A DNA stretch of 64,000 bases from Acidobacteriota bacterium (GTDB lineage: Bacteria > Acidobacteriota > UBA6911 > RPQK01 > JAJDTT01): positions 1 to 64,000 of the forward strand of contig CBDCJH010000002.1 in assembly GCA_965217775.1 (NCBI GenBank), in the 5' to 3' direction. Positions 1-64,000 of the stretch are shown here, one piece after another. Each line of letters begins with the position of its first letter. Position 1 is the stretch's first letter. The translations under genes were made by a program, and so were the position numbers. The notes below the pieces were generated by a model. It saw nothing but the letters and a program-made list of their open reading frames with translations. It had not been told where the DNA came from and made no database searches.

Positions 1-271
1 CGCCGGTGGGGGAGGCCACCTTCGAGGTGATGACGACATCGTCCCGCTTTCCCTTGAGCGCCCTCCCCAGAATGACCTCGGACCGGCCCGCGCTCTCGCG
101 CTGGTCCAGCGGGCCGTATGAATTCGCGCAATCGATCAGGTTGATGCCCTGGTCAATGGCGTGTTCGATGGCCCCCTGCGCCTCCGCCTCGTCCGCCTGG
201 CCCCGGAACCCCAGGCCCAAGGCCAATCGGCTCACCTTGATGCCGGCCTTTCCGAAGTTCACATACTCCAT
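1..271 (-). CDS. Aldo/keto reductase, N-terminal part (runs off the window start)
   Basis: Manual translation from ATG at 271: MEYVNFGKAGIKVSRLALGLGFRG...AIDQGINLIDCANSYG...SEVILGRALKGKRDDVVITSKV, matching AKR motifs (GxxVSxL, DxAxxYG, SK). Not listed in the ORF track because it is open-ended. Confidence 0.9.
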   Translation of the reverse strand, partial: MEYVNFGKAGIKVSRLALGLGFRGQADEAEAQGAIEHAIDQGINLIDCANSYGPLDQRESAGRSEVILGRALKGKRDDVVITSKVASPTG

Positions 272-465
272 GAGTTCGGTCCCCCCTGGAACGACAATGG
301 AACGGTGGCCCGGAGCCCGGGGCACGTTTCAAAACGCATCGACGGTCGTCTCGATTCTACGATACTCCTGAGAACGACTCGAAGCTGATCCGATCCGGAC
401 TTCCCCCTTTATCAAGGTTGAATCGACCCCTACAAACCATTGACTTGGGTTTTTTCCTAACCTCC

Positions 466-1098
466 TCAATTAGTCGTCTTGGTCTCAGTCGTAGAGAAGA
501 AGGGAGAGACCTCCTTTACCTTCTTCTTTTTCTTGGGCGTGTCCTGATCCGGCCCACCAAAATAGGTCCTCGTCTGAGACGAAGCCTTAGCGTAGTTGGA
601 AGAGCGCTTGGCGTATGGGGCGGCGTTGACCCGCATCCCAAGCGTCTTACCAGCCGCTCCAACGACGGTCGCCTGTTTCTGGTCAACACCCGCCGACATG
701 AACAAGAACTCCCACCCGGCCTTCTTTTTCTTGGACACCAGGGCGAGGCAGGTCTCCTGGGTATGCTCACGAGAAGCGTTCTCGTAGCCGTCCGTGTCAA
801 TCATGACCATTACCTTGTCGCCATTGGAAGCGACAGACTCGGCGTGAGCGATAGACTTGGCGATGGCGTCGTACAGGGGCGTCATCGCTCCAGGGCGGTA
901 GTCCTTCTCCTTCATGGGAGTCCACTTCTTGACCGATCCGCAGAAGAACCTGGTCCAGCGTTGGCTGTCGAACTTGAACACTGTGAGCCGAGTCTTTTTG
1001 GGTAGTTGCTGGACGTATTCGTTCAGAGAGGTCACGACCCTGTGTTCCTGACCGCTCATGGACCCTGTCTCGTCAAGAGTTACGATTGCATGGTTCAT
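466..1098 (-). CDS. von Willebrand factor A (vWA) domain protein
   Basis: MIDAS-like LDETGSM, TPLYDAI, TDGYENASRE and WEFLFM motifs; GGAGG RBS upstream of ATG 1098; Lys-rich tail. Confidence 0.85.
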   Translation of the reverse strand: MNHAIVTLDETGSMSGQEHRVVTSLNEYVQQLPKKTRLTVFKFDSQRWTRFFCGSVKKWTPMKEKDYRPGAMTPLYDAIAKSIAHAESVASNGDKVMVMIDTDGYENASREHTQETCLALVSKKKKAGWEFLFMSAGVDQKQATVVGAAGKTLGMRVNAAPYAKRSSNYAKASSQTRTYFGGPDQDTPKKKKKVKEVSPFFSTTETKTTN

Positions 1099-1136
1099 AA
1101 TTCCTCCTTGAGTTTTTTCCTCCTTTTGGGAGAGTG

Positions 1137-1156
1137 GGGGGACAAGAATGTCCCCC
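1137..1156. other. Intergenic stem-loop
   Basis: GGGGGACA-agaa-TGTCCCCC, a perfect 8-bp stem between the ARPP-1-like and vWA genes; function (terminator or mRNA stabiliser) unknown. Confidence 0.45.
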
Positions 1157-1191
1157 TCCTGATCATGGGGATGAGGTTCCCCTGTCCTGCT

Positions 1192-2103
1192 TCAGCTCTT
1201 CCTGCCGTTCCGCATCCAGAAGGTGCCGTGGGCGAGCATTCCTTCGAACCTCAAGGCTTGGCCGATCCTCTTTTCGTCGCGGACCCGAAGCTCGGTTCCG
1301 AGTCCGACGCCCGGGGCCTCCTCCGATTCCATGACGCCGAAGCGCCGGATCACCCACAGCGCTCGTTCGATCGACGGGGGACCGGGATCGGGGGGAAGTT
1401 CCAGCAGGTGCGATCGGATGAGGGCTCCCCAATGCTCCGCCAGTAGATGTCGTGCGCCGAAGAGCTCGACGGCCCTCACCCAGGGGCCTTGGGAGACGGC
1501 GACCCCGCACTGCCCAGGAAGCGGCCCAAGATCGGACACCTCCTGGGCGGCCTCAGCGCGGCTCGAGTCGCGACGATAAACTTGTCTGTTGCTATCGGCG
1601 GCTGCCACCGTGGCGGAATCCGCGCGGTGAAATCGCATCTCGTCCTGGACCTCGCTCCAGACCGCGTCTTGATCGCCGTGGCGCGACCGGCTTTGCTCCA
1701 TGGACGAGTGAACGCCCTCTTGACTCCTTCTGCGGACTCGCGGCGACGCGTACGCATCGTCGCGGTAGTAGGACCGGGCGCGGCCCCACCGCCCCTCTTC
1801 CAGGCACGACACGGGGACCGGGAGCTCGGTCCTGGGGGGAACCAGCGCGGTAATGTTGACGGCACGGTTCTGTTTGCCACCCAGGAAATGTTCTCCCTCG
1901 ACGATCAGAACCGGCGTGTCGGTCGGGTTGACTGCCAACAGGGAATCCACCGCGGCGTCTTCGAGCTCGCGGACGTCGAGTTTAGAGGAGGGCCCGGTAG
2001 TGATATCCGGCAATTCATTTGCCGGCAGGTAGATGGGGAAGAACGAAACGCCAAGCCGGGTGATGGGTGCGCCGATGGCGGCGGTGGAAAGGTGTGGAAT
2101 CAT
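1192..2103 (-). CDS. ARPP-1 / DUF6569-like protein
   Basis: Motifs GEHFLGGKQNRAVN, VPVSCLEEGRW and QDAVWSEV recognised as ARPP-1-family-like; GGAGG RBS upstream of ATG 2103. Confidence 0.75.
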   Translation of the reverse strand: MIPHLSTAAIGAPITRLGVSFFPIYLPANELPDITTGPSSKLDVRELEDAAVDSLLAVNPTDTPVLIVEGEHFLGGKQNRAVNITALVPPRTELPVPVSCLEEGRWGRARSYYRDDAYASPRVRRRSQEGVHSSMEQSRSRHGDQDAVWSEVQDEMRFHRADSATVAAADSNRQVYRRDSSRAEAAQEVSDLGPLPGQCGVAVSQGPWVRAVELFGARHLLAEHWGALIRSHLLELPPDPGPPSIERALWVIRRFGVMESEEAPGVGLGTELRVRDEKRIGQALRFEGMLAHGTFWMRNGRKS

Positions 2104-2135
2104 TATGGTGCCCTCCTCGAAATCTGGCCCAGACA

Positions 2136-2158
2136 GTTATTGTCATAAATACAATAAC
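2136..2158. promoter_or_regulatory. NrtR-type operator palindrome
   Basis: GTTATTGT-cataaat-ACAATAAC, a perfect inverted repeat with the GT-N7-AC core known for NrtR boxes, in the AT-rich divergent intergenic region next to the NrtR-like gene. Confidence 0.8.
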
Positions 2159-2202
2159 AGATATTGTAGATTTGTCAAGAACTCGATACAATCTTTTTTG
2201 AG

Positions 2203-2964
2203 ATGCGGCCGGGCAGCCCCCCTCCGTACAATCCCGACGACTTCCCCCGTGTGGCCGTCACGGTGGACGTCGTGGTGTTCACGATCCGCAACGAGGCTCT
2301 CCAGGTACTGCTGGTGGAACGAGGCCAGGAGCCGTTCCGGGGGGCCTGGGCGTTGCCGGGCGGCTTCGTACAGCCGCGCGAGGATCTGGATGCCGCCGCG
2401 GCCCGGGAACTTCTGGAAGAGACGAATGTCTCCGTCGGCGTGCCCTATCTGGAACAACTCGGGAGCTACGGATCGCCGGAGCGCGACCCGCGGATGCGGG
2501 TGATTACGGTGGCGTATTGGGCGGCCTGCGCCGAACTGGAACAACCGCGGGGCGGGGGTGACGCCGCCTACTCGGACTTGGTGCCGCTGGCGAAGATTGA
2601 GCGCGGGGGCATCCGCCTGGCCTTCGACCACAGCCGGATTGTCGAAGACGCCGTGGAGCGGTTGCGCTCCAAACTGGAATACACGGCGCTTGCCACGAAA
2701 TTCTGTCCGCCCCGATTCACCATCAGCGAGCTCCGCCGGGTGTACGAGACCATCTGGGGCACCCGCCTCGATCCGGGCAATTTTCAGCGCAAGATCCGGC
2801 AGAATCCCGCGTTCAAGCACATTCCGATAGCGCGGTCCCCGCGCCGTCTTCGGGGCGGGAGGCCCGCTTCACTTTGGTCGGCGTCCGATGAAATCCCAAT
2901 GGCCAGTGCCATGTCGCCCCCGATCGCGCGACGACGCGTTCCGCGCGACAATGATCCTGAGTAA
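2203..2964 (+). CDS. nrtR: NrtR-family Nudix-related transcriptional regulator (Nudix + winged HTH)
   Basis: VTVDVVVF, WALPGGFV..EDLDAAAARELLEET Nudix box, RDPRMRVITVAY, LAFDH, FTISELRRVYE..LDPGNFQRK and GGRPASLW. Confidence 0.88.
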   Translation: MRPGSPPPYNPDDFPRVAVTVDVVVFTIRNEALQVLLVERGQEPFRGAWALPGGFVQPREDLDAAAARELLEETNVSVGVPYLEQLGSYGSPERDPRMRVITVAYWAACAELEQPRGGGDAAYSDLVPLAKIERGGIRLAFDHSRIVEDAVERLRSKLEYTALATKFCPPRFTISELRRVYETIWGTRLDPGNFQRKIRQNPAFKHIPIARSPRRLRGGRPASLWSASDEIPMASAMSPPIARRRVPRDNDPE

Positions 2965-2974
2965 GGCCTACCCG

Positions 2975-2991
2975 CCGGCGGTCGCCGCCGG
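2975..2991. terminator. Possible terminator hairpin between convergent genes
   Basis: CCGGCGG-tcg-CCGCCGG 10 nt after the nrtR stop, followed by a weak T-rich run. Confidence 0.35.
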
Positions 2992-3014
2992 GATCTTTGT
3001 TGCGGGCTGTCGAG

Positions 3015-4310
3015 TCAGCCGCCTGCCGAAGAAATCGCGACCACCTCATAGGGCGCCAGGACCAAGTCCTGCTTGCCGTGGAGGTATCTGACCGTCACCT
3101 GGCGGGTCGCCGCCCGGTTGTTGACGACCCAGGCGCCATGACCGTCCACCGCCAGCACGTCCACGCCGGCATGCGGACCGGTGCCGGCGTCGAGCAGCCG
3201 GCGGCCGGACAGCGCTGACAGTTCCTCACACAACGCCGTCCAAGGACCGTCCGCCAAGGCGATGGCCGCTTCCACGATTCCGGCCTGAGCGGCGAACTTC
3301 ACGAACCGGGCCAGCCAAGCGGTCGCGAACGCGGTGCCGTTGCGCGAGTCGCGCTGGGGGCGCGGATAAGGCGAGTCGAACAGCACGGGCCCCGCATGCA
3401 AGGCGGCGTTCGGGGCAAACGACCGGATCGTGGCCGCTTGGTCGACAATGGCGGGAATGTTCTCCATGAGCGTGTCGTCGTCGTCGAGATGGACGGCCGG
3501 ATTGAAGGGGGTCTCGATCCTGGCCGCGTCGGCAAAGGCGGCGCGGTTGCGATTGTAGTGGGTGTACTCATGTTCGGGGCTCGTCCGGTCCGTCCGGGTC
3601 AGGCGCGGCAGCCGTGCCTCGGTGGGGCCGCCGATGACGATGGGCGGCGCCGGCGGAGCTCCTTTCAGGACCTCGGTGGACGACGTGTCGACCGCGATCT
3701 CGAGCCGCTGACGGCGAAGCGCGGCGCCTTCGACGAAGGCCTTGTAGGAGCTGTCGCCGTAGTTCCGCTGATCCTCCATGTCCATCTGGGTGCCGGGAAC
3801 CACTGCGGTCACGCCCACCTGCCCCCGAGTCGTGGTCTGGAGGGAATTGAAGCCTTTGGCAAACTGGTACGGTGATATGAAGCGGGGAAACGATTGGTGG
3901 TTCCGCCTGCCATCCGGAAGCACCGACTCGTAATCACGGCCGGCGAAGGCCTCGGCGCCGTAGAGCACGCAAATTCCGATCCGCGGGTACTCGGATTCGG
4001 CGCGCGGCTCCCACTCGACCTCCAGGACAATGGAGCCGTCGGCCCGCCCCTCGATCCGGCCGTTCCAATGAACGTCCGCAATCTCGTTGAGGCAGCGCGC
4101 CCGGAGTTTGACCGTAAACTTCTCCGCTCCGCTCTCGACGTCGATGCTCTCGAAGTTGGCGGGCACCGTATCCCAACGCGCATCGCGGACCGCGAAATAG
4201 ACCCGGCGCAACACCTCCCGGCCATTGACTCGCAGATACCGGAGCTCTCCGTCGGCGAGCTTCAGCCGGACGGGTCCCGCGTTCAGGCAACGTTGGTCTT
4301 CAGCGTTCAT
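3015..4310 (-). CDS. D-apionate lactonase (ApnL)-like protein, shorter than typical
   Basis: AGPVRLKLADGELRYLRVNGREVLRRVYFAVRDARWDT and MEDQRNYGDSSYK resemble conserved ApnL-family motifs; substrate not established. Confidence 0.6.
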   Translation of the reverse strand: MNAEDQRCLNAGPVRLKLADGELRYLRVNGREVLRRVYFAVRDARWDTVPANFESIDVESGAEKFTVKLRARCLNEIADVHWNGRIEGRADGSIVLEVEWEPRAESEYPRIGICVLYGAEAFAGRDYESVLPDGRRNHQSFPRFISPYQFAKGFNSLQTTTRGQVGVTAVVPGTQMDMEDQRNYGDSSYKAFVEGAALRRQRLEIAVDTSSTEVLKGAPPAPPIVIGGPTEARLPRLTRTDRTSPEHEYTHYNRNRAAFADAARIETPFNPAVHLDDDDTLMENIPAIVDQAATIRSFAPNAALHAGPVLFDSPYPRPQRDSRNGTAFATAWLARFVKFAAQAGIVEAAIALADGPWTALCEELSALSGRRLLDAGTGPHAGVDVLAVDGHGAWVVNNRAATRQVTVRYLHGKQDLVLAPYEVVAISSAGG

Positions 4311-4427
4311 TCCTCATCCCCCGAGCTGAACCGGGACCAAGAGGGGAACCCGGCCTCTTCGCGAGGCACGGCACGAGCCGCCTGACGGGGCCCGGAGCGT
4401 CTGCCGCTGGACCTTGCCGGCGGATCC

Positions 4428-5270
4428 TCACACGGCCTCGTCGCGGATGCGCCGCCAGTCGTAGGCGATGGTCCACCCCAGCGCCTCATGAATGCCCGTG
4501 CTCATGTAGGGGCAGACGTTTCCCTCCACGATGTCGTCGACCTCGCGGACCTCCGGGAGAAACTCGGCAATCAGGTCCCTCACCGGGGCTTCCAGATAGA
4601 TGTCGGGCGCCGCCACGTTGAAGGGATGGAATCCTTGGATGTCCGACTCCAGCCAGAGCCGGCAGGCCGTGGCGACGTCGCGGCCGTCGACGTAGTTCCA
4701 GAGCACGTCGGTCCCCCGGGCCGGGGTCTCCAGATGTCCCTTGAACCGCTCCTCGAAGGAGTCCTCGTAAACGATCCGTCCCAGCCGGAAGGCGGCGATG
4801 GACATGCCGTGCCAGCGCACGAAGTCTTGGGCGACCTTTTCCAGGAGGATCTTGCCGCTGGCGTAGATATTGTCGGCCCGCAACGGCGATGACTCGGTCA
4901 CCGGCAGCTTCCGCACCTTCGTCATGCCCCCGTATACCTCCATGCTGGAGGCGATCACGACGCGCTTGACGCCGGCGTTGGCACAAGCCTGAAGGACATT
5001 GAAGCCGCCGTTGACGACGTTCTTGAACACCGTCGTGCGCGACCAGAAGGCGTCGCACGGCACGCTGCCCATGTGGATCAATCCGTCCGCCCCGGCGACG
5101 ACTTCGTTCAGTCCCGGGTCGTTGACCAGATCCAACTGCACGTAGGGAAAATCGGTAGGTCGCGGCGGCAGCAGGTCCAAGGGAACGACATCGTCGCCGC
5201 CCGCCTGCAGGATCTTGACAATGCTCTTGCCCGTGCCCCCCTTGGCGCCGGTGACGACGATTCGCTTCAT
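4428..5270 (-). CDS. NAD-dependent epimerase/dehydratase (extended SDR)
   Basis: VVTGAKGGTG Rossmann motif, ASSMEVYG, YASGK (YxxxK), VDGRDVA. Confidence 0.9.
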   Translation of the reverse strand: MKRIVVTGAKGGTGKSIVKILQAGGDDVVPLDLLPPRPTDFPYVQLDLVNDPGLNEVVAGADGLIHMGSVPCDAFWSRTTVFKNVVNGGFNVLQACANAGVKRVVIASSMEVYGGMTKVRKLPVTESSPLRADNIYASGKILLEKVAQDFVRWHGMSIAAFRLGRIVYEDSFEERFKGHLETPARGTDVLWNYVDGRDVATACRLWLESDIQGFHPFNVAAPDIYLEAPVRDLIAEFLPEVREVDDIVEGNVCPYMSTGIHEALGWTIAYDWRRIRDEAV

Positions 5271-5544
5271 GTTCGGTGTCTCCGCACCATCGGCGATGAG
5301 TGCATGAAGCCAGCGCCCTTTTCTCGCTGAAAAGATTGATGAAGGCCGAGAGGTCTACTATAAGTGTTGTTTTATCAATAACTTAATAAGCAGAATTCCT
5401 ACGACCGTATTGACCCAAAGTTTACCAGAACAAAGCTGATGTTTCACGATCTGGACGGACGTCAAGTCGTGGGCCGGGTCGACAGCGGATCGGAGGTCAT
5501 GGCTGAGATCGAGATCGCTTGCCAGAGACTCGACCTTCCCCTGT

Positions 5545-5730
5545 ATGGGGTGCTGCCTCGATCGCCCCAGTACAACGGCTGCGTCGAAAAGGGAGCATTC
5601 CATCACCCGCTGTGAGTTCGGGAGCTTTTATGACTGGGAGCTGAAGGTGGCCGACATCAACCGGGCACTTCAGGAGCATCTGTGCCTCTACCACTGGTGC
5701 CTCCATCGTGCTCTCGGCCTCTTGATGTGT
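5545..5730 (+). mobile_element. Possible degraded IS481-like transposase C-terminal remnant
   Basis: EFGSFYDWELKVADINRALQEHLCLYHWCLHRALG resembles the Y..N..RPHxALG end of integrase cores; short and degenerate. Confidence 0.3.
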
Positions 5731-5992
5731 TGTGACTCAGCCGCGACGCTGAAGAACCGCCCGCCGGCGCGTGACTGACTTCACCGGAAGTCCGCCGCAA
5801 GTGTCCGAAATCGGGACAAAGTGTCCGATTCCGGACACTCCGAACGATTTTTCTGGTCAGTACAGGGGCCAATTATCGCGGAACCGAACCACGATGGTTT
5901 CCGCACTGGAGTGAACTCTTGCCCGTTGGCGAAGCGGGTCTCGAGGACGGGGTCGTCAGGAGCCCCTGCCGTAGACACGCCATGGAACGGCT

Positions 5993-6886
5993 TCACCCGT
6001 GAACGTCACCGCTCCGGGTCGGCGGCTCCGGCTGGTTCCAGGGCATGGTTATCGTCGGTTTGGGATCGTGGTGGTCGCCTCGGGGCGGCTTCGGGGCAGA
6101 CCCGAATTCTTCGATCCACCGCACCAGTTGCCGGGCGGACTCCATGACTGCCCTCTTGCCCTTTTCCTTGGTCGCCAGCGTGGCGTGGCCCAGCACGCCG
6201 GTGTCGGAATAGCTGGCCGTCCAAGAGGTGACGGGCGCCGGTCCGGCAGCCAGAAGATCGGTCCAGAGGAAGTCGGACTCCGCCTTGTTGTATTCGATCT
6301 CTCCGTCGGCGATCTTGTCTTTCCGGACGTTTTCTTCGTCGAGATACAGGTACGCCGAGGTTTCCAGCTCTCCTGCATGAGAGCAACCGCCGGGAAACTT
6401 GCTCTCCCTCCAGGATTCATAGAACTCCTTGTCTATGGTGATCAGACTCCACCAGCAGACGGCGCTGCATTCCGCATCGGTTTCCAGGTTGATCCGGCGG
6501 GAGGCCAAGTCCAGGTTGGGCCAGTTGGAGCCGTGTCCGTTGAGCAGGATGATCTTCTTGAAGCCGTGATAGGCGAGGCTCTTTCCCACGTCCATGACCA
6601 TGCGGATGAAATGGTCGTAGTGGATGTTGATGGTCCCGGGAAAGTCCATCACGTGGGCCGTATAGCCGTGAACGATGGGTGGCATCACCAGAACCCGGTC
6701 GGGAATGAGCCGGGCGGCATGGTTTGCGACGCCGACCGGACAGACCACGTCCACGTCCAGCGGCAGATGGGGGCCGTGCTGTTCGATCGATCCGATGGGT
6801 ACGACAACGACCTTCCGGGCCTTTACGGCTTGGTTGATCTCGGGCCACGTCAGCTTTTCGTATCGCCAGGGTTCTCTGGTGGACAT
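5993..6886 (-). CDS. Creatininase / creatinine amidohydrolase family protein
   Basis: PIGSIEQHGPHLPLDVD, NGHGSN and HAGELETS metal-binding motifs; ATG 6886 has an AGGAGG RBS. Confidence 0.9.
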   Translation of the reverse strand: MSTREPWRYEKLTWPEINQAVKARKVVVVPIGSIEQHGPHLPLDVDVVCPVGVANHAARLIPDRVLVMPPIVHGYTAHVMDFPGTINIHYDHFIRMVMDVGKSLAYHGFKKIILLNGHGSNWPNLDLASRRINLETDAECSAVCWWSLITIDKEFYESWRESKFPGGCSHAGELETSAYLYLDEENVRKDKIADGEIEYNKAESDFLWTDLLAAGPAPVTSWTASYSDTGVLGHATLATKEKGKRAVMESARQLVRWIEEFGSAPKPPRGDHHDPKPTITMPWNQPEPPTRSGDVHG

Positions 6887-7051
6887 GGGACTACCTCCTT
6901 GCTCTGCCGAATATTTCCGGTCCAAAAATCTGCCACGTCGATATGGAGGCGAGGACCGCGAGCGCGGCGACGCTCACCCTCGCCGGCGGTCTCCGCTTGA
7001 AATTCCCTCCCGGGTGCAGGTCAGGCCCTCTCGCGCTATTTCCCCAACCCT

Positions 7052-9727
7052 TCAGGGGCAGCCTGACGGATCAATAACACACGCCGGGGTCGCCCGCCCG
7101 GTCTCCTCTCCGTGGAGCCAAATGAATAGTGGCGCGTGCGGTTCCGGGGGCGGCCAGGGCACGGTGATCCTGAGGGTCTGCTCTTGGGAACCGGTCGGGG
7201 AGGGGATGGCGGTGCTCACGACCGGACAACCTTCCCTCTCATTCCAGCCCGTTTTCGCAATCCGATGCAGATGCTCGCCTGTGAGGACACCCTCGTACAG
7301 CGGTGGGTTCCGGTTCCCCAAACTACACTCGACTCTATCGTCAAGCCTCTCGGGTTTCACGACGAATCGCTCGATCCGTGGGAGCGGGATCACTTTGCCC
7401 AAGGCATAGCTGTTCGACAATCCTCGGACCCGGTCGTTCAACCTCGCGGTGAGAACGCAGTTGGGGACGTACAGGCCGCCCGGGTCAAGAGAGAGGAACA
7501 AGGCATCGTTGCCCGTGACGCTGAGTGATGCCATCCCTTGATTCTGGCCGGCGCCAACGGTCAACGCGGCCTGAAATGGCTTTCCGGCCGGGATACACTC
7601 CAGCTCGAGGGAAGGCGAGGAGCTCAGGTTCTCTACTTGAATTGAGAAGCCGACATGCACCCCCGACGGGATCTCATCCTCTTTCAGCCCCGACTCGGCG
7701 CCGGGTGGGAGTCGTCGTTCATGACCGACTATGCTCGGACGTGAACCCACGACTTCGACGCATCCTCCCGAGACACTACGGTCACCTGTGCGGCTGAGCA
7801 GTTGCAATTGGAATGGCAGGCAGTCGCCCTCCTTGAAGTCCGACTCTTCATCCAATGAAACCGCGGCGGTCCTCTTGGACTGTAATCCCGCAGAAGGCCA
7901 GCTTTCCAAGTCGCAGACTCGCGGATCTTCGTGCAGTTCCCAAGTCAACTTGTCACTGCTGATTCCACAGATCCAATCAAGGCCGGTACCCTGCAGCGTC
8001 AGCGTGTTTGGTGCTCCGCTTCCGCGGTTGATCCTGAATGGCCCATTAAGAATCTTGGGATCAGGGGGATAAATGGTCAGGTCGGCGTTCGTGGTTGTTT
8101 TGCCGGATGAAGCAATTTTCAATTGGTAGAAGCCGGCGGAGAGTTCGCTGGGATCCAGATCGATGGCTAATTTGGGTTGCTTTCCCGAATCCGTGTCTCT
8201 ATTGGACAACCGAAAATGGAGCTGCCCGTCCGGCGTGGAGCTTGATTGCCGGTTGGCTGCGCTTGGACGCTTCCAGGACATGAGCGGAACCGTTGCCGGC
8301 TCCCATCCCGTATCAGGGGCCCTGAAGAGTTCCACCTTTTCGACGAACTGGAAATCATTGGCTTCCAACTCAACGCGAACCGGTCCCCTCCCTGCAATCA
8401 GCGGATTCTCGGGTTCGAGACGGGCCTTGACGTCCCCTGTTTCCACGGAATGGAGTCGAAACTCGCCCGTCTTCAATTGATCGCTATCCCAATCCCAGGC
8501 GGCTTGGAGAGCGTAACGTCCTTCATTCGGAAGCTCCGGTATGTCCGTCTGCCGCTCCCAGTTCAGCTTCAAGGTATCCAGCGACACGCGTGAGACCGAA
8601 ATCTGTTTGAAGGTCTGGTTGGTATCGACGTTGACGATCTCCCAGGCACGAGCCCGGTGCAGTTGAGGAATGCTGTGTTCCAGGTGCAGCAAGGCGTCCC
8701 GGCCAATCGGCAGATGCTGGTTCGATTCAATCTTCACCGACTGGGGCTTCTCCACGGAGGTGAGCAATGCCCCGAGGTAGACGGTGTCGTGTGGTTTGCT
8801 GGGAGCCGACAGTGAATACAGTGTGATGTTGTCGGGATCTTCCTTCTGGATCAGGACAGGCTCGACGTCGTAGATTTTTTTGAATGGAACTGCAACATTC
8901 GTGGCCAACGTAGTCAGTCCCTTTATAAGCGAGGCGAACGGCACACCGACGGATGCAGCGGATCCAGCTATGTTCCCGACTGAACGCGCCACTCTCCGTG
9001 CCCTGCTTGGCTGCGAGTCGCGGGGGTGGTCGTCCATCAGAGCAGGGGTCACGGCGCCAATCAGTTGGTTCAACCGCATTACGGCCGGATCTCCTTTTTC
9101 CAAGCGGTTCGCGTCAAACCGATACCGGGAGGCGAAATCGTCCAGCAGGGTAACCAGGGGTTCGTCATTCCGGGACTTCTCCCAAGAGGCCACCGCTTTA
9201 TTGATGGTATCCTCCTCCGCCTTCAGATCGGTATAGTGGGCGAGTTGGGCGATGAAATGTAGATAATCCGGGTCGTTGAGCGCACTTGTGATTTTATTGT
9301 TAGTTTTGTCGCTCCATTTCTTGTGGCTGAAAACCACTCCCAAAATTCTGACGCCACCGTTATCGGAAATCCGCCACTCGGGATGGACGGGCGCTCCGTT
9401 ATCGTCATAGACGCCGTTATGGCCCAGTTCCACAACCTTGGGAGATAACGCGTAGAAAGCGACCCAGGCGTTCTTTCTGTCTTCCTTTTTCTGGTCAATG
9501 TAACTCTCCAACTTGGCCAGGACGATTGTCTGGCCTCCCATGAGTTGATTCACTCCGGTCAGGGAAAGCGACATCCTGTCGCCGGGGTCTTGTTGTTGCA
9601 ACTGGTTCACGACAAACCGAAATCTGCCCAGCAGATTGCTTGCTTGCGGTTCCTGTGCGACTGCCTGTTGACACACGACCAAGGCTACAACCAGTCCTGC
9701 CTCCAGAGTCTTTCGGGTCACTGTCAT
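7052..9727 (-). CDS. Large secreted hypothetical protein (891 aa)
   Basis: Long ORF with GGAGG RBS and a signal peptide ending AVA-Q; beta-rich C-terminal half with several Cys; no recognisable catalytic motif. Confidence 0.75.
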   Translation of the reverse strand: MTVTRKTLEAGLVVALVVCQQAVAQEPQASNLLGRFRFVVNQLQQQDPGDRMSLSLTGVNQLMGGQTIVLAKLESYIDQKKEDRKNAWVAFYALSPKVVELGHNGVYDDNGAPVHPEWRISDNGGVRILGVVFSHKKWSDKTNNKITSALNDPDYLHFIAQLAHYTDLKAEEDTINKAVASWEKSRNDEPLVTLLDDFASRYRFDANRLEKGDPAVMRLNQLIGAVTPALMDDHPRDSQPSRARRVARSVGNIAGSAASVGVPFASLIKGLTTLATNVAVPFKKIYDVEPVLIQKEDPDNITLYSLSAPSKPHDTVYLGALLTSVEKPQSVKIESNQHLPIGRDALLHLEHSIPQLHRARAWEIVNVDTNQTFKQISVSRVSLDTLKLNWERQTDIPELPNEGRYALQAAWDWDSDQLKTGEFRLHSVETGDVKARLEPENPLIAGRGPVRVELEANDFQFVEKVELFRAPDTGWEPATVPLMSWKRPSAANRQSSSTPDGQLHFRLSNRDTDSGKQPKLAIDLDPSELSAGFYQLKIASSGKTTTNADLTIYPPDPKILNGPFRINRGSGAPNTLTLQGTGLDWICGISSDKLTWELHEDPRVCDLESWPSAGLQSKRTAAVSLDEESDFKEGDCLPFQLQLLSRTGDRSVSGGCVEVVGSRPSIVGHERRLPPGAESGLKEDEIPSGVHVGFSIQVENLSSSPSLELECIPAGKPFQAALTVGAGQNQGMASLSVTGNDALFLSLDPGGLYVPNCVLTARLNDRVRGLSNSYALGKVIPLPRIERFVVKPERLDDRVECSLGNRNPPLYEGVLTGEHLHRIAKTGWNEREGCPVVSTAIPSPTGSQEQTLRITVPWPPPEPHAPLFIWLHGEETGRATPACVIDPSGCP

Positions 9728-9884
9728 GTCAACCTCCAGCTACATCTTCTTCATGGGGAGGCAGTGTATCCCATCCCCTCGGTCCTGTTTGCCGCGAAGA
9801 ACTGCTATCTTCGATGCAGTGGCAGGAGCTGGAGACGACACGTAACGCCGTCCTCCCGCGGCATCCGCACAGCCAAACCCGGAC

Positions 9885-11471
9885 ATGAATACGACGGATC
9901 TGGCCATCATCCTGGTAGCGCTCGCGGTGGTGGTCACGGTCGGCCTGTGGGCGTCCCGCCGCCAGGGCAGGAGCGCGCGGGACTATTTTCTCGCCTCCCG
10001 GCAATTGCCCTGGTGGATCATCGGCGCCGCGTTCGTTTCCACCAGCGTTTCCAGCGAGCAGATCGTGGGCACGGTGGGTATTGCCTACGAGACGGGCATG
10101 GGCGTGGCCAATTGGGAGTGGTTCATCCTCCCCCAGTACACGCTGCTCATGCTCTTCTTCATCCCGTTGTATCTCAAGAATCGCATTACGACGGTGCCGG
10201 AGCTGCTGGCGCGAAGGTACGGTCCCCTCTGCGGAAACATCTACAGTTGGGCGACTCTGGTGGCCTACGTCTTCATCTTCCTGGTGCCGGTTCTGTACGG
10301 CGGAAGCCTGGTCCTGTCCCAATTGACCGGCTTTGGTTTTTCCCTCGTGCTTTGGGTCATCGTTGCCCTGGTGGCCCTGTACACGGCCAAAGGCGGCCTC
10401 AAGGCCGTGGTCTGGACCGATGCGGTCCAGTGCCTGATGCTGGTGGGCGGCGGTCTGGTGCTCTTCTTCGTTGCCCTTTCCCAGATCGAGGGCGGCTGGA
10501 GCGCGATGGTGGAGGCCAATCCCGACCGCTTCCATCTCTACCGTCCCGCCGGCGACGAGACCGCACCCTTCCTGGGAATGATCGCGGCTTCCTTCGGCGT
10601 CTTCCTCTGGTACCAGGGATGCAATCAGGTCATGATCCAGCGGGTGCTGGGGGCCAGATCCACCTGGGACGGCCTGATGGGCATCGTCTTCGCGGGGTTC
10701 ATCAATCTGCTCCGACCGCTGGTCACCTGTTTTCTCGGTTTCGTCGTCTACCACTGGATCCACGTCATGCACCGGGCCGAGCCGCTGGAAAACAGCGATC
10801 TGGCCTTCTCCTTCGCCCTCGACACCCTGAGCCCGGAATGGGGACTGCGGGGCATCGTGGTGACCGGATTCCTGGCGGCGATCATGTCGACGACCAGCGC
10901 CCTGGCCAACTCGACGGCAACCATCTTCTCCCTGGACGTCTACCAGAAGCTGATCCATCCCGGCGCGAGCGACGCGAAGCTGGTCCGTGTCGGGCGGGCG
11001 GTCTCCGTCACCGCGCTGGCCGCGGCGGCGTTGCTGGCGCCGGCCGTCGAATCGGCAGGGGGAATCTTCCGGTACTTTCAGACCGGCGTGACCTATCTGT
11101 CGGTGCCTTTCATCACGGTCATCCTGTTCGGCTTCTTCTGGAAGCGGGCCAACTACGCGGCCGGCGTCTTCGGTCTCACCGCGGGGCTGGCGATTCCGGT
11201 GCTGGTGGCTGTGAGCCTGCCCCGGTTCGGCATCGAGCTGCATTGGCTCTACAACGGCTTCATCGCCCAGATTCTGATCTCCATCGGGTTTGTGATCGTC
11301 GCCCTGAGCACACCGCCTCCCGACCCGGTTGAAGTGAAAACGTTCCTCTGGTCGCCGCGGCTGCTGGCGCAATATGATGAGGGACGGCGGCGGCCGATCT
11401 ACCAGCGCGTCTCGTTCTGGTGGGGGATCTACGCGATCGTCTGGTTCTATCTGTATTGGAAATTCTGGTAG
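9885..11471 (+). CDS. Sodium:solute symporter (SSS/SLC5 family)
   Basis: DYFLASRQLPWW, GGLKAVVWTD, NQVMIQRVL and AAIMSTTSALANS motifs; about 14 hydrophobic segments. Confidence 0.93.
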   Translation: MNTTDLAIILVALAVVVTVGLWASRRQGRSARDYFLASRQLPWWIIGAAFVSTSVSSEQIVGTVGIAYETGMGVANWEWFILPQYTLLMLFFIPLYLKNRITTVPELLARRYGPLCGNIYSWATLVAYVFIFLVPVLYGGSLVLSQLTGFGFSLVLWVIVALVALYTAKGGLKAVVWTDAVQCLMLVGGGLVLFFVALSQIEGGWSAMVEANPDRFHLYRPAGDETAPFLGMIAASFGVFLWYQGCNQVMIQRVLGARSTWDGLMGIVFAGFINLLRPLVTCFLGFVVYHWIHVMHRAEPLENSDLAFSFALDTLSPEWGLRGIVVTGFLAAIMSTTSALANSTATIFSLDVYQKLIHPGASDAKLVRVGRAVSVTALAAAALLAPAVESAGGIFRYFQTGVTYLSVPFITVILFGFFWKRANYAAGVFGLTAGLAIPVLVAVSLPRFGIELHWLYNGFIAQILISIGFVIVALSTPPPDPVEVKTFLWSPRLLAQYDEGRRRPIYQRVSFWWGIYAIVWFYLYWKFW

Positions 11472-11521
11472 CGCGCCGCCCCATCTTTCGCCGCGCTCTC
11501 GGGACTGAGAGAGAAAAAACC

Positions 11522-13495
11522 GTGTCCGAAGCAAGCTTGCTGATCGACCTGACGCTGCTCGTCGGCATGGCAATTCCCATCGTGGCGCTGGCGCACCGGT
11601 TGTCGGCTCCCTCCCTGGTGGGTTTCCTGGTGGCCGGAATCCTGGTGGGTCCCAATGGATTCGGGCTGATCGGCGCCACCAATGAAGTGGAGGTTCTGGC
11701 CGAAATCGGCGTCGCCCTGCTGCTCTTCGCGGTGGGACTTGAGCTGTCCCTGTCCCACGTCCGCCAGTGGGCGCGCTCGGTATTTGTCGGGGGAGGGTTG
11801 CAGGTGGGTTGCACACTGCTCGCCGTGGCGGCGTCAGCCATCGCCTTCGGCGTTCCGTCCGGCCAGGCGATCTTCTACGGCGCCGTCGCCGCGCTGTCTT
11901 CCACCGCCATCGTCACCAAGATCTATTCGGACAGGGCCGAACTGGACACGGCGCACGGGCGCTCCGTCATCTCCATCCTGCTCTTCCAGGATCTGTGCGT
12001 ATTGCCGGCCATTCTGGTGCTGCCGGTGCTCGCCGGACTGGGAACCGCTGATGTGAGCACCATGGGCATCGAGTTTCTGCGCGGACTCGCGATCATCACT
12101 GCGCTCATGATCGGCGGCCGGTTCATCGTCCGGCGGACGCTGGACCGGATCGTGCTGTTCCGCGACCGCGAACTGTTTACGCTGTGCGTCGCTTTCTTCT
12201 GCATCGGTACCGCCGTGGTGACTGCAGCGGTGGGTTTTTCCATCGCCATCGGCGCCTTCATCGCCGGCCTGGTCATCTCGGAATCGGAATACGGGTTGCA
12301 GGCGTTGTCGGACGTCCTGCCCTTTCGGGCCGTGTTCAGCGGGGTATTCTTCATCTCCATCGGCATGCTGCTCGACATTTCCGCCGTGATGACGCAACTG
12401 GGCGTGCTGGTTCCCCTGCTGGCGGTCCTGTTTGCGCTCAAGGTCACGCTGGCGACGGTGTCGGTCCTCGCGGTGGGCGGACGGCTGTCGACCGCGCTGA
12501 TCAGTGGCCTCACCCTGGCACAGCTTGGCGAATTCTCCATACTGCTCGCTGCGGAGGGGTTGCGCCTGGAGCTCTTTCGCGAGGGCGACTACCAGTTGTT
12601 CCTCAGTGCGGCGGTCCTGTCGATGATGGCCACGCCGTTTCTGATTCGCGCCGCTCGGCCCATCGCCGAACGCATTGCGCCGTCCGGCAAGAGGTTGCGG
12701 CGACTCGCCGGCGCCGATGCCGCCTCGGCCGAGGCGATGTCCGACCACACTGTCATTGTCGGCTACGGCCTCGCCGGTCGATATTTGGCACGGGTGCTCA
12801 ATGCGGCGGGTATCACCTGCATCGCCGTCGAACACGACGCGAATCTCGTCCGGCGCGCACGCGGGGACGGGGTCCCGGTGGAGTTCGGGGACGGGTCCCA
12901 GCCCGCCGTCCTGGAGCACGTCGGCGCACCTCGCGCTCGGGTCATTGTCTTCGCCATATCCTCACCGACCGAGGAGAGGCGCGGCGTCGCGGCCGCCCGC
13001 GACCTGAATTCGGAGGCCCGGATCGTGGTGCGTACCCGATACACTCGCTCCATCGACGAGTTGATGTCGCTCGGGGCCACGGACGTGGTGGTCGAGGAGT
13101 TTGAAGCCTCCATCGAACTGTTCGCCAAGGCCCTCGAAAGCTACCGGATTCCCATCAACCGGATCTGGCAGGAAGCCGAGACGGTGCGTACGGAACACTA
13201 CGGGCTGTTGCGCGGCACCGCCCAGCCGGATCTGCGACTCGATTCACTGAAGCATCTCGGCATTCACGATGCGCTGGAGCTGATGGAAATCAGGGAGGGA
13301 GCGAGAGTCATCGGAATGAACGCCACGTTGTTGCATTTGAGGCGGCGTACGGGCGTCGTGCAGATCGCTGTGGTGAGGGAGGGTCAGCCCATCTACCAAC
13401 GCGACTCGGAGTTCCATTACCGGGCCGGCGACACGGTCGTGCTGGTGGGCGACCGGGAAAGCCTGGACCGGGCCATTGAGCTGTACCAGGAATAG
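11522..13495 (+). CDS. CPA2 (Kef-type) cation:proton antiporter with TrkA-N and TrkA-C domains
   Basis: LAEIGVALLLFAVGLE, LSSTAIV, LLFQD, GEFS, IVGYGLAG (RCK domain) and a C-terminal GDTVVLVG; GTG start inferred. Confidence 0.92.
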   Translation: MSEASLLIDLTLLVGMAIPIVALAHRLSAPSLVGFLVAGILVGPNGFGLIGATNEVEVLAEIGVALLLFAVGLELSLSHVRQWARSVFVGGGLQVGCTLLAVAASAIAFGVPSGQAIFYGAVAALSSTAIVTKIYSDRAELDTAHGRSVISILLFQDLCVLPAILVLPVLAGLGTADVSTMGIEFLRGLAIITALMIGGRFIVRRTLDRIVLFRDRELFTLCVAFFCIGTAVVTAAVGFSIAIGAFIAGLVISESEYGLQALSDVLPFRAVFSGVFFISIGMLLDISAVMTQLGVLVPLLAVLFALKVTLATVSVLAVGGRLSTALISGLTLAQLGEFSILLAAEGLRLELFREGDYQLFLSAAVLSMMATPFLIRAARPIAERIAPSGKRLRRLAGADAASAEAMSDHTVIVGYGLAGRYLARVLNAAGITCIAVEHDANLVRRARGDGVPVEFGDGSQPAVLEHVGAPRARVIVFAISSPTEERRGVAAARDLNSEARIVVRTRYTRSIDELMSLGATDVVVEEFEASIELFAKALESYRIPINRIWQEAETVRTEHYGLLRGTAQPDLRLDSLKHLGIHDALELMEIREGARVIGMNATLLHLRRRTGVVQIAVVREGQPIYQRDSEFHYRAGDTVVLVGDRESLDRAIELYQE

Positions 13496-13542
13496 GCGGA
13501 TTCGACCCGGCCCCGCCTTGCCAACGTGCGGAGGATAAGCCC

Positions 13543-14667
13543 ATGAAAATTACCCATGTCATCTGTCAGGTTCTGCGGATCGAAAACGTCGAGGCCAAGA
13601 CGGCCGGCACTCAGGACACGGTGATCATCCGTATCCGTACCGATCAGGGTCTGGAAGGGATCGGGGAAGTTGACGCGAGCCCCGAAGTCGTGAAGTCGAT
13701 CATCGACGCTCCGTTCAGCCACAGCATCGCCTGCGGCCTGAGGGAGCTCTTGATCGGGGAAGACCCGGTCGACACGGACCGGATCTGGTCCAAGATGTAT
13801 CGGCGCACCATGTACTACGGTCGCCGCGGGGTCGTCATCACTGCCATGGCGGGTGTCGACTTGGCTCTGTGGGACCTCAAGGGAAAACTCTTCAACCAGC
13901 CGATCTGGCGACTGCTGGGCGGGCGTCATCACGATCGTATCCCGGCGTATGCGTCGATCCTGTTCGGCAGGGACGGATCCGAAACCCGCGAGATCGCCCA
14001 GCGCTGGCGCGAAGCGGGCTACGGGGCCATCAAGTTCGGCTGGGAACCGATGGGAGAGAGCGAGGCCCTGGACCTCGAGTTGGTCCGAGGCGGACGGCAG
14101 GGCATCGGCGGCGAGAACACTCTCCTGATCGACGCCGGCTGCGTTTGGGATGCGAAAACGGCGCTACGGCGGGCGGAGGCGTTCAATGAATTTGGGATCG
14201 GCTGGCTGGAAGAGCCGTTGGAACAGGACGATATCGATGGATACGTCTGGCTTCGGGACCGTTCGCCGGTTCTGATCGCGGCGGGAGAGGGGGAATGCGG
14301 CCGGGCCGCCTTCCGGCCCTGGATCGACCGGCACGCGTTGGACGTCTACCAGGTCGACCTGGCGCGCAACGGATTCACCGAAGCCTCTTACATTCGGCAG
14401 CGGGTGGAAGAGGCCGGCGCCCGCCTCTGCAACCACTGCTACAAGACGCCCATCAGCGTAGCGGCCTGCCTGCACTGGATCAGCACCTGCAAGAACGCCT
14501 TTATCTTCGAGGATTGCGTCGAGGATTCGCCCCTGCGGCACGAACTGACGCAAGAAAAGTTGCAGGCGGTCGATGGCCGTATCGCCGTGCCGAATGGCCC
14601 CGGCCTGGGGATTACGCTCAATGAGCCTTTTGTTGAACGGTTCCTGGTGTCGGAATCGGGGCGCTGA
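13543..14667 (+). CDS. Mandelate racemase/muconate lactonizing enzyme family (probable sugar-acid dehydratase)
   Basis: AGVDLALWDLKGK, IKFG, LIDAG, WLEEP, AAGE and PGLGI enolase-superfamily motifs. Confidence 0.92.
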   Translation: MKITHVICQVLRIENVEAKTAGTQDTVIIRIRTDQGLEGIGEVDASPEVVKSIIDAPFSHSIACGLRELLIGEDPVDTDRIWSKMYRRTMYYGRRGVVITAMAGVDLALWDLKGKLFNQPIWRLLGGRHHDRIPAYASILFGRDGSETREIAQRWREAGYGAIKFGWEPMGESEALDLELVRGGRQGIGGENTLLIDAGCVWDAKTALRRAEAFNEFGIGWLEEPLEQDDIDGYVWLRDRSPVLIAAGEGECGRAAFRPWIDRHALDVYQVDLARNGFTEASYIRQRVEEAGARLCNHCYKTPISVAACLHWISTCKNAFIFEDCVEDSPLRHELTQEKLQAVDGRIAVPNGPGLGITLNEPFVERFLVSESGR

Positions 14668-14701
14668 ACTTCGGGACCTCAACCGGTTGCCGACGACCTC
14701 G

Positions 14702-15943
14702 TCAGTCGGCGGCTCGCGCCTTCTCGCGCAGGAACCAGATGATGGCCAGCACCGAGAGACTCAGGCTGAACACCGGACCCAGCCAGATGCTCAACTCCAC
14801 GCCGTAGCGATCGCCCATGGTGCCGATCAGATAAGGACTCATGGCAGCTCCCACGGCATTGAAACCGTTGAACAGCGCGTAGGCCATCGCCAGGTGGGAG
14901 GAGAATCGCAGGCCGATGTAGGAACTGAGCGAGGGACCGTTACCGGATACGAACATCCCGGACACGGTGAACATCGCCACGCCCCAAAGGTAGGTGGGCG
15001 CACTGATGGTCGCCGCGAAGGCCAGGGTCGCCCCTCCGGCGCATACGGTGAGCACCACCAGTTCCGGGATCCGCCAGCGCGCGGTGATCCAGCTCAGAAT
15101 GAATCGTCCTCCGAACAGTCCGGCCGAGTTCAGACTGATGAAATAGGCCGCCTCTGCGGCATCGATCTCGAACCTGAACTGATAGAGTTGGCCGATGAAG
15201 GAGATCATCCCGCCCTGCGACAAGCCGTGGAACAGCCCGAGAAAGCCCGCCGTGTAGAAGGCGGGAGTCGTCAGCACGGCCCTCATCACCGAGAGCGCGG
15301 GAAGCCGGGAGTCCGAATCGGGGCCGCCTCGGCGCACCGACTCGGAGCGCAGGCGCCAAGCCCAAAGGACCAGCGCCAGGACGACGGCGGCGGCGATGTA
15401 GTATCCGACCCGCCAGCTTCCGCCGCTCCGATCGGCGTACGCGAACCATCCTCCGAGAGCGGCGGCTCCCACCACGGCGCCGCTTCCATCCGCCAAGCCG
15501 GCGAGGAAGAACACGCTCTGCCGCTTGTCTCCGAAATGAGCGCTGATGATCGAGCTGAAGACGACGTTCAGGGCCGACATGGCCAAGCCGAAACAGAAGG
15601 CTCCCACCAGAACCATGGGGAAACCGACGGCGCTGCCGATCACGCACATGGCCGCCACCACAGCCAACAGCGCGCCCACCAGAGCACGCCGGAGCCCTAT
15701 GCTGCCGATGATCCATCCGCCGATAAGGCTGAAGACGATGCCGCTGATGAAGAAGAGGGATTGGCTCTGACCCATCTGTTCCAGATTGGCCGAGAAGAAC
15801 TCCCTGAAAACCGGGAAAGTGATGGGAAGAAAGTTGTAGACGCCGGCATAAATGAAGACCAGAACGAGCACGAACCACAACGTGGGATCGCCCCACATCG
15901 AGCCGAATCGGGTGGAGGGAGACGATTGTTCACTCGACGTCAT
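14702..15943 (-). CDS. MFS transporter
   Basis: About 12 hydrophobic segments; GWIIGSIGLR and GTMGDRYG MFS loop motifs. Confidence 0.88.
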   Translation of the reverse strand: MTSSEQSSPSTRFGSMWGDPTLWFVLVLVFIYAGVYNFLPITFPVFREFFSANLEQMGQSQSLFFISGIVFSLIGGWIIGSIGLRRALVGALLAVVAAMCVIGSAVGFPMVLVGAFCFGLAMSALNVVFSSIISAHFGDKRQSVFFLAGLADGSGAVVGAAALGGWFAYADRSGGSWRVGYYIAAAVVLALVLWAWRLRSESVRRGGPDSDSRLPALSVMRAVLTTPAFYTAGFLGLFHGLSQGGMISFIGQLYQFRFEIDAAEAAYFISLNSAGLFGGRFILSWITARWRIPELVVLTVCAGGATLAFAATISAPTYLWGVAMFTVSGMFVSGNGPSLSSYIGLRFSSHLAMAYALFNGFNAVGAAMSPYLIGTMGDRYGVELSIWLGPVFSLSLSVLAIIWFLREKARAAD

Positions 15944-16340
15944 GGCATAACCTCACGCGGGGCGGATTGGGGAGTCGGTCGACCTGACGGATCGGGGCAT
16001 TGAGGCCTCTGCCCCTGTCGCTATGGGTGGGGATCCTTGTGGTCCATGCCCCACCGCCGCCGAAAATAAACTGAACTCCGGTGATTCCGTGTTCCGCTCA
16101 TGATCCGGTCCCCGGGAGTCGATGTCAACTTCTGAGAAACACGAATTATTTCAAGATAAAGAGAAGAACCGGGAGGAGGAGGCGTCGGGGCGACCCTCGC
16201 GCTGGGTTGTCCAGCTACTTCATAATATTGTCAATGGCCATCGAAAACTGCACGCGTTCAGCCGGGATGCAAGGCCGGTCGAATGCCGTCGTCCTGCGAC
16301 AATGAATGCCGGTGAGGGCAACGAATGGAAGGGAATAGTC

Positions 16341-18584
16341 ATGAGTCTTGGAAGAGGGTTGATTCGTCTGACACTGCTGTTGCTATTGGTGCCGGGCTTG
16401 GCATGCAAACGGCTTCCACAGGTGGATGTCGTGATGGGCAGTGCGGCGCCGGAGCTGGAGCGCTTTGCGGCCCGCGAGCTGTGTGACTACCTGGCCCAGC
16501 TCTATGGGATTCAGGCCTATCCGGCGCGGAGCCCTTCCGCCACCTCCGAAGCGGTGATTCTGATCGGCAGTCCGCGGACCAACGCGACGGTGAAGGGGGT
16601 GACCGGGAGACCGCCCTTTCCGGAGGTCAGCGATCAGGGAATCGTGCTGCGACGGACGGAGCTGGGGGGACGGCCGGCACTGATCGTAGCCGGAGGCAGT
16701 CCCCAAGCGACCTTGTGGGCGGTCTACGAGCTGGTGGAGCGCTGGGGCGTACGCTATTTCACGGACCGGGACGTATTGCCGGACCGGGGGAAAGCGTTCG
16801 AGCTTACGGACCTGGATGTCGTGATGGAGCCGGTCTTTCGAGTTCGGGGACACCCGAGCATTCAGGACTTCGCTCCCAGCGGTGAGTCCTGGGGCATGGC
16901 CGACTTCCGGATCCTGATCGACCAGCTCGCAAAGATGAAGTTCAATCGGCTGCACATCTACCCCTACATGTACCAGCCTTATCTGCACTGGGAGCACAAG
17001 GGGATCAAACGGCGCTCTACCTCCCTTTGGTACGGTCAGCGGTTTCCCATCACACCGGACATGTGGGGGCGGGAGCTGTTCGAAGATGCCAGCGAATTCT
17101 GGAATCCGGATCTGCCCGTGAGAGGTCGTTATGTGGACATGATGGCCGCCGGCGAGCGGCAGGTGCACAATCTGATCGAATACGCGCACCGCCGGGGCCT
17201 GGAGTGCGACGTCACCGCTCCCACCAACGATTTTCCTCCCGAATTCGCGCCCTTGTTGAGAGGAGCGGAGAAGTCATTTCAGCTCGCGGTGCGTCCCGGT
17301 TCGAACACGCCCGTGGACGACCCGGTGGTATTCGACCTGTCCGCCGCCATCCTGCGCGCGACGGTCAACACCTATCCGGAAGCGGACCGCGTGAGCGTTG
17401 CGATGCCGGAGGAAAAGCAATGGCTGGCGGAGTATGAACGCGCCTGGAAACTGCTGGATGCCAAATACGGAATCAGCCGGATACGTTCGCTTCAGGAGAT
17501 TGTGGCGGCGTCCGGGCAGCGCCAGGGGTCCGGGCGCTGGCCGGGAGAGCTGGGCGCGGCGCAGCTCAAAGGCGATCTCACCTCCCTCTATTTCTATGAT
17601 CGCCTGCTGAATGATCCTGAAATTCTCAAGGGCACCATGCGCCCCGACATGAAGTTCGTCTATGAGGGACCCGCCGAGGAACTGTTCCCCTTCTTCGACC
17701 GGATTCTGCCCGCGGGATCCGAAGTCGGGATCCACCCCGAGAACCAGCCGGAGCACTTCCTGCCGCGCGCCGAGGTTCTCTCAACCCTGAACACGCAGAA
17801 AGTGCCGGGTTTCATGCATGTGACGCTGGACGACGATGTGGTGGGTCTGGTGCCGCAACTGCGGCCGACCGTGCTGCATGACGTCCTGCGGGAATTGCAT
17901 CGTCATGGTTGGACCGGATTCATCGCTCGCGAACGCTTTCCGGCGGACCACGACGCGGTCTTGGCCTATCTGGCGCAAGCCGGCTGGGACCGGGAGGCGA
18001 ATCCGAAGCTGGTGGCGCGCGATCTGGTCCGGACCGTTTGTGGGGAAGGGGCTGTCGAAGATTTGGTGGCGGCCTTCGATCTTGTGGAATCGGCCACTCT
18101 CACCTTGGCCACCAGCCGGGCCGATAGTCCCGAGGCCGGGGTCACGGCCGGAGCGCAGCGTCTTGACATTCCATTTGCCTTTTATGTGCCTCGAATGATG
18201 ATGAAGTTCTGGAGGCCCCAGCCGGTTCCGGCCTATCTGGGATACGTGCAACGGGATTACCGGGAGGCACTGGAGGCGGCCCGGCGTGCCTGGGAGAAGT
18301 CGGAGCCGCAAGGACGATGGTATCCCCAGTTCTGGGTGGGGCGGTTGGAGTTTGCCCTGGGTTACGCCAACACGGTGGAAGCATTGCACCGGGGAGCCCT
18401 GGCTGAGAAGGTCGGTCGACGCCAAGAGGCCCTCAGTCAGGCCCGGAACGGATTGGAGACGCTACGCGAAGCCACGGAAGCCTACGTCCGGGTGGCCCGC
18501 AATCGGACCGATCTGGGCGCCATCGCCGTCCTCAACGAATACGGCTATCGTCCGTTGAAGGCCAAAGTCGCCGAACTCCAGTAG
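16341..18584 (+). CDS. Secreted/lipoprotein glycoside hydrolase-like protein (GH20/GH67/GH115-type N-terminal domain)
   Basis: Lipobox-like PGLAC; FAARELCDYL, IVAGGSPQATLWAVYELVERWG and IDQLAKMKFN motifs; start chosen at ATG 16341 within ORF 16122-18584. Confidence 0.65.
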   Translation: MSLGRGLIRLTLLLLLVPGLACKRLPQVDVVMGSAAPELERFAARELCDYLAQLYGIQAYPARSPSATSEAVILIGSPRTNATVKGVTGRPPFPEVSDQGIVLRRTELGGRPALIVAGGSPQATLWAVYELVERWGVRYFTDRDVLPDRGKAFELTDLDVVMEPVFRVRGHPSIQDFAPSGESWGMADFRILIDQLAKMKFNRLHIYPYMYQPYLHWEHKGIKRRSTSLWYGQRFPITPDMWGRELFEDASEFWNPDLPVRGRYVDMMAAGERQVHNLIEYAHRRGLECDVTAPTNDFPPEFAPLLRGAEKSFQLAVRPGSNTPVDDPVVFDLSAAILRATVNTYPEADRVSVAMPEEKQWLAEYERAWKLLDAKYGISRIRSLQEIVAASGQRQGSGRWPGELGAAQLKGDLTSLYFYDRLLNDPEILKGTMRPDMKFVYEGPAEELFPFFDRILPAGSEVGIHPENQPEHFLPRAEVLSTLNTQKVPGFMHVTLDDDVVGLVPQLRPTVLHDVLRELHRHGWTGFIARERFPADHDAVLAYLAQAGWDREANPKLVARDLVRTVCGEGAVEDLVAAFDLVESATLTLATSRADSPEAGVTAGAQRLDIPFAFYVPRMMMKFWRPQPVPAYLGYVQRDYREALEAARRAWEKSEPQGRWYPQFWVGRLEFALGYANTVEALHRGALAEKVGRRQEALSQARNGLETLREATEAYVRVARNRTDLGAIAVLNEYGYRPLKAKVAELQ

Positions 18585-18729
18585 CTGGTTCCGGGTAGAC
18601 TCGACTGACAGCAGGAAGCGGCTCCCGGGGGTTTGGGAGGAGAGTCGGCCCGTCCGGCGCCGCCGGCGTTGAAAAATCCGGCAGCCTTGCGGGTCCGCGG
18701 CTGTCCACAACCGTTGTCGGCGGCACTTG

Positions 18730-20274
18730 TCAGGCCAAGGCGAACGAGTACAGTTCGGCCTTCTCCATGAAGAATCGGATCTTGCGGAATCGCTCGAACT
18801 CGGGCGCCGGGTAGGGAGCAGTCTCCTCGGGCACGGGCGGCATCTCGGTCCGGCCGTTCCAGGAGAACGTGTGTTCGACCGAGTCTCCTCGAAAGACATC
18901 GCATTCTTCCCGGCTGAAACCGGGGATGACCTGATCCCGGAGATCGACGATTTCCGCGGCGATCGAGCCCCCGCCGTAACACCGCATATTGGCCCTCAGC
19001 CGCCGCCCCTCCGAGATCAGAGGCCGCGTCACCAGGATGCCGCGCCGCGTGGGGCCGGCGTCCAGAGAGACGAACCCGTCCACCCGCAACTTGGCCAGAC
19101 CCAGGGCGTAGTTGACCCCGTCCGGGTCCGTCACCTCGGGTACGTCCAAACCCTCCCGGGCACCGGAAATCCACCAATCGTGATGGTTGGAAGAACCACC
19201 GTGATAGATGAAGAGCTCGTCTCCAACCCGGATGGGCTCGTGGGTGATGGTGGCCATGTAGGCGTCCCAGTGGCCTTCGCCTCGGGGTGTGAGGAAGGGC
19301 TGGCGTTTGTTCAAGTGGTGCCACGTCTTCCCGTTACGGCTGTAAACGAGTCGGACTCCCATCTCATTCGAGACGTAGCTCATGGTGTTGAGGAACCCCA
19401 TTTGCACGCCGCCGGCCGCAAATGGGTAGAAGCCGTAGTAGGTCTCGTCCAGGCCGTCTTCGCCGTCCTCGGGAGTCAATGCCGCATAGGGCTCCGACCA
19501 ATGGATCATGTCGGCGCTCTCCGTCTGCCAGATCCGCCGTTTGTTGATGCGGCGCCAATCCAGGGGATAGTAGGGCGGACAGATCGTCCAAGCTTCCAGC
19601 TCCGGATTGCCCAGGTTCCGGGCGATGGCGTACATGTCGTAATGGCGCATGTTGAGGATGAAGATCCGGCCGAAGGGATCGTAGGAGAGAGCGTTCGAAT
19701 CATCCATTTTGGACCCGGACCGGCCCATCTGGGGCCGTTCCGGCAGGTCGTTCCAGTGCCTCAGGTCTTCGGACGTGGCCGCCATCACCTTCCAGGAGGA
19801 CTCGAACAGCTTCTTGGGGAGATAGCTGAGATAGATGGCTTTGAATCGCCGGGCAGCCTCCTCCTCGTGGGGATCGAGAATATAGGTCATGCCGTAGGCG
19901 TTGGGGATGACGATGTTGGTGTCCCGGCCCTCATGTTGGAACACGTCGAGTTCCGGCTTTCGCCAGTGCACCCCGTCTTCGGACTCGGCGTACAGGAGAT
20001 GGAACGCCGGTGGATCGTGAGGTGTCTTTCCTCGGTTCCAGATCTGATAGACGCATTTGAAGATCCCGTCCTTGGGGTCGCGAACCACGCGGGAGCCGTT
20101 GAAGGTGAAATAGGTGATCTGTTCCCAGGGCCGGTCTCTGACGATGACCGGATTCTCGACCCGGGTCGGCTGGTGCCAGGTGCGGCAGACGTTCTCCACC
20201 GACTCGATGACCAGGTCGTCGACGAAGACCTGCTTGGAATGTCCGATGTCCAGCATCGTGGGTTCATAGATCAT
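18730..20274 (-). CDS. Glycosidase-like five-bladed beta-propeller protein (GH32/43/130-like) with C-terminal beta-sandwich
   Basis: FVDD, YAESEDGVHWRKP, SEDLRHW, SADMIHW and SRNGKTW Asp-box-like repeats; LRVDGFVSL. Confidence 0.7.
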   Translation of the reverse strand: MIYEPTMLDIGHSKQVFVDDLVIESVENVCRTWHQPTRVENPVIVRDRPWEQITYFTFNGSRVVRDPKDGIFKCVYQIWNRGKTPHDPPAFHLLYAESEDGVHWRKPELDVFQHEGRDTNIVIPNAYGMTYILDPHEEEAARRFKAIYLSYLPKKLFESSWKVMAATSEDLRHWNDLPERPQMGRSGSKMDDSNALSYDPFGRIFILNMRHYDMYAIARNLGNPELEAWTICPPYYPLDWRRINKRRIWQTESADMIHWSEPYAALTPEDGEDGLDETYYGFYPFAAGGVQMGFLNTMSYVSNEMGVRLVYSRNGKTWHHLNKRQPFLTPRGEGHWDAYMATITHEPIRVGDELFIYHGGSSNHHDWWISGAREGLDVPEVTDPDGVNYALGLAKLRVDGFVSLDAGPTRRGILVTRPLISEGRRLRANMRCYGGGSIAAEIVDLRDQVIPGFSREECDVFRGDSVEHTFSWNGRTEMPPVPEETAPYPAPEFERFRKIRFFMEKAELYSFALA

Positions 20275-20459
20275 CTTGGGTTCTCCTTTTCGGTTCTGTA
20301 ACCGTGCCGATGGGACCGGTCGTCACCCGGGAACGATTCACCGCTTTCAGAATTCGTGAAACCGTCGGCCGGAGGTGCATCCCGCCTGCCCGAGGGACAG
20401 GGCAACCATAAAGGCCGCTTCTACAAGAGTTGCCACCATTTGCACTTAAAATCGCCCAG

Positions 20460-21885
20460 GAGGCTGTCCGAGAACTCGGTATTGAGCGACGTTCGTCCAT
20501 GACAACGCTCATGGGCGATGGTCGTTGGCTTGGAAGACCATCGAATCCCGGCCTTCAAAGCCGGTGAACTCGAGTTTTTGCGCCATTTTCGACTCGAAAA
20601 GGGCCGATAGAGGCCGGTTTGTGACTTCATCCCCCTTTATCCGCCCCTTTTTCATGCCCAGGCCGCTCGCTTCCCGAACTCCGGACACACCTCTCCCCGC
20701 AGTGCCGCAAAAATGATTTTCTTGAGGTTGTGCGCCCCGCAGACCAGCGAGAACTCCGCCGCCACTTTCGCCTTGCTCCGCAGCCCGAATCCCCGAAATC
20801 CCGAGTTCTTGATCTGCCCGAACACCGGCTCCACGGTCGCCTTGCGACGCGCGTAGATCGCCTGGCTCTCCGGTTGCGACATCCGCTCGTTCATCGCCCG
20901 TCGCAACGGCTCCTTCCCGTCGCTCGTCTCCTCCACCTCATCCCAGGCTGGAGCCACTTCCTGGGCATCGTTCGCCTGCTGGCTCACATGCTGACCCACG
21001 ATCACCTGCGACTTGCCGTCCACGCTGATCTGTGCGTTGTACGCGTACTCGAAGTCCCCTTTTTGCTTCATGATCCGCGCCTCGGGGTCCGCAATGCTGA
21101 TCTGCTTCTTGTCCTCGATCTTCTGACCCGGTCGAAGCTCCTGCTCCCGCGCTTCCAGCGTCTGCTTCATCTCCCGGACCTTCTTCAACCGCTGCTTCTT
21201 GTCGCGCAGGTCATCGGGCAGCTCATACCCGGTCCGCTCCTGGTAGACCCGATCCTCTTCCTCGTCGCAGCGGTCCGCCTGCCGGGTCAAGGCTTCGATC
21301 TCCTCGCACAATTCCTGCTCCTTCTGCTTCAGCCGTCCGTAGCTCATCGCCTTGTGCTTCGAGCTGTTCGCCTTGAACTTGGAGCCGTCCAGACTCACGT
21401 GTCCCAATGACACCAGCCCCAGCGCCAGCGCCAACTGCACCGTCTGTTTGAAGCCAGCCCGGAAGAATTCCCCGCGGTCCTTCCGGAAATCGCTCAACAC
21501 CCGGAAGTTCGGGCAGTTCCTCCCCGCGATGTACATGAACCCCAGATCCTCCCGGCAGCGCTGCTCGATCTGCCGGGAGCTGAACACGCCGCGGCTGTCG
21601 GCGTAGATCAGGATCGAAACGATCTGGCGCGGCGCGTAGGCGCGCTGGCCCCGGTCGCTGTACTGGGCCTCCACATCCGACGTGTCCAGTTGCTCGAACA
21701 GCTCCTGATAGAGGAAACATTCGTGATCCTCCGGCAAGAGGTCGAACAGGTTGGTCGCAAACAACCGACTCTGGCAATAGTCCTTGCGATAGGGCTTGAA
21801 TCGGGGGGCCATCCGACATTCTCCTGATGATCTGTTCCCCCTATTTTAGGGAGCGTCGGTGACAGCCCTATTCTCGGACAGCCTC
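20460..21885 (-). mobile_element. IS1182-family element, internally deleted (transposase ORF 20652-21812)
   Basis: 15-bp terminal inverted repeats GAGGCTGTCCGAGAA (20460-20474) and TTCTCGGACAGCCTC (21871-21885); transposase motifs SSRQIEQRC, LDGSKFKAN, YNAQ and VEPVFGQIK; only 386 aa and lacks the Cys-rich segment seen in the second copy. Confidence 0.92.
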
Positions 21886-22416
21886 CTAGGGAGTTCCGGG
21901 AGCTTTGTAGACCACGATTGCGTCGCTCTTGGTGACGGCGCCAGTAACAATACCCAACGCAGTCCCTATACCAATTGCAACTGCGGGGACGAACAATATA
22001 AGTCTCTGCGCTTCTCCTAGGTCTTTGTTGCCGGCTCTATTGGCAGGGGTCATCATCATGCCTGCAATCCCCAGCCCAGCTCCCGCTGCGGCTCCGATGA
22101 TCGCTCCTTTCCGGGCACCGTTTGCCGCGCCACCCTTCTTCTGAGTTGCAATCGTCTGGATGTCCGCATTCGGAATCACCGCCCGAGCGGAGTGGGTCTC
22201 GACGTCCACGTCCGATGCGGACAGGCTTTCGAAGTTTCCTTCGACCTGATCTCCGTTCTTGAGTTTCACCGTGATGGGTGTTCCCAAGTCCAGAGCAGAG
22301 ACCTTCTCCCAGCGGCCGGGGATCACCTCCGCATGGGCTGGCATGGAGATCAATCCCGTCAGAATCAAAGAGACGATTTGGATCCGGCATGATTTCATGG
22401 TTGGGGATCTCATCAT
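21886..22416 (-). CDS. Small secreted protein, Sm/LSm-like beta domain plus glycine-zipper membrane segments (paralog A)
   Basis: AGGAGG RBS, signal peptide ending AHA-E, GRWEKVSAL..VKLKNGDQVEGNF, GAIIGAAAGAGLG. Confidence 0.7.
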   Translation of the reverse strand: MMRSPTMKSCRIQIVSLILTGLISMPAHAEVIPGRWEKVSALDLGTPITVKLKNGDQVEGNFESLSASDVDVETHSARAVIPNADIQTIATQKKGGAANGARKGAIIGAAAGAGLGIAGMMMTPANRAGNKDLGEAQRLILFVPAVAIGIGTALGIVTGAVTKSDAIVVYKAPGTP

Positions 22417-22619
22417 GGCACCTCCTTCTGCCTGGATCTCCTGCCCCCCATGGGACCGTCCCCACAGAGGGCAGGAGGGACGCATCAGGAAATGTGATTT
22501 TCTCGCCCGGTTGGGCTCACCGAGGCCAGGAATGGCCACAGCAGGGGGGAAAAGGTCGCTCTGCCGCACGGGCATTTTCTGGGAATCGGGGTGGATACCC
22601 CACGGAGAAATTCCGGAAA

Positions 22620-23201
22620 TCAGTCGACGACTGTGACGATTGTCGTCTGGCGATCCAATTGTTTGCCCAGAAAATAGCCGAGAACGCCCCCACCCACAGG
22701 CGCACACACCATGCCAACCATCCGACCCACAGCTGCGGAGCGGCTCAATTCCCTCCATCCTCGGACACCGATGGCAATCGGAAATGACAACCCAGATCCG
22801 GTTCCCAGAAGCAGCCCCAGTCCCCGCGATTTACCTTCTATTCTCTCCACACGGATTTCATTGACTGACGCTTTGGGGACTATGGCGTCCCCACCCCCAG
22901 GGAAGCGCGTTCTATCGGTAGCCATTGTGATGCGACCGAGATGAATGCCACTGTCCTGAACGGCAATCACATCGCCCCGGACGGCACCCCCCTCCGAGAG
23001 CAACACCGTTAACTGTTTCTCTCCGCTCACAAAATCCCGAAGCTCCTCCATGGTCATCTCGCGGCGAATCTCCGTGGCGGCATTCAGCGCCTCGGGAACA
23101 CAGACTAGAGCGATCAAGACTTGCGCCAGCAGCAACGGGATTATCCCCGCCGCTGTGGTCTTCCTCAGCCATCTGTTGCTCTTGCGGATGAGAGTTACCA
23201 T
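22620..23201 (-). CDS. Small secreted protein, Sm-like domain plus glycine zipper (divergent member)
   Basis: GGAGG RBS, hydrophobic N-terminus, LTVLLSEGGAVRGDV..VPKASVNEIRV, GGGVLGYFLG. Confidence 0.65.
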   Translation of the reverse strand: MVTLIRKSNRWLRKTTAAGIIPLLLAQVLIALVCVPEALNAATEIRREMTMEELRDFVSGEKQLTVLLSEGGAVRGDVIAVQDSGIHLGRITMATDRTRFPGGGDAIVPKASVNEIRVERIEGKSRGLGLLLGTGSGLSFPIAIGVRGWRELSRSAAVGRMVGMVCAPVGGGVLGYFLGKQLDRQTTIVTVVD

Positions 23202-23343
23202 GGTGTCCACCTCCTTGAAGTGACTCGGAAATCTGTCGATGGACGCTCGCGGTCACCTTCGAATCATCACGCTCCTGCCCCCGTGGATCGTCCCCACAAC
23301 GGCCCTTTTCGTCTCCCCCTTGCGAATCTCTGTGCTTGGGACT

Positions 23344-23874
23344 CTAGGGAGTTCCGGGAGCTTTGTAGACTACGATTGCATCGCTCTTGGTGACGGCGCC
23401 AGTGAAAATGCCCAACGCAGTCCCGATTCCAGTTGCAACTGCGGGGACAAACAATAGAAAGAGTCCCTGCGCTTCTCCTAGGTCTTCGTTGCCGTCTCTA
23501 TTGGCAAGGGTCATCATCATGCCTGCAGCCCCAACCCCAGCTCCCGCTGCGGCTCCGATGATCGCTCCTTTCCGGGCGCCGTTTGCCGCGCCACCCTTCT
23601 TCTGAGTTGCAATCGTCTGGATGTCCGCCTTCGGAATCACCGCCCGAGCGGATTGGGTCTCGACGTCCACGTCTGATGCGGACAGTCCTTCGAAGTTTCC
23701 TTCGACCTGATCTCCGTTCTTGAGTTCCAACGTGATGGGTGTTCCCAAGTCCAGGGCAGACACTTTCTCCCAGCGGCCGGGGATCACCTCCCCATGGGCT
23801 AGCATGGAGATCAATCCCGCCAGCATCAAAGAGACGATTTGGATCCGGACTGACTTCATGGTTTGGAATCTCAT
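23344..23874 (-). CDS. Small secreted protein, near-identical paralog of 21886-22416 (paralog B)
   Basis: Near-identical protein and nucleotide sequence; AGGAGG RBS; start at ATG 23874 or GTG 23877. Confidence 0.72.
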   Translation of the reverse strand: MRFQTMKSVRIQIVSLMLAGLISMLAHGEVIPGRWEKVSALDLGTPITLELKNGDQVEGNFEGLSASDVDVETQSARAVIPKADIQTIATQKKGGAANGARKGAIIGAAAGAGVGAAGMMMTLANRDGNEDLGEAQGLFLLFVPAVATGIGTALGIFTGAVTKSDAIVVYKAPGTP

Positions 23875-24095
23875 CACGGCACCTCCTTCTTCCTGGTCCT
23901 CCTGCCCCCCGTGGGACCTCCCCACAGAGGGTAGGAGGGACGCATCAGGAAATGTGAGTTTTTCGCCGTGGGAGGCTCACCGGGGCCGGGGGTGACCACA
24001 ACAGGGAGGATTTCCGAATCAGGTGTGGGAGGGGGCGATGCCGGTTAATTTCAGTTAACGGGCGTCGAGCGGGATGCTCTCCTAGAGGGAGATGG

Positions 24096-27000
24096 TTACC
24101 GCTGGACCGGCACCACCGGCAGGGTCGTGAAGATCTGGTTGCCGGTGTCCAACTCCACTGCCACTCCAGTGAACATCCCGTCTCCCGCTGCCGTACACCG
24201 GACCGACCCGACGAAGTCGGTCGTGTCCGTCCTCGTGAACACCTCTTCGATGAACCGGGCATTTTGCCCATTGCCGTCGAGACGGATGTCCACCCGCTCC
24301 AGTTCCTCACCCTGGCTCATCAACCGGCACCGCACCAGGGCGCGTTGTGGCTCCAGATTCCGGATGGCCGCCGCCGTGCGGATTCTTCCCGCCTGCCGCC
24401 GGGCTGGGAACAGGGCGTCGGTCAAGGGTTGACTGGCGCCGACCCCGGCCACGCCGACGCCCGGGATGTCAAATCGCAGGACACCGCCGATGGGACTCGT
24501 GGACACGACTTGCACCGAGCCCGTGACGACCTCTCCCCGCCCATGCGTCGAGATCGTCAACTCACCCAGGCGAGCGATCGCGGTTCGGACGGTCAGACTT
24601 CCGTCGCCTCGCACCACCAGATCCTCCCCGATATCCACCATCGATTCCGGGTCCAGAAGATCGCCCGCCCGATCATAGAAGTAGATGGCCGGCCGGGCCG
24701 TTGACGCCGCCACGTTCACCAGCACCAGGTCGGAGGTGATCAAGGTTCCGTCGGCGGAAGTGCCATTGGCGAAGTGCGCGAAAGTCAGGGTCGTTGCTTC
24801 CTGCTCGCCACCCATCGGCTCCACGGGAACCACCGGCAGAGTGGTGAAGATCCGGTTGTCCGAATCCAGCTCCACCGCCACTCCCGTGAACGACTCACCG
24901 GCCGGGACCGTACAACGCACCGACCCCACGAAGTCCGTGGTGTCGGTCTCCGTGAACACTTCCTCGAGGAACTGCGCATCCTGGCCGTTCGCGCTGAGTT
25001 TGATCTCCCCCTCTTCCAGCACCCTGCCGTCCTTCATCAATCGGCACTGCACGTCGACGGCCTCCATCCCCAGGTTGTGGATGGCTGCCGCGGTGCGTAT
25101 CCCTCCGTCCTGCCGCCGGGCCGGGAACAGGGCGTCCGCCGTGGGTTCGCTGGCGCCGACACCGGCGACGCCGATGCCGGGGATGTCGAAGCGGACCACT
25201 CCGCCGACAGGTCCGTCCGAAACCACCCGCACCGATCCCGTCACCACCTCTCCCCGGCCGTGGGTGGAGATCGTCAGCTCGCCCAGCGAAGCGATCTCCG
25301 TCCGGGGCGACAGCCCTCCGTCGTCCCGGATCTCCAGATCGTCTCCGACATCCACCACGGACTCGGCTTCAAACAGATCTCCCTCCCCGTCGAAGAAGTA
25401 GACGGCGGGACGAATCTCCGACTCGGCGACGTTCACCAGCACCAGGTCGGAGGTGATGAGGACATCGTTGCCCGAGACCCCGTTTCCGAAATGGGCGAAC
25501 TCCAGGATCACCTCCTCGGCCATGGGCGTGGTCTCGACCGGGCTGGAGGGAGGACTTGGACCGACCGAATTCACCGCCCGCACCTCGAAAACGTAGGTCC
25601 GGCCGTTGGTCAGTCCAGTGACCGTATGGGTCAGGTCCGTGGAACCGGTGGAGATCCACTCCCCGGCCCGGTCGATCCGGACCTCGTAGCCGGTGAGGGC
25701 GGAGCGGCCGTCGCTCTCGGGGGCCTCCCAGGAGAGAGTCACTTCACCGTCCCCGGATTCTGCCTGCAGGTTCAATGCTGCCGTGGGCACAGTCGCAGCC
25801 GGAGGCGGTGGTGGCGGAGGAGGAGGCGGCGGTGGTGGCGGCGGCGGAGGAGGAGGCGGAGGCGGTGGAGGAGGTGGCGGCGGGGCCGAGACTTCGTTGT
25901 CCTGGACCGTGACCCGGGCGCTCTGAGTCGAAGTGGGTCCCAGCCGGTACTCGGCTCCCGGCTGCAGCCGGGCGGTGACCCGGCTCGTGGATTCGGCGAC
26001 GTCGTCATCGTCGGTCAACACCTCCAGCGTCGCCGTGTCCTGTCCGGACGGGAACTCCACCTCGTCCGGCGGTTCGTACCCGCCCGAGGTCTCGATCATC
26101 GATCCCGACTCCGTGACCTCCAGGCTCACCGTCAGTGAGGCCTCCGTGGGCGGCCCCCGCGTCAGGGTGAACTCTACGGGGTCGCCTTCCGTGACCGTCT
26201 CGGATCCCTGCTTGGCTGCGATGCTCACCAGTGGCGGGTCCGCCCGTTGATCGGTCAACGCCTCCACCGGGTTGCCCACCTCGTCCTGGATCGGGTCGAA
26301 CCCGGGTGTATAGCTCACCCTTACCGTCTCGCCCGCCGCCACCGCTGAGGTCAGCGTCAAGGTGACGCTGTTTCCTCTCACCTGGACCTGGATGACCGTC
26401 CGGTCATTCCCGTCCACCGTCACCGCGAAGTCGGAACTCGCCGGCCGCGATCCCACATCCAGTGGCTCGTCGTAGGTCAGCGACACCCGCGAGCCATGCA
26501 CCGTCACGCCCTCCAGTCCCGGTACGCTCGCGTCCACCTTGTGGTCCGGCTGCGTCTCGACCGCCTCGTAGCTCCGCCCCGCCGGATTGTCCGACAGATC
26601 CAGGATCTTTCCCCCGTTGAGCGCGATACTTCCGCGCGGGACGCTCACGCCGTCCTCGTCTTCGTCCCCCTTCTCCACCGTGTAGACGAACACCACCGCC
26701 GCCCGGGCGGGACCCGTGCCGGCGCTGGCCCGCTTCCTCCGGTTCCCCACCAGCAGGTCCAGCGTCGGTGTCCCCCGCACCGTGTCCACCGTCACCGTCT
26801 CGTCGTAGCGCACCGTCACGGAGATCATGTCGTCGACCGCGTAGGTCTCATCCGTCCCCGGATAGGAGCTGATCTCGATCCCTTCGATCGACGGGGCCGT
26901 CGTGTCCGGCGTCTGGTTGTCTACGAACTCGTCCCTGAAGGCCTCGGCATCGTTGCCGACCCGGTCCTGGATCGGATTCGATCGCGACTCGTAGCTCACC

Positions 27001-30000
27001 CGGATCCCGGTTTCTCCGTACTCCGCTGCTGGACTCACCGTCAGCCGCACCTCACTCCCGGTCACCTGAACCCGGGTCACGGTGCGCATCTCGTTGCCTC
27101 CCTCCACGGTGAAGTCACTCGTCGCCGGCCGGGAGGACGTATTCAGGGGTTCGTTGTAGGTCAGCGTCAGCGTCGCACCGTTGACCACCGCCGGGTCGGT
27201 CGGGGCCAGCGCCGGAGCCACCGCGTCCACCTGGTGGCTCATACTGGCCGCCACTGCGTCGTGATCCAAGGTAGCGTTATTGCCCGCCCCGTCGCGGATC
27301 GTTCCTCCAGACAGGCGGTTCGCCTCGATGCTCACCCCATCCTCGTCGGAATCGTCCGTCACCACGCGGTAGGTGAACTTCATGGCCCGGTTTGAGACGC
27401 TCCGGTACTCCGCCGTCGGATTCCGGCCCCCGACGTTCAGCGTCACTTCGGGCGTTCCCGTCACCACCACCGTCTCGTCAAACGTCACCGTCACTTCAAT
27501 GGTGTCGTCCACGCCGTAGGTCCGATCCGATCCCGCACTCGACGTGATTCGCACCGTTGACACCGTCGGCCCTGTCGTGTCTCCCGTCTTGTTGGAGACG
27601 CTCTTGTTGCTCAACCGGTCCGCGTCGTTGCCGGCCATGTCCTGGATCGGATTCGATCCCAGCTCATAGCCCACCCGGAGGCCACTTTCTCCGTCCGTGA
27701 CTGCTGGGCTCAGCGTCAAGAACACCGCGCTTCCGCTGACCCGGACTCCGGTGACCGTCCGGGTCTCACTCCCTCCGGTCACGCTGAAGTCGTCCGACGC
27801 AGGCTCCGACGACGAATCCAAAGGCTCGCCATAGGCCAGGTTGAGCGTCGTCCCGTTGGCCACCGCCCCGTCGGATGTCGCCAGCGCCGGTTTGATCCCG
27901 TCCACCTGGTGCTGGGAATCGGCCGCCACCGGCGCATGGGTCAGCACCGCGTTGTTCCGGGCTCCGTCACGGATGGTCCCACTGGAGAGACGATTGGCAT
28001 CAATGCTCACCCCGTAGGGGGCCGTGTCGCCCGTAACCACCTGGTACTCGAATCTCACGGCCGCCCCTGTGACGTCTTGGTAGTTGGCCGTCCGGCTCCG
28101 GCCCCCCACGTTCAACGTCAGCCGCGGCGTTCCCGTCACCACCACCGTCTCGTCAAACGTCACCGTCGCTTCGATGGTGTCGCCGGCCGCGTACGTCGAA
28201 TCCGACCCGGCATTGGAGGTGATCTGCACCGTCTCGATCGTCGGACCCGCCGTGTCCCCTGTGTTATTCGTGACCGGTTCGTTGTTCAACGCGTCCGCGG
28301 CGTTGCCCACCTTGTCCCGGATCAGATTCCCACTCGGCACGTAGCTCATCCGGAGGCCGAATTCCGTGTCCTGCACCGCCGGACTCAGGGTCAGGAAAAC
28401 AGCGTTCCCGCTCACCGACACGCTCGTCACCGTTCGCGTCTCACTGCCTCCCGTCACGGTGAAGGCGCTCGCCGCCGGCCGCGAGGAGGACCTCAGCGGC
28501 TCGCTGTAAGCCAGAGTCAGTGTGGTTCCGTTCACGACTGCCCCATCCGTCGTGGCCAGCATCGGAGCCACGCCATCCACCTTGTGCCGCGAGTTGGCTG
28601 CCACTCCCGCGTGGTCTAACGTCGCGTCATTTCGAGCTCCGTCGCGGATCGTCCCCCCAGACAGGCTGTCCGAGTCAATGCTGACCCCGTCCCGGTCCCG
28701 GTCGCCCGAGACCACCTTGTACTCGAATTTGACGGCGGAGCCCGAGACGCTCTCGTACTCCGCCGTTCGGTTCTGTCCGCCCACTTTCAAGGTCAATTCG
28801 GGCGTCCCTGTCACCACCACCGTCTCGTTAAACGTCACCGTCACCTCGATGGCATCGTCCACGGCGTAAGTGGAATCCGATCCCGCAATCGAGGTGATCC
28901 TCAGGGTCTGCACCGCCGGTCCCGTCGTGTCGCCCGTGACGTTGGTGACACTCCGGCTGCTTAACCGGGCCGCATCGTTGCCCGCCGTGTCCTGGATCGG
29001 GGCCGCTCCCGACCCGGTCGGCACCGTGTAGCTCACCCGGAGGCCCGTCTCCCCGTGTTCCACCGCCGAACTCAGCGTCAACTCCACTGCGCTCCCGCTT
29101 ACCCGGACTCCCGTGACCGTCCGCGTCTGGTTGCCCCCCGTCACGGAGAAGGCGTCGGTCCCCGGCTCCGAGGATATGTCCAATGGCTCACTGTAGGCCA
29201 GACTCAGCATGGTTCCGTTGGCAACCGCCCCGTCGGTCGTCGCCAGAGTGGGCTTGATGCCGTCCACCTTCTGCCCAGTGTCGGCCGTCACCGCCGTGTG
29301 GGTCCGGACCGCATTGTTCCTGGCGATGTCCCGGATCGTCCCCCCGGACACGCTGCCCGCCTCGATACTCACCCCGTCCGTGTCGCTGTCGTTGACGTCC
29401 ACCGTGTAGACAAACACGACCTCCGACCCAGTGACGCTCTCGTAGTTCGCCGATCGATCCCGCTCCCCCACCTTCAACGTCACCCGCGGGGTCCCGGACA
29501 CGGTGACGGTCTCGCTGAAGGTCAACTTCACCTCAATCTCGTCGTCGATGCCGTAGACGTCCCGGCTGTCCGGAGGATCCGACGTGATCTCCACCGAGGT
29601 GACCGTCGGTGGAATCCGGTCCGGTGTCTGGTTCGTCACCGGCTGGCTGCCCAGTCCGTCCGCATCGTTACCGACCCGGTCCTGAATCGGCATCGCCTCC
29701 ATCCCGGTCGGGATGATGTAGCTCACCTGGATCCCCGTCTCCCAATGCTCCACCGCCGGGGACAGCGTGAGTCGCACCGTGCTTCCGCTCACCACGGCCC
29801 CGGACACTGTTCGCGATGAAGAGCCTCCGGAAACGAAGAAAGCACCGGGCAGTGGCATCGAAGAGGAGTCCAGAGACTCGGTGTATGTCAGCGTCAGCGT
29901 CGCCCCGTTGACCACGGCGCCGTCGGTCATGACCAACTCCGGCTTGATGCCGTCCACCTTGTGCCGCGATTGGTTCCCCAATGCGCGATGATCCAGGTTG

Positions 30001-33000
30001 GCCTCGTTGTCCGAGCCGTCCTTGATCGTACCGCCATTGAGCGAAAGGCTGTCCGCCTCGATACTCACTCCGTTGGTATCAATGTCGCCGGTCCCGACCC
30101 GATAGTGGAACAGGACGTCCGCATCCGTGACGCTGTCGTAGTCCGCCGTTCGTTCCTGGTCCCCCACCATAAGAGTCAACTGCGGGGTCCCCGTCACCAA
30201 GACATCGTCGCTGAGGGTCACCGTCACCTCGATCAAATCACCGATCGCGTAGGTTGAATCCGATCCTGCGTCCGACGTGATCTCCAGTTGGCTCACCGTT
30301 GCCAGGACCGGAATGTCCACCATCACCCGGGCACTGCGGCTCGATTCGCCGCCATTGATTACGGCCGCTACCTGATAGGTATAGGTGTTGCCGCCGGTCA
30401 CCTCAGAATCGACGTATGAGCGGCTTGCAGTGTTCTCAGAGAGGACCTCACGGGTCGTGCCATCGTCTCGGGTCACGATGTAGGACAAACTTGGCGCCGA
30501 GGTCCATTCACTACTCAGATCCACCGCCGTCCATTCCAATTCCACCTGGTTTTGCCCATCACTCGTTGCCGATCTTGCAGTCAAGGTCGGTCCGGACCGT
30601 AGCTGGTAACCGAACTCCTCCCACGTTGCGTCCCCGTCCCCATCAAAATCCACAACCAGCACCGGATACTCGTCGGTCCCCCCGAAGTCCCATTCGTCAG
30701 CATCCCAATCCGCATAGATGCCGGTGTCGGCGGTGGGCGCCTGGAGCTGCTCGGTGGTCTGGCCGGTCCCGTGGTCTCCGGTCGCCTGCCCCGAGGTTGT
30801 CGTGTCCCAGTAACTGGCTGTGATCGTACTGCTGCCGAGCCCTCCGACCAGCCCGCCGATGCTCGTCTCCCCCGATACCCGGCCCGTGGCGTAACTCGCT
30901 CGGACCGTGTTGCCAGCTTCATACCCAACCAGGCCGCCGACAGACGATCTCCCCGACACGTCGCCCGTGGCGTAACTCGCCTCGATGATGATGCCAAGAT
31001 TCCACCCGACCAAGCCGCCGACAGACGAACTTCCCGACACCTTGGCGGCCGCATAGCTGGTCCGGACACTTTTGTAGTTAGACCCGACCAAGCCGCCGGT
31101 ATTGCCTAAGCCTGACACTTGGCCCGTGACGTAGCATGCCGTGATGGTGCCCAGATTAGTCCCGATCAGGCCGCCGACGTGCGTTCTTGCTGCCACATCG
31201 ACCTGGATCAGCCCGACGTGACGGATCTCGGCCACCCAGTCGGTATATCCAAACAACCCGGCATAGTTCGTCGAGGACCGATCAATGAACAGGTTGCGAA
31301 TGGTGTGGCCATTACCCTCGAACGTTGTCAGAAAATCAGATCCGCTCCTCCCAATGGGGTTCCATCCGGCGCCGTTGTTCCAGTAGGCGTCGTCTGAGTC
31401 GACATCTCCATCGCCGTCAGTGTCGAAGTCGAGATCCGCCATCAGCTCATAGCCACGACACTCAAGGACGCAACGGAGTTGTGAGTCCGCTTCCGGATAC
31501 GCGTCGGGAAACGCCGCGCGATAGGCACTCGCCCCGCCGGCCGTGGGGACGCCGTCGCCGTTTCGATCATGACGGACCGCGTCGAGTTGGGCGAGCGTCG
31601 TGATCTCGATGAGCCCATCGCCGTCGGTGTCGTAGTGCCGCTCCTTTGTCACATTCGTCACTTCGTGTCTGCGCAAGCTTGCCGCTGGGTTGCCCGCGAG
31701 ATCCCGGATGAGGTGGGGCGTGCCAAAAACCGAAATATTTGAAAATTTCACCGTCACCACCTCGCCCGCCAAGACCGGATCCCACAGCGTCACCGTCATG
31801 ACCGATCCGTCCACCACCACGTTAGGCACATATCTGCCACTCTCGGGGTGGTTGACCGCCACGGTGAAAAACGCTGAGGCCCGGGGCGCCGGCTGGGCCA
31901 ACGGCTCGTCGTAGGTCAGCGTCAGTATCGTTTCATCCACTACGGCCATCTGCAGCACCGGCTTGACGCCGTCCACACGGTGGTTCGCGTCGGAGGCGAG
32001 CGCACTGTGCGTCCGGCTCGCGTTCCGATTGGCGCTGTCCCGGATCGTGCCGCCGTTGAGCGACAGCGCGTTCTCGGCAATGCTCACCCCATCCGTATCG
32101 GTTTCGTCGGTGGCCACCTCGTAGGAAAACGTCACGGCATTGCGCGCCACTCCTTGATACGACGCCTGGCGCGTGTTGCTCTCCACCATCAGCCCGAGTT
32201 GCGGCGACCCCGTCACAATGACCGTCTTGTCAAAGCGCACCGTGGCTTCGATCTCCTCGCCCACCGCATATCCACCGCCAGGGTCCGAGGTCAGCGACAC
32301 GCTCAGGACGCTCGGGGCGCCGGTCACGGTATCGTTGTCGGTCAGCATGACCGTGGCGGTGGCCGGGCTGCCTGCACTCACGCCGCCGGGCAGCAGATAG
32401 CCCAGGGTCAGGGTCACGGTCTCATCGTCATCGTCCACGGCATCGTCGACGGCCGTGACGGTGAAGGTCTTTTCGGTCTCGTTCGCAGCGAAGGACACGC
32501 TGGCCGGTACGGTGTAGTCGGACGCTGCGGCGCCGGTGGTACTCGTTGCCGTGACCGGAATGTCAATCGCGCGGCTGGGCTCGTCGCTCACGCGGACCGT
32601 CACGGTCGCCGTGATTCCACCCTCGGTTGCGGTGTATGTCTCGGCATCAAAGGACACCGTGATCGCCGGCGCGCTCCGGTAGTTCGCCACGTAGCCGCGC
32701 GTCCGGTTGAGCATTCGCACCGCATCGGACGGACCGTCGGCGCCCGGTGACGGATCGAGGCCGGCCTTGCCCAGGGGGTCGCCGCCGGGATCGGGATAGA
32801 TCTGATCCGGATTCGAGAAGCGGAGAATTTGCGAGCATCGGCCGCACTGGTTGGGGTACGCCATGATGGTACGCCAGAAGGCGGTGTCGGGTGCGCCCGG
32901 CTCCAGCGCCTCCTGGTTGACGTAGCCAAAGGCGTATGGAAACCGCGTGAAACCGCCGCAGTTGCTGCCGCAGACCTGGTACCGGTCATGGCGGACACCC

Positions 33001-33956
33001 ATGATGTGGCCCAGTTCGTGCGCGAATGTAGGGGCGGAGTAAGCATTGACCGCGCCAAAGGCAGAAGATTCGGAGCTTGTTGACGGGACATTTAGCTGGT
33101 ACGCGCGGCCTGATTGCCCGGCGGCTATCAGCAGTACGATGTCCGCGGCAACCTCATCGCGAATGTCGTGGATCTCGTCCATATATCCATCCGACGTCGA
33201 GCGCAGACGACCGACATCTATGGCCAAATCGTTGGTCTCCCTGTATCCCACCACTTCCTCGGCCGCTACCAAGTTGATGCGCTGATTCGCGCCGCTGTTG
33301 CTGTAGGCCATGTTGGTCTCCGCGACCATGAGGTCGATCGCGGTCGCGATCGCGTCAGTCCCACCCACGTTCTCCCGGGCAGCCGACGTGTAAAAGACCG
33401 CCACGTCAATCACCGACTGCTCGGCCGACGGACAGATCAGGCCGCTGAAGGTGATTGTGGACAGCCACGTTTGAAAGGTGTCATCCCCCGGCGCGCAGAG
33501 TTCGGTCTTCTCGATGTTCACGGTCTCCAGGTCGGACAGCTCGCGCAGACCGTCAGGAAGTGATCCGGTCAATGCCCGGCTCTCGCTGAGGAGCAGGGAC
33601 GTGAGATTGGTCAGGTTGGCCAACTCCGACGGGAGGGCGCCGCTGAGAGCGTTGTCTTGCAAATCCAACTGTTCGAGCTCGCTCAGGTCGCCCAACGCCG
33701 TCGGTAGCGTCCCGTCCAAACCATTGCCGTTCAGCACCAGGGCCGTGACGCGCCCGTCACTGTTGGTGGTCACGCCGGACCATGAAGACAGCGGCTCCGT
33801 GCTCGTCCAGTTGGTATTGGTCGTCCAGTTCGCACCGTCCGTGGCGTTGTAGAGCGCGGTCAGAGCAGCCTTGTCGGTGGCGACGGAGTTCTGGGCATGG
33901 ACGTGGCCTGCCACACCGAAGGGGAGCACGAAAAGGAGAACTCGAAAGAGGCGCAT
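24096..33956 (-). CDS. Giant secreted protein 1: LRR + reprolysin-like (metzincin) protease + Calx-beta + GLUG + 7 Ig/SwmB-like repeat pairs + poly-Pro + FN3 + tandem conserved C-terminal domains
   Basis: Signal peptide MRLFRVLLFVLPFGVAGHVHA; LRR (LxxLxLxxNxLxG); HELGHIMGVRHD zinc motif near 32985-33020 with Met-turn TIMAY; VGGLVG repeats; start chosen at ATG 33956 within ORF ending at 34115. Confidence 0.88.
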   Translation of the reverse strand: MRLFRVLLFVLPFGVAGHVHAQNSVATDKAALTALYNATDGANWTTNTNWTSTEPLSSWSGVTTNSDGRVTALVLNGNGLDGTLPTALGDLSELEQLDLQDNALSGALPSELANLTNLTSLLLSESRALTGSLPDGLRELSDLETVNIEKTELCAPGDDTFQTWLSTITFSGLICPSAEQSVIDVAVFYTSAARENVGGTDAIATAIDLMVAETNMAYSNSGANQRINLVAAEEVVGYRETNDLAIDVGRLRSTSDGYMDEIHDIRDEVAADIVLLIAAGQSGRAYQLNVPSTSSESSAFGAVNAYSAPTFAHELGHIMGVRHDRYQVCGSNCGGFTRFPYAFGYVNQEALEPGAPDTAFWRTIMAYPNQCGRCSQILRFSNPDQIYPDPGGDPLGKAGLDPSPGADGPSDAVRMLNRTRGYVANYRSAPAITVSFDAETYTATEGGITATVTVRVSDEPSRAIDIPVTATSTTGAAASDYTVPASVSFAANETEKTFTVTAVDDAVDDDDETVTLTLGYLLPGGVSAGSPATATVMLTDNDTVTGAPSVLSVSLTSDPGGGYAVGEEIEATVRFDKTVIVTGSPQLGLMVESNTRQASYQGVARNAVTFSYEVATDETDTDGVSIAENALSLNGGTIRDSANRNASRTHSALASDANHRVDGVKPVLQMAVVDETILTLTYDEPLAQPAPRASAFFTVAVNHPESGRYVPNVVVDGSVMTVTLWDPVLAGEVVTVKFSNISVFGTPHLIRDLAGNPAASLRRHEVTNVTKERHYDTDGDGLIEITTLAQLDAVRHDRNGDGVPTAGGASAYRAAFPDAYPEADSQLRCVLECRGYELMADLDFDTDGDGDVDSDDAYWNNGAGWNPIGRSGSDFLTTFEGNGHTIRNLFIDRSSTNYAGLFGYTDWVAEIRHVGLIQVDVAARTHVGGLIGTNLGTITACYVTGQVSGLGNTGGLVGSNYKSVRTSYAAAKVSGSSSVGGLVGWNLGIIIEASYATGDVSGRSSVGGLVGYEAGNTVRASYATGRVSGETSIGGLVGGLGSSTITASYWDTTTSGQATGDHGTGQTTEQLQAPTADTGIYADWDADEWDFGGTDEYPVLVVDFDGDGDATWEEFGYQLRSGPTLTARSATSDGQNQVELEWTAVDLSSEWTSAPSLSYIVTRDDGTTREVLSENTASRSYVDSEVTGGNTYTYQVAAVINGGESSRSARVMVDIPVLATVSQLEITSDAGSDSTYAIGDLIEVTVTLSDDVLVTGTPQLTLMVGDQERTADYDSVTDADVLFHYRVGTGDIDTNGVSIEADSLSLNGGTIKDGSDNEANLDHRALGNQSRHKVDGIKPELVMTDGAVVNGATLTLTYTESLDSSSMPLPGAFFVSGGSSSRTVSGAVVSGSTVRLTLSPAVEHWETGIQVSYIIPTGMEAMPIQDRVGNDADGLGSQPVTNQTPDRIPPTVTSVEITSDPPDSRDVYGIDDEIEVKLTFSETVTVSGTPRVTLKVGERDRSANYESVTGSEVVFVYTVDVNDSDTDGVSIEAGSVSGGTIRDIARNNAVRTHTAVTADTGQKVDGIKPTLATTDGAVANGTMLSLAYSEPLDISSEPGTDAFSVTGGNQTRTVTGVRVSGSAVELTLSSAVEHGETGLRVSYTVPTGSGAAPIQDTAGNDAARLSSRSVTNVTGDTTGPAVQTLRITSIAGSDSTYAVDDAIEVTVTFNETVVVTGTPELTLKVGGQNRTAEYESVSGSAVKFEYKVVSGDRDRDGVSIDSDSLSGGTIRDGARNDATLDHAGVAANSRHKVDGVAPMLATTDGAVVNGTTLTLAYSEPLRSSSRPAASAFTVTGGSETRTVTSVSVSGNAVFLTLSPAVQDTEFGLRMSYVPSGNLIRDKVGNAADALNNEPVTNNTGDTAGPTIETVQITSNAGSDSTYAAGDTIEATVTFDETVVVTGTPRLTLNVGGRSRTANYQDVTGAAVRFEYQVVTGDTAPYGVSIDANRLSSGTIRDGARNNAVLTHAPVAADSQHQVDGIKPALATSDGAVANGTTLNLAYGEPLDSSSEPASDDFSVTGGSETRTVTGVRVSGSAVFLTLSPAVTDGESGLRVGYELGSNPIQDMAGNDADRLSNKSVSNKTGDTTGPTVSTVRITSSAGSDRTYGVDDTIEVTVTFDETVVVTGTPEVTLNVGGRNPTAEYRSVSNRAMKFTYRVVTDDSDEDGVSIEANRLSGGTIRDGAGNNATLDHDAVAASMSHQVDAVAPALAPTDPAVVNGATLTLTYNEPLNTSSRPATSDFTVEGGNEMRTVTRVQVTGSEVRLTVSPAAEYGETGIRVSYESRSNPIQDRVGNDAEAFRDEFVDNQTPDTTAPSIEGIEISSYPGTDETYAVDDMISVTVRYDETVTVDTVRGTPTLDLLVGNRRKRASAGTGPARAAVVFVYTVEKGDEDEDGVSVPRGSIALNGGKILDLSDNPAGRSYEAVETQPDHKVDASVPGLEGVTVHGSRVSLTYDEPLDVGSRPASSDFAVTVDGNDRTVIQVQVRGNSVTLTLTSAVAAGETVRVSYTPGFDPIQDEVGNPVEALTDQRADPPLVSIAAKQGSETVTEGDPVEFTLTRGPPTEASLTVSLEVTESGSMIETSGGYEPPDEVEFPSGQDTATLEVLTDDDDVAESTSRVTARLQPGAEYRLGPTSTQSARVTVQDNEVSAPPPPPPPPPPPPPPPPPPPPPPPPPPPPAATVPTAALNLQAESGDGEVTLSWEAPESDGRSALTGYEVRIDRAGEWISTGSTDLTHTVTGLTNGRTYVFEVRAVNSVGPSPPSSPVETTPMAEEVILEFAHFGNGVSGNDVLITSDLVLVNVAESEIRPAVYFFDGEGDLFEAESVVDVGDDLEIRDDGGLSPRTEIASLGELTISTHGRGEVVTGSVRVVSDGPVGGVVRFDIPGIGVAGVGASEPTADALFPARRQDGGIRTAAAIHNLGMEAVDVQCRLMKDGRVLEEGEIKLSANGQDAQFLEEVFTETDTTDFVGSVRCTVPAGESFTGVAVELDSDNRIFTTLPVVPVEPMGGEQEATTLTFAHFANGTSADGTLITSDLVLVNVAASTARPAIYFYDRAGDLLDPESMVDIGEDLVVRGDGSLTVRTAIARLGELTISTHGRGEVVTGSVQVVSTSPIGGVLRFDIPGVGVAGVGASQPLTDALFPARRQAGRIRTAAAIRNLEPQRALVRCRLMSQGEELERVDIRLDGNGQNARFIEEVFTRTDTTDFVGSVRCTAAGDGMFTGVAVELDTGNQIFTTLPVVPVQR
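25800..25883 (-). repeat. Poly-proline tract (28 Pro, mixed CCN codons)
   Basis: Counted directly from the sequence. Confidence 0.95.
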
Positions 33957-33996
33957 GAAGTTTGCAAGCGCGATCAGCCCTCCGGCCACCGCGTCC

Positions 33997-34596
33997 TCAG
34001 GGCACGTCGCCGGTTCCGGAATCGGGCTCCACCACGTCACATTCGAGCGGCGGCTCCTCGACCTCGCTGATGGCGTAAAGTCCGCCGCCCACCGATCGAA
34101 TCCGGTATGTGCCACCCAGCGTCCTCACCGTGCCAGCGACCGTCTCGCCGTTGACGACGAGGGTCAGCGTGCCCACCGGCTCACCCACCACCCGGCCGGA
34201 GATCGAATAACCGCCCGAAAACGTCGGCGCGGTCCGTTCGACGATCCCGGTGAACACGATGTCCTCGAACAGATTCAGAGTCAGGGTTCCATCCTTTCCG
34301 GGCTCCACATCACGCTGGGGACGACGCGGGGACACAGTCTTGGTGTGAACACGGGAGTGGGGGAAAACGGAGGCGGCTGCCCGGGCGCGCTGCAGCCGTT
34401 CCAAGTCCATCGTCACCAACCGACGGCGGACCGTTATGGCATCGAGCGCGGCCGGCACAGGCGAATCCAGCTGCGCCTCCACAGGATCGATGGGGGAAAA
34501 GAGGCCGTCGCGCTGGGCCGCGACGGCTGGGGCGGGCGACCAGACCAGCCATAGGACAGAGACTGCTGTGACATACTGCGCACTTGGCCACGACAT
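33997..34596 (-). CDS. Stand-alone secreted propeptide-like protein of reprolysin-type proteases (copy 1)
   Basis: AAGGAGG RBS, signal peptide ending AVAA-Q, LTLNLFEDIVFTGIVERTAPTFSGGYSISGR..TYRIR; C-terminal PPLEC Cys; no zinc motif. Confidence 0.7.
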   Translation of the reverse strand: MSWPSAQYVTAVSVLWLVWSPAPAVAAQRDGLFSPIDPVEAQLDSPVPAALDAITVRRRLVTMDLERLQRARAAASVFPHSRVHTKTVSPRRPQRDVEPGKDGTLTLNLFEDIVFTGIVERTAPTFSGGYSISGRVVGEPVGTLTLVVNGETVAGTVRTLGGTYRIRSVGGGLYAISEVEEPPLECDVVEPDSGTGDVP

Positions 34597-35100
34597 GGAA
34601 CGGTCCTCCTTTCCTTGATGCCTCGGCCCCTAAGCCGAACTTCTCACCAAGGAGCGGGATAATCGCGCAAAACCGGGGTTGGCAACCAGGATCACCATCA
34701 TGCGAGCATCATGGAGTCGCTGTGACGCGATAGGGAAACTTCATCTGGTCGCTATCGGGCTATTTTTATCACTTTCGGATGACATGGCTTGTGGGTTGGT
34801 GCTCCGAGAGGATGAACACCTCAGCCGGAATGGGCTCACCGGGTGGGGAAAGAAGAGGGTGGAAAAGCGCCCGGACGGCGCAGGAAACAGGGCGTCAGAG
34901 GTCTTCGATAGGGTCCAATAAGCTCAACTTATCGGACCCTATTCCCTCTTGGCGGCGTCTGACCCATTTTCTGACCCGTGTTTCTCCGGCGGTTTGGAGC
35001 TGAATCGCTTCCCTCGGCATCCTCCCCTTTTTCCGGTAGAGCATCCTTTAATTTCAGATAACAGACGTCGACCGGGGTACTCATAGATACAGAGAGATCG

Positions 35101-38100
35101 TTACCGCTGAACCGGCACCACCGGCAGGGTCGTGAAGATCTGGTTGCCGGTGTCCAGCTCCACCGCCACTCCGGTGAACATCCCGTCTCCAACTGCCGTA
35201 CACCGGACCGACCCGACGAAGTCGGTCGTGTCCGTCCTCGTGAACACCTCTTCGATGAACCGGGCATTTTGCCCATTGCCGTCGAGACGTATGTCCACCT
35301 GCTCCAGCTCCTCACCCTGGCTCATCAACCGGCACCGCACCAGGGTCCGCTGTGGCTCCAGATTCCGGATGGCCGCCGCCGTGCGGATTCTTCCCGCCTG
35401 CCGCCGGGCTGGGAACAGGGCGTCGGTCAAGGGTTGACTGGCGCCGACCCCGGCCACGCCGACGCCCGGGATGTCAAATCGCAGGACACCGCCGATGGGA
35501 CCCGTGGACACGACTTGCACCGAGCCCGTGACGACCTCTCCCCGCCCATGCGTCGAGATCGTCAACTCACCCAGGCGAGCGATCGCGGTTCGGACGGTCA
35601 GACTTCCGTCGCCTCGCACCACCAGATCCTCCCCGACATCCACCATCGATTCCGGGTCCAGAAGATCGCCCGCCCGATCATAGAAGTAGATGGCCGGCCG
35701 GGCCGTTGACGCCGCCACGTTCACCAGCACCAGGTCGGAGGTGATCAAGGTTCCGTCGGCGGAAGTGCCATTGGCGAAGTGCGCGAAAGTCAGGGTCGTT
35801 GCTTCCTGCTCGCCACCCATCGGCTCCACGGGAACCACCGGCAGAGTGGTGAAGATCCGGTTGTCCGAATCCAGCTCCACCGCCACTCCCGTGAACGACT
35901 CACCGGCCGGGACCGTACAACGCACCGACCCCACGAAGTCCGTGGTGTCGGTCTCCGTGAACACTTCCTCGAGGAACTGCGCATCCTGGCCGTTCGCGCT
36001 GAGTTTGATCTCCCCCTCTTCCAGCACCCTGCCGTCCTTCATCAATCGGCACTGCACGTCGACGGCCTCCATTCCCAGGTTGTGGATGGCCGCCGCGGTG
36101 CGGATCCCGCCCTCCTGCCGCCGGGCCGGGAACAGGGCGTCCGCCGTGGGTTCGCTGGCGCCGACTCCGGCCACCCCGATCCCGGGGATGTCGAAGCGGA
36201 CCACTCCGCCGATGGGGCCGTCCGACACGACCCGGACCGACCCCGTCACCACCTCTCCCCGGCCGTGGGTCGAGATCGTCAGCTCGCCCAGCGACGCGAC
36301 CTCTGTCCGGGGCGACAGCCCTCCGTCGTCCCGGATCTCCAGATCGTCTCCGACATCCACCACGGACTCGGCTTCAAACAGATCTCCCTCCCCGTCGAAG
36401 AAGTAGACGGCGGGACGAATCTCCGACTCGGCGACGTTCACCAGCACCAGGTCGGAGGTGATGAGGACATCGTTGCCCGAGACCCCGTTTCCGAAATGGG
36501 CGAACTCCAGGATCACCTCCTCGGCCATGGGCGTGGTCTCGACCGGGCTGGAGGGAGGACTTGGACCGACCGAATTCACCGCCCGCACCTCGAAAACGTA
36601 GGTCCGGCCGTTGGTCAGTCCAGTGACCGTATGGGTCAGGTCCGTGGAACCGGTGGAGATCCACTCCCCGGCCCGGTCGATCCGGACCTCGTAGCCGGTG
36701 AGGGCGGAGCGGCCGTCGCTCTCGGGGGCCTCCCAGGAGAGAGTCACTTCACGGTCCCCGGATTCTGCCTGCAGGTTCAATGCTGCCGTGGGCACAGTCG
36801 CAGCCGGCGGCGGTGGTGGCGGAGGCGGCGGCGGCGGTGGTGGCGGAGGCGGAGGAGGAGGAGGCGGAGGAGGAGGAGGCGGAGGGGGAGGAGGAGGTGG
36901 CGGCGGGGCCGAGACTTCGTTGTCCTGGACCGTGACCCGGGCGCTCTGAGTCGAAGTGGGTCCCAGCCGGTACTCGGCTCCCGGCTGCAGCCGGGCGGTG
37001 ACCCGGCTGGTGGATTCGGCGACGTCGTCATCGTCGGTCAACACCTCCAACGTCGCCGTGTCCTGTCCGCCCTGGAACCGAACCTCCTTCGGCGGATCGT
37101 ACCCGCCCGAGGTCTCGATCATCGATCTCGTCTCCGTGACCTCCAGGCTCACCGTCAGCGAGGCCTCCGTCGGGGGTCCCCGCGTCAGCGTGAACTCCAC
37201 GGTCTCGCCTTCCGTCACCGTCTCCGATCCTTGCTTGGCCTGGATGGTGACCAGCGGCGGGTCCGCCCGTTGATCGGTCAACGCGTCCACGGCGTTGCCC
37301 ACCTCGTCCTGGATCGGGTTGAATCCCGGCGTGTAGCTGACCATTACGGTTTCGCCCGCTGTCACCGTTGAGGCCAACGCCAAGATGACACTGTTTCCGC
37401 TCACCCTAACCTGGACCACCGTTCGATCGTTTCCCGCCACCGTGACCGCGAAGTCAGAACTCGCTGGCGTCGAGCTATCATCCAACGGCTCGTCATAGTT
37501 GAGGGCAACCTGCAAGCCATGTACCGCCACGCTCTCCAGATCCGGCTCGCTCGTGTCCACCTTGTGGTCCGGCTTCGTCTCCACCGCCTCGTAGCTCCGC
37601 CCCGCCGGGTTGTCCGCCAGATCCAGGATCTTCCCCCCGTTGAGCGCGATGCTTCCCCGCGGAACGCTCACTCCGTCGTTGTCCTCGTCTCCCTTCTCCA
37701 CCGTGTAGACGAATACCACTGCGGCCCGGGCGGAACCCGTGCTGGCACTCGCCCGCTTCCGCCGGGCCCCCACCAGCAGGTCCAGCGTCGGCGTCCCCCG
37801 CACCGTGTCCAGCGTCACCGTCTCGTCGTACCGCACTGTCACCGAGATCATGTCTCCAATGGCGTACGTCTCGTCCGTCCCCGGGTCCGAGCTGATCTCG
37901 ATCGCTTCGATCGATGGGGCCGTCGTGTCCGGCGTCTGGTTGTCGACGAACTCGTCCCTGAAGGCTTCGGCATCGTTTCCGATCGCATCCTGAATCGGAT
38001 TCGATCGCGACTCGTAGCTCACCCGGATGCCTGTCTCTCCGTGCTCCGTTGACGGACTAACCGTCAGCCGAACCGTGCTCCCGGTCACCTGAACCCGAGT

Positions 38101-41100
38101 CACGGTGCGCGTCTCGTTGCCTCCCGCCACGGTGAAGTCGCTGGTCGCCGGCCGCGAAGAGGTGTTGAGCGTTTCGTTGTAGGTCAGCGTCAGCGTCGCG
38201 CCGTTGACCACCGCCGGATCGGTCATTGCCAGGACCGGGGCTACCGCGTCTACCTTGTGGCTCGAATTGTCCGCCACGGGGTCGTGGTCCAGCATGGCGT
38301 CATTGCCCGCGCCGTCGCGAATCGTTCCTCCGCCTCGCGACAGCTGGTTCGCCTCGATGCTCACCCCGTCCTCGTCGTTGTCGCCCGTGACCACCTGATA
38401 GGCGAACTTCACCGCCCGGCTCGAGACGCTTTTGTACTCCGCCATTCGGTTGCGGCCGCCCAGGTTCAACGTCAATTCGGGCGTTCCGGTGATCACCACC
38501 GTTTCGTCGAACGTCACCGTCACCTCGATGGTCTCGTCCACGCCGTAGGTCCGATCCGACCCCGCACTGGAGGTGATCCGAACCGTCGACACGGTCGGCC
38601 CCGTCGTGTCTCCCGTCTTGTTCGTGACGCTCTTGTTGCTCAACTGGTCCGCGTCGTTGCCGGCCGTGTCCTGAATCGGACTCGGCCCCGGCTGATAGTT
38701 CACCCGAAGGCCGCTCTCTCCGTTCGTAACTGCTGGGCTCAGCGTCAGGAACACCGCGCTTCCGCTGACCCGGACTCCGGTGACCGTCCGCGTCTCACTC
38801 CCTCCCGTCACGGTGAAGTCGTCCGCCGACGGGACCGAAGAGGAATCCAGCGGCTCGCCGTAGGCCAGCGTCAGCGTCGTGCCGCTGGCCACCGCCCCGT
38901 CGGACGTTGCCAGCGCCGGCTTGATGCCATCCACCTTGTGCTGGGAATCGGCCGCCACCGGCGCGTGGTTCAGCACGGCGTTATTCTGTGCGCCGTCGCG
39001 GATCGTCCCGCCGGACAAACGGTTCGCCTCGATACTCACTCCGTAGGCGGCGCTGTCGCCCGAGACCACCTTGTATTCGAACCTCACGGCTCCGCCTGTG
39101 ACGTTTCGATAGTTCGCCGTTCGACTCCGGCCGCCCAGGTTCAACGTCAGCCGGGGTGTCCCTGTCACCAGGACGGTTTCGTTGAACGTGACCGTCACTT
39201 CGATCGTCTCGCCGGCCGCATAGGTCGTATCCGGCCCCGCATTCGAGGTGATCCTCATCGTTTCCACAATTGGCCCCGTTGTATCTCCCGTGTGGTTGGT
39301 GACGCTCTGATTGCTCAGAGCGTCTGCGGCATTGCCCACCACGTCCCGGATTGGATTCCCTCCCGGCTGATAGCTCAACAGGAGACCGCTCTCTCCGTCT
39401 TGCACTGGGTGACTGAGCGTCAAGAAAACACCGCTCCCGCTCACCTGGACCCGGGTGGCCGTTCGTGCCTCGTTCCCTCCGGTCAAAGTGAAAGCGCTCG
39501 TTGCCGGCCTTGATGATGAGTTCAACGGCTCGCTGTAGGCCAGCGTCAGCGTCGTCCCGTTCACAACTGCCCCGTCGGTGGCCGCGAGACTGGGCTTGAC
39601 CCCATCCACCATGTGCCGCGAATTGGCCGCCACCGCTGCGTGGTCCAGGACCGCGTTATTCTGGGCACCGTCTCGGATCGTCCCGCCGCCTCCAGACAGA
39701 TGGCTCGACTCGATGCTCACCCCATCGTCGTCGCTGTCCCCCGCAACTACCCGGTAGGCGAATTTCATCGCCTTGCTCATGACGCCTTGGAAGTTCGCTG
39801 TTCGGCTCCGGCCGCCCAGGTTCAACGTCAAACGTGGAGTCCCCGTCACCACCACCGTTTCGCTGAACGTCACCGTCACTTCGATGGTGTCGTCCACACC
39901 GTAGGTCCGGTCCGATCCCGCACTGGAGGTGATCCGAACCGTCGACACGGTCGGCCCCGTCGTGTCCCCCGTCTTGTTCGTGACGCTCCGATTGCCCAAT
40001 CGGTCCGCATCGTTGCCGGCCGTGTCCTGAATCGGGTTCGAACCGGGCTGGTAGTTCACCCGCAGGCTGCTCTCTCCTTCCGTTACTGCCGCACTCAGGG
40101 TCAGAAAGACGGCGCTTCCGCTCACTCGGACTCCAGTGACCGTCCGCGTTTCACTCCCGCCCGTCACCGTGAAGTCATCCGGCGACGGTACCGAAGAGGA
40201 GTCCAGTGGCTCGCCGTAGGCCAGCGTCAGCATCGTCCCGTTGGCGATCGCCCCTTCGGTGGTCGCCAGGACGGGTTTGATCCCATCCACCTTGTGCTGG
40301 GCGTGTGCCGCCACCGCTACGTGGTCCAGGACCGCGTTATTCTGGGCACCGTCTCGGATCGTGCCCCCGGACAGGCGATTCGCCTCGATACTCACCCCGT
40401 ATGTGGCACTGTCACCCGAGACCACCTTGTATCTGAACCTCACGGCACCGCCCGTGACGTTCAGGTAGTTCGCCGTGCGGCTCCGGCCGCCCAAGTTCAA
40501 CGTCAGCCGCGGTGTCCCTGTCACTACGACGGTCTCGCTAAACGTGACCGTTGCCTCGATCGTCTCGCCGGCCGCGTAGGTCATATCCGACCCCGCATTC
40601 GAGGTGATCCGCATCGCCGCCACCACCGGTCCCATCGTGTCTCCCGTGTGGTTCGCAACACTCTGATTGTTCAGAGCATCTGCGGCATTGCCCACCATGT
40701 CCCGGATCGGATTCCCTCCCGGCTGATAGCTCAACTCGAAACCGCTCTCTCCATCTTGCACTGGGGGACTCAACGTCAGTAAAATAGCGCTCCCGCTCAC
40801 CTGGACCCGGGTGACCGTTCGGGCCTCATTTCCTCCCGTCACGTTGAAGGCGCTCGTTGCCGGTCTTGACGACGAGTTCAACGGTTCACTGTAGGCCAGC
40901 GTCAACGTCGTCCCATTCACAACTGCCCCGTCGGTAGCTGCCAAGCTGGGCTTGACCCCATCCACCGTGTGCCGTGAATCGGGCGCCACCGCCGCGTGAT
41001 CCAGCGTGGCGTCATTCCGCGCACCGTCTCGGATCATCCCGGTCCCTAACGACAGACGGCTCGACTCGATGCTCACGCCATCCTCATCGCTGTCCCCGGA

Positions 41101-44100
41101 GACCACCTTGTATTCGAATCTCACGGCTGCGCCCGAGACGCTTCTATAGTTCGCGGTTCGATTTCGACCGCCCACGTTCAGCGTCAGCTGTGGTGTCCCC
41201 GTCACCACTACCGTCTCGTTGAACGTCACCGTCACCGCGATCGTATCTCCCACACCGTAGGTCCGATCCGACCCTGCGTACGAGGTGATTGCCACGGTGC
41301 TTACCGTCGGCCCCGTCGTATCTCCGGTGTTGTTGGTAACCCGCTGGCTGCTCAGGCGATCCACATCGTTGCCCGCCGTGTCCTGAATCGGGTTCGCTCC
41401 GGTCCCCGTTGGAACCGTGTAGCTCACCCGGAGACCCGTCTCACCATGTTCAGCCGTCGGGGAGAGGGTCAGTTCCACCCCGCTTCCGTTCACTTGGACT
41501 CCGGTGACCGTTCGTGTCTCATTGCCCCCTGTCACGCTAAAGGCGTCGTTCGCAGGCACGGAAGACGAATCCAGAGGCTCACTGTATGCCAGCGTCAGCG
41601 TTGTGCCATTCGCAACGGCCCCGTCGGTGGTCGCCAGTTTGGGTTTGATTCCGTCCACCTTCTGCGCCGTGTCGGCCGCCACCGCCGCGTGGGATAGGAC
41701 GGCAGAATTCCTTGACGTGTCCCGGATCGTCCCGCTAGACAGGCTGTCCGCCTCGATGCTCACGCCGTCCGTGTCGCTGTCATTGACGGCCACCGCGTAG
41801 GCAAATACGACCATCGCCCCCGTGACATTCTCGTAGTACGCCGATCGATCCCGCTCTCCTACCTTCAGCGTCACCCGCGGGGTCCCAGAGACCATGACGG
41901 TTTCATCAAACGTCACCGTTACCTCGATGGTCTCGCCGATGCCATAAACGTCCCGGCCATCAGGGGGATCCGACGTGATCTCCACGGAGGTGACCGTTGG
42001 AGCCACTCGATCCGGGGTCTCGTTGGCCACCGGTTCTCCGCTCAGTCCGTCTGCGGCATTGCCTACGCGGTCCTTCACCGGAGCCGCTCCCATCCCCGTC
42101 GAAGGCGTGTAGCTCACCAGGATCCCCGTCTCCCAGTACTCCACGGGGGGAGCCAGGGTCAGATCCACCGCACGCCCCCTCACCTCAACATTGGAGACCG
42201 TGCGCGACGAAGCCCCTCCAAACACGATGAAGGCGCTGGCCGGCGGCGTCGAAGACGAGTCCAGAACCTCGTCGTAGGTGAGGGTCAGGGTCGTCGCGTC
42301 CACCACTGCCCCGCGGGTGGCCGCCAATGCCGGCTTCACCCCGTCCACCTTGTGCCGAGAATTGTTCCCCAACGCTCGATGATCCAGATCGGCCTCGAAT
42401 CCCGCACCACCTTTAATCGAGCCACCGTTGAGTGCGAGATTGTCCGCCTCGATGCTCACCCCGTTGGTGTCGATATCACCCTCGAGCACCCGGTAGCGGA
42501 ACAGCAATTCTGAGCCTGTAACGCTTACGTAGTCCGCCGCTCGATCCTCGTCCCCGACTTTCAGTGTCAGCTGAGGGGCTCCCATCACCTCGACGCCGTG
42601 ATTGAAGGTCACGGTCACCTCGATCGGATCGCCTATCACGTAGGTTGCATCGGATCCCGGATCCGACGTGATCTCCAACTTGCTCACCGTCGTTCTTGGC
42701 CACACCGTTACGGTGAAGTACTGCGTTGCGACGGCAGTCGACCCGGCGGTCTGGACCGCCGTCACGGTGATCGTTGTTCGACCAACGGCCAACGGGGCGA
42801 TGGTCACTTCGGATCCGGACACACCGACGGTCGCGATGGAGGTGACGGACGAGGAGGCCTCATATATCAGAAGATCGTTTTCCGGATCCCGAAATCCTCC
42901 TGAGACGTCCACGGTCTCCGGCTCCGCCCCCACTTGCAGCGTTCGGTCTTCCAGCGGTCCCGCTACGATTGGAGGCTGATTGAGTTGGCCGGCGTATATC
43001 AATGCCGTCCCGCTCACCTCGCCGCCTCCCTCGATATTGGCTGCGACCCGGTACAAGTAACGCGGGCCGGCGAAGGAGGTGGTATCGACATGACTGAGCG
43101 CGGTAGTGTTCTCCAAGAGAGGAGTTTCGGTGCCGTCGGAATAGCTCCAGGTTTCCGCACGGGTCAGCGTATAGGCAACGTCCGGTGGCGGCGTCCATGC
43201 GCTGACGTCGGATGCCGTCCAGTTCAGGTTCACGATCTGGCTGGTACTTGTCGCCGTCAAGGTCGGGCCGGTACGCACCTGGTAGCCGAACTCTTGCCAG
43301 GTCGCCTGACCGTTGCCGTCGAAGTCCACCGACAGGACCGGATACTGCGAAGACGTTCCAAAGTGCCACGGATCATCGGGGATGGCGTCGGAATCAAGAT
43401 CGAGGTTCCACTGATCGTAGATGCCTTGGTAGGACATCGGGGTTTGTAGTGCGGACCTTGTCTGGCCGATTACGCCGCCCGTCGGCGTCTCGCTTCTCTC
43501 AATAAAACCGTTGTTGTTCCAGTCATCGTTGCCGACGCCCACGCGTCGGACCGGATTTCGAAGTGAGGGCGGCCGAGACCTGAAGGCCTGAAAGTCCCAA
43601 TAGTTGAATCGAGCCTGAAGATCCGTCCCGCTACCGACGAGGGCGCCAACCTTTCTCAGTCCCAGGACCGGTCCCGTGGCGTAGTTCGCTATTAGTTCGC
43701 CGCTGGCGCTGCCGGCAAGCCCGCCCACATCCTCGTCCCCGAACACCCTTCCCTTGGCATAACTTGCCTCAATTTTCCCGCTGGTATTGCCGGCAAGCCC
43801 CCCCACGTTATCGTCACCTAAAACACGGACGTCAGCGTAGCTGGCGAGAATGCGGCCGTTGGTTTTGCCCACCAAGCCGCCCACGTCCGCCTCACCGGAC
43901 ACTTCGCCTGCGGCAAAGCACCCGCTGACCTCCATGTTTTCACCACGCCCAACCAAGCCGCCGACCGAGTCTTTTCCCGAGATTCGAACATTGGTCATGC
44001 CGACATTGCTGATTGTGTAAACCGAGCCGCCATCTTTGCCGAAGAGTCCAAACAGGCCGACCGAATCCTCATCGGCCCGGTCGATGAACAGATTGACCAA

Positions 44101-47100
44101 GCGATTGCCGTTGCCGTTGAAGTTTGCCTCGTACGGAGAAAATGTGGGGCCGCCTATGGGGTACCAACCGTCACCGTCGTTCCAGTACTCATCGTTTTCG
44201 TCCACGCTACCGCTGCCGTCGGTGTCAAAGTCGAGCGTGGCCGTCAGTTCATAGCCGCTGCATGTGCTGGGACACCCCATGCCCAGCGCCGCTCCGTCAA
44301 ATGCCTCGTAGTAGTACAACCAGCCCGGAGAGTATTCCGCAGGCTGCGGCAACCCATCTCCGTCCCGGTCTACCCGGATGGCGTTGAGTTGGTCCAAGCT
44401 GGAGACCTCGATGAGGCCGTCGTTGTCCACGTCATAGTCGCTACTGCCCAATCCGATCGTGACCGTGAATGTAGTCGTTACGCTCAAGCCATCCGGATCG
44501 GTCGCACGCACGTTTACCGTGACGCGGCGGGCTGCCTTTAACGGGCTCACCACGAGGTTGCTCCCGGAAACAGTGGCCGACAACACTTCGGTGTCGGTGA
44601 GAACCGTGTAGGTCAAGGTGTCGGTGTCCGGATCTGCAAACACAGTCGTCAAACTGATCGTCACGGCGGGATCACTCGGTGAGAGCGTTCGGTCGGCCAG
44701 AGTCCCCTCCACGGTGGGCGCACCGTTGCGGTCCGCCTCCGCGACATCCACCGCGTCCACTGCTCCCGGCGCCATCACGATCCCGGCGCCGGAATCGCGA
44801 TCGACGCCGGCAGCCTCGATGTCCAAGACCGCGGTCCCGGTCGTCATCCCTGTACGGAGCTGCTCCAGGGTGACTTCGTTCGGACCACCCGCCGCTTCCA
44901 GCATCAACGCTGCGATCGCCGCGGCGTGCGGAGCCGAAGCCGAGGTGCCGCTGAACGTCGAAAATCCGGGCGTCGAGGTCGAAACCGCATCCGCCGCGGT
45001 CAGATCCGGCTTCTGCAGCAGCTCACCGCCGGTGGACGAGAAGTTGTTTGCCGTAATCGGTGTGCCGTCGGCTTCGAAGAAGATCCGCCGGGGCCCGTCT
45101 GAGCTGAAGGTTTCGACTTTCTCCGAACCGTCGAAGACGCGGCCCGGACCCCGGGCGGTTTGCACGTCGACTGCGGCCACTCCCACCACCTCCTTGGCAG
45201 CGTTATGGCCCCAGGTCTGGCCGGATGTCGTGATCTCCATCTCCCCTCCCAAGTAGTGGAGACGCAGATAGCGGTCGTCGGCGCCGGAGTTCTTGACGAT
45301 CACGAGGCGGTCGTTCAGGTGATTTGAAAAGTACGACGATTCCGCTCCGATGGACTCGAAGGGATCCTGAGTGCCGTCCTGCGTGTCCGTTGAGCTGTCG
45401 ATTATGTTGCCTCCGGGGGTGATCAGAAACAGGTCGTAGTCGTTCGCCGAGCCCCCCACCGGATCCGCCCACTGCAAGATGATGGGGTAGATGCTGTCTT
45501 CCGTGATGCGATTCTGAACAACGCCACCGCCGAAGTCGTGTGCAACGACCGTGTTGCTGCCCAGAGTGGTCATACTCCCAGCCGCGTAATCTCCCTCCCA
45601 GACCCCCGCCGTTAGATCGTTCTTGTTGCCAAAGTTGCCGGCAGACGAAAAATGGAAGCAACCGGCGTCGACTGCCGCGCTGACGCCCTGCGCAATCATG
45701 CCGTCCTGGAAGGCCGGTTCCGCAAAAAACCCGACGTCGTCGACAATGACGTCGGCGCCGGCGGCGCAGAGAGCCTCGATATTTTCGGCCATCTGCGCCT
45801 CACTACCCCCAGCGGCGGCGAAGTACAGCTCAGCTCCGGGCGCGAGATCATGAACGATCTCCAGCATCGCCGTCCCCTCGGTGCCCGAGGACACGAGGTC
45901 GAAGTATCGAGACCGGCCCCCCTCCTGTCCGGGCAGAACCGTGACCCAGTCCGGCAAGTCCCCATCCTCCTGCACGAAGCCAAGCGCGAGGACGCCATCC
46001 GAGATGACCCCGACGCCGATGCCCGTGCCATCGACGCTGTGCGTCTGCCGCGCCACATCCGCTCGGTGGGCGACGTCACCCTCGGTCGTGTTCTCCTTGT
46101 TGAACACCGGACTGTCATTGAGCTGGGTCCGTAAATCCGATGAGACACGTTTCGTGCTCTTTCTCACGATTGGCTCGGAAGCGGTCCGGACAATCCGGAC
46201 CGCGTCGAGCTCTGCGAGCGTTACCACGGCAGCGAGCGGAAGTCGCGCCCGGATGGCCCGGTACCGCGGTACGCTGTTGACCACCTCGCCTCGCAGGGCC
46301 CGGATGCGATCCAGGACTTCCGGTGTGACATCGGCCCTAATGTCCACCTTCACCAGTTTCTCCCGAACTCGATTACCGGGTGTCGACCGCCCTGCGTCCA
46401 GAAGACGCGAACTCACTTTCCGCTGAGCACGCGTCCGCCGTGCCTTCGCTGCCAGCACCGCCTGGATCTGCCGCACGGCATTCGCTGTCAGAACCTGGCC
46501 GACCTGTTCCGTCACCTCTCCGGTTCGGTTCACCACAGCCTGATTCGTGAACTCTGCAGCCTCATTTCCGGCCGGGTCCCGGACCGGATTCGCCGTTCCT
46601 TGCGTGGGGGCGGTGTAGCTCACTGTTACCGGCTCGCCCTCAACCACCGAAGAGGCCAGCGTCAACGATACGATGCTCCCTGTCATTTCAACCGTAGTGA
46701 CGTCTCGCCTTTCGCCCGCCACAGCCACACGGAAAACTCCTGCCTCCAGCGTCGACGATCCGTCGAGCATCTCGTCGTAACTTAGCGTTAGCTTGGATCC
46801 ACTCACCGCTGCCGCATCGTTGTCCAAGAGCGACGGCTTGACGCCGTCCACCCTCTGGCCGGCTTGGTCCAGCAGTCCCGCATGGGTCAGCTCTGCGGCA
46901 TTTTCGGAACCGCCCTCAATAATTCCCTTGTCCACAGAAAGGCTGTCCGCCTCAACACTCAACCCATCGGTGTCTTCATCGTCGTCGGCCACGTTGTAGG
47001 AGAACATCAGCGCCTGCGTGCCGGTGCCGCTGGAGTAGCTCGCGCTCCTGGTGAGGCTCCCCACCCTCAGTCCCAACTGCGGCGTCCCGGCTACGGTCAC

Positions 47101-48183
47101 CGGTTCGCTGAAGGTCACCGTCACCGCGATCGCGTCGCCGAATCCGTAGGTCTCCCGGCCCTCTGGAGGATTCGAGATGATCTCGATCTTGTGCACCGTA
47201 GGATCCGTGGCAACGCTCACCGGCATCGGCTCGGGCTCGAGTTCTCCACCCACGACTGCTGCGTGGAGCTCTTCCAGTGAGGTGTTGTGGGCACCACCGG
47301 CCGCCTCCAGGGTTAGGGCCACCAGTGTCGCTACCTGAGGAGGAGACGCCGAACTGACGCAGAAGGTCTCGAAATCCGGATTCGCCGTAGTCACGCACGT
47401 CGCCCCGGAAAGGGCGGAGGTCGGCCCTGCCGAATCCCCGGTGGTCGAGAGATCGTCCGCTATCGGCGGCAGTTGGTCCGGAGCGGTTTCGCCGCCCCAG
47501 ACCCTGGACTTGACTTGGTTGCCCTTCGCAGAGACGTAGACGCAACCATTGCGCGCCGCCGCTTTGACCGCTTGGGCCATGAGGCCGCCTTGATAAATCG
47601 TCTCCTGATAGTCGAAGAGGTCGTCGACGATGACGTCCGCCCCCGCTCGGCAGAGCGCCTCGAGGTTGGCTGCGAACCGCGCCGGCCCGCCCAGTCCGGT
47701 CGCGAAGTAGAGCTCGCCGCCCGGAGCCAGGTCGCGGAGGATTGCGAGGGTCGCCGTTCCCTCGTCCCCTTCTCCCGCCTGGCCCGGAAGCACCGTCACC
47801 CGATCCGGCAGATCGCCCGCTGCCTCACCGTTGATCAGCGTCGCCACACCGGTTGAGAGCACGCCGATCCCGACGCCCGTGCCGTCGACTCCGTGACTCC
47901 GGCGCACCGCTACGACTTGCCGGGCGGCCCACTTCCGGATTCCACCTCCAGCGGCGGCCGCCGGCTGCTCGGTTCGGATCGGCTCGATCAACAGGGAGAT
48001 CGCCACCAGCGCCCCGAGCATTCCACGCCACCCACGACCGCGGGCCCACGATCCGATTCCTGTCAGGCGGATCCTCTTCATCACCTTCCGGGGGTCGGGG
48101 ACAGGTGAGGATCGCGGCGTAGGGGCACCCCTTGTGGGTGCCCGCTGTCGCCCGTCATTGCCCGGCGCAGGGAGGGCAACCAC
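35101..48183 (-). CDS. Giant secreted protein 2: degenerate subtilase + Ig/SwmB pair + propeptide + subtilase (S8/S53-like) + cadherin-like + GLUG + 8 more Ig/SwmB pairs + Calx-beta + poly-Pro + FN3 + tandem C-terminal domains
   Basis: GVISDG, EGTAMLEIVHDLAPGA, SSAGN, FSSDGP, KPDLTA and FSGTSASAPH; true start uncertain (48183 or ATG 48081). Confidence 0.88.
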   Translation of the reverse strand: MVALPAPGNDGRQRAPTRGAPTPRSSPVPDPRKVMKRIRLTGIGSWARGRGWRGMLGALVAISLLIEPIRTEQPAAAAGGGIRKWAARQVVAVRRSHGVDGTGVGIGVLSTGVATLINGEAAGDLPDRVTVLPGQAGEGDEGTATLAILRDLAPGGELYFATGLGGPARFAANLEALCRAGADVIVDDLFDYQETIYQGGLMAQAVKAAARNGCVYVSAKGNQVKSRVWGGETAPDQLPPIADDLSTTGDSAGPTSALSGATCVTTANPDFETFCVSSASPPQVATLVALTLEAAGGAHNTSLEELHAAVVGGELEPEPMPVSVATDPTVHKIEIISNPPEGRETYGFGDAIAVTVTFSEPVTVAGTPQLGLRVGSLTRSASYSSGTGTQALMFSYNVADDDEDTDGLSVEADSLSVDKGIIEGGSENAAELTHAGLLDQAGQRVDGVKPSLLDNDAAAVSGSKLTLSYDEMLDGSSTLEAGVFRVAVAGERRDVTTVEMTGSIVSLTLASSVVEGEPVTVSYTAPTQGTANPVRDPAGNEAAEFTNQAVVNRTGEVTEQVGQVLTANAVRQIQAVLAAKARRTRAQRKVSSRLLDAGRSTPGNRVREKLVKVDIRADVTPEVLDRIRALRGEVVNSVPRYRAIRARLPLAAVVTLAELDAVRIVRTASEPIVRKSTKRVSSDLRTQLNDSPVFNKENTTEGDVAHRADVARQTHSVDGTGIGVGVISDGVLALGFVQEDGDLPDWVTVLPGQEGGRSRYFDLVSSGTEGTAMLEIVHDLAPGAELYFAAAGGSEAQMAENIEALCAAGADVIVDDVGFFAEPAFQDGMIAQGVSAAVDAGCFHFSSAGNFGNKNDLTAGVWEGDYAAGSMTTLGSNTVVAHDFGGGVVQNRITEDSIYPIILQWADPVGGSANDYDLFLITPGGNIIDSSTDTQDGTQDPFESIGAESSYFSNHLNDRLVIVKNSGADDRYLRLHYLGGEMEITTSGQTWGHNAAKEVVGVAAVDVQTARGPGRVFDGSEKVETFSSDGPRRIFFEADGTPITANNFSSTGGELLQKPDLTAADAVSTSTPGFSTFSGTSASAPHAAAIAALMLEAAGGPNEVTLEQLRTGMTTGTAVLDIEAAGVDRDSGAGIVMAPGAVDAVDVAEADRNGAPTVEGTLADRTLSPSDPAVTISLTTVFADPDTDTLTYTVLTDTEVLSATVSGSNLVVSPLKAARRVTVNVRATDPDGLSVTTTFTVTIGLGSSDYDVDNDGLIEVSSLDQLNAIRVDRDGDGLPQPAEYSPGWLYYYEAFDGAALGMGCPSTCSGYELTATLDFDTDGSGSVDENDEYWNDGDGWYPIGGPTFSPYEANFNGNGNRLVNLFIDRADEDSVGLFGLFGKDGGSVYTISNVGMTNVRISGKDSVGGLVGRGENMEVSGCFAAGEVSGEADVGGLVGKTNGRILASYADVRVLGDDNVGGLAGNTSGKIEASYAKGRVFGDEDVGGLAGSASGELIANYATGPVLGLRKVGALVGSGTDLQARFNYWDFQAFRSRPPSLRNPVRRVGVGNDDWNNNGFIERSETPTGGVIGQTRSALQTPMSYQGIYDQWNLDLDSDAIPDDPWHFGTSSQYPVLSVDFDGNGQATWQEFGYQVRTGPTLTATSTSQIVNLNWTASDVSAWTPPPDVAYTLTRAETWSYSDGTETPLLENTTALSHVDTTSFAGPRYLYRVAANIEGGGEVSGTALIYAGQLNQPPIVAGPLEDRTLQVGAEPETVDVSGGFRDPENDLLIYEASSSVTSIATVGVSGSEVTIAPLAVGRTTITVTAVQTAGSTAVATQYFTVTVWPRTTVSKLEITSDPGSDATYVIGDPIEVTVTFNHGVEVMGAPQLTLKVGDEDRAADYVSVTGSELLFRYRVLEGDIDTNGVSIEADNLALNGGSIKGGAGFEADLDHRALGNNSRHKVDGVKPALAATRGAVVDATTLTLTYDEVLDSSSTPPASAFIVFGGASSRTVSNVEVRGRAVDLTLAPPVEYWETGILVSYTPSTGMGAAPVKDRVGNAADGLSGEPVANETPDRVAPTVTSVEITSDPPDGRDVYGIGETIEVTVTFDETVMVSGTPRVTLKVGERDRSAYYENVTGAMVVFAYAVAVNDSDTDGVSIEADSLSSGTIRDTSRNSAVLSHAAVAADTAQKVDGIKPKLATTDGAVANGTTLTLAYSEPLDSSSVPANDAFSVTGGNETRTVTGVQVNGSGVELTLSPTAEHGETGLRVSYTVPTGTGANPIQDTAGNDVDRLSSQRVTNNTGDTTGPTVSTVAITSYAGSDRTYGVGDTIAVTVTFNETVVVTGTPQLTLNVGGRNRTANYRSVSGAAVRFEYKVVSGDSDEDGVSIESSRLSLGTGMIRDGARNDATLDHAAVAPDSRHTVDGVKPSLAATDGAVVNGTTLTLAYSEPLNSSSRPATSAFNVTGGNEARTVTRVQVSGSAILLTLSPPVQDGESGFELSYQPGGNPIRDMVGNAADALNNQSVANHTGDTMGPVVAAMRITSNAGSDMTYAAGETIEATVTFSETVVVTGTPRLTLNLGGRSRTANYLNVTGGAVRFRYKVVSGDSATYGVSIEANRLSGGTIRDGAQNNAVLDHVAVAAHAQHKVDGIKPVLATTEGAIANGTMLTLAYGEPLDSSSVPSPDDFTVTGGSETRTVTGVRVSGSAVFLTLSAAVTEGESSLRVNYQPGSNPIQDTAGNDADRLGNRSVTNKTGDTTGPTVSTVRITSSAGSDRTYGVDDTIEVTVTFSETVVVTGTPRLTLNLGGRSRTANFQGVMSKAMKFAYRVVAGDSDDDGVSIESSHLSGGGGTIRDGAQNNAVLDHAAVAANSRHMVDGVKPSLAATDGAVVNGTTLTLAYSEPLNSSSRPATSAFTLTGGNEARTATRVQVSGSGVFLTLSHPVQDGESGLLLSYQPGGNPIRDVVGNAADALSNQSVTNHTGDTTGPIVETMRITSNAGPDTTYAAGETIEVTVTFNETVLVTGTPRLTLNLGGRSRTANYRNVTGGAVRFEYKVVSGDSAAYGVSIEANRLSGGTIRDGAQNNAVLNHAPVAADSQHKVDGIKPALATSDGAVASGTTLTLAYGEPLDSSSVPSADDFTVTGGSETRTVTGVRVSGSAVFLTLSPAVTNGESGLRVNYQPGPSPIQDTAGNDADQLSNKSVTNKTGDTTGPTVSTVRITSSAGSDRTYGVDETIEVTVTFDETVVITGTPELTLNLGGRNRMAEYKSVSSRAVKFAYQVVTGDNDEDGVSIEANQLSRGGGTIRDGAGNDAMLDHDPVADNSSHKVDAVAPVLAMTDPAVVNGATLTLTYNETLNTSSRPATSDFTVAGGNETRTVTRVQVTGSTVRLTVSPSTEHGETGIRVSYESRSNPIQDAIGNDAEAFRDEFVDNQTPDTTAPSIEAIEISSDPGTDETYAIGDMISVTVRYDETVTLDTVRGTPTLDLLVGARRKRASASTGSARAAVVFVYTVEKGDEDNDGVSVPRGSIALNGGKILDLADNPAGRSYEAVETKPDHKVDTSEPDLESVAVHGLQVALNYDEPLDDSSTPASSDFAVTVAGNDRTVVQVRVSGNSVILALASTVTAGETVMVSYTPGFNPIQDEVGNAVDALTDQRADPPLVTIQAKQGSETVTEGETVEFTLTRGPPTEASLTVSLEVTETRSMIETSGGYDPPKEVRFQGGQDTATLEVLTDDDDVAESTSRVTARLQPGAEYRLGPTSTQSARVTVQDNEVSAPPPPPPPPPPPPPPPPPPPPPPPPPPPPPPPPPPAATVPTAALNLQAESGDREVTLSWEAPESDGRSALTGYEVRIDRAGEWISTGSTDLTHTVTGLTNGRTYVFEVRAVNSVGPSPPSSPVETTPMAEEVILEFAHFGNGVSGNDVLITSDLVLVNVAESEIRPAVYFFDGEGDLFEAESVVDVGDDLEIRDDGGLSPRTEVASLGELTISTHGRGEVVTGSVRVVSDGPIGGVVRFDIPGIGVAGVGASEPTADALFPARRQEGGIRTAAAIHNLGMEAVDVQCRLMKDGRVLEEGEIKLSANGQDAQFLEEVFTETDTTDFVGSVRCTVPAGESFTGVAVELDSDNRIFTTLPVVPVEPMGGEQEATTLTFAHFANGTSADGTLITSDLVLVNVAASTARPAIYFYDRAGDLLDPESMVDVGEDLVVRGDGSLTVRTAIARLGELTISTHGRGEVVTGSVQVVSTGPIGGVLRFDIPGVGVAGVGASQPLTDALFPARRQAGRIRTAAAIRNLEPQRTLVRCRLMSQGEELEQVDIRLDGNGQNARFIEEVFTRTDTTDFVGSVRCTAVGDGMFTGVAVELDTGNQIFTTLPVVPVQR
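36805..36906 (-). repeat. Poly-proline tract (34 Pro)
   Basis: Counted directly from the sequence. Confidence 0.95.
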
Positions 48184-48261
48184 GGTCGCCCCTACTGTGC
48201 GAGCGTCCGCTGCTCCATCCTCTATCCGTCCACGTGTCGATTTTAAGGAGCAACCCGGACG

Positions 48262-48328
48262 ATTTTGGGGCTATATAGTGAAGTTTAGATGATATTTTGG
48301 TCTATATAGTGTTATTTAAGTGAAATAT
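48262..48328. promoter_or_regulatory. AT-rich upstream region with a repeated CTATATAG palindrome
   Basis: attttggggCTATATAGtg (48262-48280) and attttggtCTATATAGtg (48294-48311) upstream of giant gene 2. Confidence 0.5.
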
Positions 48329-48404
48329 TCCACCCGAACCGCCCTCACCGGGGGCGACCGGGGGATTCAGGGAGGGGATCGTCGGTCCGACTACTCTCGG
48401 CGGG

Positions 48405-51400
48405 TCATCTTTGAATCGGCACTACCGGCAGCGTGGTGAAGATCCGGTTGCCCCTATCCAGCTCCACCGCGACTCCCGTGAACAGGCCTTCCCCGAGAGC
48501 CGTGCATCTCACCGATCCGACGAAGTTTCGCGTATCCGTCCTGGTGAAGACCTCTTCGATGAACCGGGCATGCTGTCCGTGGGCGTCGAGGCGGATGTCC
48601 GCCTCTTCCAGGGGCTCGCCCCCGCTCATCAACCGGCACCGCACCGTTGCGCGCTGCGCCGCCAGGTTGCGGATCGCCGCCGCGGTGCGGATTCCGGCTG
48701 CTTGACGCCGCGCCGGAAACAGGGCGTCCGTCGTGGGTTGACTCGCTCCCACGCCGGCGACGCCGATGCCGGGGATGTCGAAGCGCAGGACGCCGCCGAT
48801 GGGTCCGTTCGCCAGCACCCGCACCGATCCCGTCACCACCTCTCCCCGGCCGTGGGTCGAGATCGTCAACTCGCCCAGACGGGCCATGGCCGTTCGAACC
48901 GTCAAGCCTCCGTCCTCTCGGACCAGAAGGTCGTCTCCGACGTCCACCATTGATTCCGGCTCCAACAGTTCTCCGCGCTGATCGTAAAAGTAGATGGCGG
49001 GACGGGCGGTCGAGGCGGCCACGTTCACCAGCACCAGGTCCGACGTGATCAAGGTCCCGTCGCCGGAAGTTCCATTGGCGAAATGGGCGAAGGTCAGGGT
49101 CGTTTCCTGGTCTTCGGCAGCCTCCGGGCCGATCGGCACCACCGGCAGGGTGGTGAAGATCCGGTTGCCCGCATCCAGCTCCACCGCCACCCCCGTGAAC
49201 GACTCACCGGCCGGGACCGTACAACGCACCGACCCCACGAAGTCGGTGGTGTCGGTCGCGGTGAACAGCTCCTCGATGAACTGGGCGGCCTGGCCGTTGG
49301 CGCTCAACGGGATCTCCCCCTCTTCCAGCACACTGCCGTTCCTCATCAATCGACACTGCACCTTCACCGCTTCCGGGCCCAGGTTGTGGATGGCCGCCGC
49401 GGTGCGGATCCCGCCCTCCTGCCGCCGGGCCGGGAACAGGGCGTCCGCCGTGGGTTCGCTGGCGCCGACTCCGGCGACGCCGATTCCGGGGATGTCGAAG
49501 CGGACCAGTCCGCCCATGGGGCCGTCCGACACGACCCGGACCGATCCCGTCACCACCTCTCCCCGGCCGTGGGTCGAGATCGTCAGCTCGCCCAGCGACG
49601 CGACCTCCGTCCGGGGCGACAGCCCTCCGTCCTCCCGGATCTCCAGATCCTCCCCGGCATCCACCACGGATTCGGCTTCAAACAGATCTCCGTTCCCGTC
49701 GAAGAAATAGATGACCGGACGGATCTCTTCTTCGGAGACGTTCACTAGCACGAGGTCGGAGGTGATGAGGACGTCGTTGCCCGAGACCCCGTTTCCGAAG
49801 TGGGCGAACTCCAGGATCACCTCCTCCACCATGGGCGTGGCCTCGACCGCGTCGGAGGGAGGACTTGGCCCGACTGAGTTCACCGCCCGCACCTCGAAGA
49901 CGTAGGTCCGGCCGTTGGTCAGTCTGGTGACGGTGTAGGTCAGGTCCGTGGAACCGATGGAGGTCCAGTCCCCGGCCCGGTCGATCCGGACCTGGTAGCC
50001 GGTGAGGGCGGAGCGCCCGTCGCTCGCAGGCACATCCCAGGTCAGCGTCACTTCACCGTCCCCGGCTTCTGCCTGCAGGTTCAACGGTGCCGTGGGCACA
50101 GTCGCAGCCGGAGGCGGTGGCGGCGGCGGCGGTGGCGGAGGCGGTGGCGGCGGCGGCGGTGGTGGCGGCGGTGGAGGAGGAGGTGGTGGGGGCGGGGCCG
50201 AGACTTCGTTGTCCTGGACCGTCACCCGGGCGCTCCGGGTCGAGGTCGGTCCCAGCCGGTACTCGGCTCCCGGCTGCAGCCGGGCGGTGACCCGGCTGGT
50301 GGATTCGGCGACGTCGTCATCGTCGGTCAACACCTCCAACGTCGCCGTGTCCTGTCCGCCCTGGAACCGAACCTCCTTCGGCGGATCGTACCCGCCCGAG
50401 GTCTCGATCATCGATCTTGTCTCCGTGACCTCCAGGCTCACCGTCAGCGAGGCCTCCGTCGGGGGTCCCCGCGTCAGCGTGAACTCCACGGTCTCGCCTT
50501 CCGTCACCGTCTCGGATCCCTCCTTGGCCTGGATGGTCACCAGGGGCGGGTCCGCGCGTTGATCGGTCAACCCATCCACGGCGTTGCCCGCCTCATCCTG
50601 GATCGGGTCGAGACCGGGTGTATAGCTCACCCTTACCGTCTCGCCCGCCGTCACAGGAGCGGTCAGCCTCAAGATGACACTGTTTCCGCTCACCCGGACC
50701 TGGACCACCGTTCGATCATCCCCGGCCATCGTGACCTCGAAGTCAGAGCTCGACGGTGTCGAGCTCTCATCCAGCGCCTCGTCGTAGGTCAGCGCCACCC
50801 GCGAGCCATGCACGGTCACGCCCTCCAATCCCGGCACGCTCGCGTCCACCTTGTGGTCCGGCTTCGTCTCCACCGCTTCGTAACTCCGCGCCGCCGGGTT
50901 GCCCGACAGATCCAGGATCTTTCCTCCATTGAGCGCGATGCTCCCCCGCGGGACGCTCACGCCGTCCTCGTCCTCGTCTCCCTTCTCCACCGTGTAGACG
51001 AACATCACCGCCGGCCGGTCCGGCCCTACACTGGCGCTGGCCCGCTTTCTCCGGGTCCCCACCAGTAAATCCAACGTCGGCGTTCCGCGAATGGTGTCCA
51101 CCGTCACCGTCTCGTCGTACCGCACTGTCACCGAGATCATGTCGTCGACCGCGTAGGTCTCGTCCGTCCCCGGGTCCGAGCTGATCTCGATCCCTTCGAT
51201 CGACGGGGCCGTGGTGTCCGGCGTCCGGTTGTCTACGAACTGGTCCCTGAACGCTTCGGCATCGTTGCCGATCGCATCCTGGATCGGGTTCGATCGCGGC
51301 TCGTAGCTCATCCGGATCCCCGTCTCTCCGTGTTCCGCCGCCGGGTTCACCGTAAGACGAACCGTGCTTCCGCTCACCTGAACCCGGGTCACGGTGCGCG

Positions 51401-54400
51401 TCTCATTGCCTCCCTCCACGGTGAAGTCACTCGTCGCCGGCCGCGAAGAGGTGTTGAGCGGTTCGTTGTAGGCCAGCGTCAGTGTCGCGCCGTTGACCAC
51501 CACCGGATCGGTGAGTGCCAGCAACGGGGCGACCGCGTCCACCTTGTGGCTCGAACTGGGCGCCAGCGCGTCATGGTCCAGCACGGCGTCATTGCCGGCG
51601 CCGTCGCGGATCGTCCCGCCGCTTCGCGACAGCCGGTTCTCCTCGAGGCTCACTCCGTCCTCGTCGGTGTCACCAGTGACCACCCGGTAGGCGAACTTCA
51701 TCGCCCGGTTCGAGACGCTCCTGTATTCCGCCGTTCGATTGCGGCCGCCCACGTCCAGGGTCAGTTCGGGCGTTCCGGTGATCACCACGGTCTCGTCGAA
51801 CGTCACCGTCACCTCGATGGTCTCGTCCACACCGTAGGTCCGGTCCGACCCCGCATTTGAGGTGATCCGAACCCTTGACACGGCCGGTCCCGTCGTGTCT
51901 CCCGTCCGGTTCGTGACGCTCTTGTTGCTCAACCGGTCCGCGTCGTTGCCTGCGGTGTCCTGAATCGGATTCGATCCCGGCTCATAGTTCACCCGAAGGC
52001 GGCTCTCTCCATCCGCGACGGCCGAGCTCAGCGTCAGGAACGCCGCGCTTCCGCTGACCCGGACGCCGGTAACCGTCCGCGTCTCACTCCCGCCTGTCAC
52101 GGTGAAGTCGTCCGTCGCCGGCACCGGAGAGGAATCCAACGGCTCGCCGTACGCCAGCGTCAGCGTCCCCCCGTTTACGACAGCTCCGTCGCTGCTCGCC
52201 AGCGTCGGCTTGACCCCATCCACCTGGTGCCGGGAATCGGCCGCCACCGGCGCGTGGTTCCGCACGGCGTCGTTCCGGGCACCGTCCCGGATCGTGCCGC
52301 CCGACAGGCGATTCGCATCGATGCTCACCCCGTAGGCGGCACTGTCGCCGGAGACCACCTGGTATTCGAATCTCACGGCCGCTCCCGCGACGTCCCGGTA
52401 GTTGGCCGTCCGGCTGCGGCCGCCCACGTTCAGCGTCAACTGCGGCGTCCGCATCACCACCACCGTCTCGTTGAAGGTCACCGTCACTTCGATGGTCTCG
52501 CCGGCTGCGTAGGTCCGGTCCGACCCCGCATTCGAGGTGATCCTCACCGTCTCCACTGTCGGACCCGTCGAATCCCCCGTGTTGTTGGTGACCGGTCGGT
52601 TGTTCAGCTCGTCCGCGGCGTTGCCCACCCCGTCACGGATTGGATTCGATCCCGGCTGGTAGCTCAACCGGAGGCCGCTCTCTCCGCTCTGTACGACCGG
52701 ACTCAAGGTCAGGAATACCGCGTTCCCGCTCACCGACACCCTCGTCACCGTTCGCGTCTCATTGCCCCCCGTCACGGTGAAGGCGCTCGTCGCCGGCCGA
52801 GAGGACGAGTTCAACGGCTCGCTGTAGGCCAGCGTCAGCGTCGCCCCGTTCACCACCGCCCCGTCGCTGCTCGCCAGGCTGGGTTTGACTCCGTCCACCT
52901 GGTGCCGCGAATCGGGCGCCACCGCCGCATGGTCCAGCATCGCGGTATTGCCCGCGCCATCGCGGATCGTCCCTCCACTTCCAGACAGTCGGTTCGACTC
53001 GATGCTCACCCCGTCTTCGTCGCTGTCCCCCGAAACCACCCGGTAGGCGAACTTCGCCGCCTTGCTCGTAACGCCTCGGAAGTTCGCAGTTCGACTTCGA
53101 CCGCCCAGGTTCAGGGTCACCTGCGGTGTCCCCGTCACCACTACCGTCTCGTTGAACGTCACCGTCACCTCGATGTCATCGTCCACGGCATATGTCGAAT
53201 CCGATCCGGCACTCGAGGTGATCCGAACCGTCGACACCGTCGGTCCCGTCGTGTCCCCCGTCCGGTTGTTGACGCTCTTGTTGCTCAACCGGTCCGCATC
53301 GTTGCCCGCCGTGTCCTGAATCGGATCCGATCCCAGTTGGTAGTTCACCCGCAGGCCGCTCTCTCCATCCGCGACGGCCGAGCTCAGCGTCAGGAACACC
53401 GCGCTTCCGCTGACCCGGACCCCGGTGACCGTCCGAGTCTCACTTCCCCCCGTCACCGTGAAGTCGTCCGTCGCCGGCACCGAAGAGGGATCCAACGGCT
53501 CGCCGTAGGCCAGCGTCAGCGTCGTCCCATTGGCCACCGCCCCGTCGCTGCTCGCCAATGTGGGCTTGATCCCGTCCACCTGGTGCCGCGCATCGGCCGC
53601 CACCGCCGCGTGGCCCAAGGTGGCGTCATTCCGGGCGCCGTCGCGGATCGTCCCCGCTCCGCGCGACAGGCTGTCCGCATCGATGCTCACCCCGTACGGG
53701 GCCGTGTCGCCCGAGACCACCTGGTATTCGAACCTCACGGCCGCCCCTGTGACGTCCTGGTAGTTGGCTGTCCGGCTGCGTCCTCCCACGTTCAATGTCA
53801 ACCGCGGCGTCCCCGTCACCACCACCGTCGCACTGAAAGTCACCGTCACTTCGATGGTCTCGCCGGCCGCGTAGGTGGTATCCGACCCTGCATTCGAGGT
53901 GATCCTCACCGTCTCCACGGTCGGCCCCGTCGTGTCTCCCGTGACGTTGGTGACCGGCCGGTTGCTCAACCGGTCCCCGTCGTTCCCCGCCGTGTCCTGG
54001 ATCGGGTTCGCTCCCGTCCCCGTCGGCACCGTGTAGCTCACCCGGAGGCCCGTCTCCCCGTTCTCCACCGCTGGAGTCAGGGTCAGCTCCACCGAGTTCC
54101 CGCTCACCCGGACTCCGGTGACCGTCCTCGTCTCGCTCCCCCCCGTCACGGCGAAAGCATCGTTCCCCGGCACCGAGGATGTGTCCAACGGCTCACTGTA
54201 GGCCAGCGTCAGCATCGTTCCGTTGGCGACCGCCCCGTCGGGGCTCGCCAGTACGGGTTTGATGCCATCCACCTTCTGTCCGGTGTCGGCCGCCACCGCC
54301 GAATGGGCCCGGACGGCATGGTTCCGTGCGGTGTCCCGGATCGTCCCGCCGGACAGGCTGTTCGCCTCGATGCTCACTCCGTCCGTGTCGCTGTCGCTGG

Positions 54401-56987
54401 TGGCTGCGGCGTAGGCGAACAGCACCACCGCACCCGTGACACTCTCGTAGCTCGCCGATCGGTTCCGTTCTCCTACCTTCAGCGTCACCCGTGGGGACCC
54501 GGACACCGTGACGGTCTCGCTGAAGGTCACCGTGACCTCGATCTCATCGCCGATGCCGTAGACGTCCCGGCCGTCCGGGGGATCCGACGTGATCTCCACC
54601 GAGATGACCGTCGGTGGGATCCGGTCCGGAGTCTGGTTCGTCACCGGCTCGCTGCTCAGTCCGTCCGCATCATTGCCCACCCGGTCCTGAATCGGCGTCG
54701 CCCCCATCCCGGTCGGAACCGTGTAGTTCACCCGGATCCCTGTCTCCCAATGCGCCACTGTGGAAGAGAGAGTGAGTTGCACCGTATTCTCGCTCACCGT
54801 GACTCCGGAAACGGTCCGTGACGAAGCGCCCCCCGACACGGAGAAGGCGCTGGACGGCGGCCTCGAAGACGAGTCCAGCGGCTCGGTATAGGTCAGCGTC
54901 AGCGTCGCCCCATTCACCACGGCCCCGCTCATCGCCGCCAACTCCGGCCTGGTGCCCTCGACCTTGTGCCGCGAATTGTTCCCTAACGCACCATGATCCC
55001 GGTTGGCATCGTTGTCGGACCCGTCCCGGATCATGCCCCCGTTCAGCGACAGGCTATCCGCTGAGATGCTCACCCCGTTATCATCGTTGTCGCCGTTGGC
55101 AATTGTGTAGACGAACCGCACAACTTCGCCTGCACTGTCTCGATAGGTTGCCTGACGGGTGACGTTTCCCACGGTCAGACCGATTTGCGGCGATCCTGAC
55201 ACCGTGACGGTCTTGTTGAACCCCACGGTGACCTCGATCTCGTCACCAATTGTGTAAAACCCGTCAGGCCTCGATTCAGAGGTTATTTCCACCGTGAGGA
55301 TGCTTGGAGCGCCCGACACTACGTCGTTATCGGTCAAATTCACAATGGTCATGGTCGGGTTGCTAGTTGTCACTCCCCTCGGCAGCGGCTCACCGAAGGC
55401 CAAGGTGACAGACTCGCCGTCATCATCGGCAGTGTCGTTCTCCGCCGTCACGGTGAGGGTGCCCTCGGTATCATAAAAAATCGTTACCGAGTCCGGCACG
55501 GTGTAGTCAGAGGGCGTGGCACCGGTCGTGGGCATCGACATGATCGGTATAACGATTGGACGGGTAGGCACGTCACTCAGTTTCACCGTTACGGTTGCTA
55601 CAGTGCCATCTTCGGTGGCCGTGTACTGTGCGGCACCGAAGGACACTGTAATAGCGGGAGCCTGGAAGAAATTCGCCACATAGCGGCGTGTGCGGTTCAG
55701 GGCGCGGGACGCGTCGGACGGGCCTGTGATTTCATCAGTGAGGCTAAAGCCGGCAATACCCATGGGATCGCCCTCATAGGTGCGATCGGGACTTGAAAAG
55801 TACGGCACCTCTGTGCAGGAAATGCCCGATGCAACACACTGATCATCGTAGGACATGATCGTGTACCAACGGGCGGATGCCTGCGCGTTCTGCTCGAGCG
55901 CTCGCTGGTTTACATAGCCGTATGCATAGGGGAAAGGATGGGGTTGACACCCCGTGTTGAACCTGCACGCGGCATACCGATCGTGACCCAAACCCATGTT
56001 ATGGCCAACTTCGTGGGCGAAAATTAAGTCAGGGCTCAATATGTCAACGTAGGCATAGGCATAGTACCCAAAGTTCCCTGTCAGCAATTGATCCATCGTT
56101 GATATTCCCTGGGCGCTGTTATAGGCAAATGTGGTGCTGCGGTCCCTGCGGATCAGCATGACGATATCTGCGGCAACCCGTAAGCGGATGTCCTGGACCT
56201 CGTCCATATGGCCGTCGTCTTTCGTGCGGAATCGAGTGAAATCAATCTGCCTCGTCTCTTCCGTGTAGGCCACTTCCTCCACCGCAACAAGCGAAACGCG
56301 CTGATTCACGCCGCTGTTCGTGTACGCCATGTTGGCAGTCGCGACCATGAGATCGATCGCGTCCCTGATCGCAGTGGTCCCCCCTTCAGTGTCCCTTGCG
56401 CGAGGTGTGTAGAAAACTGCCATGTCGATCACCGACTGAGCAGAAGGTGGACAGATCAACCCGCTGAACGAAATCGTTCGCAGCCACGTTTGAAAGGCGT
56501 CGTCTCCCGGAGCGCAGAGCTCGGTGTCACGTATCTGCACGGTCTCCAGGCTGGATAGCTCACGCAGACCGTCAGGAAGTGTTCCGGTCAATGCCCGGCT
56601 CTCGTTGAGGAGCAGGGTGGTGAGGTTAGTCAGGTTGGCCAGTTCCGACGGCAGAGCACCGCTCAGAGCATTGTCCTGTAAATCCAACTGTTCCAGCTCG
56701 CTCAGGTCGCCGAGCGACGCCGCCATCGTGCCGTCCAGGCCATTGTCGTTCAGTACTAGGGCCGTGACGCGTCCGTCACCGTTGGTCGTCACGCCGTACC
56801 ATGAGGACAGCGGCTCCTCGCTCGCCCAGTTGGTATTGGTCGTCCAGTTCGCGCCGTCCGTGGCGTTGTAGAGCACCACCAGCGCAGCCTTGTCCGTGGT
56901 GACGGAGGTTTGGGCATGGACGTGGTCTGCCACACCCAGTGGCAGGACAAAAAGGAGAACCCGCTGGAGATACGTGAAGTTTGGCAA
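48405..56987 (-). CDS. Giant secreted protein 3: LRR + reprolysin-like protease + Calx-beta + 7 Ig/SwmB pairs + poly-Pro + FN3 + tandem C-terminal domains (no GLUG block)
   Basis: TTG start with GGAGG upstream; signal peptide ending HVHA-Q; HEVGHNMGLGHD near 55980-56015; TIMSY Met-turn. Confidence 0.88.
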   Translation of the reverse strand: MPNFTYLQRVLLFVLPLGVADHVHAQTSVTTDKAALVVLYNATDGANWTTNTNWASEEPLSSWYGVTTNGDGRVTALVLNDNGLDGTMAASLGDLSELEQLDLQDNALSGALPSELANLTNLTTLLLNESRALTGTLPDGLRELSSLETVQIRDTELCAPGDDAFQTWLRTISFSGLICPPSAQSVIDMAVFYTPRARDTEGGTTAIRDAIDLMVATANMAYTNSGVNQRVSLVAVEEVAYTEETRQIDFTRFRTKDDGHMDEVQDIRLRVAADIVMLIRRDRSTTFAYNSAQGISTMDQLLTGNFGYYAYAYVDILSPDLIFAHEVGHNMGLGHDRYAACRFNTGCQPHPFPYAYGYVNQRALEQNAQASARWYTIMSYDDQCVASGISCTEVPYFSSPDRTYEGDPMGIAGFSLTDEITGPSDASRALNRTRRYVANFFQAPAITVSFGAAQYTATEDGTVATVTVKLSDVPTRPIVIPIMSMPTTGATPSDYTVPDSVTIFYDTEGTLTVTAENDTADDDGESVTLAFGEPLPRGVTTSNPTMTIVNLTDNDVVSGAPSILTVEITSESRPDGFYTIGDEIEVTVGFNKTVTVSGSPQIGLTVGNVTRQATYRDSAGEVVRFVYTIANGDNDDNGVSISADSLSLNGGMIRDGSDNDANRDHGALGNNSRHKVEGTRPELAAMSGAVVNGATLTLTYTEPLDSSSRPPSSAFSVSGGASSRTVSGVTVSENTVQLTLSSTVAHWETGIRVNYTVPTGMGATPIQDRVGNDADGLSSEPVTNQTPDRIPPTVISVEITSDPPDGRDVYGIGDEIEVTVTFSETVTVSGSPRVTLKVGERNRSASYESVTGAVVLFAYAAATSDSDTDGVSIEANSLSGGTIRDTARNHAVRAHSAVAADTGQKVDGIKPVLASPDGAVANGTMLTLAYSEPLDTSSVPGNDAFAVTGGSETRTVTGVRVSGNSVELTLTPAVENGETGLRVSYTVPTGTGANPIQDTAGNDGDRLSNRPVTNVTGDTTGPTVETVRITSNAGSDTTYAAGETIEVTVTFSATVVVTGTPRLTLNVGGRSRTANYQDVTGAAVRFEYQVVSGDTAPYGVSIDADSLSRGAGTIRDGARNDATLGHAAVAADARHQVDGIKPTLASSDGAVANGTTLTLAYGEPLDPSSVPATDDFTVTGGSETRTVTGVRVSGSAVFLTLSSAVADGESGLRVNYQLGSDPIQDTAGNDADRLSNKSVNNRTGDTTGPTVSTVRITSSAGSDSTYAVDDDIEVTVTFNETVVVTGTPQVTLNLGGRSRTANFRGVTSKAAKFAYRVVSGDSDEDGVSIESNRLSGSGGTIRDGAGNTAMLDHAAVAPDSRHQVDGVKPSLASSDGAVVNGATLTLAYSEPLNSSSRPATSAFTVTGGNETRTVTRVSVSGNAVFLTLSPVVQSGESGLRLSYQPGSNPIRDGVGNAADELNNRPVTNNTGDSTGPTVETVRITSNAGSDRTYAAGETIEVTVTFNETVVVMRTPQLTLNVGGRSRTANYRDVAGAAVRFEYQVVSGDSAAYGVSIDANRLSGGTIRDGARNDAVRNHAPVAADSRHQVDGVKPTLASSDGAVVNGGTLTLAYGEPLDSSPVPATDDFTVTGGSETRTVTGVRVSGSAAFLTLSSAVADGESRLRVNYEPGSNPIQDTAGNDADRLSNKSVTNRTGDTTGPAVSRVRITSNAGSDRTYGVDETIEVTVTFDETVVITGTPELTLDVGGRNRTAEYRSVSNRAMKFAYRVVTGDTDEDGVSLEENRLSRSGGTIRDGAGNDAVLDHDALAPSSSHKVDAVAPLLALTDPVVVNGATLTLAYNEPLNTSSRPATSDFTVEGGNETRTVTRVQVSGSTVRLTVNPAAEHGETGIRMSYEPRSNPIQDAIGNDAEAFRDQFVDNRTPDTTAPSIEGIEISSDPGTDETYAVDDMISVTVRYDETVTVDTIRGTPTLDLLVGTRRKRASASVGPDRPAVMFVYTVEKGDEDEDGVSVPRGSIALNGGKILDLSGNPAARSYEAVETKPDHKVDASVPGLEGVTVHGSRVALTYDEALDESSTPSSSDFEVTMAGDDRTVVQVRVSGNSVILRLTAPVTAGETVRVSYTPGLDPIQDEAGNAVDGLTDQRADPPLVTIQAKEGSETVTEGETVEFTLTRGPPTEASLTVSLEVTETRSMIETSGGYDPPKEVRFQGGQDTATLEVLTDDDDVAESTSRVTARLQPGAEYRLGPTSTRSARVTVQDNEVSAPPPPPPPPPPPPPPPPPPPPPPPPPPPPPAATVPTAPLNLQAEAGDGEVTLTWDVPASDGRSALTGYQVRIDRAGDWTSIGSTDLTYTVTRLTNGRTYVFEVRAVNSVGPSPPSDAVEATPMVEEVILEFAHFGNGVSGNDVLITSDLVLVNVSEEEIRPVIYFFDGNGDLFEAESVVDAGEDLEIREDGGLSPRTEVASLGELTISTHGRGEVVTGSVRVVSDGPMGGLVRFDIPGIGVAGVGASEPTADALFPARRQEGGIRTAAAIHNLGPEAVKVQCRLMRNGSVLEEGEIPLSANGQAAQFIEELFTATDTTDFVGSVRCTVPAGESFTGVAVELDAGNRIFTTLPVVPIGPEAAEDQETTLTFAHFANGTSGDGTLITSDLVLVNVAASTARPAIYFYDQRGELLEPESMVDVGDDLLVREDGGLTVRTAMARLGELTISTHGRGEVVTGSVRVLANGPIGGVLRFDIPGIGVAGVGASQPTTDALFPARRQAAGIRTAAAIRNLAAQRATVRCRLMSGGEPLEEADIRLDAHGQHARFIEEVFTRTDTRNFVGSVRCTALGEGLFTGVAVELDRGNRIFTTLPVVPIQR
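50109..50195 (-). repeat. Poly-proline tract (29 Pro)
   Basis: Counted directly from the sequence. Confidence 0.95.
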
Positions 56988-57016
56988 ATGCGATCAGCCC
57001 TCCGGCTGCCGCGTCC

Positions 57017-57601
57017 TCAGGGCTCGGCGCCGGTCTCGGATTGGGGCCCCTCCACCTCACATTTGAACGGCGTCTCCTCGACCTCGCTGATAGCGCACTG
57101 CCCCCGGCCGACGGACCGGATGCGGTAGGTTCCGCCGAGCGTCCGCACCGTGCCGGCGACCGTCTCGCCGTTGACGACAATCGTCAGCGTGCCCAGCGGT
57201 TCGCCAGCGAGGCGGCCCGAGATCGAGTAGCCGCCGGAAAAGGTCGGCGCTGTCCACTCCGCGATCCCTGTGAACACGACGTCCTCGAACAGGTTCACGA
57301 TCAGGGTTGCATCCGCTGCAGGCGCCGCGTCACGATTGCCGCTGGAAGGGGAGACCGCTTTGGTGCTAACGAAGGGGCGGGGGAGCACATCTGCGGCCGC
57401 CCTAGCTCGGTGGAGCTGTTCCAGGTCAATCGTCACCAACCGGTGACGTACTATTGTGGCATCGTGGGAGGTAAGCACGGGGGAATCCAAGTGCTCTGCT
57501 GGTCGATTGACCGTGGAAAAGAGACCGTCGCGCTGGACCCCAATCGCAGGAGGCACCAGCCCCATCACGCCGATGACCGAAACTGCTATTGTCCATGCCA
57601 T
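57017..57601 (-). CDS. Stand-alone secreted propeptide-like protein (copy 2)
   Basis: AGGAG RBS before ATG 57601; signal peptide; clear homolog of 33997-34596 (QRDGLFS, NLFEDVVFTGI, TAPTFSGGYSISGR, PFKC). Confidence 0.7.
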   Translation of the reverse strand: MAWTIAVSVIGVMGLVPPAIGVQRDGLFSTVNRPAEHLDSPVLTSHDATIVRHRLVTIDLEQLHRARAAADVLPRPFVSTKAVSPSSGNRDAAPAADATLIVNLFEDVVFTGIAEWTAPTFSGGYSISGRLAGEPLGTLTIVVNGETVAGTVRTLGGTYRIRSVGRGQCAISEVEETPFKCEVEGPQSETGAEP

Positions 57602-57869
57602 GGTACGTTTCTCCTTTGCCGGCCGCGCTGGGCGACCTGAGCGAGCTGGAAGCGCCCGGAGGACTCCACGCTGAAAATCCTGAACCTGCCCCTCTTGCGA
57701 ATTTTGATTGGCATTGTTCATATAATCCCCATTTAACCTCAGGCGAGAGAGGCTGCCGCCCCTCTGAGAGAAGGGGAAGGAAAGCCGATCGGAGTGAATC
57801 CTCCCCCCTGGCACTGTAGGAACACCGGGAACCCCTCCCGGCGCGAACTACAGGACGCCCCCCAAAGGC

Positions 57870-57962
57870 GGAGAGACGAGGGCCTCACCAACCGGGCGGT
57901 GGCCGAACGGGCCGGGGCCTCGCCCCAAGCGGTCGGCAAGTGGCGTCGGCGCTTCCTCGAAA
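57870..57962 (+). mobile_element. IS630-family transposase HTH fragment
   Basis: DEGLTNRAVAERAGASPQAVGKWRRRFLE, typical of the IS630 N-terminal HTH; truncated on both sides. Confidence 0.65.
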
Positions 57963-58730
57963 CCCTAAACAAAACATCTATAGTGGCATAACTAGAGTGA
58001 AATATGTGTGTAATTAAAGGCTGATCTGATGATATTTTGGTGAAATCTGGCGACAATGCGCTATCAGTGACTCCTACGGCCCTCGGTACGTCTCGAATTT
58101 GGCCTTCGAGATGGTCTGACGCCTAGTCCTGCCCTATCCCCACAGTCGGTGTGGCGTACGTATCCCGGGAGGCGCGGTCTGACCGCGTGCTTGGGAACCA
58201 GCCGGATTGGTCTGGCCCTGGGAAATCACTACTGTGATGCGGGTTATTGGAGGGTTGCCCCAGCGGAGATCGACAACCTCTGGGAGCGCCATGCGTCCGC
58301 TCGGTCAATCCGGAATCCGCATTCGGAACCCTCGAGCGCCGGCCGGCGCTTAAGGTCGCGTTGATAGAAGAGTGCCGATTGGGGTCCGCCCCAACGCTCC
58401 AGCGCAGTCCAGTCACCGCGAAAGAACGCCAGACGAATCTCTTCTATCTCCTGCTCCTCGTCGGGCGTGAGGGACTGGCAACCCTTCGGCCACTGTCTTT
58501 GAGTCCAGCGTTTCAGAACCTCGTCGGCCCGCCCCTACTGGGTTAGGTCACGCGCGACGGCGACGACCCGGATCCGGCGTCCCTTCCGGCGCAGGACCCG
58601 CCAGAGTGGCGCGTGGCTCGATCCCCAGGTCGTCAGGTTCCGGCCGGTGTGGTAACCGGGGTCCACGCGACGGGTGCAAAGAACCGGCACTGCTTCCGTT
58701 CGAGATTGAGACAACTCGATTGCGGCCGAG

Positions 58731-59420
58731 GAGGCTGTCCGAGAACTTGGTATTGAGCGACGCTCGTCCATGACAACGCTCATGGGCGATGGTCGTTGGC
58801 TTGGAAGACCATCGAATCCCGGCCTTCAAAGCCGGTGAACTCGGATTTTTGCGCCATTTTCGACTCGAAAAGGGCCGATAGAGGCCGGTTTGTGACTTCA
58901 TCCCCCTTTATTCGCCCCCTTTTCATGCCCAGGCCGCTTGCTTCCCGAACTCCGGACACACCTCTCCCCGCAGTGCCGCAAAAATGATTTTCTTGAGGTT
59001 GTGCGCCACGCAGACCAGCGAGAACTCCCCCGCCACTTTCGCCTTGCCCCGCAGCCCGAATCCCCGAAATCCCGAGTTCTTGATCTGCCCGAATACGGGC
59101 TCGACGATCGTCTTGCGATGCGCGTAGATCGCCTGGCTCTCCGGTTGCGACATCCGCTCATTCATCGCCCGTCGCAACGGCTCCTTCCCGTCCCTCGTGA
59201 TCGTGCGCGCCGCCCCTGACTTCGACCGGCAGCAACGACGATAGTAGGCACAGGATCGGCACTCATCGATGTCCCCCTGATACACCCGCTGTCCCGTGCC
59301 GCGGGCGGTCTTCAACGTCAGCGATAGGGCTTGAATCGGGGGGTCATCCGACATTCTCCTGATGACCTGTTCCCCTTATTTTAGGGAGCGTCGGTGACAG
59401 CCCCATTCTCGGACAGCCTC
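58731..59420 (-). mobile_element. IS1182-family element, heavily deleted non-autonomous copy
   Basis: Same 15-bp inverted repeats (58731-58745 and 59406-59420); the first nine codons are joined to the C-terminal part (CRSCAYYRRCC...VEPVFGQIK). Confidence 0.92.
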
Positions 59421-59663
59421 GTAGGACGGATCGAAGGCTATCTCGACTTGCCGCGGCAGTTCTTCTTAGGGAACGGACGCGGCACGGCGGCTTGATCCTG
59501 GCCTCGTGCGACAAGACCCGCGATATCGTCTGTATTGGTCGATCTCCCTTGCACCAAGGGTCAGAGGTATAAATCCCTGGACTTCGCCGCCAACTGCCCC
59601 CGGCTCCGCCGCTCGGGAAGCGCCCGGGTGAATATCGCAGAGAGCGGCTCAGAATCGACTTAA

Positions 59664-59821
59664 CAGCCCGTGGCAAAAGTCGCCACGGCATCCGACCGTC
59701 CCTGCATCCCGGCGGACTGCGTTGCTATCGGCTCACATACTCCCGGTATGCTCCCTCATCGCGCCTTGTCCGGCGGGCGCAGGAACGGTCTCGGTGCTCG
59801 CGGGACTTTCACCACGGACTG
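59664..59821. mobile_element. MITE (158 bp) with TTAA target duplication
   Basis: TIRs CAGCCCGTGGCAAAAGTC and GACTTTCACCACGGACTG (15/18 match); TTAA at 59660-59663 and 59822-59825; no ORF inside. Confidence 0.75.
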
Positions 59822-59894
59822 TTAAGAGATCCGAATGAACAACGTCAGCGGCTTCCGGGGCGCTCGACAGAACTCACCGTCACCGGAAAGGGGC

Positions 59895-60110
59895 TCAGGG
59901 AGCGCCACTCAGGTCCAGCGCCAGACTCTGGATGGAGCCCCCGTAGACCAGGTGTTCCACCCCGCTCCCGTTCAGATTCGCCCGCATGATCACATGCCGG
60001 TTCTTCGTCCAGTACATCTTGCCGGCACTCAGGTCCCGGAGCGGGATCACCGGCACTGCCGAGAGCGACGTTTTCCGTTTCCCGAACCGCAGCCCCAGCG
60101 GGGCGAACCG
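59895..60110 (-). pseudogene. 3' remnant of a YWTD (LDL-receptor class B) repeat protein
   Basis: Manual translation RFAPLGLRFGKRKTSLSAVPVIPLRDLSAGKMYWTKNRHVIMRANLNGSGVEHLV...LALD; 5' part cut by the IS3 fragment. Confidence 0.6.
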
Positions 60111-60113
60111 AAA

Positions 60114-60235
60114 TTGCCGCCTGCCGCTCGCAATAGACGGCAGGAGGAGCGAGCATGAAACGGAAGCGCTTTACAGAAGAACAAATCATCAGGGTACCGA
60201 ATCAGGACGAAGCCGGGGCCAAGACGGCCGTGTTG
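60114..60235 (+). mobile_element. IS3-family left-end/OrfA remnant
   Basis: AGGAGG RBS and ATG 60155 giving MKRKRFTEEQII, then decay. Confidence 0.7.
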
Positions 60236-60288
60236 ACACCTGAAGGTGAGCGTGATGATGTCACCCGTGCATCGGTGGGCTGTGCCTT

Positions 60289-60579
60289 CTAACGATTTGT
60301 TGTCAGAAGCTCGAAGGTGATCTTGAGCCGGGTGCCAGTTGCGCCCGCGATGCGCTCCAATGTTTGGGTAGATGGTTTGGTACGGCCGCTCTCAAGCCGA
60401 GCGACAACGGACTGAGTTGTCTTCATGAGCCGCGCGAGTTGCTCTTGCGTAAGGCCGGCTTTAGTACGTGCCGCAATCAGAGCACGGGCAAGTTCGAACT
60501 CGGGCTCAAGAGCTTCGTGAGTTTTGCGGTAGTCAGCGTCCTTCATCCACTTCTTGTGTAGGGAGCGTACCTTACTCAT
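60289..60579 (-). CDS. XRE-family HTH antitoxin (HigA-like)
   Basis: ARTKAGLTQEQLARLMKTTQSVVARLESG HTH; ATG overlaps the toxin TGA (ATGA). Confidence 0.88.
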   Translation of the reverse strand: MSKVRSLHKKWMKDADYRKTHEALEPEFELARALIAARTKAGLTQEQLARLMKTTQSVVARLESGRTKPSTQTLERIAGATGTRLKITFELLTTNR

Positions 60580-60902
60580 CGCAGCACCTCCTTTGAACGT
60601 TTCAGGGCCAGATCAATCTCACGTTTTGGGGTCCTCCGGGTCTTTTTGACGAAGACGCGCACCACAACCACGCGCTACCCAGTTGCCGTTACGTAGATTG
60701 CCCGTGAGATGCCGTCCTTACCCTTCATGCGCATTTCCCACAACAGACCCTGCACGTGCTTGACGTGCGGTTCACGAACGCGGTCCAAGCCAAACTCCTC
60801 GATCAATCGGGAGATGTAACTGAAACGGACGCGCATGTCAGCGGGCAGCGCTTCGAGTTCTGCATCGACGACATCACTTAGGGTTTCTACTGTCCATGCC
60901 AA
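60576..60902 (-). pseudogene. RelE/HigB (Gp49-like) toxin with an in-frame TAG
   Basis: MAWTVETL...LWEMRMKGKDGISRAIYVTATG*RVVVVRVFVKKTRRTPKREIDLALKRSKEVLR; stop at 60675-60677. Confidence 0.85.
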
Positions 60903-60912
60903 GCGGACACCA

Positions 60913-60934
60913 ACTATAGCATTTTTGCTATAGT
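60913..60934. promoter_or_regulatory. Toxin-antitoxin operator palindrome
   Basis: ACTATAGCA-tttt-TGCTATAGT immediately upstream of the toxin start. Confidence 0.75.
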
Positions 60935-61018
60935 CCGCAACCGATTGTGTGGATTTCAGGACATGTGAGATTTCTTTTCAGGTAGCCGATTGTAAGGTGG
61001 CAAGGAAAGCGTGTGGAG

Positions 61019-61491
61019 TCAAAAGGTCGAGAGCACGCAGCCTTCCGGCAATGTCGGCTCCATCGATTCACCCATCACCCTGATGCTGCTGCACCGGTCG
61101 GCGACCAGACCCTGCCGAGACAACCATTCGTGCCTGAAGTACGCGTAGGCCTTCACCTCTTCGTCCGGATCCAGGGCGCCACTGCCGGCTGCCGTCCGCA
61201 GCCTGCGAACCGGCATGGGCCGAGCGGCGGGAAGTCGGCGGATCTCAGGTGTGATTCCCCCTATCACAAGTTCTGCCGACGGCGTGGGATCCTCCGTCAG
61301 TCCCACCAAATAGTCGAGCGAGACGCCCAACTTGCGCGGTGATTTGACGGCCCCATCCAGAAGCAGCACCGAGTGACCCGCCTCCACATGGGAGATCATA
61401 GACTGATCGTAACGATACCCCAGCGCGCCCACTAGATTCACCTGCCGCAGGTTAGCCCGCTTGCGAGCCCCTCCAAACGCTTTCCCAGCAT
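61019..61491 (-). pseudogene. CI/LexA-like repressor (XRE HTH + S24 peptidase), frameshifted and truncated
   Basis: ATG 61491 MLGKRLE, frameshift near 61470 into ARKRANLRQVNL..QSMISHVEAG; GVSLDYLVG; VMGESMEPTL, then stop before the catalytic Lys region. Confidence 0.75.
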
Positions 61492-61511
61492 GGAGCCTAA
61501 TTAGTTCGAAT

Positions 61512-62099
61512 TTACTTTGGGTTGTCGTTCTTCTTAGGATCGACTGTCGGCAAGCCGTCCGCCCAAGCCGAATCTCTATGCATGGCTGGTACGTGGTAAA
61601 TGTTTCCCATTCGTGAGCCGAAGAATACAGCGGTTGAAATAGGGAGCGTTATCATTAAATGGGAACCAAACATCGCGCCCATTGGAATGTCTCCCCCTTC
61701 GTTTGCGGTAGCGACTAGGACGAGAGCCTGCCAGGCAGCGAAGGTAAGACCCAGAGTGAGCCAGAATGATTTTCGTTCTGAGACCGGGCGGTATGCTAAC
61801 ACTTTGGACACAGCCTGCTTCTGGAAGGTTTCGGTATTCTCATCCTTAAACTTGAGTGTCACGGAATCGACTGTAGCCGAGTGAAAACGGCCCTTGTCTT
61901 ACTTGCTACTTTCCGGCAGGAGCGCGTCTTCGTAAAGCTGCACCTCGGTCTTGGTGTCAGGAGCGACGGCTTGTACCTTGGACCAATCGGACAATTTCCT
62001 CACGGCGCAGCCAGGCAAACTCGAGAGAAGCAGCAGGGGGACGAGTCCTCCCGCCGTGGCGTTCCTGAGCCCTCCACTCTTGCTGGTCCGGCGTCTCAT
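61512..62099 (-). pseudogene. Lipoprotein gene split by an in-frame TAA
   Basis: ORFs 61899-62099 and 61512-61862 are in the same frame, joined by *DKGRFHSATVDS; lipobox LPGC. Confidence 0.65.
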
Positions 62100-62225
62100 G
62101 GCATCGACCTCCTAACTCGGATAATGGGTCCTATGCCAGGCCGAACCGAGGAGACTGGCGAAGTAAAATGACTTGCAGGCTGGCTCTTCCTCCGGCATAG
62201 GACGAGTTGACTTAGGGTCTGCCGA

Positions 62226-63107
62226 GTGCATCACCACTCGGCGGGCTCGCCTTTTACCATTCCTACCGGCAGCGTAACAAGCGCCATCTTTACGGTAACC
62301 CGGAGCCTTGGGCCAGCTTCTTCCGTTACCGTAGGCGTCGTCGATTTGCCGAGTCTGCCGTCAGATCATAGCGGCTATAAATTGGTAAAATCTCCCACAT
62401 TACCCTTGGTCGTTCTTGACGCACTGGGTCTGAACTTTCCCCATTTCGCCAATGGGGAGTCCATATTCTCCGACTTGGTCCTGGTGAATGTAGGGGCCAC
62501 GTCCATCCGCCCTGCCATCTACTTTTACGATACCGAGGGGAATCCCATTAACGCCGAATCGGTAGTGGATATCTCTGAAGACCTGGAGATCTGCGAAGAT
62601 GGTGCTTTGGGCACCCAGACGGAGTTGGCGTCCCTAGAGGAACGGACCATTTCGACCCACGGCCGAGCGGAACTGGTGACCGGGTCGGTGCAGGTGATCG
62701 CAAACGGCCCCCTGGGCGGGTTCTTGCGCTTCGACAGTCCGGGACTGGGAGTGGCTGGCGTGGGGACGGGCCCACCCGCCAGCGATGTGATCTTCCCAGC
62801 TCGCCGACAGGAAGAAGGGATCAACACCGGAGCCGCGGTCCGCAACCTGACCGGACTCGAGATGGCAGTGACTTGCCGATTGATGCAAGGTGGCGGCGTG
62901 CTGGACGAGGCGGAGATCCCGCTGGCAGCCAATGGACAGGCGGCGCAATTCATTCACGAGATGTTCCCTGGGACCGACACCTCCGATTTTGTGGGGTCGG
63001 TGCGCTGCAGGGTGTCTGGAGGGGGAAGGTTCACGGGAGTGGCTTTGGAGATGGATGCCAACAACCGCATCTTTACGACGCTTCCTGTCGTTCCGATTCC
63101 ACGATGA
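62226..63107 (+). CDS. Orphan or 5'-truncated protein carrying one copy of the conserved C-terminal domain
   Basis: LNFPHFANGESIFSDLVLVNV...ISTHGR..VTGSV...IFTTLPVVPIPR is homologous to the giant protein C-termini; no signal peptide. Confidence 0.7.
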   Translation: MHHHSAGSPFTIPTGSVTSAIFTVTRSLGPASSVTVGVVDLPSLPSDHSGYKLVKSPTLPLVVLDALGLNFPHFANGESIFSDLVLVNVGATSIRPAIYFYDTEGNPINAESVVDISEDLEICEDGALGTQTELASLEERTISTHGRAELVTGSVQVIANGPLGGFLRFDSPGLGVAGVGTGPPASDVIFPARRQEEGINTGAAVRNLTGLEMAVTCRLMQGGGVLDEAEIPLAANGQAAQFIHEMFPGTDTSDFVGSVRCRVSGGGRFTGVALEMDANNRIFTTLPVVPIPR

Positions 63108-63488
63108 TCGATCGAGAATAGCTGGCCAGGGCGTCGTCCTCAGAACCCGTCCAGGGTACGAAAAGTTGATCTTATTGCAGCCTGACCTCTTTCTGGGGGT
63201 GTCTGACCATCCTCTTGGAGAAATCCCCCCTCCGCCGCGAGGCGCAGGCAGAGCCTGAACGATGTCCAAGGGCCTATGTCTAATCTTTGGTCCGCCAGCG
63301 CCAAGCCAACATAGGCCCTCTGAGGGCGCCTTTGTTCTCGGGATCGGCCCCATTCGGTCCGGAAGCGTCGAACCAGCCCGAACCCTGATGCTGGAGCGCC
63401 AGGGCCGGAAGCGCTACGGCCTCCTATGGCTGCGGCCCGGGTGAAGATCCCTTCTCCTCGGGCCTCGAATTATTGTCGGTAAAGTACA

Positions 63489-63809
63489 TTACCGGGAGAC
63501 TGCGTCACGTGCCCTCGTGTCCTCCCGCCATCCGCGTGCTCTTCGTGCCTGCGCGAGTTCATAGCTCGCCTGCATTCGCATCCAGTGATCGGCCGTGCCC
63601 CAGCCGATAGCCTCCAGGGCGAGCGCCATGTTCGCGGACACGCCCGCTTTGCCGTTCAGTAGACGCGACAGGGTCCCTCGCTCGCACCCTAGGCGGGCCG
63701 CCGTCTCAGTCACGTTCCAGCCGACCTCGTCCATGCTCTCACGGATCAGTTCGCCCAGGTGCGGAGGGTTCAGCATCGGACCCACGCGCTCGCTGCCGGT
63801 GCCGTTCAT
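63489..63809 (-). CDS. higA: HigA (VapI-type) antitoxin
   Basis: NPPHLGELIRE, LSRLLNGKAGVSANMALAL and WMRMQASYEL; GGAGG RBS. Confidence 0.88.
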   Translation of the reverse strand: MNGTGSERVGPMLNPPHLGELIRESMDEVGWNVTETAARLGCERGTLSRLLNGKAGVSANMALALEAIGWGTADHWMRMQASYELAQARRARGWREDTRARDAVSR

Positions 63810-63826
63810 GATCTTTCCTCCTTCCA

Positions 63827-64000
63827 TCAGTGGTAATCAACCAGGTCCACATCCACGACCTCGGCGTCCTCGAAGCGGAACACAACGCGCCAGTTGCCCG
63901 AGACGCGAACACTCCATTGGCCCGCTCGGCCGCCTTTCAGGGGATGCAGCCGAAAACCGGGTGCGGCTGCACTACCCGGATGTGTTGCTTCTTGCAGCCG
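63827..64000 (-). CDS. higB: HigB (RelE-like) toxin, C-terminal part (runs off the window end)
   Basis: Manual translation PGFRLHPLKGGRAGQWSVRVSGNWRVVFRFEDAEVVDVDLVDYH*. Confidence 0.9.
   Translation of the reverse strand, partial: RLQEATHPGSAAAPGFRLHPLKGGRAGQWSVRVSGNWRVVFRFEDAEVVDVDLVDYH

Follow-up and report, generated by a model that had tools for sequence, protein, structure and literature searches.

Conserved C-terminal regions on many unrelated secreted passengers are found in two described kinds of system, the type IX secretion (T9SS) C-terminal domains and the PEP-CTERM/exosortase tags, both lineage-restricted, present in tens of copies per genome and 30-100 aa in length; T9SS C-terminal domains are beta-sandwiches too. 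SLH, LysM and choline-binding repeats are terminal modules, present as repeats, by which various exoproteins are kept attached to a polymer of the envelope. DUF5719 (PF18986, 319 positions, function unknown), a name for which nothing was found in a full-text literature search, is an array of a single repeat of ~110 aa.

In the sections of PMC2739507 drawn on here (De Souza, Iyer and Aravind 2009), sugar binding is predicted from context for the ASRAH superfamily, whose founding family is ASRT/TM1070 (PF07100; structures 2ii7 and 1nc7). Those sections describe solo ASRT/TM1070 proteins as tetramers and the extracellular ASRAH families as dyads or tetrads; they give as a hallmark a nearly invariant Asn that ends strand 2, and as the ligand-contact residues of TM1070 the His and Cys of the SHEshChhN strand, which other ASRAH families replace too (PMC2739507). 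Among the extracellular arrays are secreted tetrads on N-acetylmuramoyl-L-alanine amidases in Chloroflexi and lipoprotein dyads in actinobacteria, for which the same sections propose binding to cell-envelope glycans that positions the attached protein (PMC2739507). A paper on the CML1 lectin was considered as further support for sugar binding and set aside, TM1070 figuring only as a weak structural neighbour in the part of it that we cite.

Here we describe a domain family that carries no name in Pfam, NCBIfam or the source annotations, and compare it with these systems.

Tandem units end three giant proteins

The window, a 64,000-nucleotide stretch of an Acidobacteriota MAG, contains three giant ORFs on the minus strand. 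When translated, the 3' end of each encodes two consecutive units of ~233 aa that start with F-x-H-F-x-N-G and end with FTTLPVVP, and three residues lie between the FTTLPVVP of the last unit and the stop. G1 (24096-34115, 3339 aa) runs from a signal-like N-terminus through LRR, a reprolysin-like M12 peptidase, Calx-beta, GLUG, seven SWM repeats and fn3 to its two units. The fn3 domain (25530..25772, G1 residues 2782-2862; PF00041, E 4e-16) lies directly before unit a (24819..25517), and unit b (24099-24800), also encoded on the minus strand, ends FTTLPVVPVQR with the stop at 24096-24098. G2 (35101-48183, 4360 aa) carries nine SWM repeats, Big_5, fn3 and two units on the same strand, unit a at 35824..36522 and unit b, which shares 98% identity with its counterpart in G1, at 35104..35805. 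G3 (48405-56987, 2860 aa) combines LRR, a reprolysin-like peptidase, Calx-beta, seven SWM repeats and fn3 with unit a (49131..49820) and unit b (48408..49106), again on the minus strand. The seventh copy is single and makes up the last 228 aa (62421-63104) of a headless plus-strand ORF of 293 aa (62226..63107). All seven copies reported in the initial annotation, tandem pairs at the ends of the three giant proteins and one solitary copy, were found again by translation and by a search of the genome with one unit, at E values of 1e-79 to 6e-149, far beyond chance; the search placed unit a of G1 at 24819-25511 and that of G2 at 35824-36516.

Similarity of the headless ORF to a 792-aa open frame in a same-genus genome begins at 62256, with none upstream, and the 792-aa frame has a signal-like start; by this comparison the headless ORF reads as the 3' remnant of a longer gene. 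Only 8 of 534 tail residues distinguish G1 from G2, compared with an identity of 81.5% across the last 2077 aa and of ~41% farther upstream. The tail is thus more conserved than the heads, as had been noted, but this needs qualifying because the three genes are recent paralogs throughout their C-terminal two thirds.

The module is shared by diverse proteins of one lineage

The whole genome contains ~52 copies, which are spread over 30 ORFs; a tandem pair is present in 22 of these ORFs. The heads of these carriers are diverse, comprising LRR, fn3, cadherin, NHL, Calx-beta, metallo- and serine proteases and one Cache sensor, and the units on these ~30 unrelated heads are 55-85% identical. A crude hydrophobicity script detected a signal-like hydrophobic segment in 23 of the 30 carrier ORFs, in agreement with the earlier proposal of a module common to unrelated, signal-peptide-bearing passengers.

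The module had been described as always C-terminal. This is true of the window, and the last unit lies at most 13 aa from the ORF end in 26 of the 30 carriers in the genome, but two carriers, both trypsin-domain proteins, have the pair internally, directly after the trypsin-like catalytic domain; PKD domains or 14 CARDB repeats come next, and the sequence beyond the pair amounts to 387 and 1664 aa. Frequent internal or N-terminal occurrence in proteins without signal peptides had been named as evidence against a sorting or anchoring domain; internal placement was found in these two of the 30 genome carriers, and the position is nearly always C-terminal. Of the best 148 representatives in a public library, 17 are truncated; the last unit lies within 15 aa of the end in 122, and a longer tail follows it in 9. 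Two units are present in 114 and one unit in 34.

The family is large and comprises 5232 representative clusters at E<=1e-3, 2687 at E<=1e-10 and 771 at E<=1e-30. It occurs in 52 of 401 sampled genomes of the phylum, among them every one of the 27 sampled within the same order, and this restriction, together with the abundance of 30 carrier ORFs in one genome, resembles that of a sorting or anchoring domain, as had been suggested.

Relatives of the module come from Acidobacteriota MAGs, and one of them bears a sponge-type bin name. An RNA library labelled as sponge metagenome, which may contain DNA, yielded only short pieces of 33-154 nt; one 154-nt contig in it has a single mismatch to positions 26175-26328 of the window.

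Each unit is modelled as two ASRT/TM1070-like sandwiches

AlphaFold models present the unit as two beta-sandwiches with pLDDT 93-95 (whole unit: pLDDT 93.4, pTM 0.87). In G1 unit b, on the minus strand, the N-terminal sandwich corresponds to unit residues 1-122 (24435..24800; pLDDT 94.7 when modelled alone) and the C-terminal sandwich to residues 123-234 (24099..24434). Against 48,161 PDB representatives, both halves had 1nc7 (T. maritima TM1070) as their best match. The C-half, modelled with eight strands, matched it with Z 13.1 (rmsd 2.5, 106 of 116 residues aligned), followed by 2ii7, the Anabaena sensory rhodopsin transducer, with Z 10.1, and the next structure at Z 7.0; for the N-half the values were Z 10.1 (rmsd 3.4, 100 aligned) for 1nc7, 8.1 for 2ii7 and 6.5 for the next. 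Foldseek with the N-half also gave the highest TM-score to 1nc7_B (0.59/0.62, prob 1.00), yet placed it 14th by E-value. The whole unit returned only weak two-domain matches in Foldseek (TM ~0.2; best WxLIP 9i1y_B, E 2.4e-4), which we discarded as generic sandwiches. In the predicted models, then, both halves are eight-stranded sandwiches with TM1070 topology.

The Asn hallmark of the ASRAH superfamily is present in both halves: N29 (conserved in at least 90% of sequences) ends strand 20-29, the invariant N148 ends strand 140-148, and hhalign places both in register with the ASRT Asn. The hallmark Trp, expected behind a polar residue where strand 1 begins, is absent and a Phe stands in its place (F7 in the N-half, F131 in the C-half), a conservative replacement. 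The His and Cys contacts of TM1070 are not conserved, since hhalign pairs the Cys with the invariant V26 and leaves the His opposite a gap. An alignment of 27 sequences places both conserved Cys residues in the C-half together with the invariant R134, R135, T142, N148 and Q179. These Cys, C158 (CRLM) and C202 (VRC), had been picked out in the initial annotation and are each at least 90% conserved; a C158-C202 disulfide and a binding pocket are plausible features of this half. The motifs FxHFxNG, STHGRG, FPARRQ and FTTLPVVP are special to the family.

Sequence profiles link the family to DUF5719 and suggest a link, through it, to ASRT

The domain had not been recognised as a member of a named family, and indeed no Pfam or NCBIfam model matches the copies in the window; the fold, by contrast, has relatives, the unit being predicted to consist of two ASRT/TM1070-like sandwiches. 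With E values up to 10 allowed, PF07100 (ASRT; cut-off 25 bits) found no match among 27 members; nor did it match any of the units in the MAG, where its single weak match (15.1 bits) lies elsewhere. PF18986 (DUF5719) matched 2 of the 27 members at E up to 10 (best E 0.0036) and none of 46 representatives at E 1e-6, and the copies in the window lie below its cut-off of 26.2 bits. Throughout the MAG neither model gave a match above its cut-off, the weak matches falling in two other ORFs and in a divergent paralog at 1889032. One member from another genus (G100:C33:82881-83540) does score above the PF18986 cut-off, with 35.9 bits. The nearest named clusters in the ESM Atlas are DUF5719 (score 0.95) and a cluster in which DUF5719 accounts for 39% and ASRT for 13% of the members (0.94), while the family profile matched no PDB sequence at E up to 10.

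Profile-profile comparison reaches farther. A family profile of 92 sequences, non-redundant at 70%, was aligned by hhalign with 10 acidobacterial regions that pass the Pfam DUF5719 cut-off, giving an alignment of 203 columns (Prob 96.8%, E 2.5e-10) in which two successive sandwiches are in register, with a second alignment one sandwich out of register at E 8.9e-10; ten column shuffles gave E 0.083-0.94 and the reversed profile 0.15. The DUF5719 regions in turn aligned with six canonical ASRT proteins (Prob 84.7%, E 6.7e-6, 95 columns). Direct comparison of the halves with the same six proteins was not significant (E 0.024 for the N-half, 0.15 for the C-half), nor was that of the N-half with the C-half (E 0.15). 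Homology to ASRT would accordingly consist of one transitive step, via DUF5719, plus the predicted fold, and the family in the window appears to be a remote relative of PF18986 that lies outside the reach of this model.

Taken with the predicted fold, these profile comparisons make it very probable that the unit is an ASRAH-type dyad. A tandem pair, as found in 22 of the 30 carrier ORFs and 114 of the 148 top representatives, would then be a tetrad, because each ~230-aa unit is a dyad. A match to a characterised enzymatic or binding domain had been named as an outcome that would speak against a new module; what emerged is a match to the ASRAH superfamily, for which ligand binding is itself a prediction.

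The two units are predicted to pack through their conserved ends

Complex prediction for unit a with unit b gave 0.72 (0.72, 0.72 and 0.74 in the individual runs) against 0.01 for the best control, a score that may partly reflect the model's memory of solved TM1070/ASRT tetramers and that, as units a and b are 68% identical, cannot separate intra- from intermolecular pairing. Contacts agreed between runs to at least 91%, and the pLDDT of the partners was at least 87; in the calibration of the tool, solved pairs reached the mark in 116 of 157 cases and mismatched pairs in 2 of 215. The predicted interface is symmetric, with the same residues engaged on both chains, and includes residues 223-234, the FTTLPVVP end, which the model places as the last strand of the second sandwich. 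The conserved terminal motif of the initial annotation does end the units, but it is modelled as a sandwich strand within the predicted interface, with no hydrophobic or other recognisable sorting tail after it.

Comparison with described systems

The module resembles ASRT/TM1070 in its sandwich fold, its strand-2 Asn and its assembly in fours. It differs in that canonical ASRT/TM1070 proteins are solo, cytoplasmic and 14 kDa, whereas here four fused copies end giant exported proteins, lack a PF07100 match, have Phe for the strand-1 Trp and are without the His/Cys contacts. With DUF5719 it shares the array of a ~110-aa repeat, but has its own motifs, two conserved Cys and a terminal position. 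The arrays of Chloroflexi and actinobacteria described in the cited sections of PMC2739507 are likewise extracellular dyads or tetrads and, compared by description only, differ in phylum, partners and sequence family.

T9SS C-terminal domains and PEP-CTERM tags are similar in position, in the variety of secreted passengers, in lineage restriction and in copy number, whereas the module is 230-470 aa long, tandem and occasionally internal. An NCBIfam scan of the tails, which included T9SS Por_Secre_tail-type models, matched no family. TIGR04183 (T9SS tail) and TIGR04189 (T9SS SprA/Sov) had no match in the MAG, and none in the control genomes either. Of the PEP-CTERM features, the tails have no PEP motif, transmembrane helix or basic tail, ending ...NxIFTTLPVVPVQR directly after a beta-strand. 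Pfam detected neither SLH nor LysM domains in the three giants or their tails. The likeness to SLH, LysM and choline-binding repeats would lie in the working principle proposed below, by analogy, the folds and sequences being unrelated. A sub-threshold match to Slr4 (PF19526) in one divergent paralog is the only S-layer-related signal.

A candidate retention module on the cell surface

The reading that we prefer, and which we regard as about evenly balanced between right and wrong, is that the module serves, by binding a ligand, for the retention or anchoring of Sec-exported proteins with many different heads. The carriers would be exported by Sec through their N-terminal signal peptides, and their two dyads would pack through the two-fold-symmetric interface that includes the C-terminal FTTLPVVP strand. 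The superfamily and a cluster of invariant polar residues (R134, R135, T142, N148, Q179, D195) suggest that the resulting four-sandwich body may bind a single, shared small ligand, for which a polysaccharide sugar unit is the most probable candidate. We think the ligand to be an invariant one, because the same conserved module ends ~30 very different exoproteins per genome, and the likeliest choice is a glycan from the envelope of the bacterium itself. The module would thereby keep proteins non-covalently on the cell surface in the manner of SLH or LysM-type modules, rather than act as an export signal.

The same fold and superfamily evidence could also be read, though we consider this unlikely, as pointing to a lectin- or CBM-like domain for an external glycan, of the sponge host matrix or of food, that docks proteases, LRR/fn3/cadherin proteins and sensors. 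The passengers would suit it, being 'eukaryote-like' interaction domains, as would the derivation of the relatives from Acidobacteriota MAGs, and the internal pairs after a trypsin-like domain are placed as CBMs often are. Such a domain is, however, expected on glycan-active enzymes and to diversify with its substrate, whereas the units keep 55-85% identity on ~30 heads that are mostly not glycan-active, the Cache sensor among them, and a near-strict terminal position (26 of 30 carriers; 122 of 131 non-truncated representatives) is unusual for CBMs.

We judge it quite improbable that the module is a C-terminal sorting domain, functionally akin to that of T9SS, for a putative outer-membrane export or attachment machinery, the ASRAH fold being incidental. 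Terminal position, copy number and lineage restriction would fit this equally well: the module is nearly always C-terminal, it occurs on dozens of unrelated carriers with Sec signal peptides per genome, it is confined to one lineage (52 of 401 genomes, 27 of 27 in the order), and its extreme C-terminus is conserved, as ...PVVPVQR or ...PVVPVPERMSQE. That end is, however, modelled as the last sandwich strand and as part of the predicted dyad-dyad interface instead of a free tag, and neither a hydrophobic helix nor a basic tail follows it. Besides, 22 of 30 ORFs carry the unit as a tandem duplicate and two carry it internally, no T9SS-tail model matches the proteins, and among 976 clustered ORFs within 8 kb on each side of 17 carrier loci no gene family was present at more than four loci, so that no dedicated transporter or partner emerged. 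Since a C-terminal export tag could not work internally, the pairs inside the two trypsin-domain proteins, together with the ASRAH fold and the placement of the terminal strand in the predicted interface, favour a binding or anchoring module, and a secretion signal is less likely. Of the two roles first put forward, secretion or S-layer anchoring, anchoring suits an ASRAH-type binding fold, while the export signal is disfavoured.

Finally, we consider it very unlikely that the module has no ligand and is a structural foot or an oligomerisation knob by which the giant stalk proteins are dimerised or bundled. In favour of this stand the confident symmetric dyad-dyad interface that is predicted, the many invariant hydrophobic or Gly residues within it, and the tetramers that solo ASRT/TM1070 proteins form in the cited sections of PMC2739507. 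Against it, the invariant polar R134, R135, T142 and Q179 lie outside the interface residues listed (a list that is not exhaustive), and the module is also carried by short proteins without a stalk, among them the Cache sensor protein.

Implications

For the ASRAH superfamily, the assignment to ASRT/TM1070-DUF5719 adds what would be a fourth architecture and turns an orphan domain into a testable glycan-binding hypothesis. For the organism, which belongs to a lineage of Acidobacteriota that is uncultured, the module marks ~30 exoproteins per genome, and a single HMM offers a simple way to catalogue the secreted interaction proteins of such bacteria. If the putative retention module binds an envelope polymer of the cell that makes it, non-covalent surface display in a diderm phylum would have a new principle. 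A more far-reaching idea, which we put forward tentatively and with more doubt than belief, is that one Acidobacteriota order has a surface display system of its own in which the ASRAH tetrad serves as address tag, and that this one module docks nearly the entire set of 'eukaryote-like' exoproteins (LRR, fn3, cadherin, NHL, proteases) on a single envelope glycan or receptor. If this were true, the module would define the surface proteome of a symbiont and give the ASRT/DUF5719 superfamily its first cellular role and ligand class.

A terminal unit on three giant proteins

The source genome comprises 6.43 Mb in two contigs. In the window, which covers the opening 64 kb of contig 2, three giant minus-strand ORFs, G1 (24096-34115, 3339 aa), G2 (35101-48183, 4360 aa) and G3 (48405-56987, 2860 aa), end in two back-to-back units of about 233 aa that fill their last 470 residues on translation. 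Each unit opens with F-x-H-F-x-N-G and finishes with FTTLPVVP, three residues ahead of the stop. A seventh unit ends a plus-strand ORF of 293 aa (62226-63107). The initial annotation had described seven copies, as tandem pairs ending the three giants plus a single copy, and all were recovered (E 1.7e-79 to 6e-149) when one unit was searched against the whole genome. The seventh copy sits in a gene remnant. From window 62256 on, with none upstream of it, the 293-aa ORF shows nucleotide similarity (83.7% across 852 nt) to an open frame of 792 aa in a same-genus genome; in the same-genus frame 726 aa are covered, including the signal-like start. The G1 and G2 tails (window 24096-25700 versus 35101-36705) differ at only 8 positions over the last 534 aa, whereas identity across the 1500 aa before them is about 80%, a pattern suggesting that the tail underwent gene conversion recently.

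A DDE transposase gene (20652-21812) and a transposase fragment (58923-59354) flank the three-giant array on both sides, with the truncated single-unit gene (62226-63107) just outside; IS activity seems to have rearranged the array. Directly upstream of each LRR/M12-headed giant gene, and slightly overlapping its start, lies a conserved ORF of about 190-265 aa with a signal-like start (33997-34596 and 57017-57814, both minus strand, and G000:C2:2588876-2589442 elsewhere in the genome). The three copies share 61-69% mutual identity and have no Pfam match; each may be a small gene in its own right, or a leader that a frameshift has split from the giant gene. Just downstream of G1 (23344-23925, 22620-23210 and 21886-22758, minus strand) are two small-protein families of about 190-290 aa with signal- or transmembrane-like starts and no Pfam match; by tblastn they have at least 10 copies in the genome, members also adjoin other unit-bearing ORFs (4 of 17 loci), and one copy is the N-terminal part of an ORF at 5.27 Mb combining NHL with a single unit. 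Three consecutive long minus-strand ORFs at 7052-12919 (891, 695 and 361 aa) matched no Pfam family at E 1e-3 or better.

Repetition, position, heads and lineage distribution of the unit

An HMM built from the seven window copies and run on all stop-to-stop ORFs of the genome gave about 52 matches in 30 carrier ORFs, 22 of which hold the tandem pair; the whole-genome search with one unit gave 53. The unit had been taken to be always C-terminal, and this holds for the 26 carriers in which the last unit lies within 13 aa of the ORF end; of the other four, two are copies that are partial or divergent and two are proteins with a trypsin domain, in which the pair is internal (residues 914-1379, approximately) and 387 aa with PKD or 1664 aa with 14 CARDB repeats come after it. 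The idea of a shared tail on unrelated passengers was confirmed by very diverse heads (LRR, SWM repeats, fn3, cadherin, Calx-beta, NHL propellers, astacin, reprolysin, M64, trypsin, GSDH and Cache). By a crude script, 23/30 carriers have a signal-like hydrophobic segment near the start, and four of the other seven are headless fragments. In a quick tree of 50 units of this genome, the 13 giant SWM-repeat proteins had all first (a) units in one clade (SH-aLRT 100) and all second (b) units in another (97), so the pair spreads as one module.

A lineage profile found the domain in 52 of 401 genomes of an even phylum sample, the unpublished G049 included: the 27 genomes sampled from the same order were all positive, as were 8 of 10 others of the same class. 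Public libraries held 930 near-length matches, many of them truncated gene calls and none with Pfam domains or source names, and representative clusters numbered 5232 at E 1e-3 or better, 2687 at 1e-10 and 771 at 1e-30. Among the 148 best representatives, 114 had two full units and 34 had one; in 122 of them the protein stops no more than 15 aa after the last unit, nine have longer tails, and 17 are truncated. Five NCBI/ENA clusters that we looked up were all unnamed, and close relatives were located in Acidobacteriota MAGs, one labelled Aminicenantes. Many homologs outside the genus (P0007, P0011, P0013 and others) add a conserved six-residue acidic tail, ...PVVPVPERMSQE or variants of it that end QE or RE; window copies end ...PVQR.

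Each unit is predicted to be a dyad of ASRT/TM1070-like sandwiches

The AlphaFold2 model of G1 unit b, built on a 27-sequence alignment, is all-beta with two sandwiches (pLDDT 93.4, pTM 0.87). Foldseek with the whole unit gave weak matches only and was set aside. In an exhaustive structural alignment against 48,161 PDB representatives, the C-half (residues 124-234) matched TM1070 of Thermotoga maritima (1nc7; Z 13.1, rmsd 2.5 A, 106/116 aligned) and the Anabaena sensory rhodopsin transducer (2ii7; Z 10.1), the next-best chain reaching Z 7.0. The N-half, modelled alone on 30 sequences (pLDDT 94.7), had the same top two chains, 1nc7 (Z 10.1, rmsd 3.4, 100 aligned) and 2ii7 (Z 8.1; next-best chain Z 6.5). 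Foldseek gave 1nc7_B the highest TM-score listed (0.59/0.62), yet rank 14 by E-value. Because both halves are best matched by 1nc7 and 2ii7, each unit is predicted with good support to be a dyad of such sandwiches.

De Souza, Iyer and Aravind (PMC2739507) define the ASRAH superfamily, that of ASRT, by an eight-stranded sandwich, a strand-1 Trp and a near-invariant Asn at the end of strand 2. They predict that a cleft lined by strand 2, with the dimer interface as part of its wall, binds sugars or small molecules, and they describe extracellular families as always dyads or tetrads. The unit family follows the dyad/tetrad rule and has the strand-2 Asn in both halves (N29, N148); its strand-1 aromatic is Phe, not Trp, and the His/Cys ligand contacts are replaced.

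Complex prediction of unit a with unit b scored 0.72 (runs 0.72, 0.72 and 0.74; best of three controls 0.01), against a mark reached by 116/157 solved complexes and 2/215 mismatched pairs, although the model may have memorised the TM1070/ASRT tetramers already solved. Contacts agreed between runs by at least 91%, with partner pLDDT of at least 87. The predicted interface is symmetric, each chain contributing the same residues (about 26-32, 76-82, 103-109, 116-122, 130-132, 161-165, 197-201, 216-218 and 223-234). Since it includes residues 223-234, the conserved FTTLPVVP end is predicted with good support to be a structural strand between dyads, as is the packing of two dyads into a tetrad; inter-molecular pairing is equally possible because units a and b are 68% identical.

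Profile comparisons link the unit to DUF5719 and ASRT

The window copies matched nothing in Pfam or NCBIfam; the family is unnamed, as first thought, and has relatives by fold (ASRT/TM1070) and by profile (DUF5719). Comparison of each half with six canonical ASRT proteins from other Acidobacteriota was not significant (E 0.024 and 0.15), nor was that of N-half with C-half (E 0.15-0.23); the strand-2 Asn was in register in every half-versus-ASRT and half-versus-half alignment. The ESM Atlas pointed to DUF5719 (PF18986), whose Pfam model weakly matched 2/27 family members and was above cut-off in 19/301 phylum genomes. One such region (G100:C33:82938-83246, 35.9 bits) lies inside a clear unit-family member, which scored 173.7 bits in the phylum sample and 170-180 bits in the reciprocal comparison, and the unit-family profile matched 10 of 28 DUF5719 loci, three at E 2e-10 or better. 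With hhalign, this profile aligned over 203 columns (Prob 96.8%, E 2.5e-10) with 10 DUF5719 regions that leave out the clear family member (L110) and a locus of the unpublished G024; ten column shuffles gave E 0.083-0.94 and the reversed profile 0.15. A second alignment, one sandwich out of register (E 8.9e-10), indicates that the two halves are homologous repeats. DUF5719 regions aligned with ASRT at Prob 84.7% (E 6.7e-6). The transitive link from unit family through DUF5719 to ASRT appears strong, and assignment to ASRAH is predicted with good support.

The paralog that diverges most, L031 (G000:C2:1887577-1889661), is 38% identical to the window unit and has sub-threshold matches to Pfam Slr4 'S-layer protein' (E 5e-5, 23 bits versus a cut-off of 25) and DUF5719 (E 0.015). 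Two ORFs of about 1000 aa (G000:C2:1788221-1789174 and 5925887-5926882) have weak DUF5719 matches, the former a weak ASRT match as well, and this genome may thus hold additional ASRAH-type repeat proteins of remoter kinship.

A proposed binding or anchoring module rather than an export signal

The closest relatives of the unit are ASRT/TM1070 by fold and DUF5719 by sequence; in architecture they are the amidase-fused tetrads and actinobacterial dyads, compared through their description in PMC2739507. By the Pfam ASRT and DUF5719 cut-offs the unit family belongs to neither; it forms a large family of its own within the ASRAH superfamily, with a new architecture. A full-text literature search returned no paper on 'DUF5719', and of 44 hits for 'ASRAH' De Souza, Iyer and Aravind (2009) alone was relevant; the listings searched with Acidobacteriota, sponge and domain terms held no description of the module. 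These are absences in the literature searched and not proof.

The initial annotation had proposed an export or anchoring module, an interpretation that the results support in part, whereas its observation of the repeated unit is confirmed. Repetition, position, head diversity and lineage distribution are direct observations, and the unit resembles T9SS C-terminal domains in distribution: its near-strict terminal position, copy number per genome and lineage restriction fit a sorting domain and, together with uninformative searches with T9SS models, keep that reading alive. Binding or anchoring is nonetheless favoured over an export signal because of the fold family, because the units are tandemly duplicated and the pair is internal in two proteins, because the terminal motif is structural in the model, and because no recurring machinery lies beside carriers, no neighbour family being found at more than 4 of 17 loci.

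Under the favoured binding or anchoring reading, carriers would be exported by Sec, and invariant polar residues clustered in each dyad's second sandwich (R134, R135, T142, N148, Q179 and D195) would form a ligand site, with a putative C158-C202 disulfide. The ligand would be common and invariant, most likely an envelope glycan, whose binding would give non-covalent retention at the surface, a working principle like that of SLH-type retention modules.

Follow-up and report, generated by a model that had tools for sequence, protein, structure and literature searches.

Each of the two giant metzincin genes found in the window (the whole 64-kb stretch of DNA analysed here) is preceded by a small gene, and this small gene probably encodes a prodomain-like chaperone or latency factor that would act in trans on the adjacent M12B protease, as CpaB does for CpaA. 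Metzincin latency is usually described as a mechanism based on cis prodomains; to our knowledge, CpaB–CpaA is the only example in trans to have been studied, and CpaB is regarded there as a chaperone for secretion that is particular to Acinetobacter. The arrangement that we describe resembles this chaperone–protease pair and is widespread but unannotated.

The two small genes, small1 and small2, are the only copies in the window and stand ahead of both of its metzincin giants (Table 1). A third giant gene between giant1 and giant2 (48183..35101) has neither a protease domain nor a small gene ahead of it. As the earlier note had claimed from the letters alone, the small genes are intact open reading frames of 194–199 aa with a ribosome-binding site (GGAGG at 34609-34605, 8 nt upstream of the ATG, for small1 and AAGGAG upstream of the ATG for small2), a hydrophobic, signal-like N-terminal segment and a Cys near the end. 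The C-terminus of small1 reads ...EEPPLEC(186)DVVEPDSGTGDVP and that of small2 ...EETPFKC(181)EVEGPQSETGAEP. Giant1 starts 40 nt past the small1 stop, in a different frame, and giant2 29 nt past the small2 stop; the position of giant1's ATG reads ACG in giant2. Giant1 has an SD-like GGAGG about 20 nt ahead of its ATG, a greater distance than is normal for a ribosome-binding site. The terminator scan revealed none between small1 and giant1 or between small2 and giant2, the single terminator-like hairpin being inside the small1 coding region and within chance expectation, and the promoter scan gave nothing convincing for small1. Genes of a type II secretion system (T2SS) were not found within the 64-kb window.

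Table 1. Positions of the small genes, the giant genes and their principal features in the window.
Feature	Position	Strand	Remarks
small1	33997..34596	minus	199 aa, ATG start, TGA stop; stand-alone prodomain-like protein
small1 tail residues 181-190 (EPPLECDVVE)	34027..34056	minus	predicted in the protease active-site cleft (co-fold)
small1 Cys186 codon TGT	34041-34039	minus	
small2	57017..57601	minus	194 aa, ATG start, TGA stop; second copy
small2 Cys181 codon	57061-57059	minus	
giant1	24096..33956	minus	3286 aa; signal peptide, LRR, M12B catalytic domain, Calx-beta, GLUG, SWM repeats, fn3
giant1 catalytic domain (aa 175-429)	32670..33434	minus	
giant1 zinc motif HELGHIMGVRHD (aa 313)	33020-32985	minus	
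giant2	48405..56987	minus	2860 aa, architecture as giant1, TTG start
giant2 catalytic domain	55659..56453	minus	
giant2 zinc motif HEVGHNMGLGHD (aa 325)	56015-55980	minus	

With respect to the giants, Pfam and motif analysis bear out the earlier description of a signal peptide, an LRR and a catalytic domain that lacks a prodomain: the LRR (residues ~70-150) is followed by Reprolysin_3/4/5 (~180-380), then by Calx-beta, GLUG, seven copies of SWM_repeat and fn3, and Pfam detected no prodomain in either protein. Both giants exceed the Pfam gathering scores for Reprolysin_5, _4 and _3, and the motif quoted in the earlier note is present as SVIDVAVFYT in giant1 and as SVIDMAVFYT in giant2. The extended zinc motif HExxHxxGxxHD is present in both, as it is in the partners scanned at 10 loci. 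The Met downstream of it (RTIMAY and YTIMSY in the giants) can be assigned by its position to the Met-turn; M191 and Y193 are invariant in an alignment of 12 sequences. Moreover, when the PDB was searched with a profile of the catalytic domain, ADAMTS-5 and snake-venom metalloproteinases were matched with E values from 6e-5 to 9e-3. Judging by these sequences, the giants are metzincins of the adamalysin/reprolysin type (MEROPS M12B).

By tblastn, small1 and small2 share 62% identity, and they are under purifying selection (dN/dS 0.30 for the whole and 0.23 for the core, with a dS of 0.76), in agreement with the retained propeptide that the earlier note envisaged. Because of this dN/dS and because the pair recurs in other genomes, the association of small gene and protease gene is not due to chance. 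Family databases have little to say about the small proteins: NCBIfam gave zero matches for small1 and small2, Pfam at E up to 10 gave zero families for these two and for the relatives P0127 and P0160 (the Pep_M12B_propep model of ADAM/reprolysin propeptides being unmatched as well), and the relative P0131 hit Big_3_5 alone (E 0.081). A sequence-profile search of the PDB with 61 family members (E up to 10) found neither CpaB nor ADAM prodomains; its sole match, PsaN (E 0.39), is an unrelated chain and a chance hit. The ESM Atlas matches of the small protein are clusters of the “hypothetical protein” kind, together with one cluster of which 40% of the members carry BamI_lipocalin.

The small protein belongs to a large family of 1113 cluster representatives. 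Among the best 150 of these, the stand-alone form is the commonest (85), so that the split arrangement is not the local oddity it had been taken for; in 30 others the domain immediately precedes a metzincin motif, and in 8 it is C-terminal to such a motif. Of the 257 relatives that were pooled, 95 have the domain immediately before HExxHxxGxxH on its N-terminal side, and in the nearest fused relatives (P0005 and P0007) a signal peptide, the small-protein domain and some 40 aa precede the catalytic domain. The resemblance to the N-terminal region of bacterial reprolysin-like proteins, which the earlier note suggested, is thus real, and the sequence comparisons identify the small protein as a homolog of the pre-catalytic region of the fused proteases. 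The N-terminal segment of the small gene even doubles as the secretion signal of these fused proteins, with AxA-like sites. There are also 22 genuine cases in which the domain follows the catalytic domain on its C-terminal side. It is therefore a movable partner module rather than a propeptide confined to the N-terminus; such a position is a poor fit to the classical N-terminal propeptide.

The gene pair is conserved well beyond the window, at genome loci that span the Acidobacteriota, the Binatia and the Gammaproteobacteria. In 10 of 13 such loci the next gene downstream, 19-32 nt off or overlapping, encodes a Reprolysin-domain protein with its own signal peptide. At locus L011 a remnant of the catalytic domain is left after a deletion, and at L013 the small gene precedes a giant without a catalytic domain. 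In the earlier note the splitting of an ancestral gene was put down to an LRR cassette that brought its own start; this we can reject, since single-chain proteins with the order domain–LRR–catalytic domain are common (20, e.g. P0016), and since the split pair at L012 and, likewise, the remnant at L011 have no LRR. The tree of the domain, furthermore, shows at least 7 changes between the split and the fused state. Searches of the literature for a separately encoded metzincin prodomain, or for LRR-reprolysin proteins of Acidobacteria or symbionts, gave nothing relevant among the matches listed, and one for CpaB together with fragilysin found nothing.

The AF2 model of small1 (mean pLDDT 84.8) has a helix at 7-18 in the signal-like N-terminus, a strand (54-63), a helix (65-77), a beta-sandwich (104-180) and a flexible tail (181-199). 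Foldseek against the PDB places chains G-N of 6o38 first (E 4e-4, TM 0.67 on the target), the top ones (H, G, M, N, K and L) having E values from 4e-4 to 7e-3 with probability 1.00; from their length (117-130 aa) and the identity of the entry, these chains are presumably CpaB. According to PMC7542363, 6O38 is the CpaA–CpaB complex. The next matches are entries for the zymogen and the prodomain of ADAM17 (E values from 8e-3 to 5e-2), in line with the earlier suggestion that the small protein is prodomain-like, and these are followed by unrelated lipocalin/FABP structures (E ~0.1 or above). The TM-scores on the query are modest for these matches (0.41 or below). The model of the fused relative P0027 (pLDDT 83.6, with a low-confidence tail from residue 167 on) finds the CpaA catalytic chain 6o38_A as its best match (E 4e-12) and aligns with the zymogens of ADAM17 and profragilysin-3 over 350-480 columns, a length that covers both prodomain and catalytic domain. 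The fold comparisons thus indicate that small1, as modelled, is similar to CpaB and to the ADAM17 prodomain.

To these models we can add co-folds of the giant1 catalytic domain, Zn and small1 residues 30-199. The ipSAE was 0.83 (0.85, 0.83 and 0.83 in three runs) versus 0.02 for the best control, with at least 81% of the contacts common to the runs and a partner pLDDT of at least 74. Of 157 solved complexes 116 come up to the mark used, as against 2 of 215 mismatched pairs, although pairs that are like solved complexes (here the ADAM17 zymogen and CpaAB) can pass through memorization by the model. The predicted interface brings small1 residues 181-190 to H139, E140, H143, H149 and the Met-turn region of the protease, so that the Cys-bearing tail is predicted to lie against the zinc-site histidines. 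The small protein would, on this evidence, bind the protease with its tail in the cleft. The earlier note had wondered whether the Cys reaches the zinc: the model does put the Cys-bearing tail at the zinc site, and the contact itself stays a prediction. The classical cysteine switch depends on coordination of the catalytic zinc by a Cys of the prodomain, and Cys186 may be the corresponding zinc-blocking residue. A Cys is found anywhere in the 32-residue tail window past the last strand in 59 of 95 stand-alone relatives and is absent from the other 36; at L005 and L006 an Asp occupies exactly the position of the Cys in the window copies. The motif PPxG[E/D/H]P follows the last strand in 43 of 69 direct N-fusions.

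CpaB is encoded next to cpaA, is needed for the stability and secretion of CpaA and blocks its catalytic site with a C-terminal tail in a manner “similar to zymogens”, as PMC7542363 has it; cpaB is located downstream of cpaA and its product is membrane-anchored by TM 7-26 (PMC4713064, which cites Lif and LipB alongside CpaB). The window resembles this system in having a small protein encoded beside an adamalysin-like metzincin, in the fold matches of small1 to CpaB and of P0027 to the CpaA catalytic chain and in the tail-in-cleft arrangement, here predicted by co-fold. However, sequence similarity to CpaB was undetected in the PDB profile search (E up to 10), the small gene lies upstream of the giant and its tail has a conserved Cys. 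Whereas CpaB is anchored and works with a type II secretion system, the N-terminus here resembles the cleavable signal of the fused proteases, and the partners are LRR- and SWM-repeat giants of 2860-3286 aa from uncultured Acidobacteriota-like bacteria.

The cis prodomains of the ADAM/adamalysin (M12B) enzymes, such as that of ADAM17 (PDB 9O54, 8SNM, 9Q7Y), share the fold of small1, a similarity at the level of fold only, and the fused P0027 aligns with the ADAM17 zymogen over 400-480 columns. Like them, the domain is directly N-terminal to the catalytic domain in the 95 fused relatives and has a Cys near its end. Unlike them, the small protein has its own gene, its relatives can carry the domain C-terminal to the catalytic domain and the M12B propeptide model, with the rest of Pfam, fails to match it. 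Profragilysin-3, the Bacteroides fragilis toxin zymogen (PDB 3P24/7PND), is likewise bacterial and has a prodomain, rich in beta structure, at the N-terminus of an adamalysin-like catalytic domain, and P0027 aligns with it over ~360-380 columns (E 3.5e-7, TM 0.47-0.52 on the target); its prodomain is in cis, however, and it is not among the matches listed for small1 alone. Spi (for SpeB) and the propeptide-like I9/I29 inhibitors are separately encoded propeptide-like protease inhibitors. These, and the lipase-specific foldases, are similar in that a prodomain-like or folding partner comes from its own gene beside the enzyme, but they involve other protease classes and folds without homology to our proteins. 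A search of the literature for Spi/SpeB gave nothing relevant among the matches listed.

We therefore propose, as the most probable scheme, that the prodomain of each adamalysin-type (M12B) protease is made from the neighboring small gene, as a polypeptide in its own right that is exported by Sec, and that the small gene is co-transcribed just upstream of the protease gene. After export, presumably with cleavage of the N-terminal signal, the beta-sandwich core of the small protein would dock on two elements of the catalytic domain, its first long helix and its upper-rim strand, while the flexible C-terminal tail of small1 (EEPPLEC-DV) would thread the active-site cleft, Cys186 being the candidate zinc blocker that might ligate the metal. 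The small protein could then assist folding, as a chaperone, and/or act as an inhibitor that holds the giant protease latent until it is dissociated or degraded. It would thereby take the part that the cis prodomain has in ADAMs, and that CpaB has in trans for the CpaA of Acinetobacter.

Other explanations of the gene pair deserve consideration. The small protein could be solely a self-protection (immunity-type) inhibitor in the periplasm or membrane, comparable to Inh for the serralysins and dispensable for folding and secretion. The predicted position of the tail in the active-site cleft would suit such a role, the weak co-divergence described below fits a generic inhibitor and the N-terminal hydrophobic segment, a helix in the AF2 model, could be an uncleaved anchor like that of CpaB (PMC4713064). 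Nevertheless we think it unlikely, given that the domain is homologous to cis prodomains, which must travel with the protease, that the same segment is the secretion signal of the fused proteases and that CpaB, its relative in fold, is described in PMC7542363 as needed for stability and secretion. An inhibitor of this type overlaps with the trans-acting prodomain proposed above, the sole difference being whether the protease needs the small protein in order to fold. It is still less probable, and in our opinion quite improbable, that the small protein is a separately made accessory module for substrate binding or adhesion, neither inhibitor nor chaperone. Such a module might well occur on either side of the catalytic domain, as this one does, and in a few relatives it is joined to other proteins (P0003 with Spondin_N, the S8-like P0004 and P0010). 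P0003, together with P0006, looks however like an over-extended ORF call in which an internal start and signal are kept, the fold matches prodomains and CpaB and no known binding modules, the co-fold sets the tail over the zinc site and the partner in most of the loci is a Reprolysin-domain gene.

To the idea that the small genes are decaying 5' fragments of protease genes (by nonsense mutation, frameshift or assembly error), or the first part of a product that is fused by readthrough or frameshifting, we attach hardly any credence. Fused single-chain relatives do exist, the gap between the genes is short and the SD-like GGAGG is poorly placed for giant1, all of which could be read in its favor. 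Against it stand the purifying selection at an appreciable dS, the clustering of stand-alone tails at 24-35 residues past the last strand and the fact that the domain ORF stops at the same place, 0-16 aa past the domain, in 13 of 13 loci by means of TGA, TAA and TAG alike. The downstream genes, moreover, open with a signal peptide of their own that a fused product would carry in its interior, and the frame offsets of the two window copies are unequal (40 versus 29 nt). We accordingly reject recoding or readthrough to one fused product, in view of the frames, the variety of stop codons and the internal signal peptide.

Returning to the trans-encoded prodomain, its consequences would extend beyond the window. 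If it is correct, CpaB–CpaA would belong to a large family, of whose 1113 cluster representatives the nearest are mostly stand-alone, the prodomain would have moved repeatedly between cis and trans within it, a common “hypothetical protein” encoded beside giant surface proteases, in Acidobacteriota and in further uncultured bacteria, could be named, and there would be natural protein inhibitors for adamalysin-type enzymes. The range from cis to trans would then allow one to study, on examples provided by nature, which properties enable a prodomain to fold its protease and keep it silent. A bolder version, which we rate as somewhat short of an even bet, is that this is an unannotated and widespread family of adamalysin-type prodomains, found interchangeably in cis at the N-terminus, in cis at the C-terminus and, most often, as an exported protein that stands alone and whose gene lies just upstream of that for the protease, with CpaB as a divergent member. 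“Type II secretion protease chaperones” would then be united with metzincin prodomains, and zymogen latency by means of a Cys or Asp/Glu tail switch would be routinely delivered in trans in environmental bacteria.

Cognate specificity between small proteins and proteases had been expected in the earlier note; the mirror-tree analysis of small proteins against catalytic domains lends this little weight (Mantel r 0.33, not significant, with 307 of 5000 permutations as high). Giant1 and its counterpart at L009 have catalytic domains that are 86% identical, and the small proteins beside them are 59% identical. Small genes and protease genes thus appear, from such sequence comparisons, to be shuffled among paralogues, raising the possibility that one small protein might serve several giant proteases per cell.

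The two giant genes of the window that encode M12B-type (adamalysin/reprolysin) proteases, giant1 and giant2, each lie directly behind a small gene (small1 and small2, respectively), and it is most likely that these small genes encode a prodomain acting in trans on the protease of the adjacent giant. The ATG start of each small gene is 8 nt behind GGAGG or AAGGAG, both proteins open with a hydrophobic signal-like stretch, and they end in ...EEPPLECDVVEPDSGTGDVP (small1) and ...EETPFKCEVEGPQSETGAEP (small2); a tblastn search of the window with small1 detected no further copies. The two giants have a common Pfam layout: LRR (~70-150), Reprolysin_3/4/5 (~180-380), Calx-beta, GLUG, seven SWM repeats and fn3, with no prodomain separating signal peptide from LRR. 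Their catalytic domains bear HELGHIMGVRHD and HEVGHNMGLGHD and a candidate Met-turn (TIMAY/TIMSY), and the catalytic-domain profile matches ADAMTS-5 and snake-venom metalloproteinases in the PDB. The earlier note's observation of two giants without a prodomain of their own, each behind an intact small gene, is thus borne out in every detail. Moreover, the dN/dS between the two small genes is 0.30 (0.23 in the folded core) at a dS of 0.76, which is not near 1 and confirms that they are under selection; judged from these rates, the pair is an old duplication of a functioning module and not debris. The corresponding dN/dS for giant1 against giant2 is 0.31 (first 450 codons).

Coordinates of the genes and regions discussed (window unless a locus is named)
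Feature	Coordinates	Strand	Remarks
small2	57601..57017	minus	194 aa; first in the gene order of the cluster
giant2	56987..48405	minus	TTG start, 29 nt past small2 stop
middle giant	48183..35101	minus	no protease domain
small1	34596..33997	minus	199 aa; 500-nt gap after middle giant
giant1	33956..24096	minus	ATG start, 40 nt past small1 stop, different frame
giant start-codon regions	56960-56990; 33950-33970	minus	giant2; giant1
N-terminus of middle giant	47800-48183	minus	...RRSHGVDGTGVGIGVLSTGV...
shared giant C-termini	24096-25300; 35101-36300; 48405-49600		giant1; middle giant; giant2
transposase genes or fragments	20652-21812; 58548-59691	minus	DUF772, DDE_Tnp_1_6
flank gene	1192-2103	minus	one of the genes in the flanks
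large flank ORFs	7052-9727; 9729-11816; 16122-18584		no Pfam match
L011, downstream remnant	6519-6878		132 aa, internally deleted
L002, IS (DDE) transposase	6861-8711		inserted after small gene
L013, downstream giant	6339-12257		no catalytic domain
L008, in-frame fusion	5029-6600		prodomain-like domain, no signal peptide

No Pfam or NCBIfam model matches the small protein, even at E up to 10. In an exhaustive HMMER search, 1113 cluster representatives reach E ≤ 1e-3, and 42 of them reach E ≤ 1e-30. Among the best 150 of these representatives, 85 are stand-alone proteins of 300 aa or less (73 start with M and have at least 150 aa), 30 carry the domain directly N-terminal to HExxHxxGxxH, eight carry it C-terminal to this motif, four have it as the C-terminal end of a longer protein that lacks the motif, and 23 are fragments or other forms. 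The suggested match to the N-terminal region of fused reprolysin-like proteases holds for 30 of the best 150. The nearest fused relatives, P0005 (61% identity) and P0007 (56%), consist of a signal peptide, the small-protein domain, ~40 residues and the catalytic domain (ETVIDVAVFYTP), without LRR; the P0016 type, also with a signal peptide in front, has a linker and an LRR between the two domains in a single chain. When a word-index search was limited to longer proteins, 120 matches came up, most with Reprolysin domains. In a third architecture the domain is placed after the catalytic domain, and 22 of 24 C-terminal-domain proteins have no signal-like hydrophobic stretch before it, which by this sequence criterion makes them true fusions; the exceptions, P0013 and P0209, seem to be merged ORF calls. 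The stand-alone proteins among the best 150 end at a median of 28 residues (IQR 24-35) past the last strand, which speaks for genuine stops rather than chance truncation where contigs end.

A genome scan gave 13 loci (L001-L013), in Acidobacteriota MAGs (Versatilivoraceae, Terriglobia, Bryobacterales), one Binatia MAG and gammaproteobacterial Azotimanducaceae. In all 13 the domain ORF stops (TGA, TAA or TAG) 0-16 residues past the match, and in ten an intact Reprolysin-domain gene is immediately downstream. Eight of these downstream genes (L001, L003-L007, L009 and L010) have their own signal peptide, Reprolysin and a Pfam LRR; that of L008 has a signal peptide and Reprolysin with no LRR match at E ≤ 1e-4, and in L012 the catalytic domain comes straight after the signal peptide, without LRR. 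L007, L001 and L002 are tandem loci of one genome, like the window arrangement. L011, whose remnant retains the signal peptide, the catalytic-domain start and the C-terminal end, L002 and L013 are three decayed or rearranged forms of the module. In L008 and in P0004 the prodomain-like domain has lost its signal peptide and continues in frame from the C-terminus of a protein encoded upstream, which in P0004 is S8-like; the fused domain still lies just upstream of a Reprolysin giant.

The proposal that an LRR cassette split an ancestral gene fails: single chains with the order domain, LRR, catalytic domain are common (20 in the tree set), and there are split pairs without LRR (L012, L011). LRR and splitting are correlated only in the clade to which the window pairs belong; the nearest fused relatives of that clade, P0005 and P0007, have no LRR. 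A FastTree phylogeny built from 244 rows of the core domain is poorly resolved; 22 switches between the stand-alone and fused states are needed on it, at least seven of them forced by well-supported branches alone, so that fission and fusion have recurred in the family.

The AlphaFold2 model of small1 (61-sequence alignment, mean pLDDT 84.8) comprises a strand (54-63) and a helix (65-77), then a linker modelled at low confidence and a beta-sandwich of seven strands (104-180), and its tail is flexible. Foldseek puts six small chains of entry 6o38 at the top of the PDB matches (E 4e-4 to 7e-3, probability 1.00; TM 0.67 on target, with query-normalised scores modest at 0.41 or below), followed by ADAM17, both as zymogen and as isolated prodomain (E 8e-3 to 5e-2); matches to lipocalin/FABP proteins, which are unrelated, start at E ~0.1 with low probability. 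As an independent check, the model of a natural fused relative, P0027 (pLDDT 83.6), has the CpaA chain as best PDB match (E 4e-12, rmsd 3.3 Å over 248 columns) and aligns with zymogen ADAM17 and profragilysin-3 over 350-480 columns, which covers both prodomain and catalytic domain.

We have also co-folded small1 residues 30-199 (61-row alignment) with the giant1 catalytic domain (12-row alignment) and a zinc ion, obtaining ipSAE values of 0.85, 0.83 and 0.83 against 0.02 for the best control, with at least 81% of contacts common to the runs and a partner pLDDT of at least 74. The mark used is met by 116 of 157 solved complexes and two of 215 mismatched pairs, and is a rough guide here, with custom alignments and a ligand included. 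Since likeness to solved complexes can by itself yield a passing score, the prediction supports binding and is not a demonstration of it. In the confident part of the predicted interface, the beta-sandwich sits against the first long helix of the catalytic domain, and tail residues 181-190 (EPPLECDVVE) sit against the upper-rim strand, H139, E140, H143, H149 and the Met-turn region. Past the last strand, the relatives show one of two patterns. With the first, EEPPL-x-C-[EDQG]-V, a Cys is present in 59 of the 95 stand-alone proteins, 14 of the 69 direct N-terminal fusions and one of the 21 LRR-type fusions; the second, LPPxG[E/D/H]P, occurs in 43 of the 69 direct N-terminal fusions, 16 of the 21 LRR-type fusions and 11 of the 24 C-terminal forms. 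L005 and L006 have PPLVDDV where the window copies have PPLECDV. Metzincin zymogens use both Cys and Asp switches, and a position that is Cys in some members and acidic in others is what we would expect of a zinc-blocking site. The small protein would thus be exported apart from the giant, dock on its catalytic domain with the tail lying across the zinc site, and help the protease to fold, keep it latent, or do both.

Among known systems, CpaB-CpaA of Acinetobacter comes closest. Entry 6O38 is described as the complex of CpaB with CpaA, a secreted adamalysin-like protease whose stability and secretion need CpaB (PMC7542363); cpaB is reported to adjoin cpaA, 22 bp downstream, and CpaB to be membrane-anchored (PMC4713064). 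The window pairs differ in that the small gene is upstream, the anchor is replaced by a probable cleavable signal, the tail carries a Cys and the partners are giant LRR- and SWM-repeat proteins. No sequence-level link to CpaB or ADAM prodomains was found (Pfam at E up to 10; PDB profile), and the pairs are best filed as very divergent members of the CpaB-CpaA kind. Several results run counter to the main reading: the lack of such a sequence-level link, the modest query-normalised TM-scores, the pairing of the small gene with a protease-less giant in L013, and the weak co-divergence of small proteins and catalytic domains across 12 pairs (Mantel r 0.33, 307 of 5000 permutations as high). The catalytic domains of giant1 and L009 share 86% identity and their small proteins 59%; the nearest relative of small1 (L004, 72%) has a partner catalytic domain 58% identical. 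The modules thus recombine, and nothing here points to strict cognate specificity. The literature searches turned up no account of such a family; its scale and its repeated shifts among cis-N, cis-C and trans may be new.

The start codons of the two giants differ. The giant2 TTG aligns with the ATG at which the L003 and L010 homologues start (MQDFRW...); the equivalent giant1 codon, likewise TTG, has lost its frame through a 1-nt deletion, so that translation has to begin at an ATG four codons downstream, where giant2 has ACG. The signal-like N-terminus of giant2 (LPNFTYLQRVLLFVLPLGVADHVHAQ) is weaker. The C-terminal 400 aa of giant1 and the middle giant are 98% identical (each ~85% to giant2), which suggests recent gene conversion or partial duplication among neighbouring giants. 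The N-terminus of the middle giant resembles that of P0004, annotated Peptidase_S8; since Pfam detects no S8 domain in the window protein, this N-terminus may be a subtilase-like head that has degenerated. Transposase genes or fragments border the three-giant cluster on both sides. The flanks have the look of ordinary chromosome and encode an ARPP-1 domain protein, an epimerase, a creatininase, a Na/H exchanger with TrkA domains and a mandelate racemase-like enzyme, along with several large ORFs.
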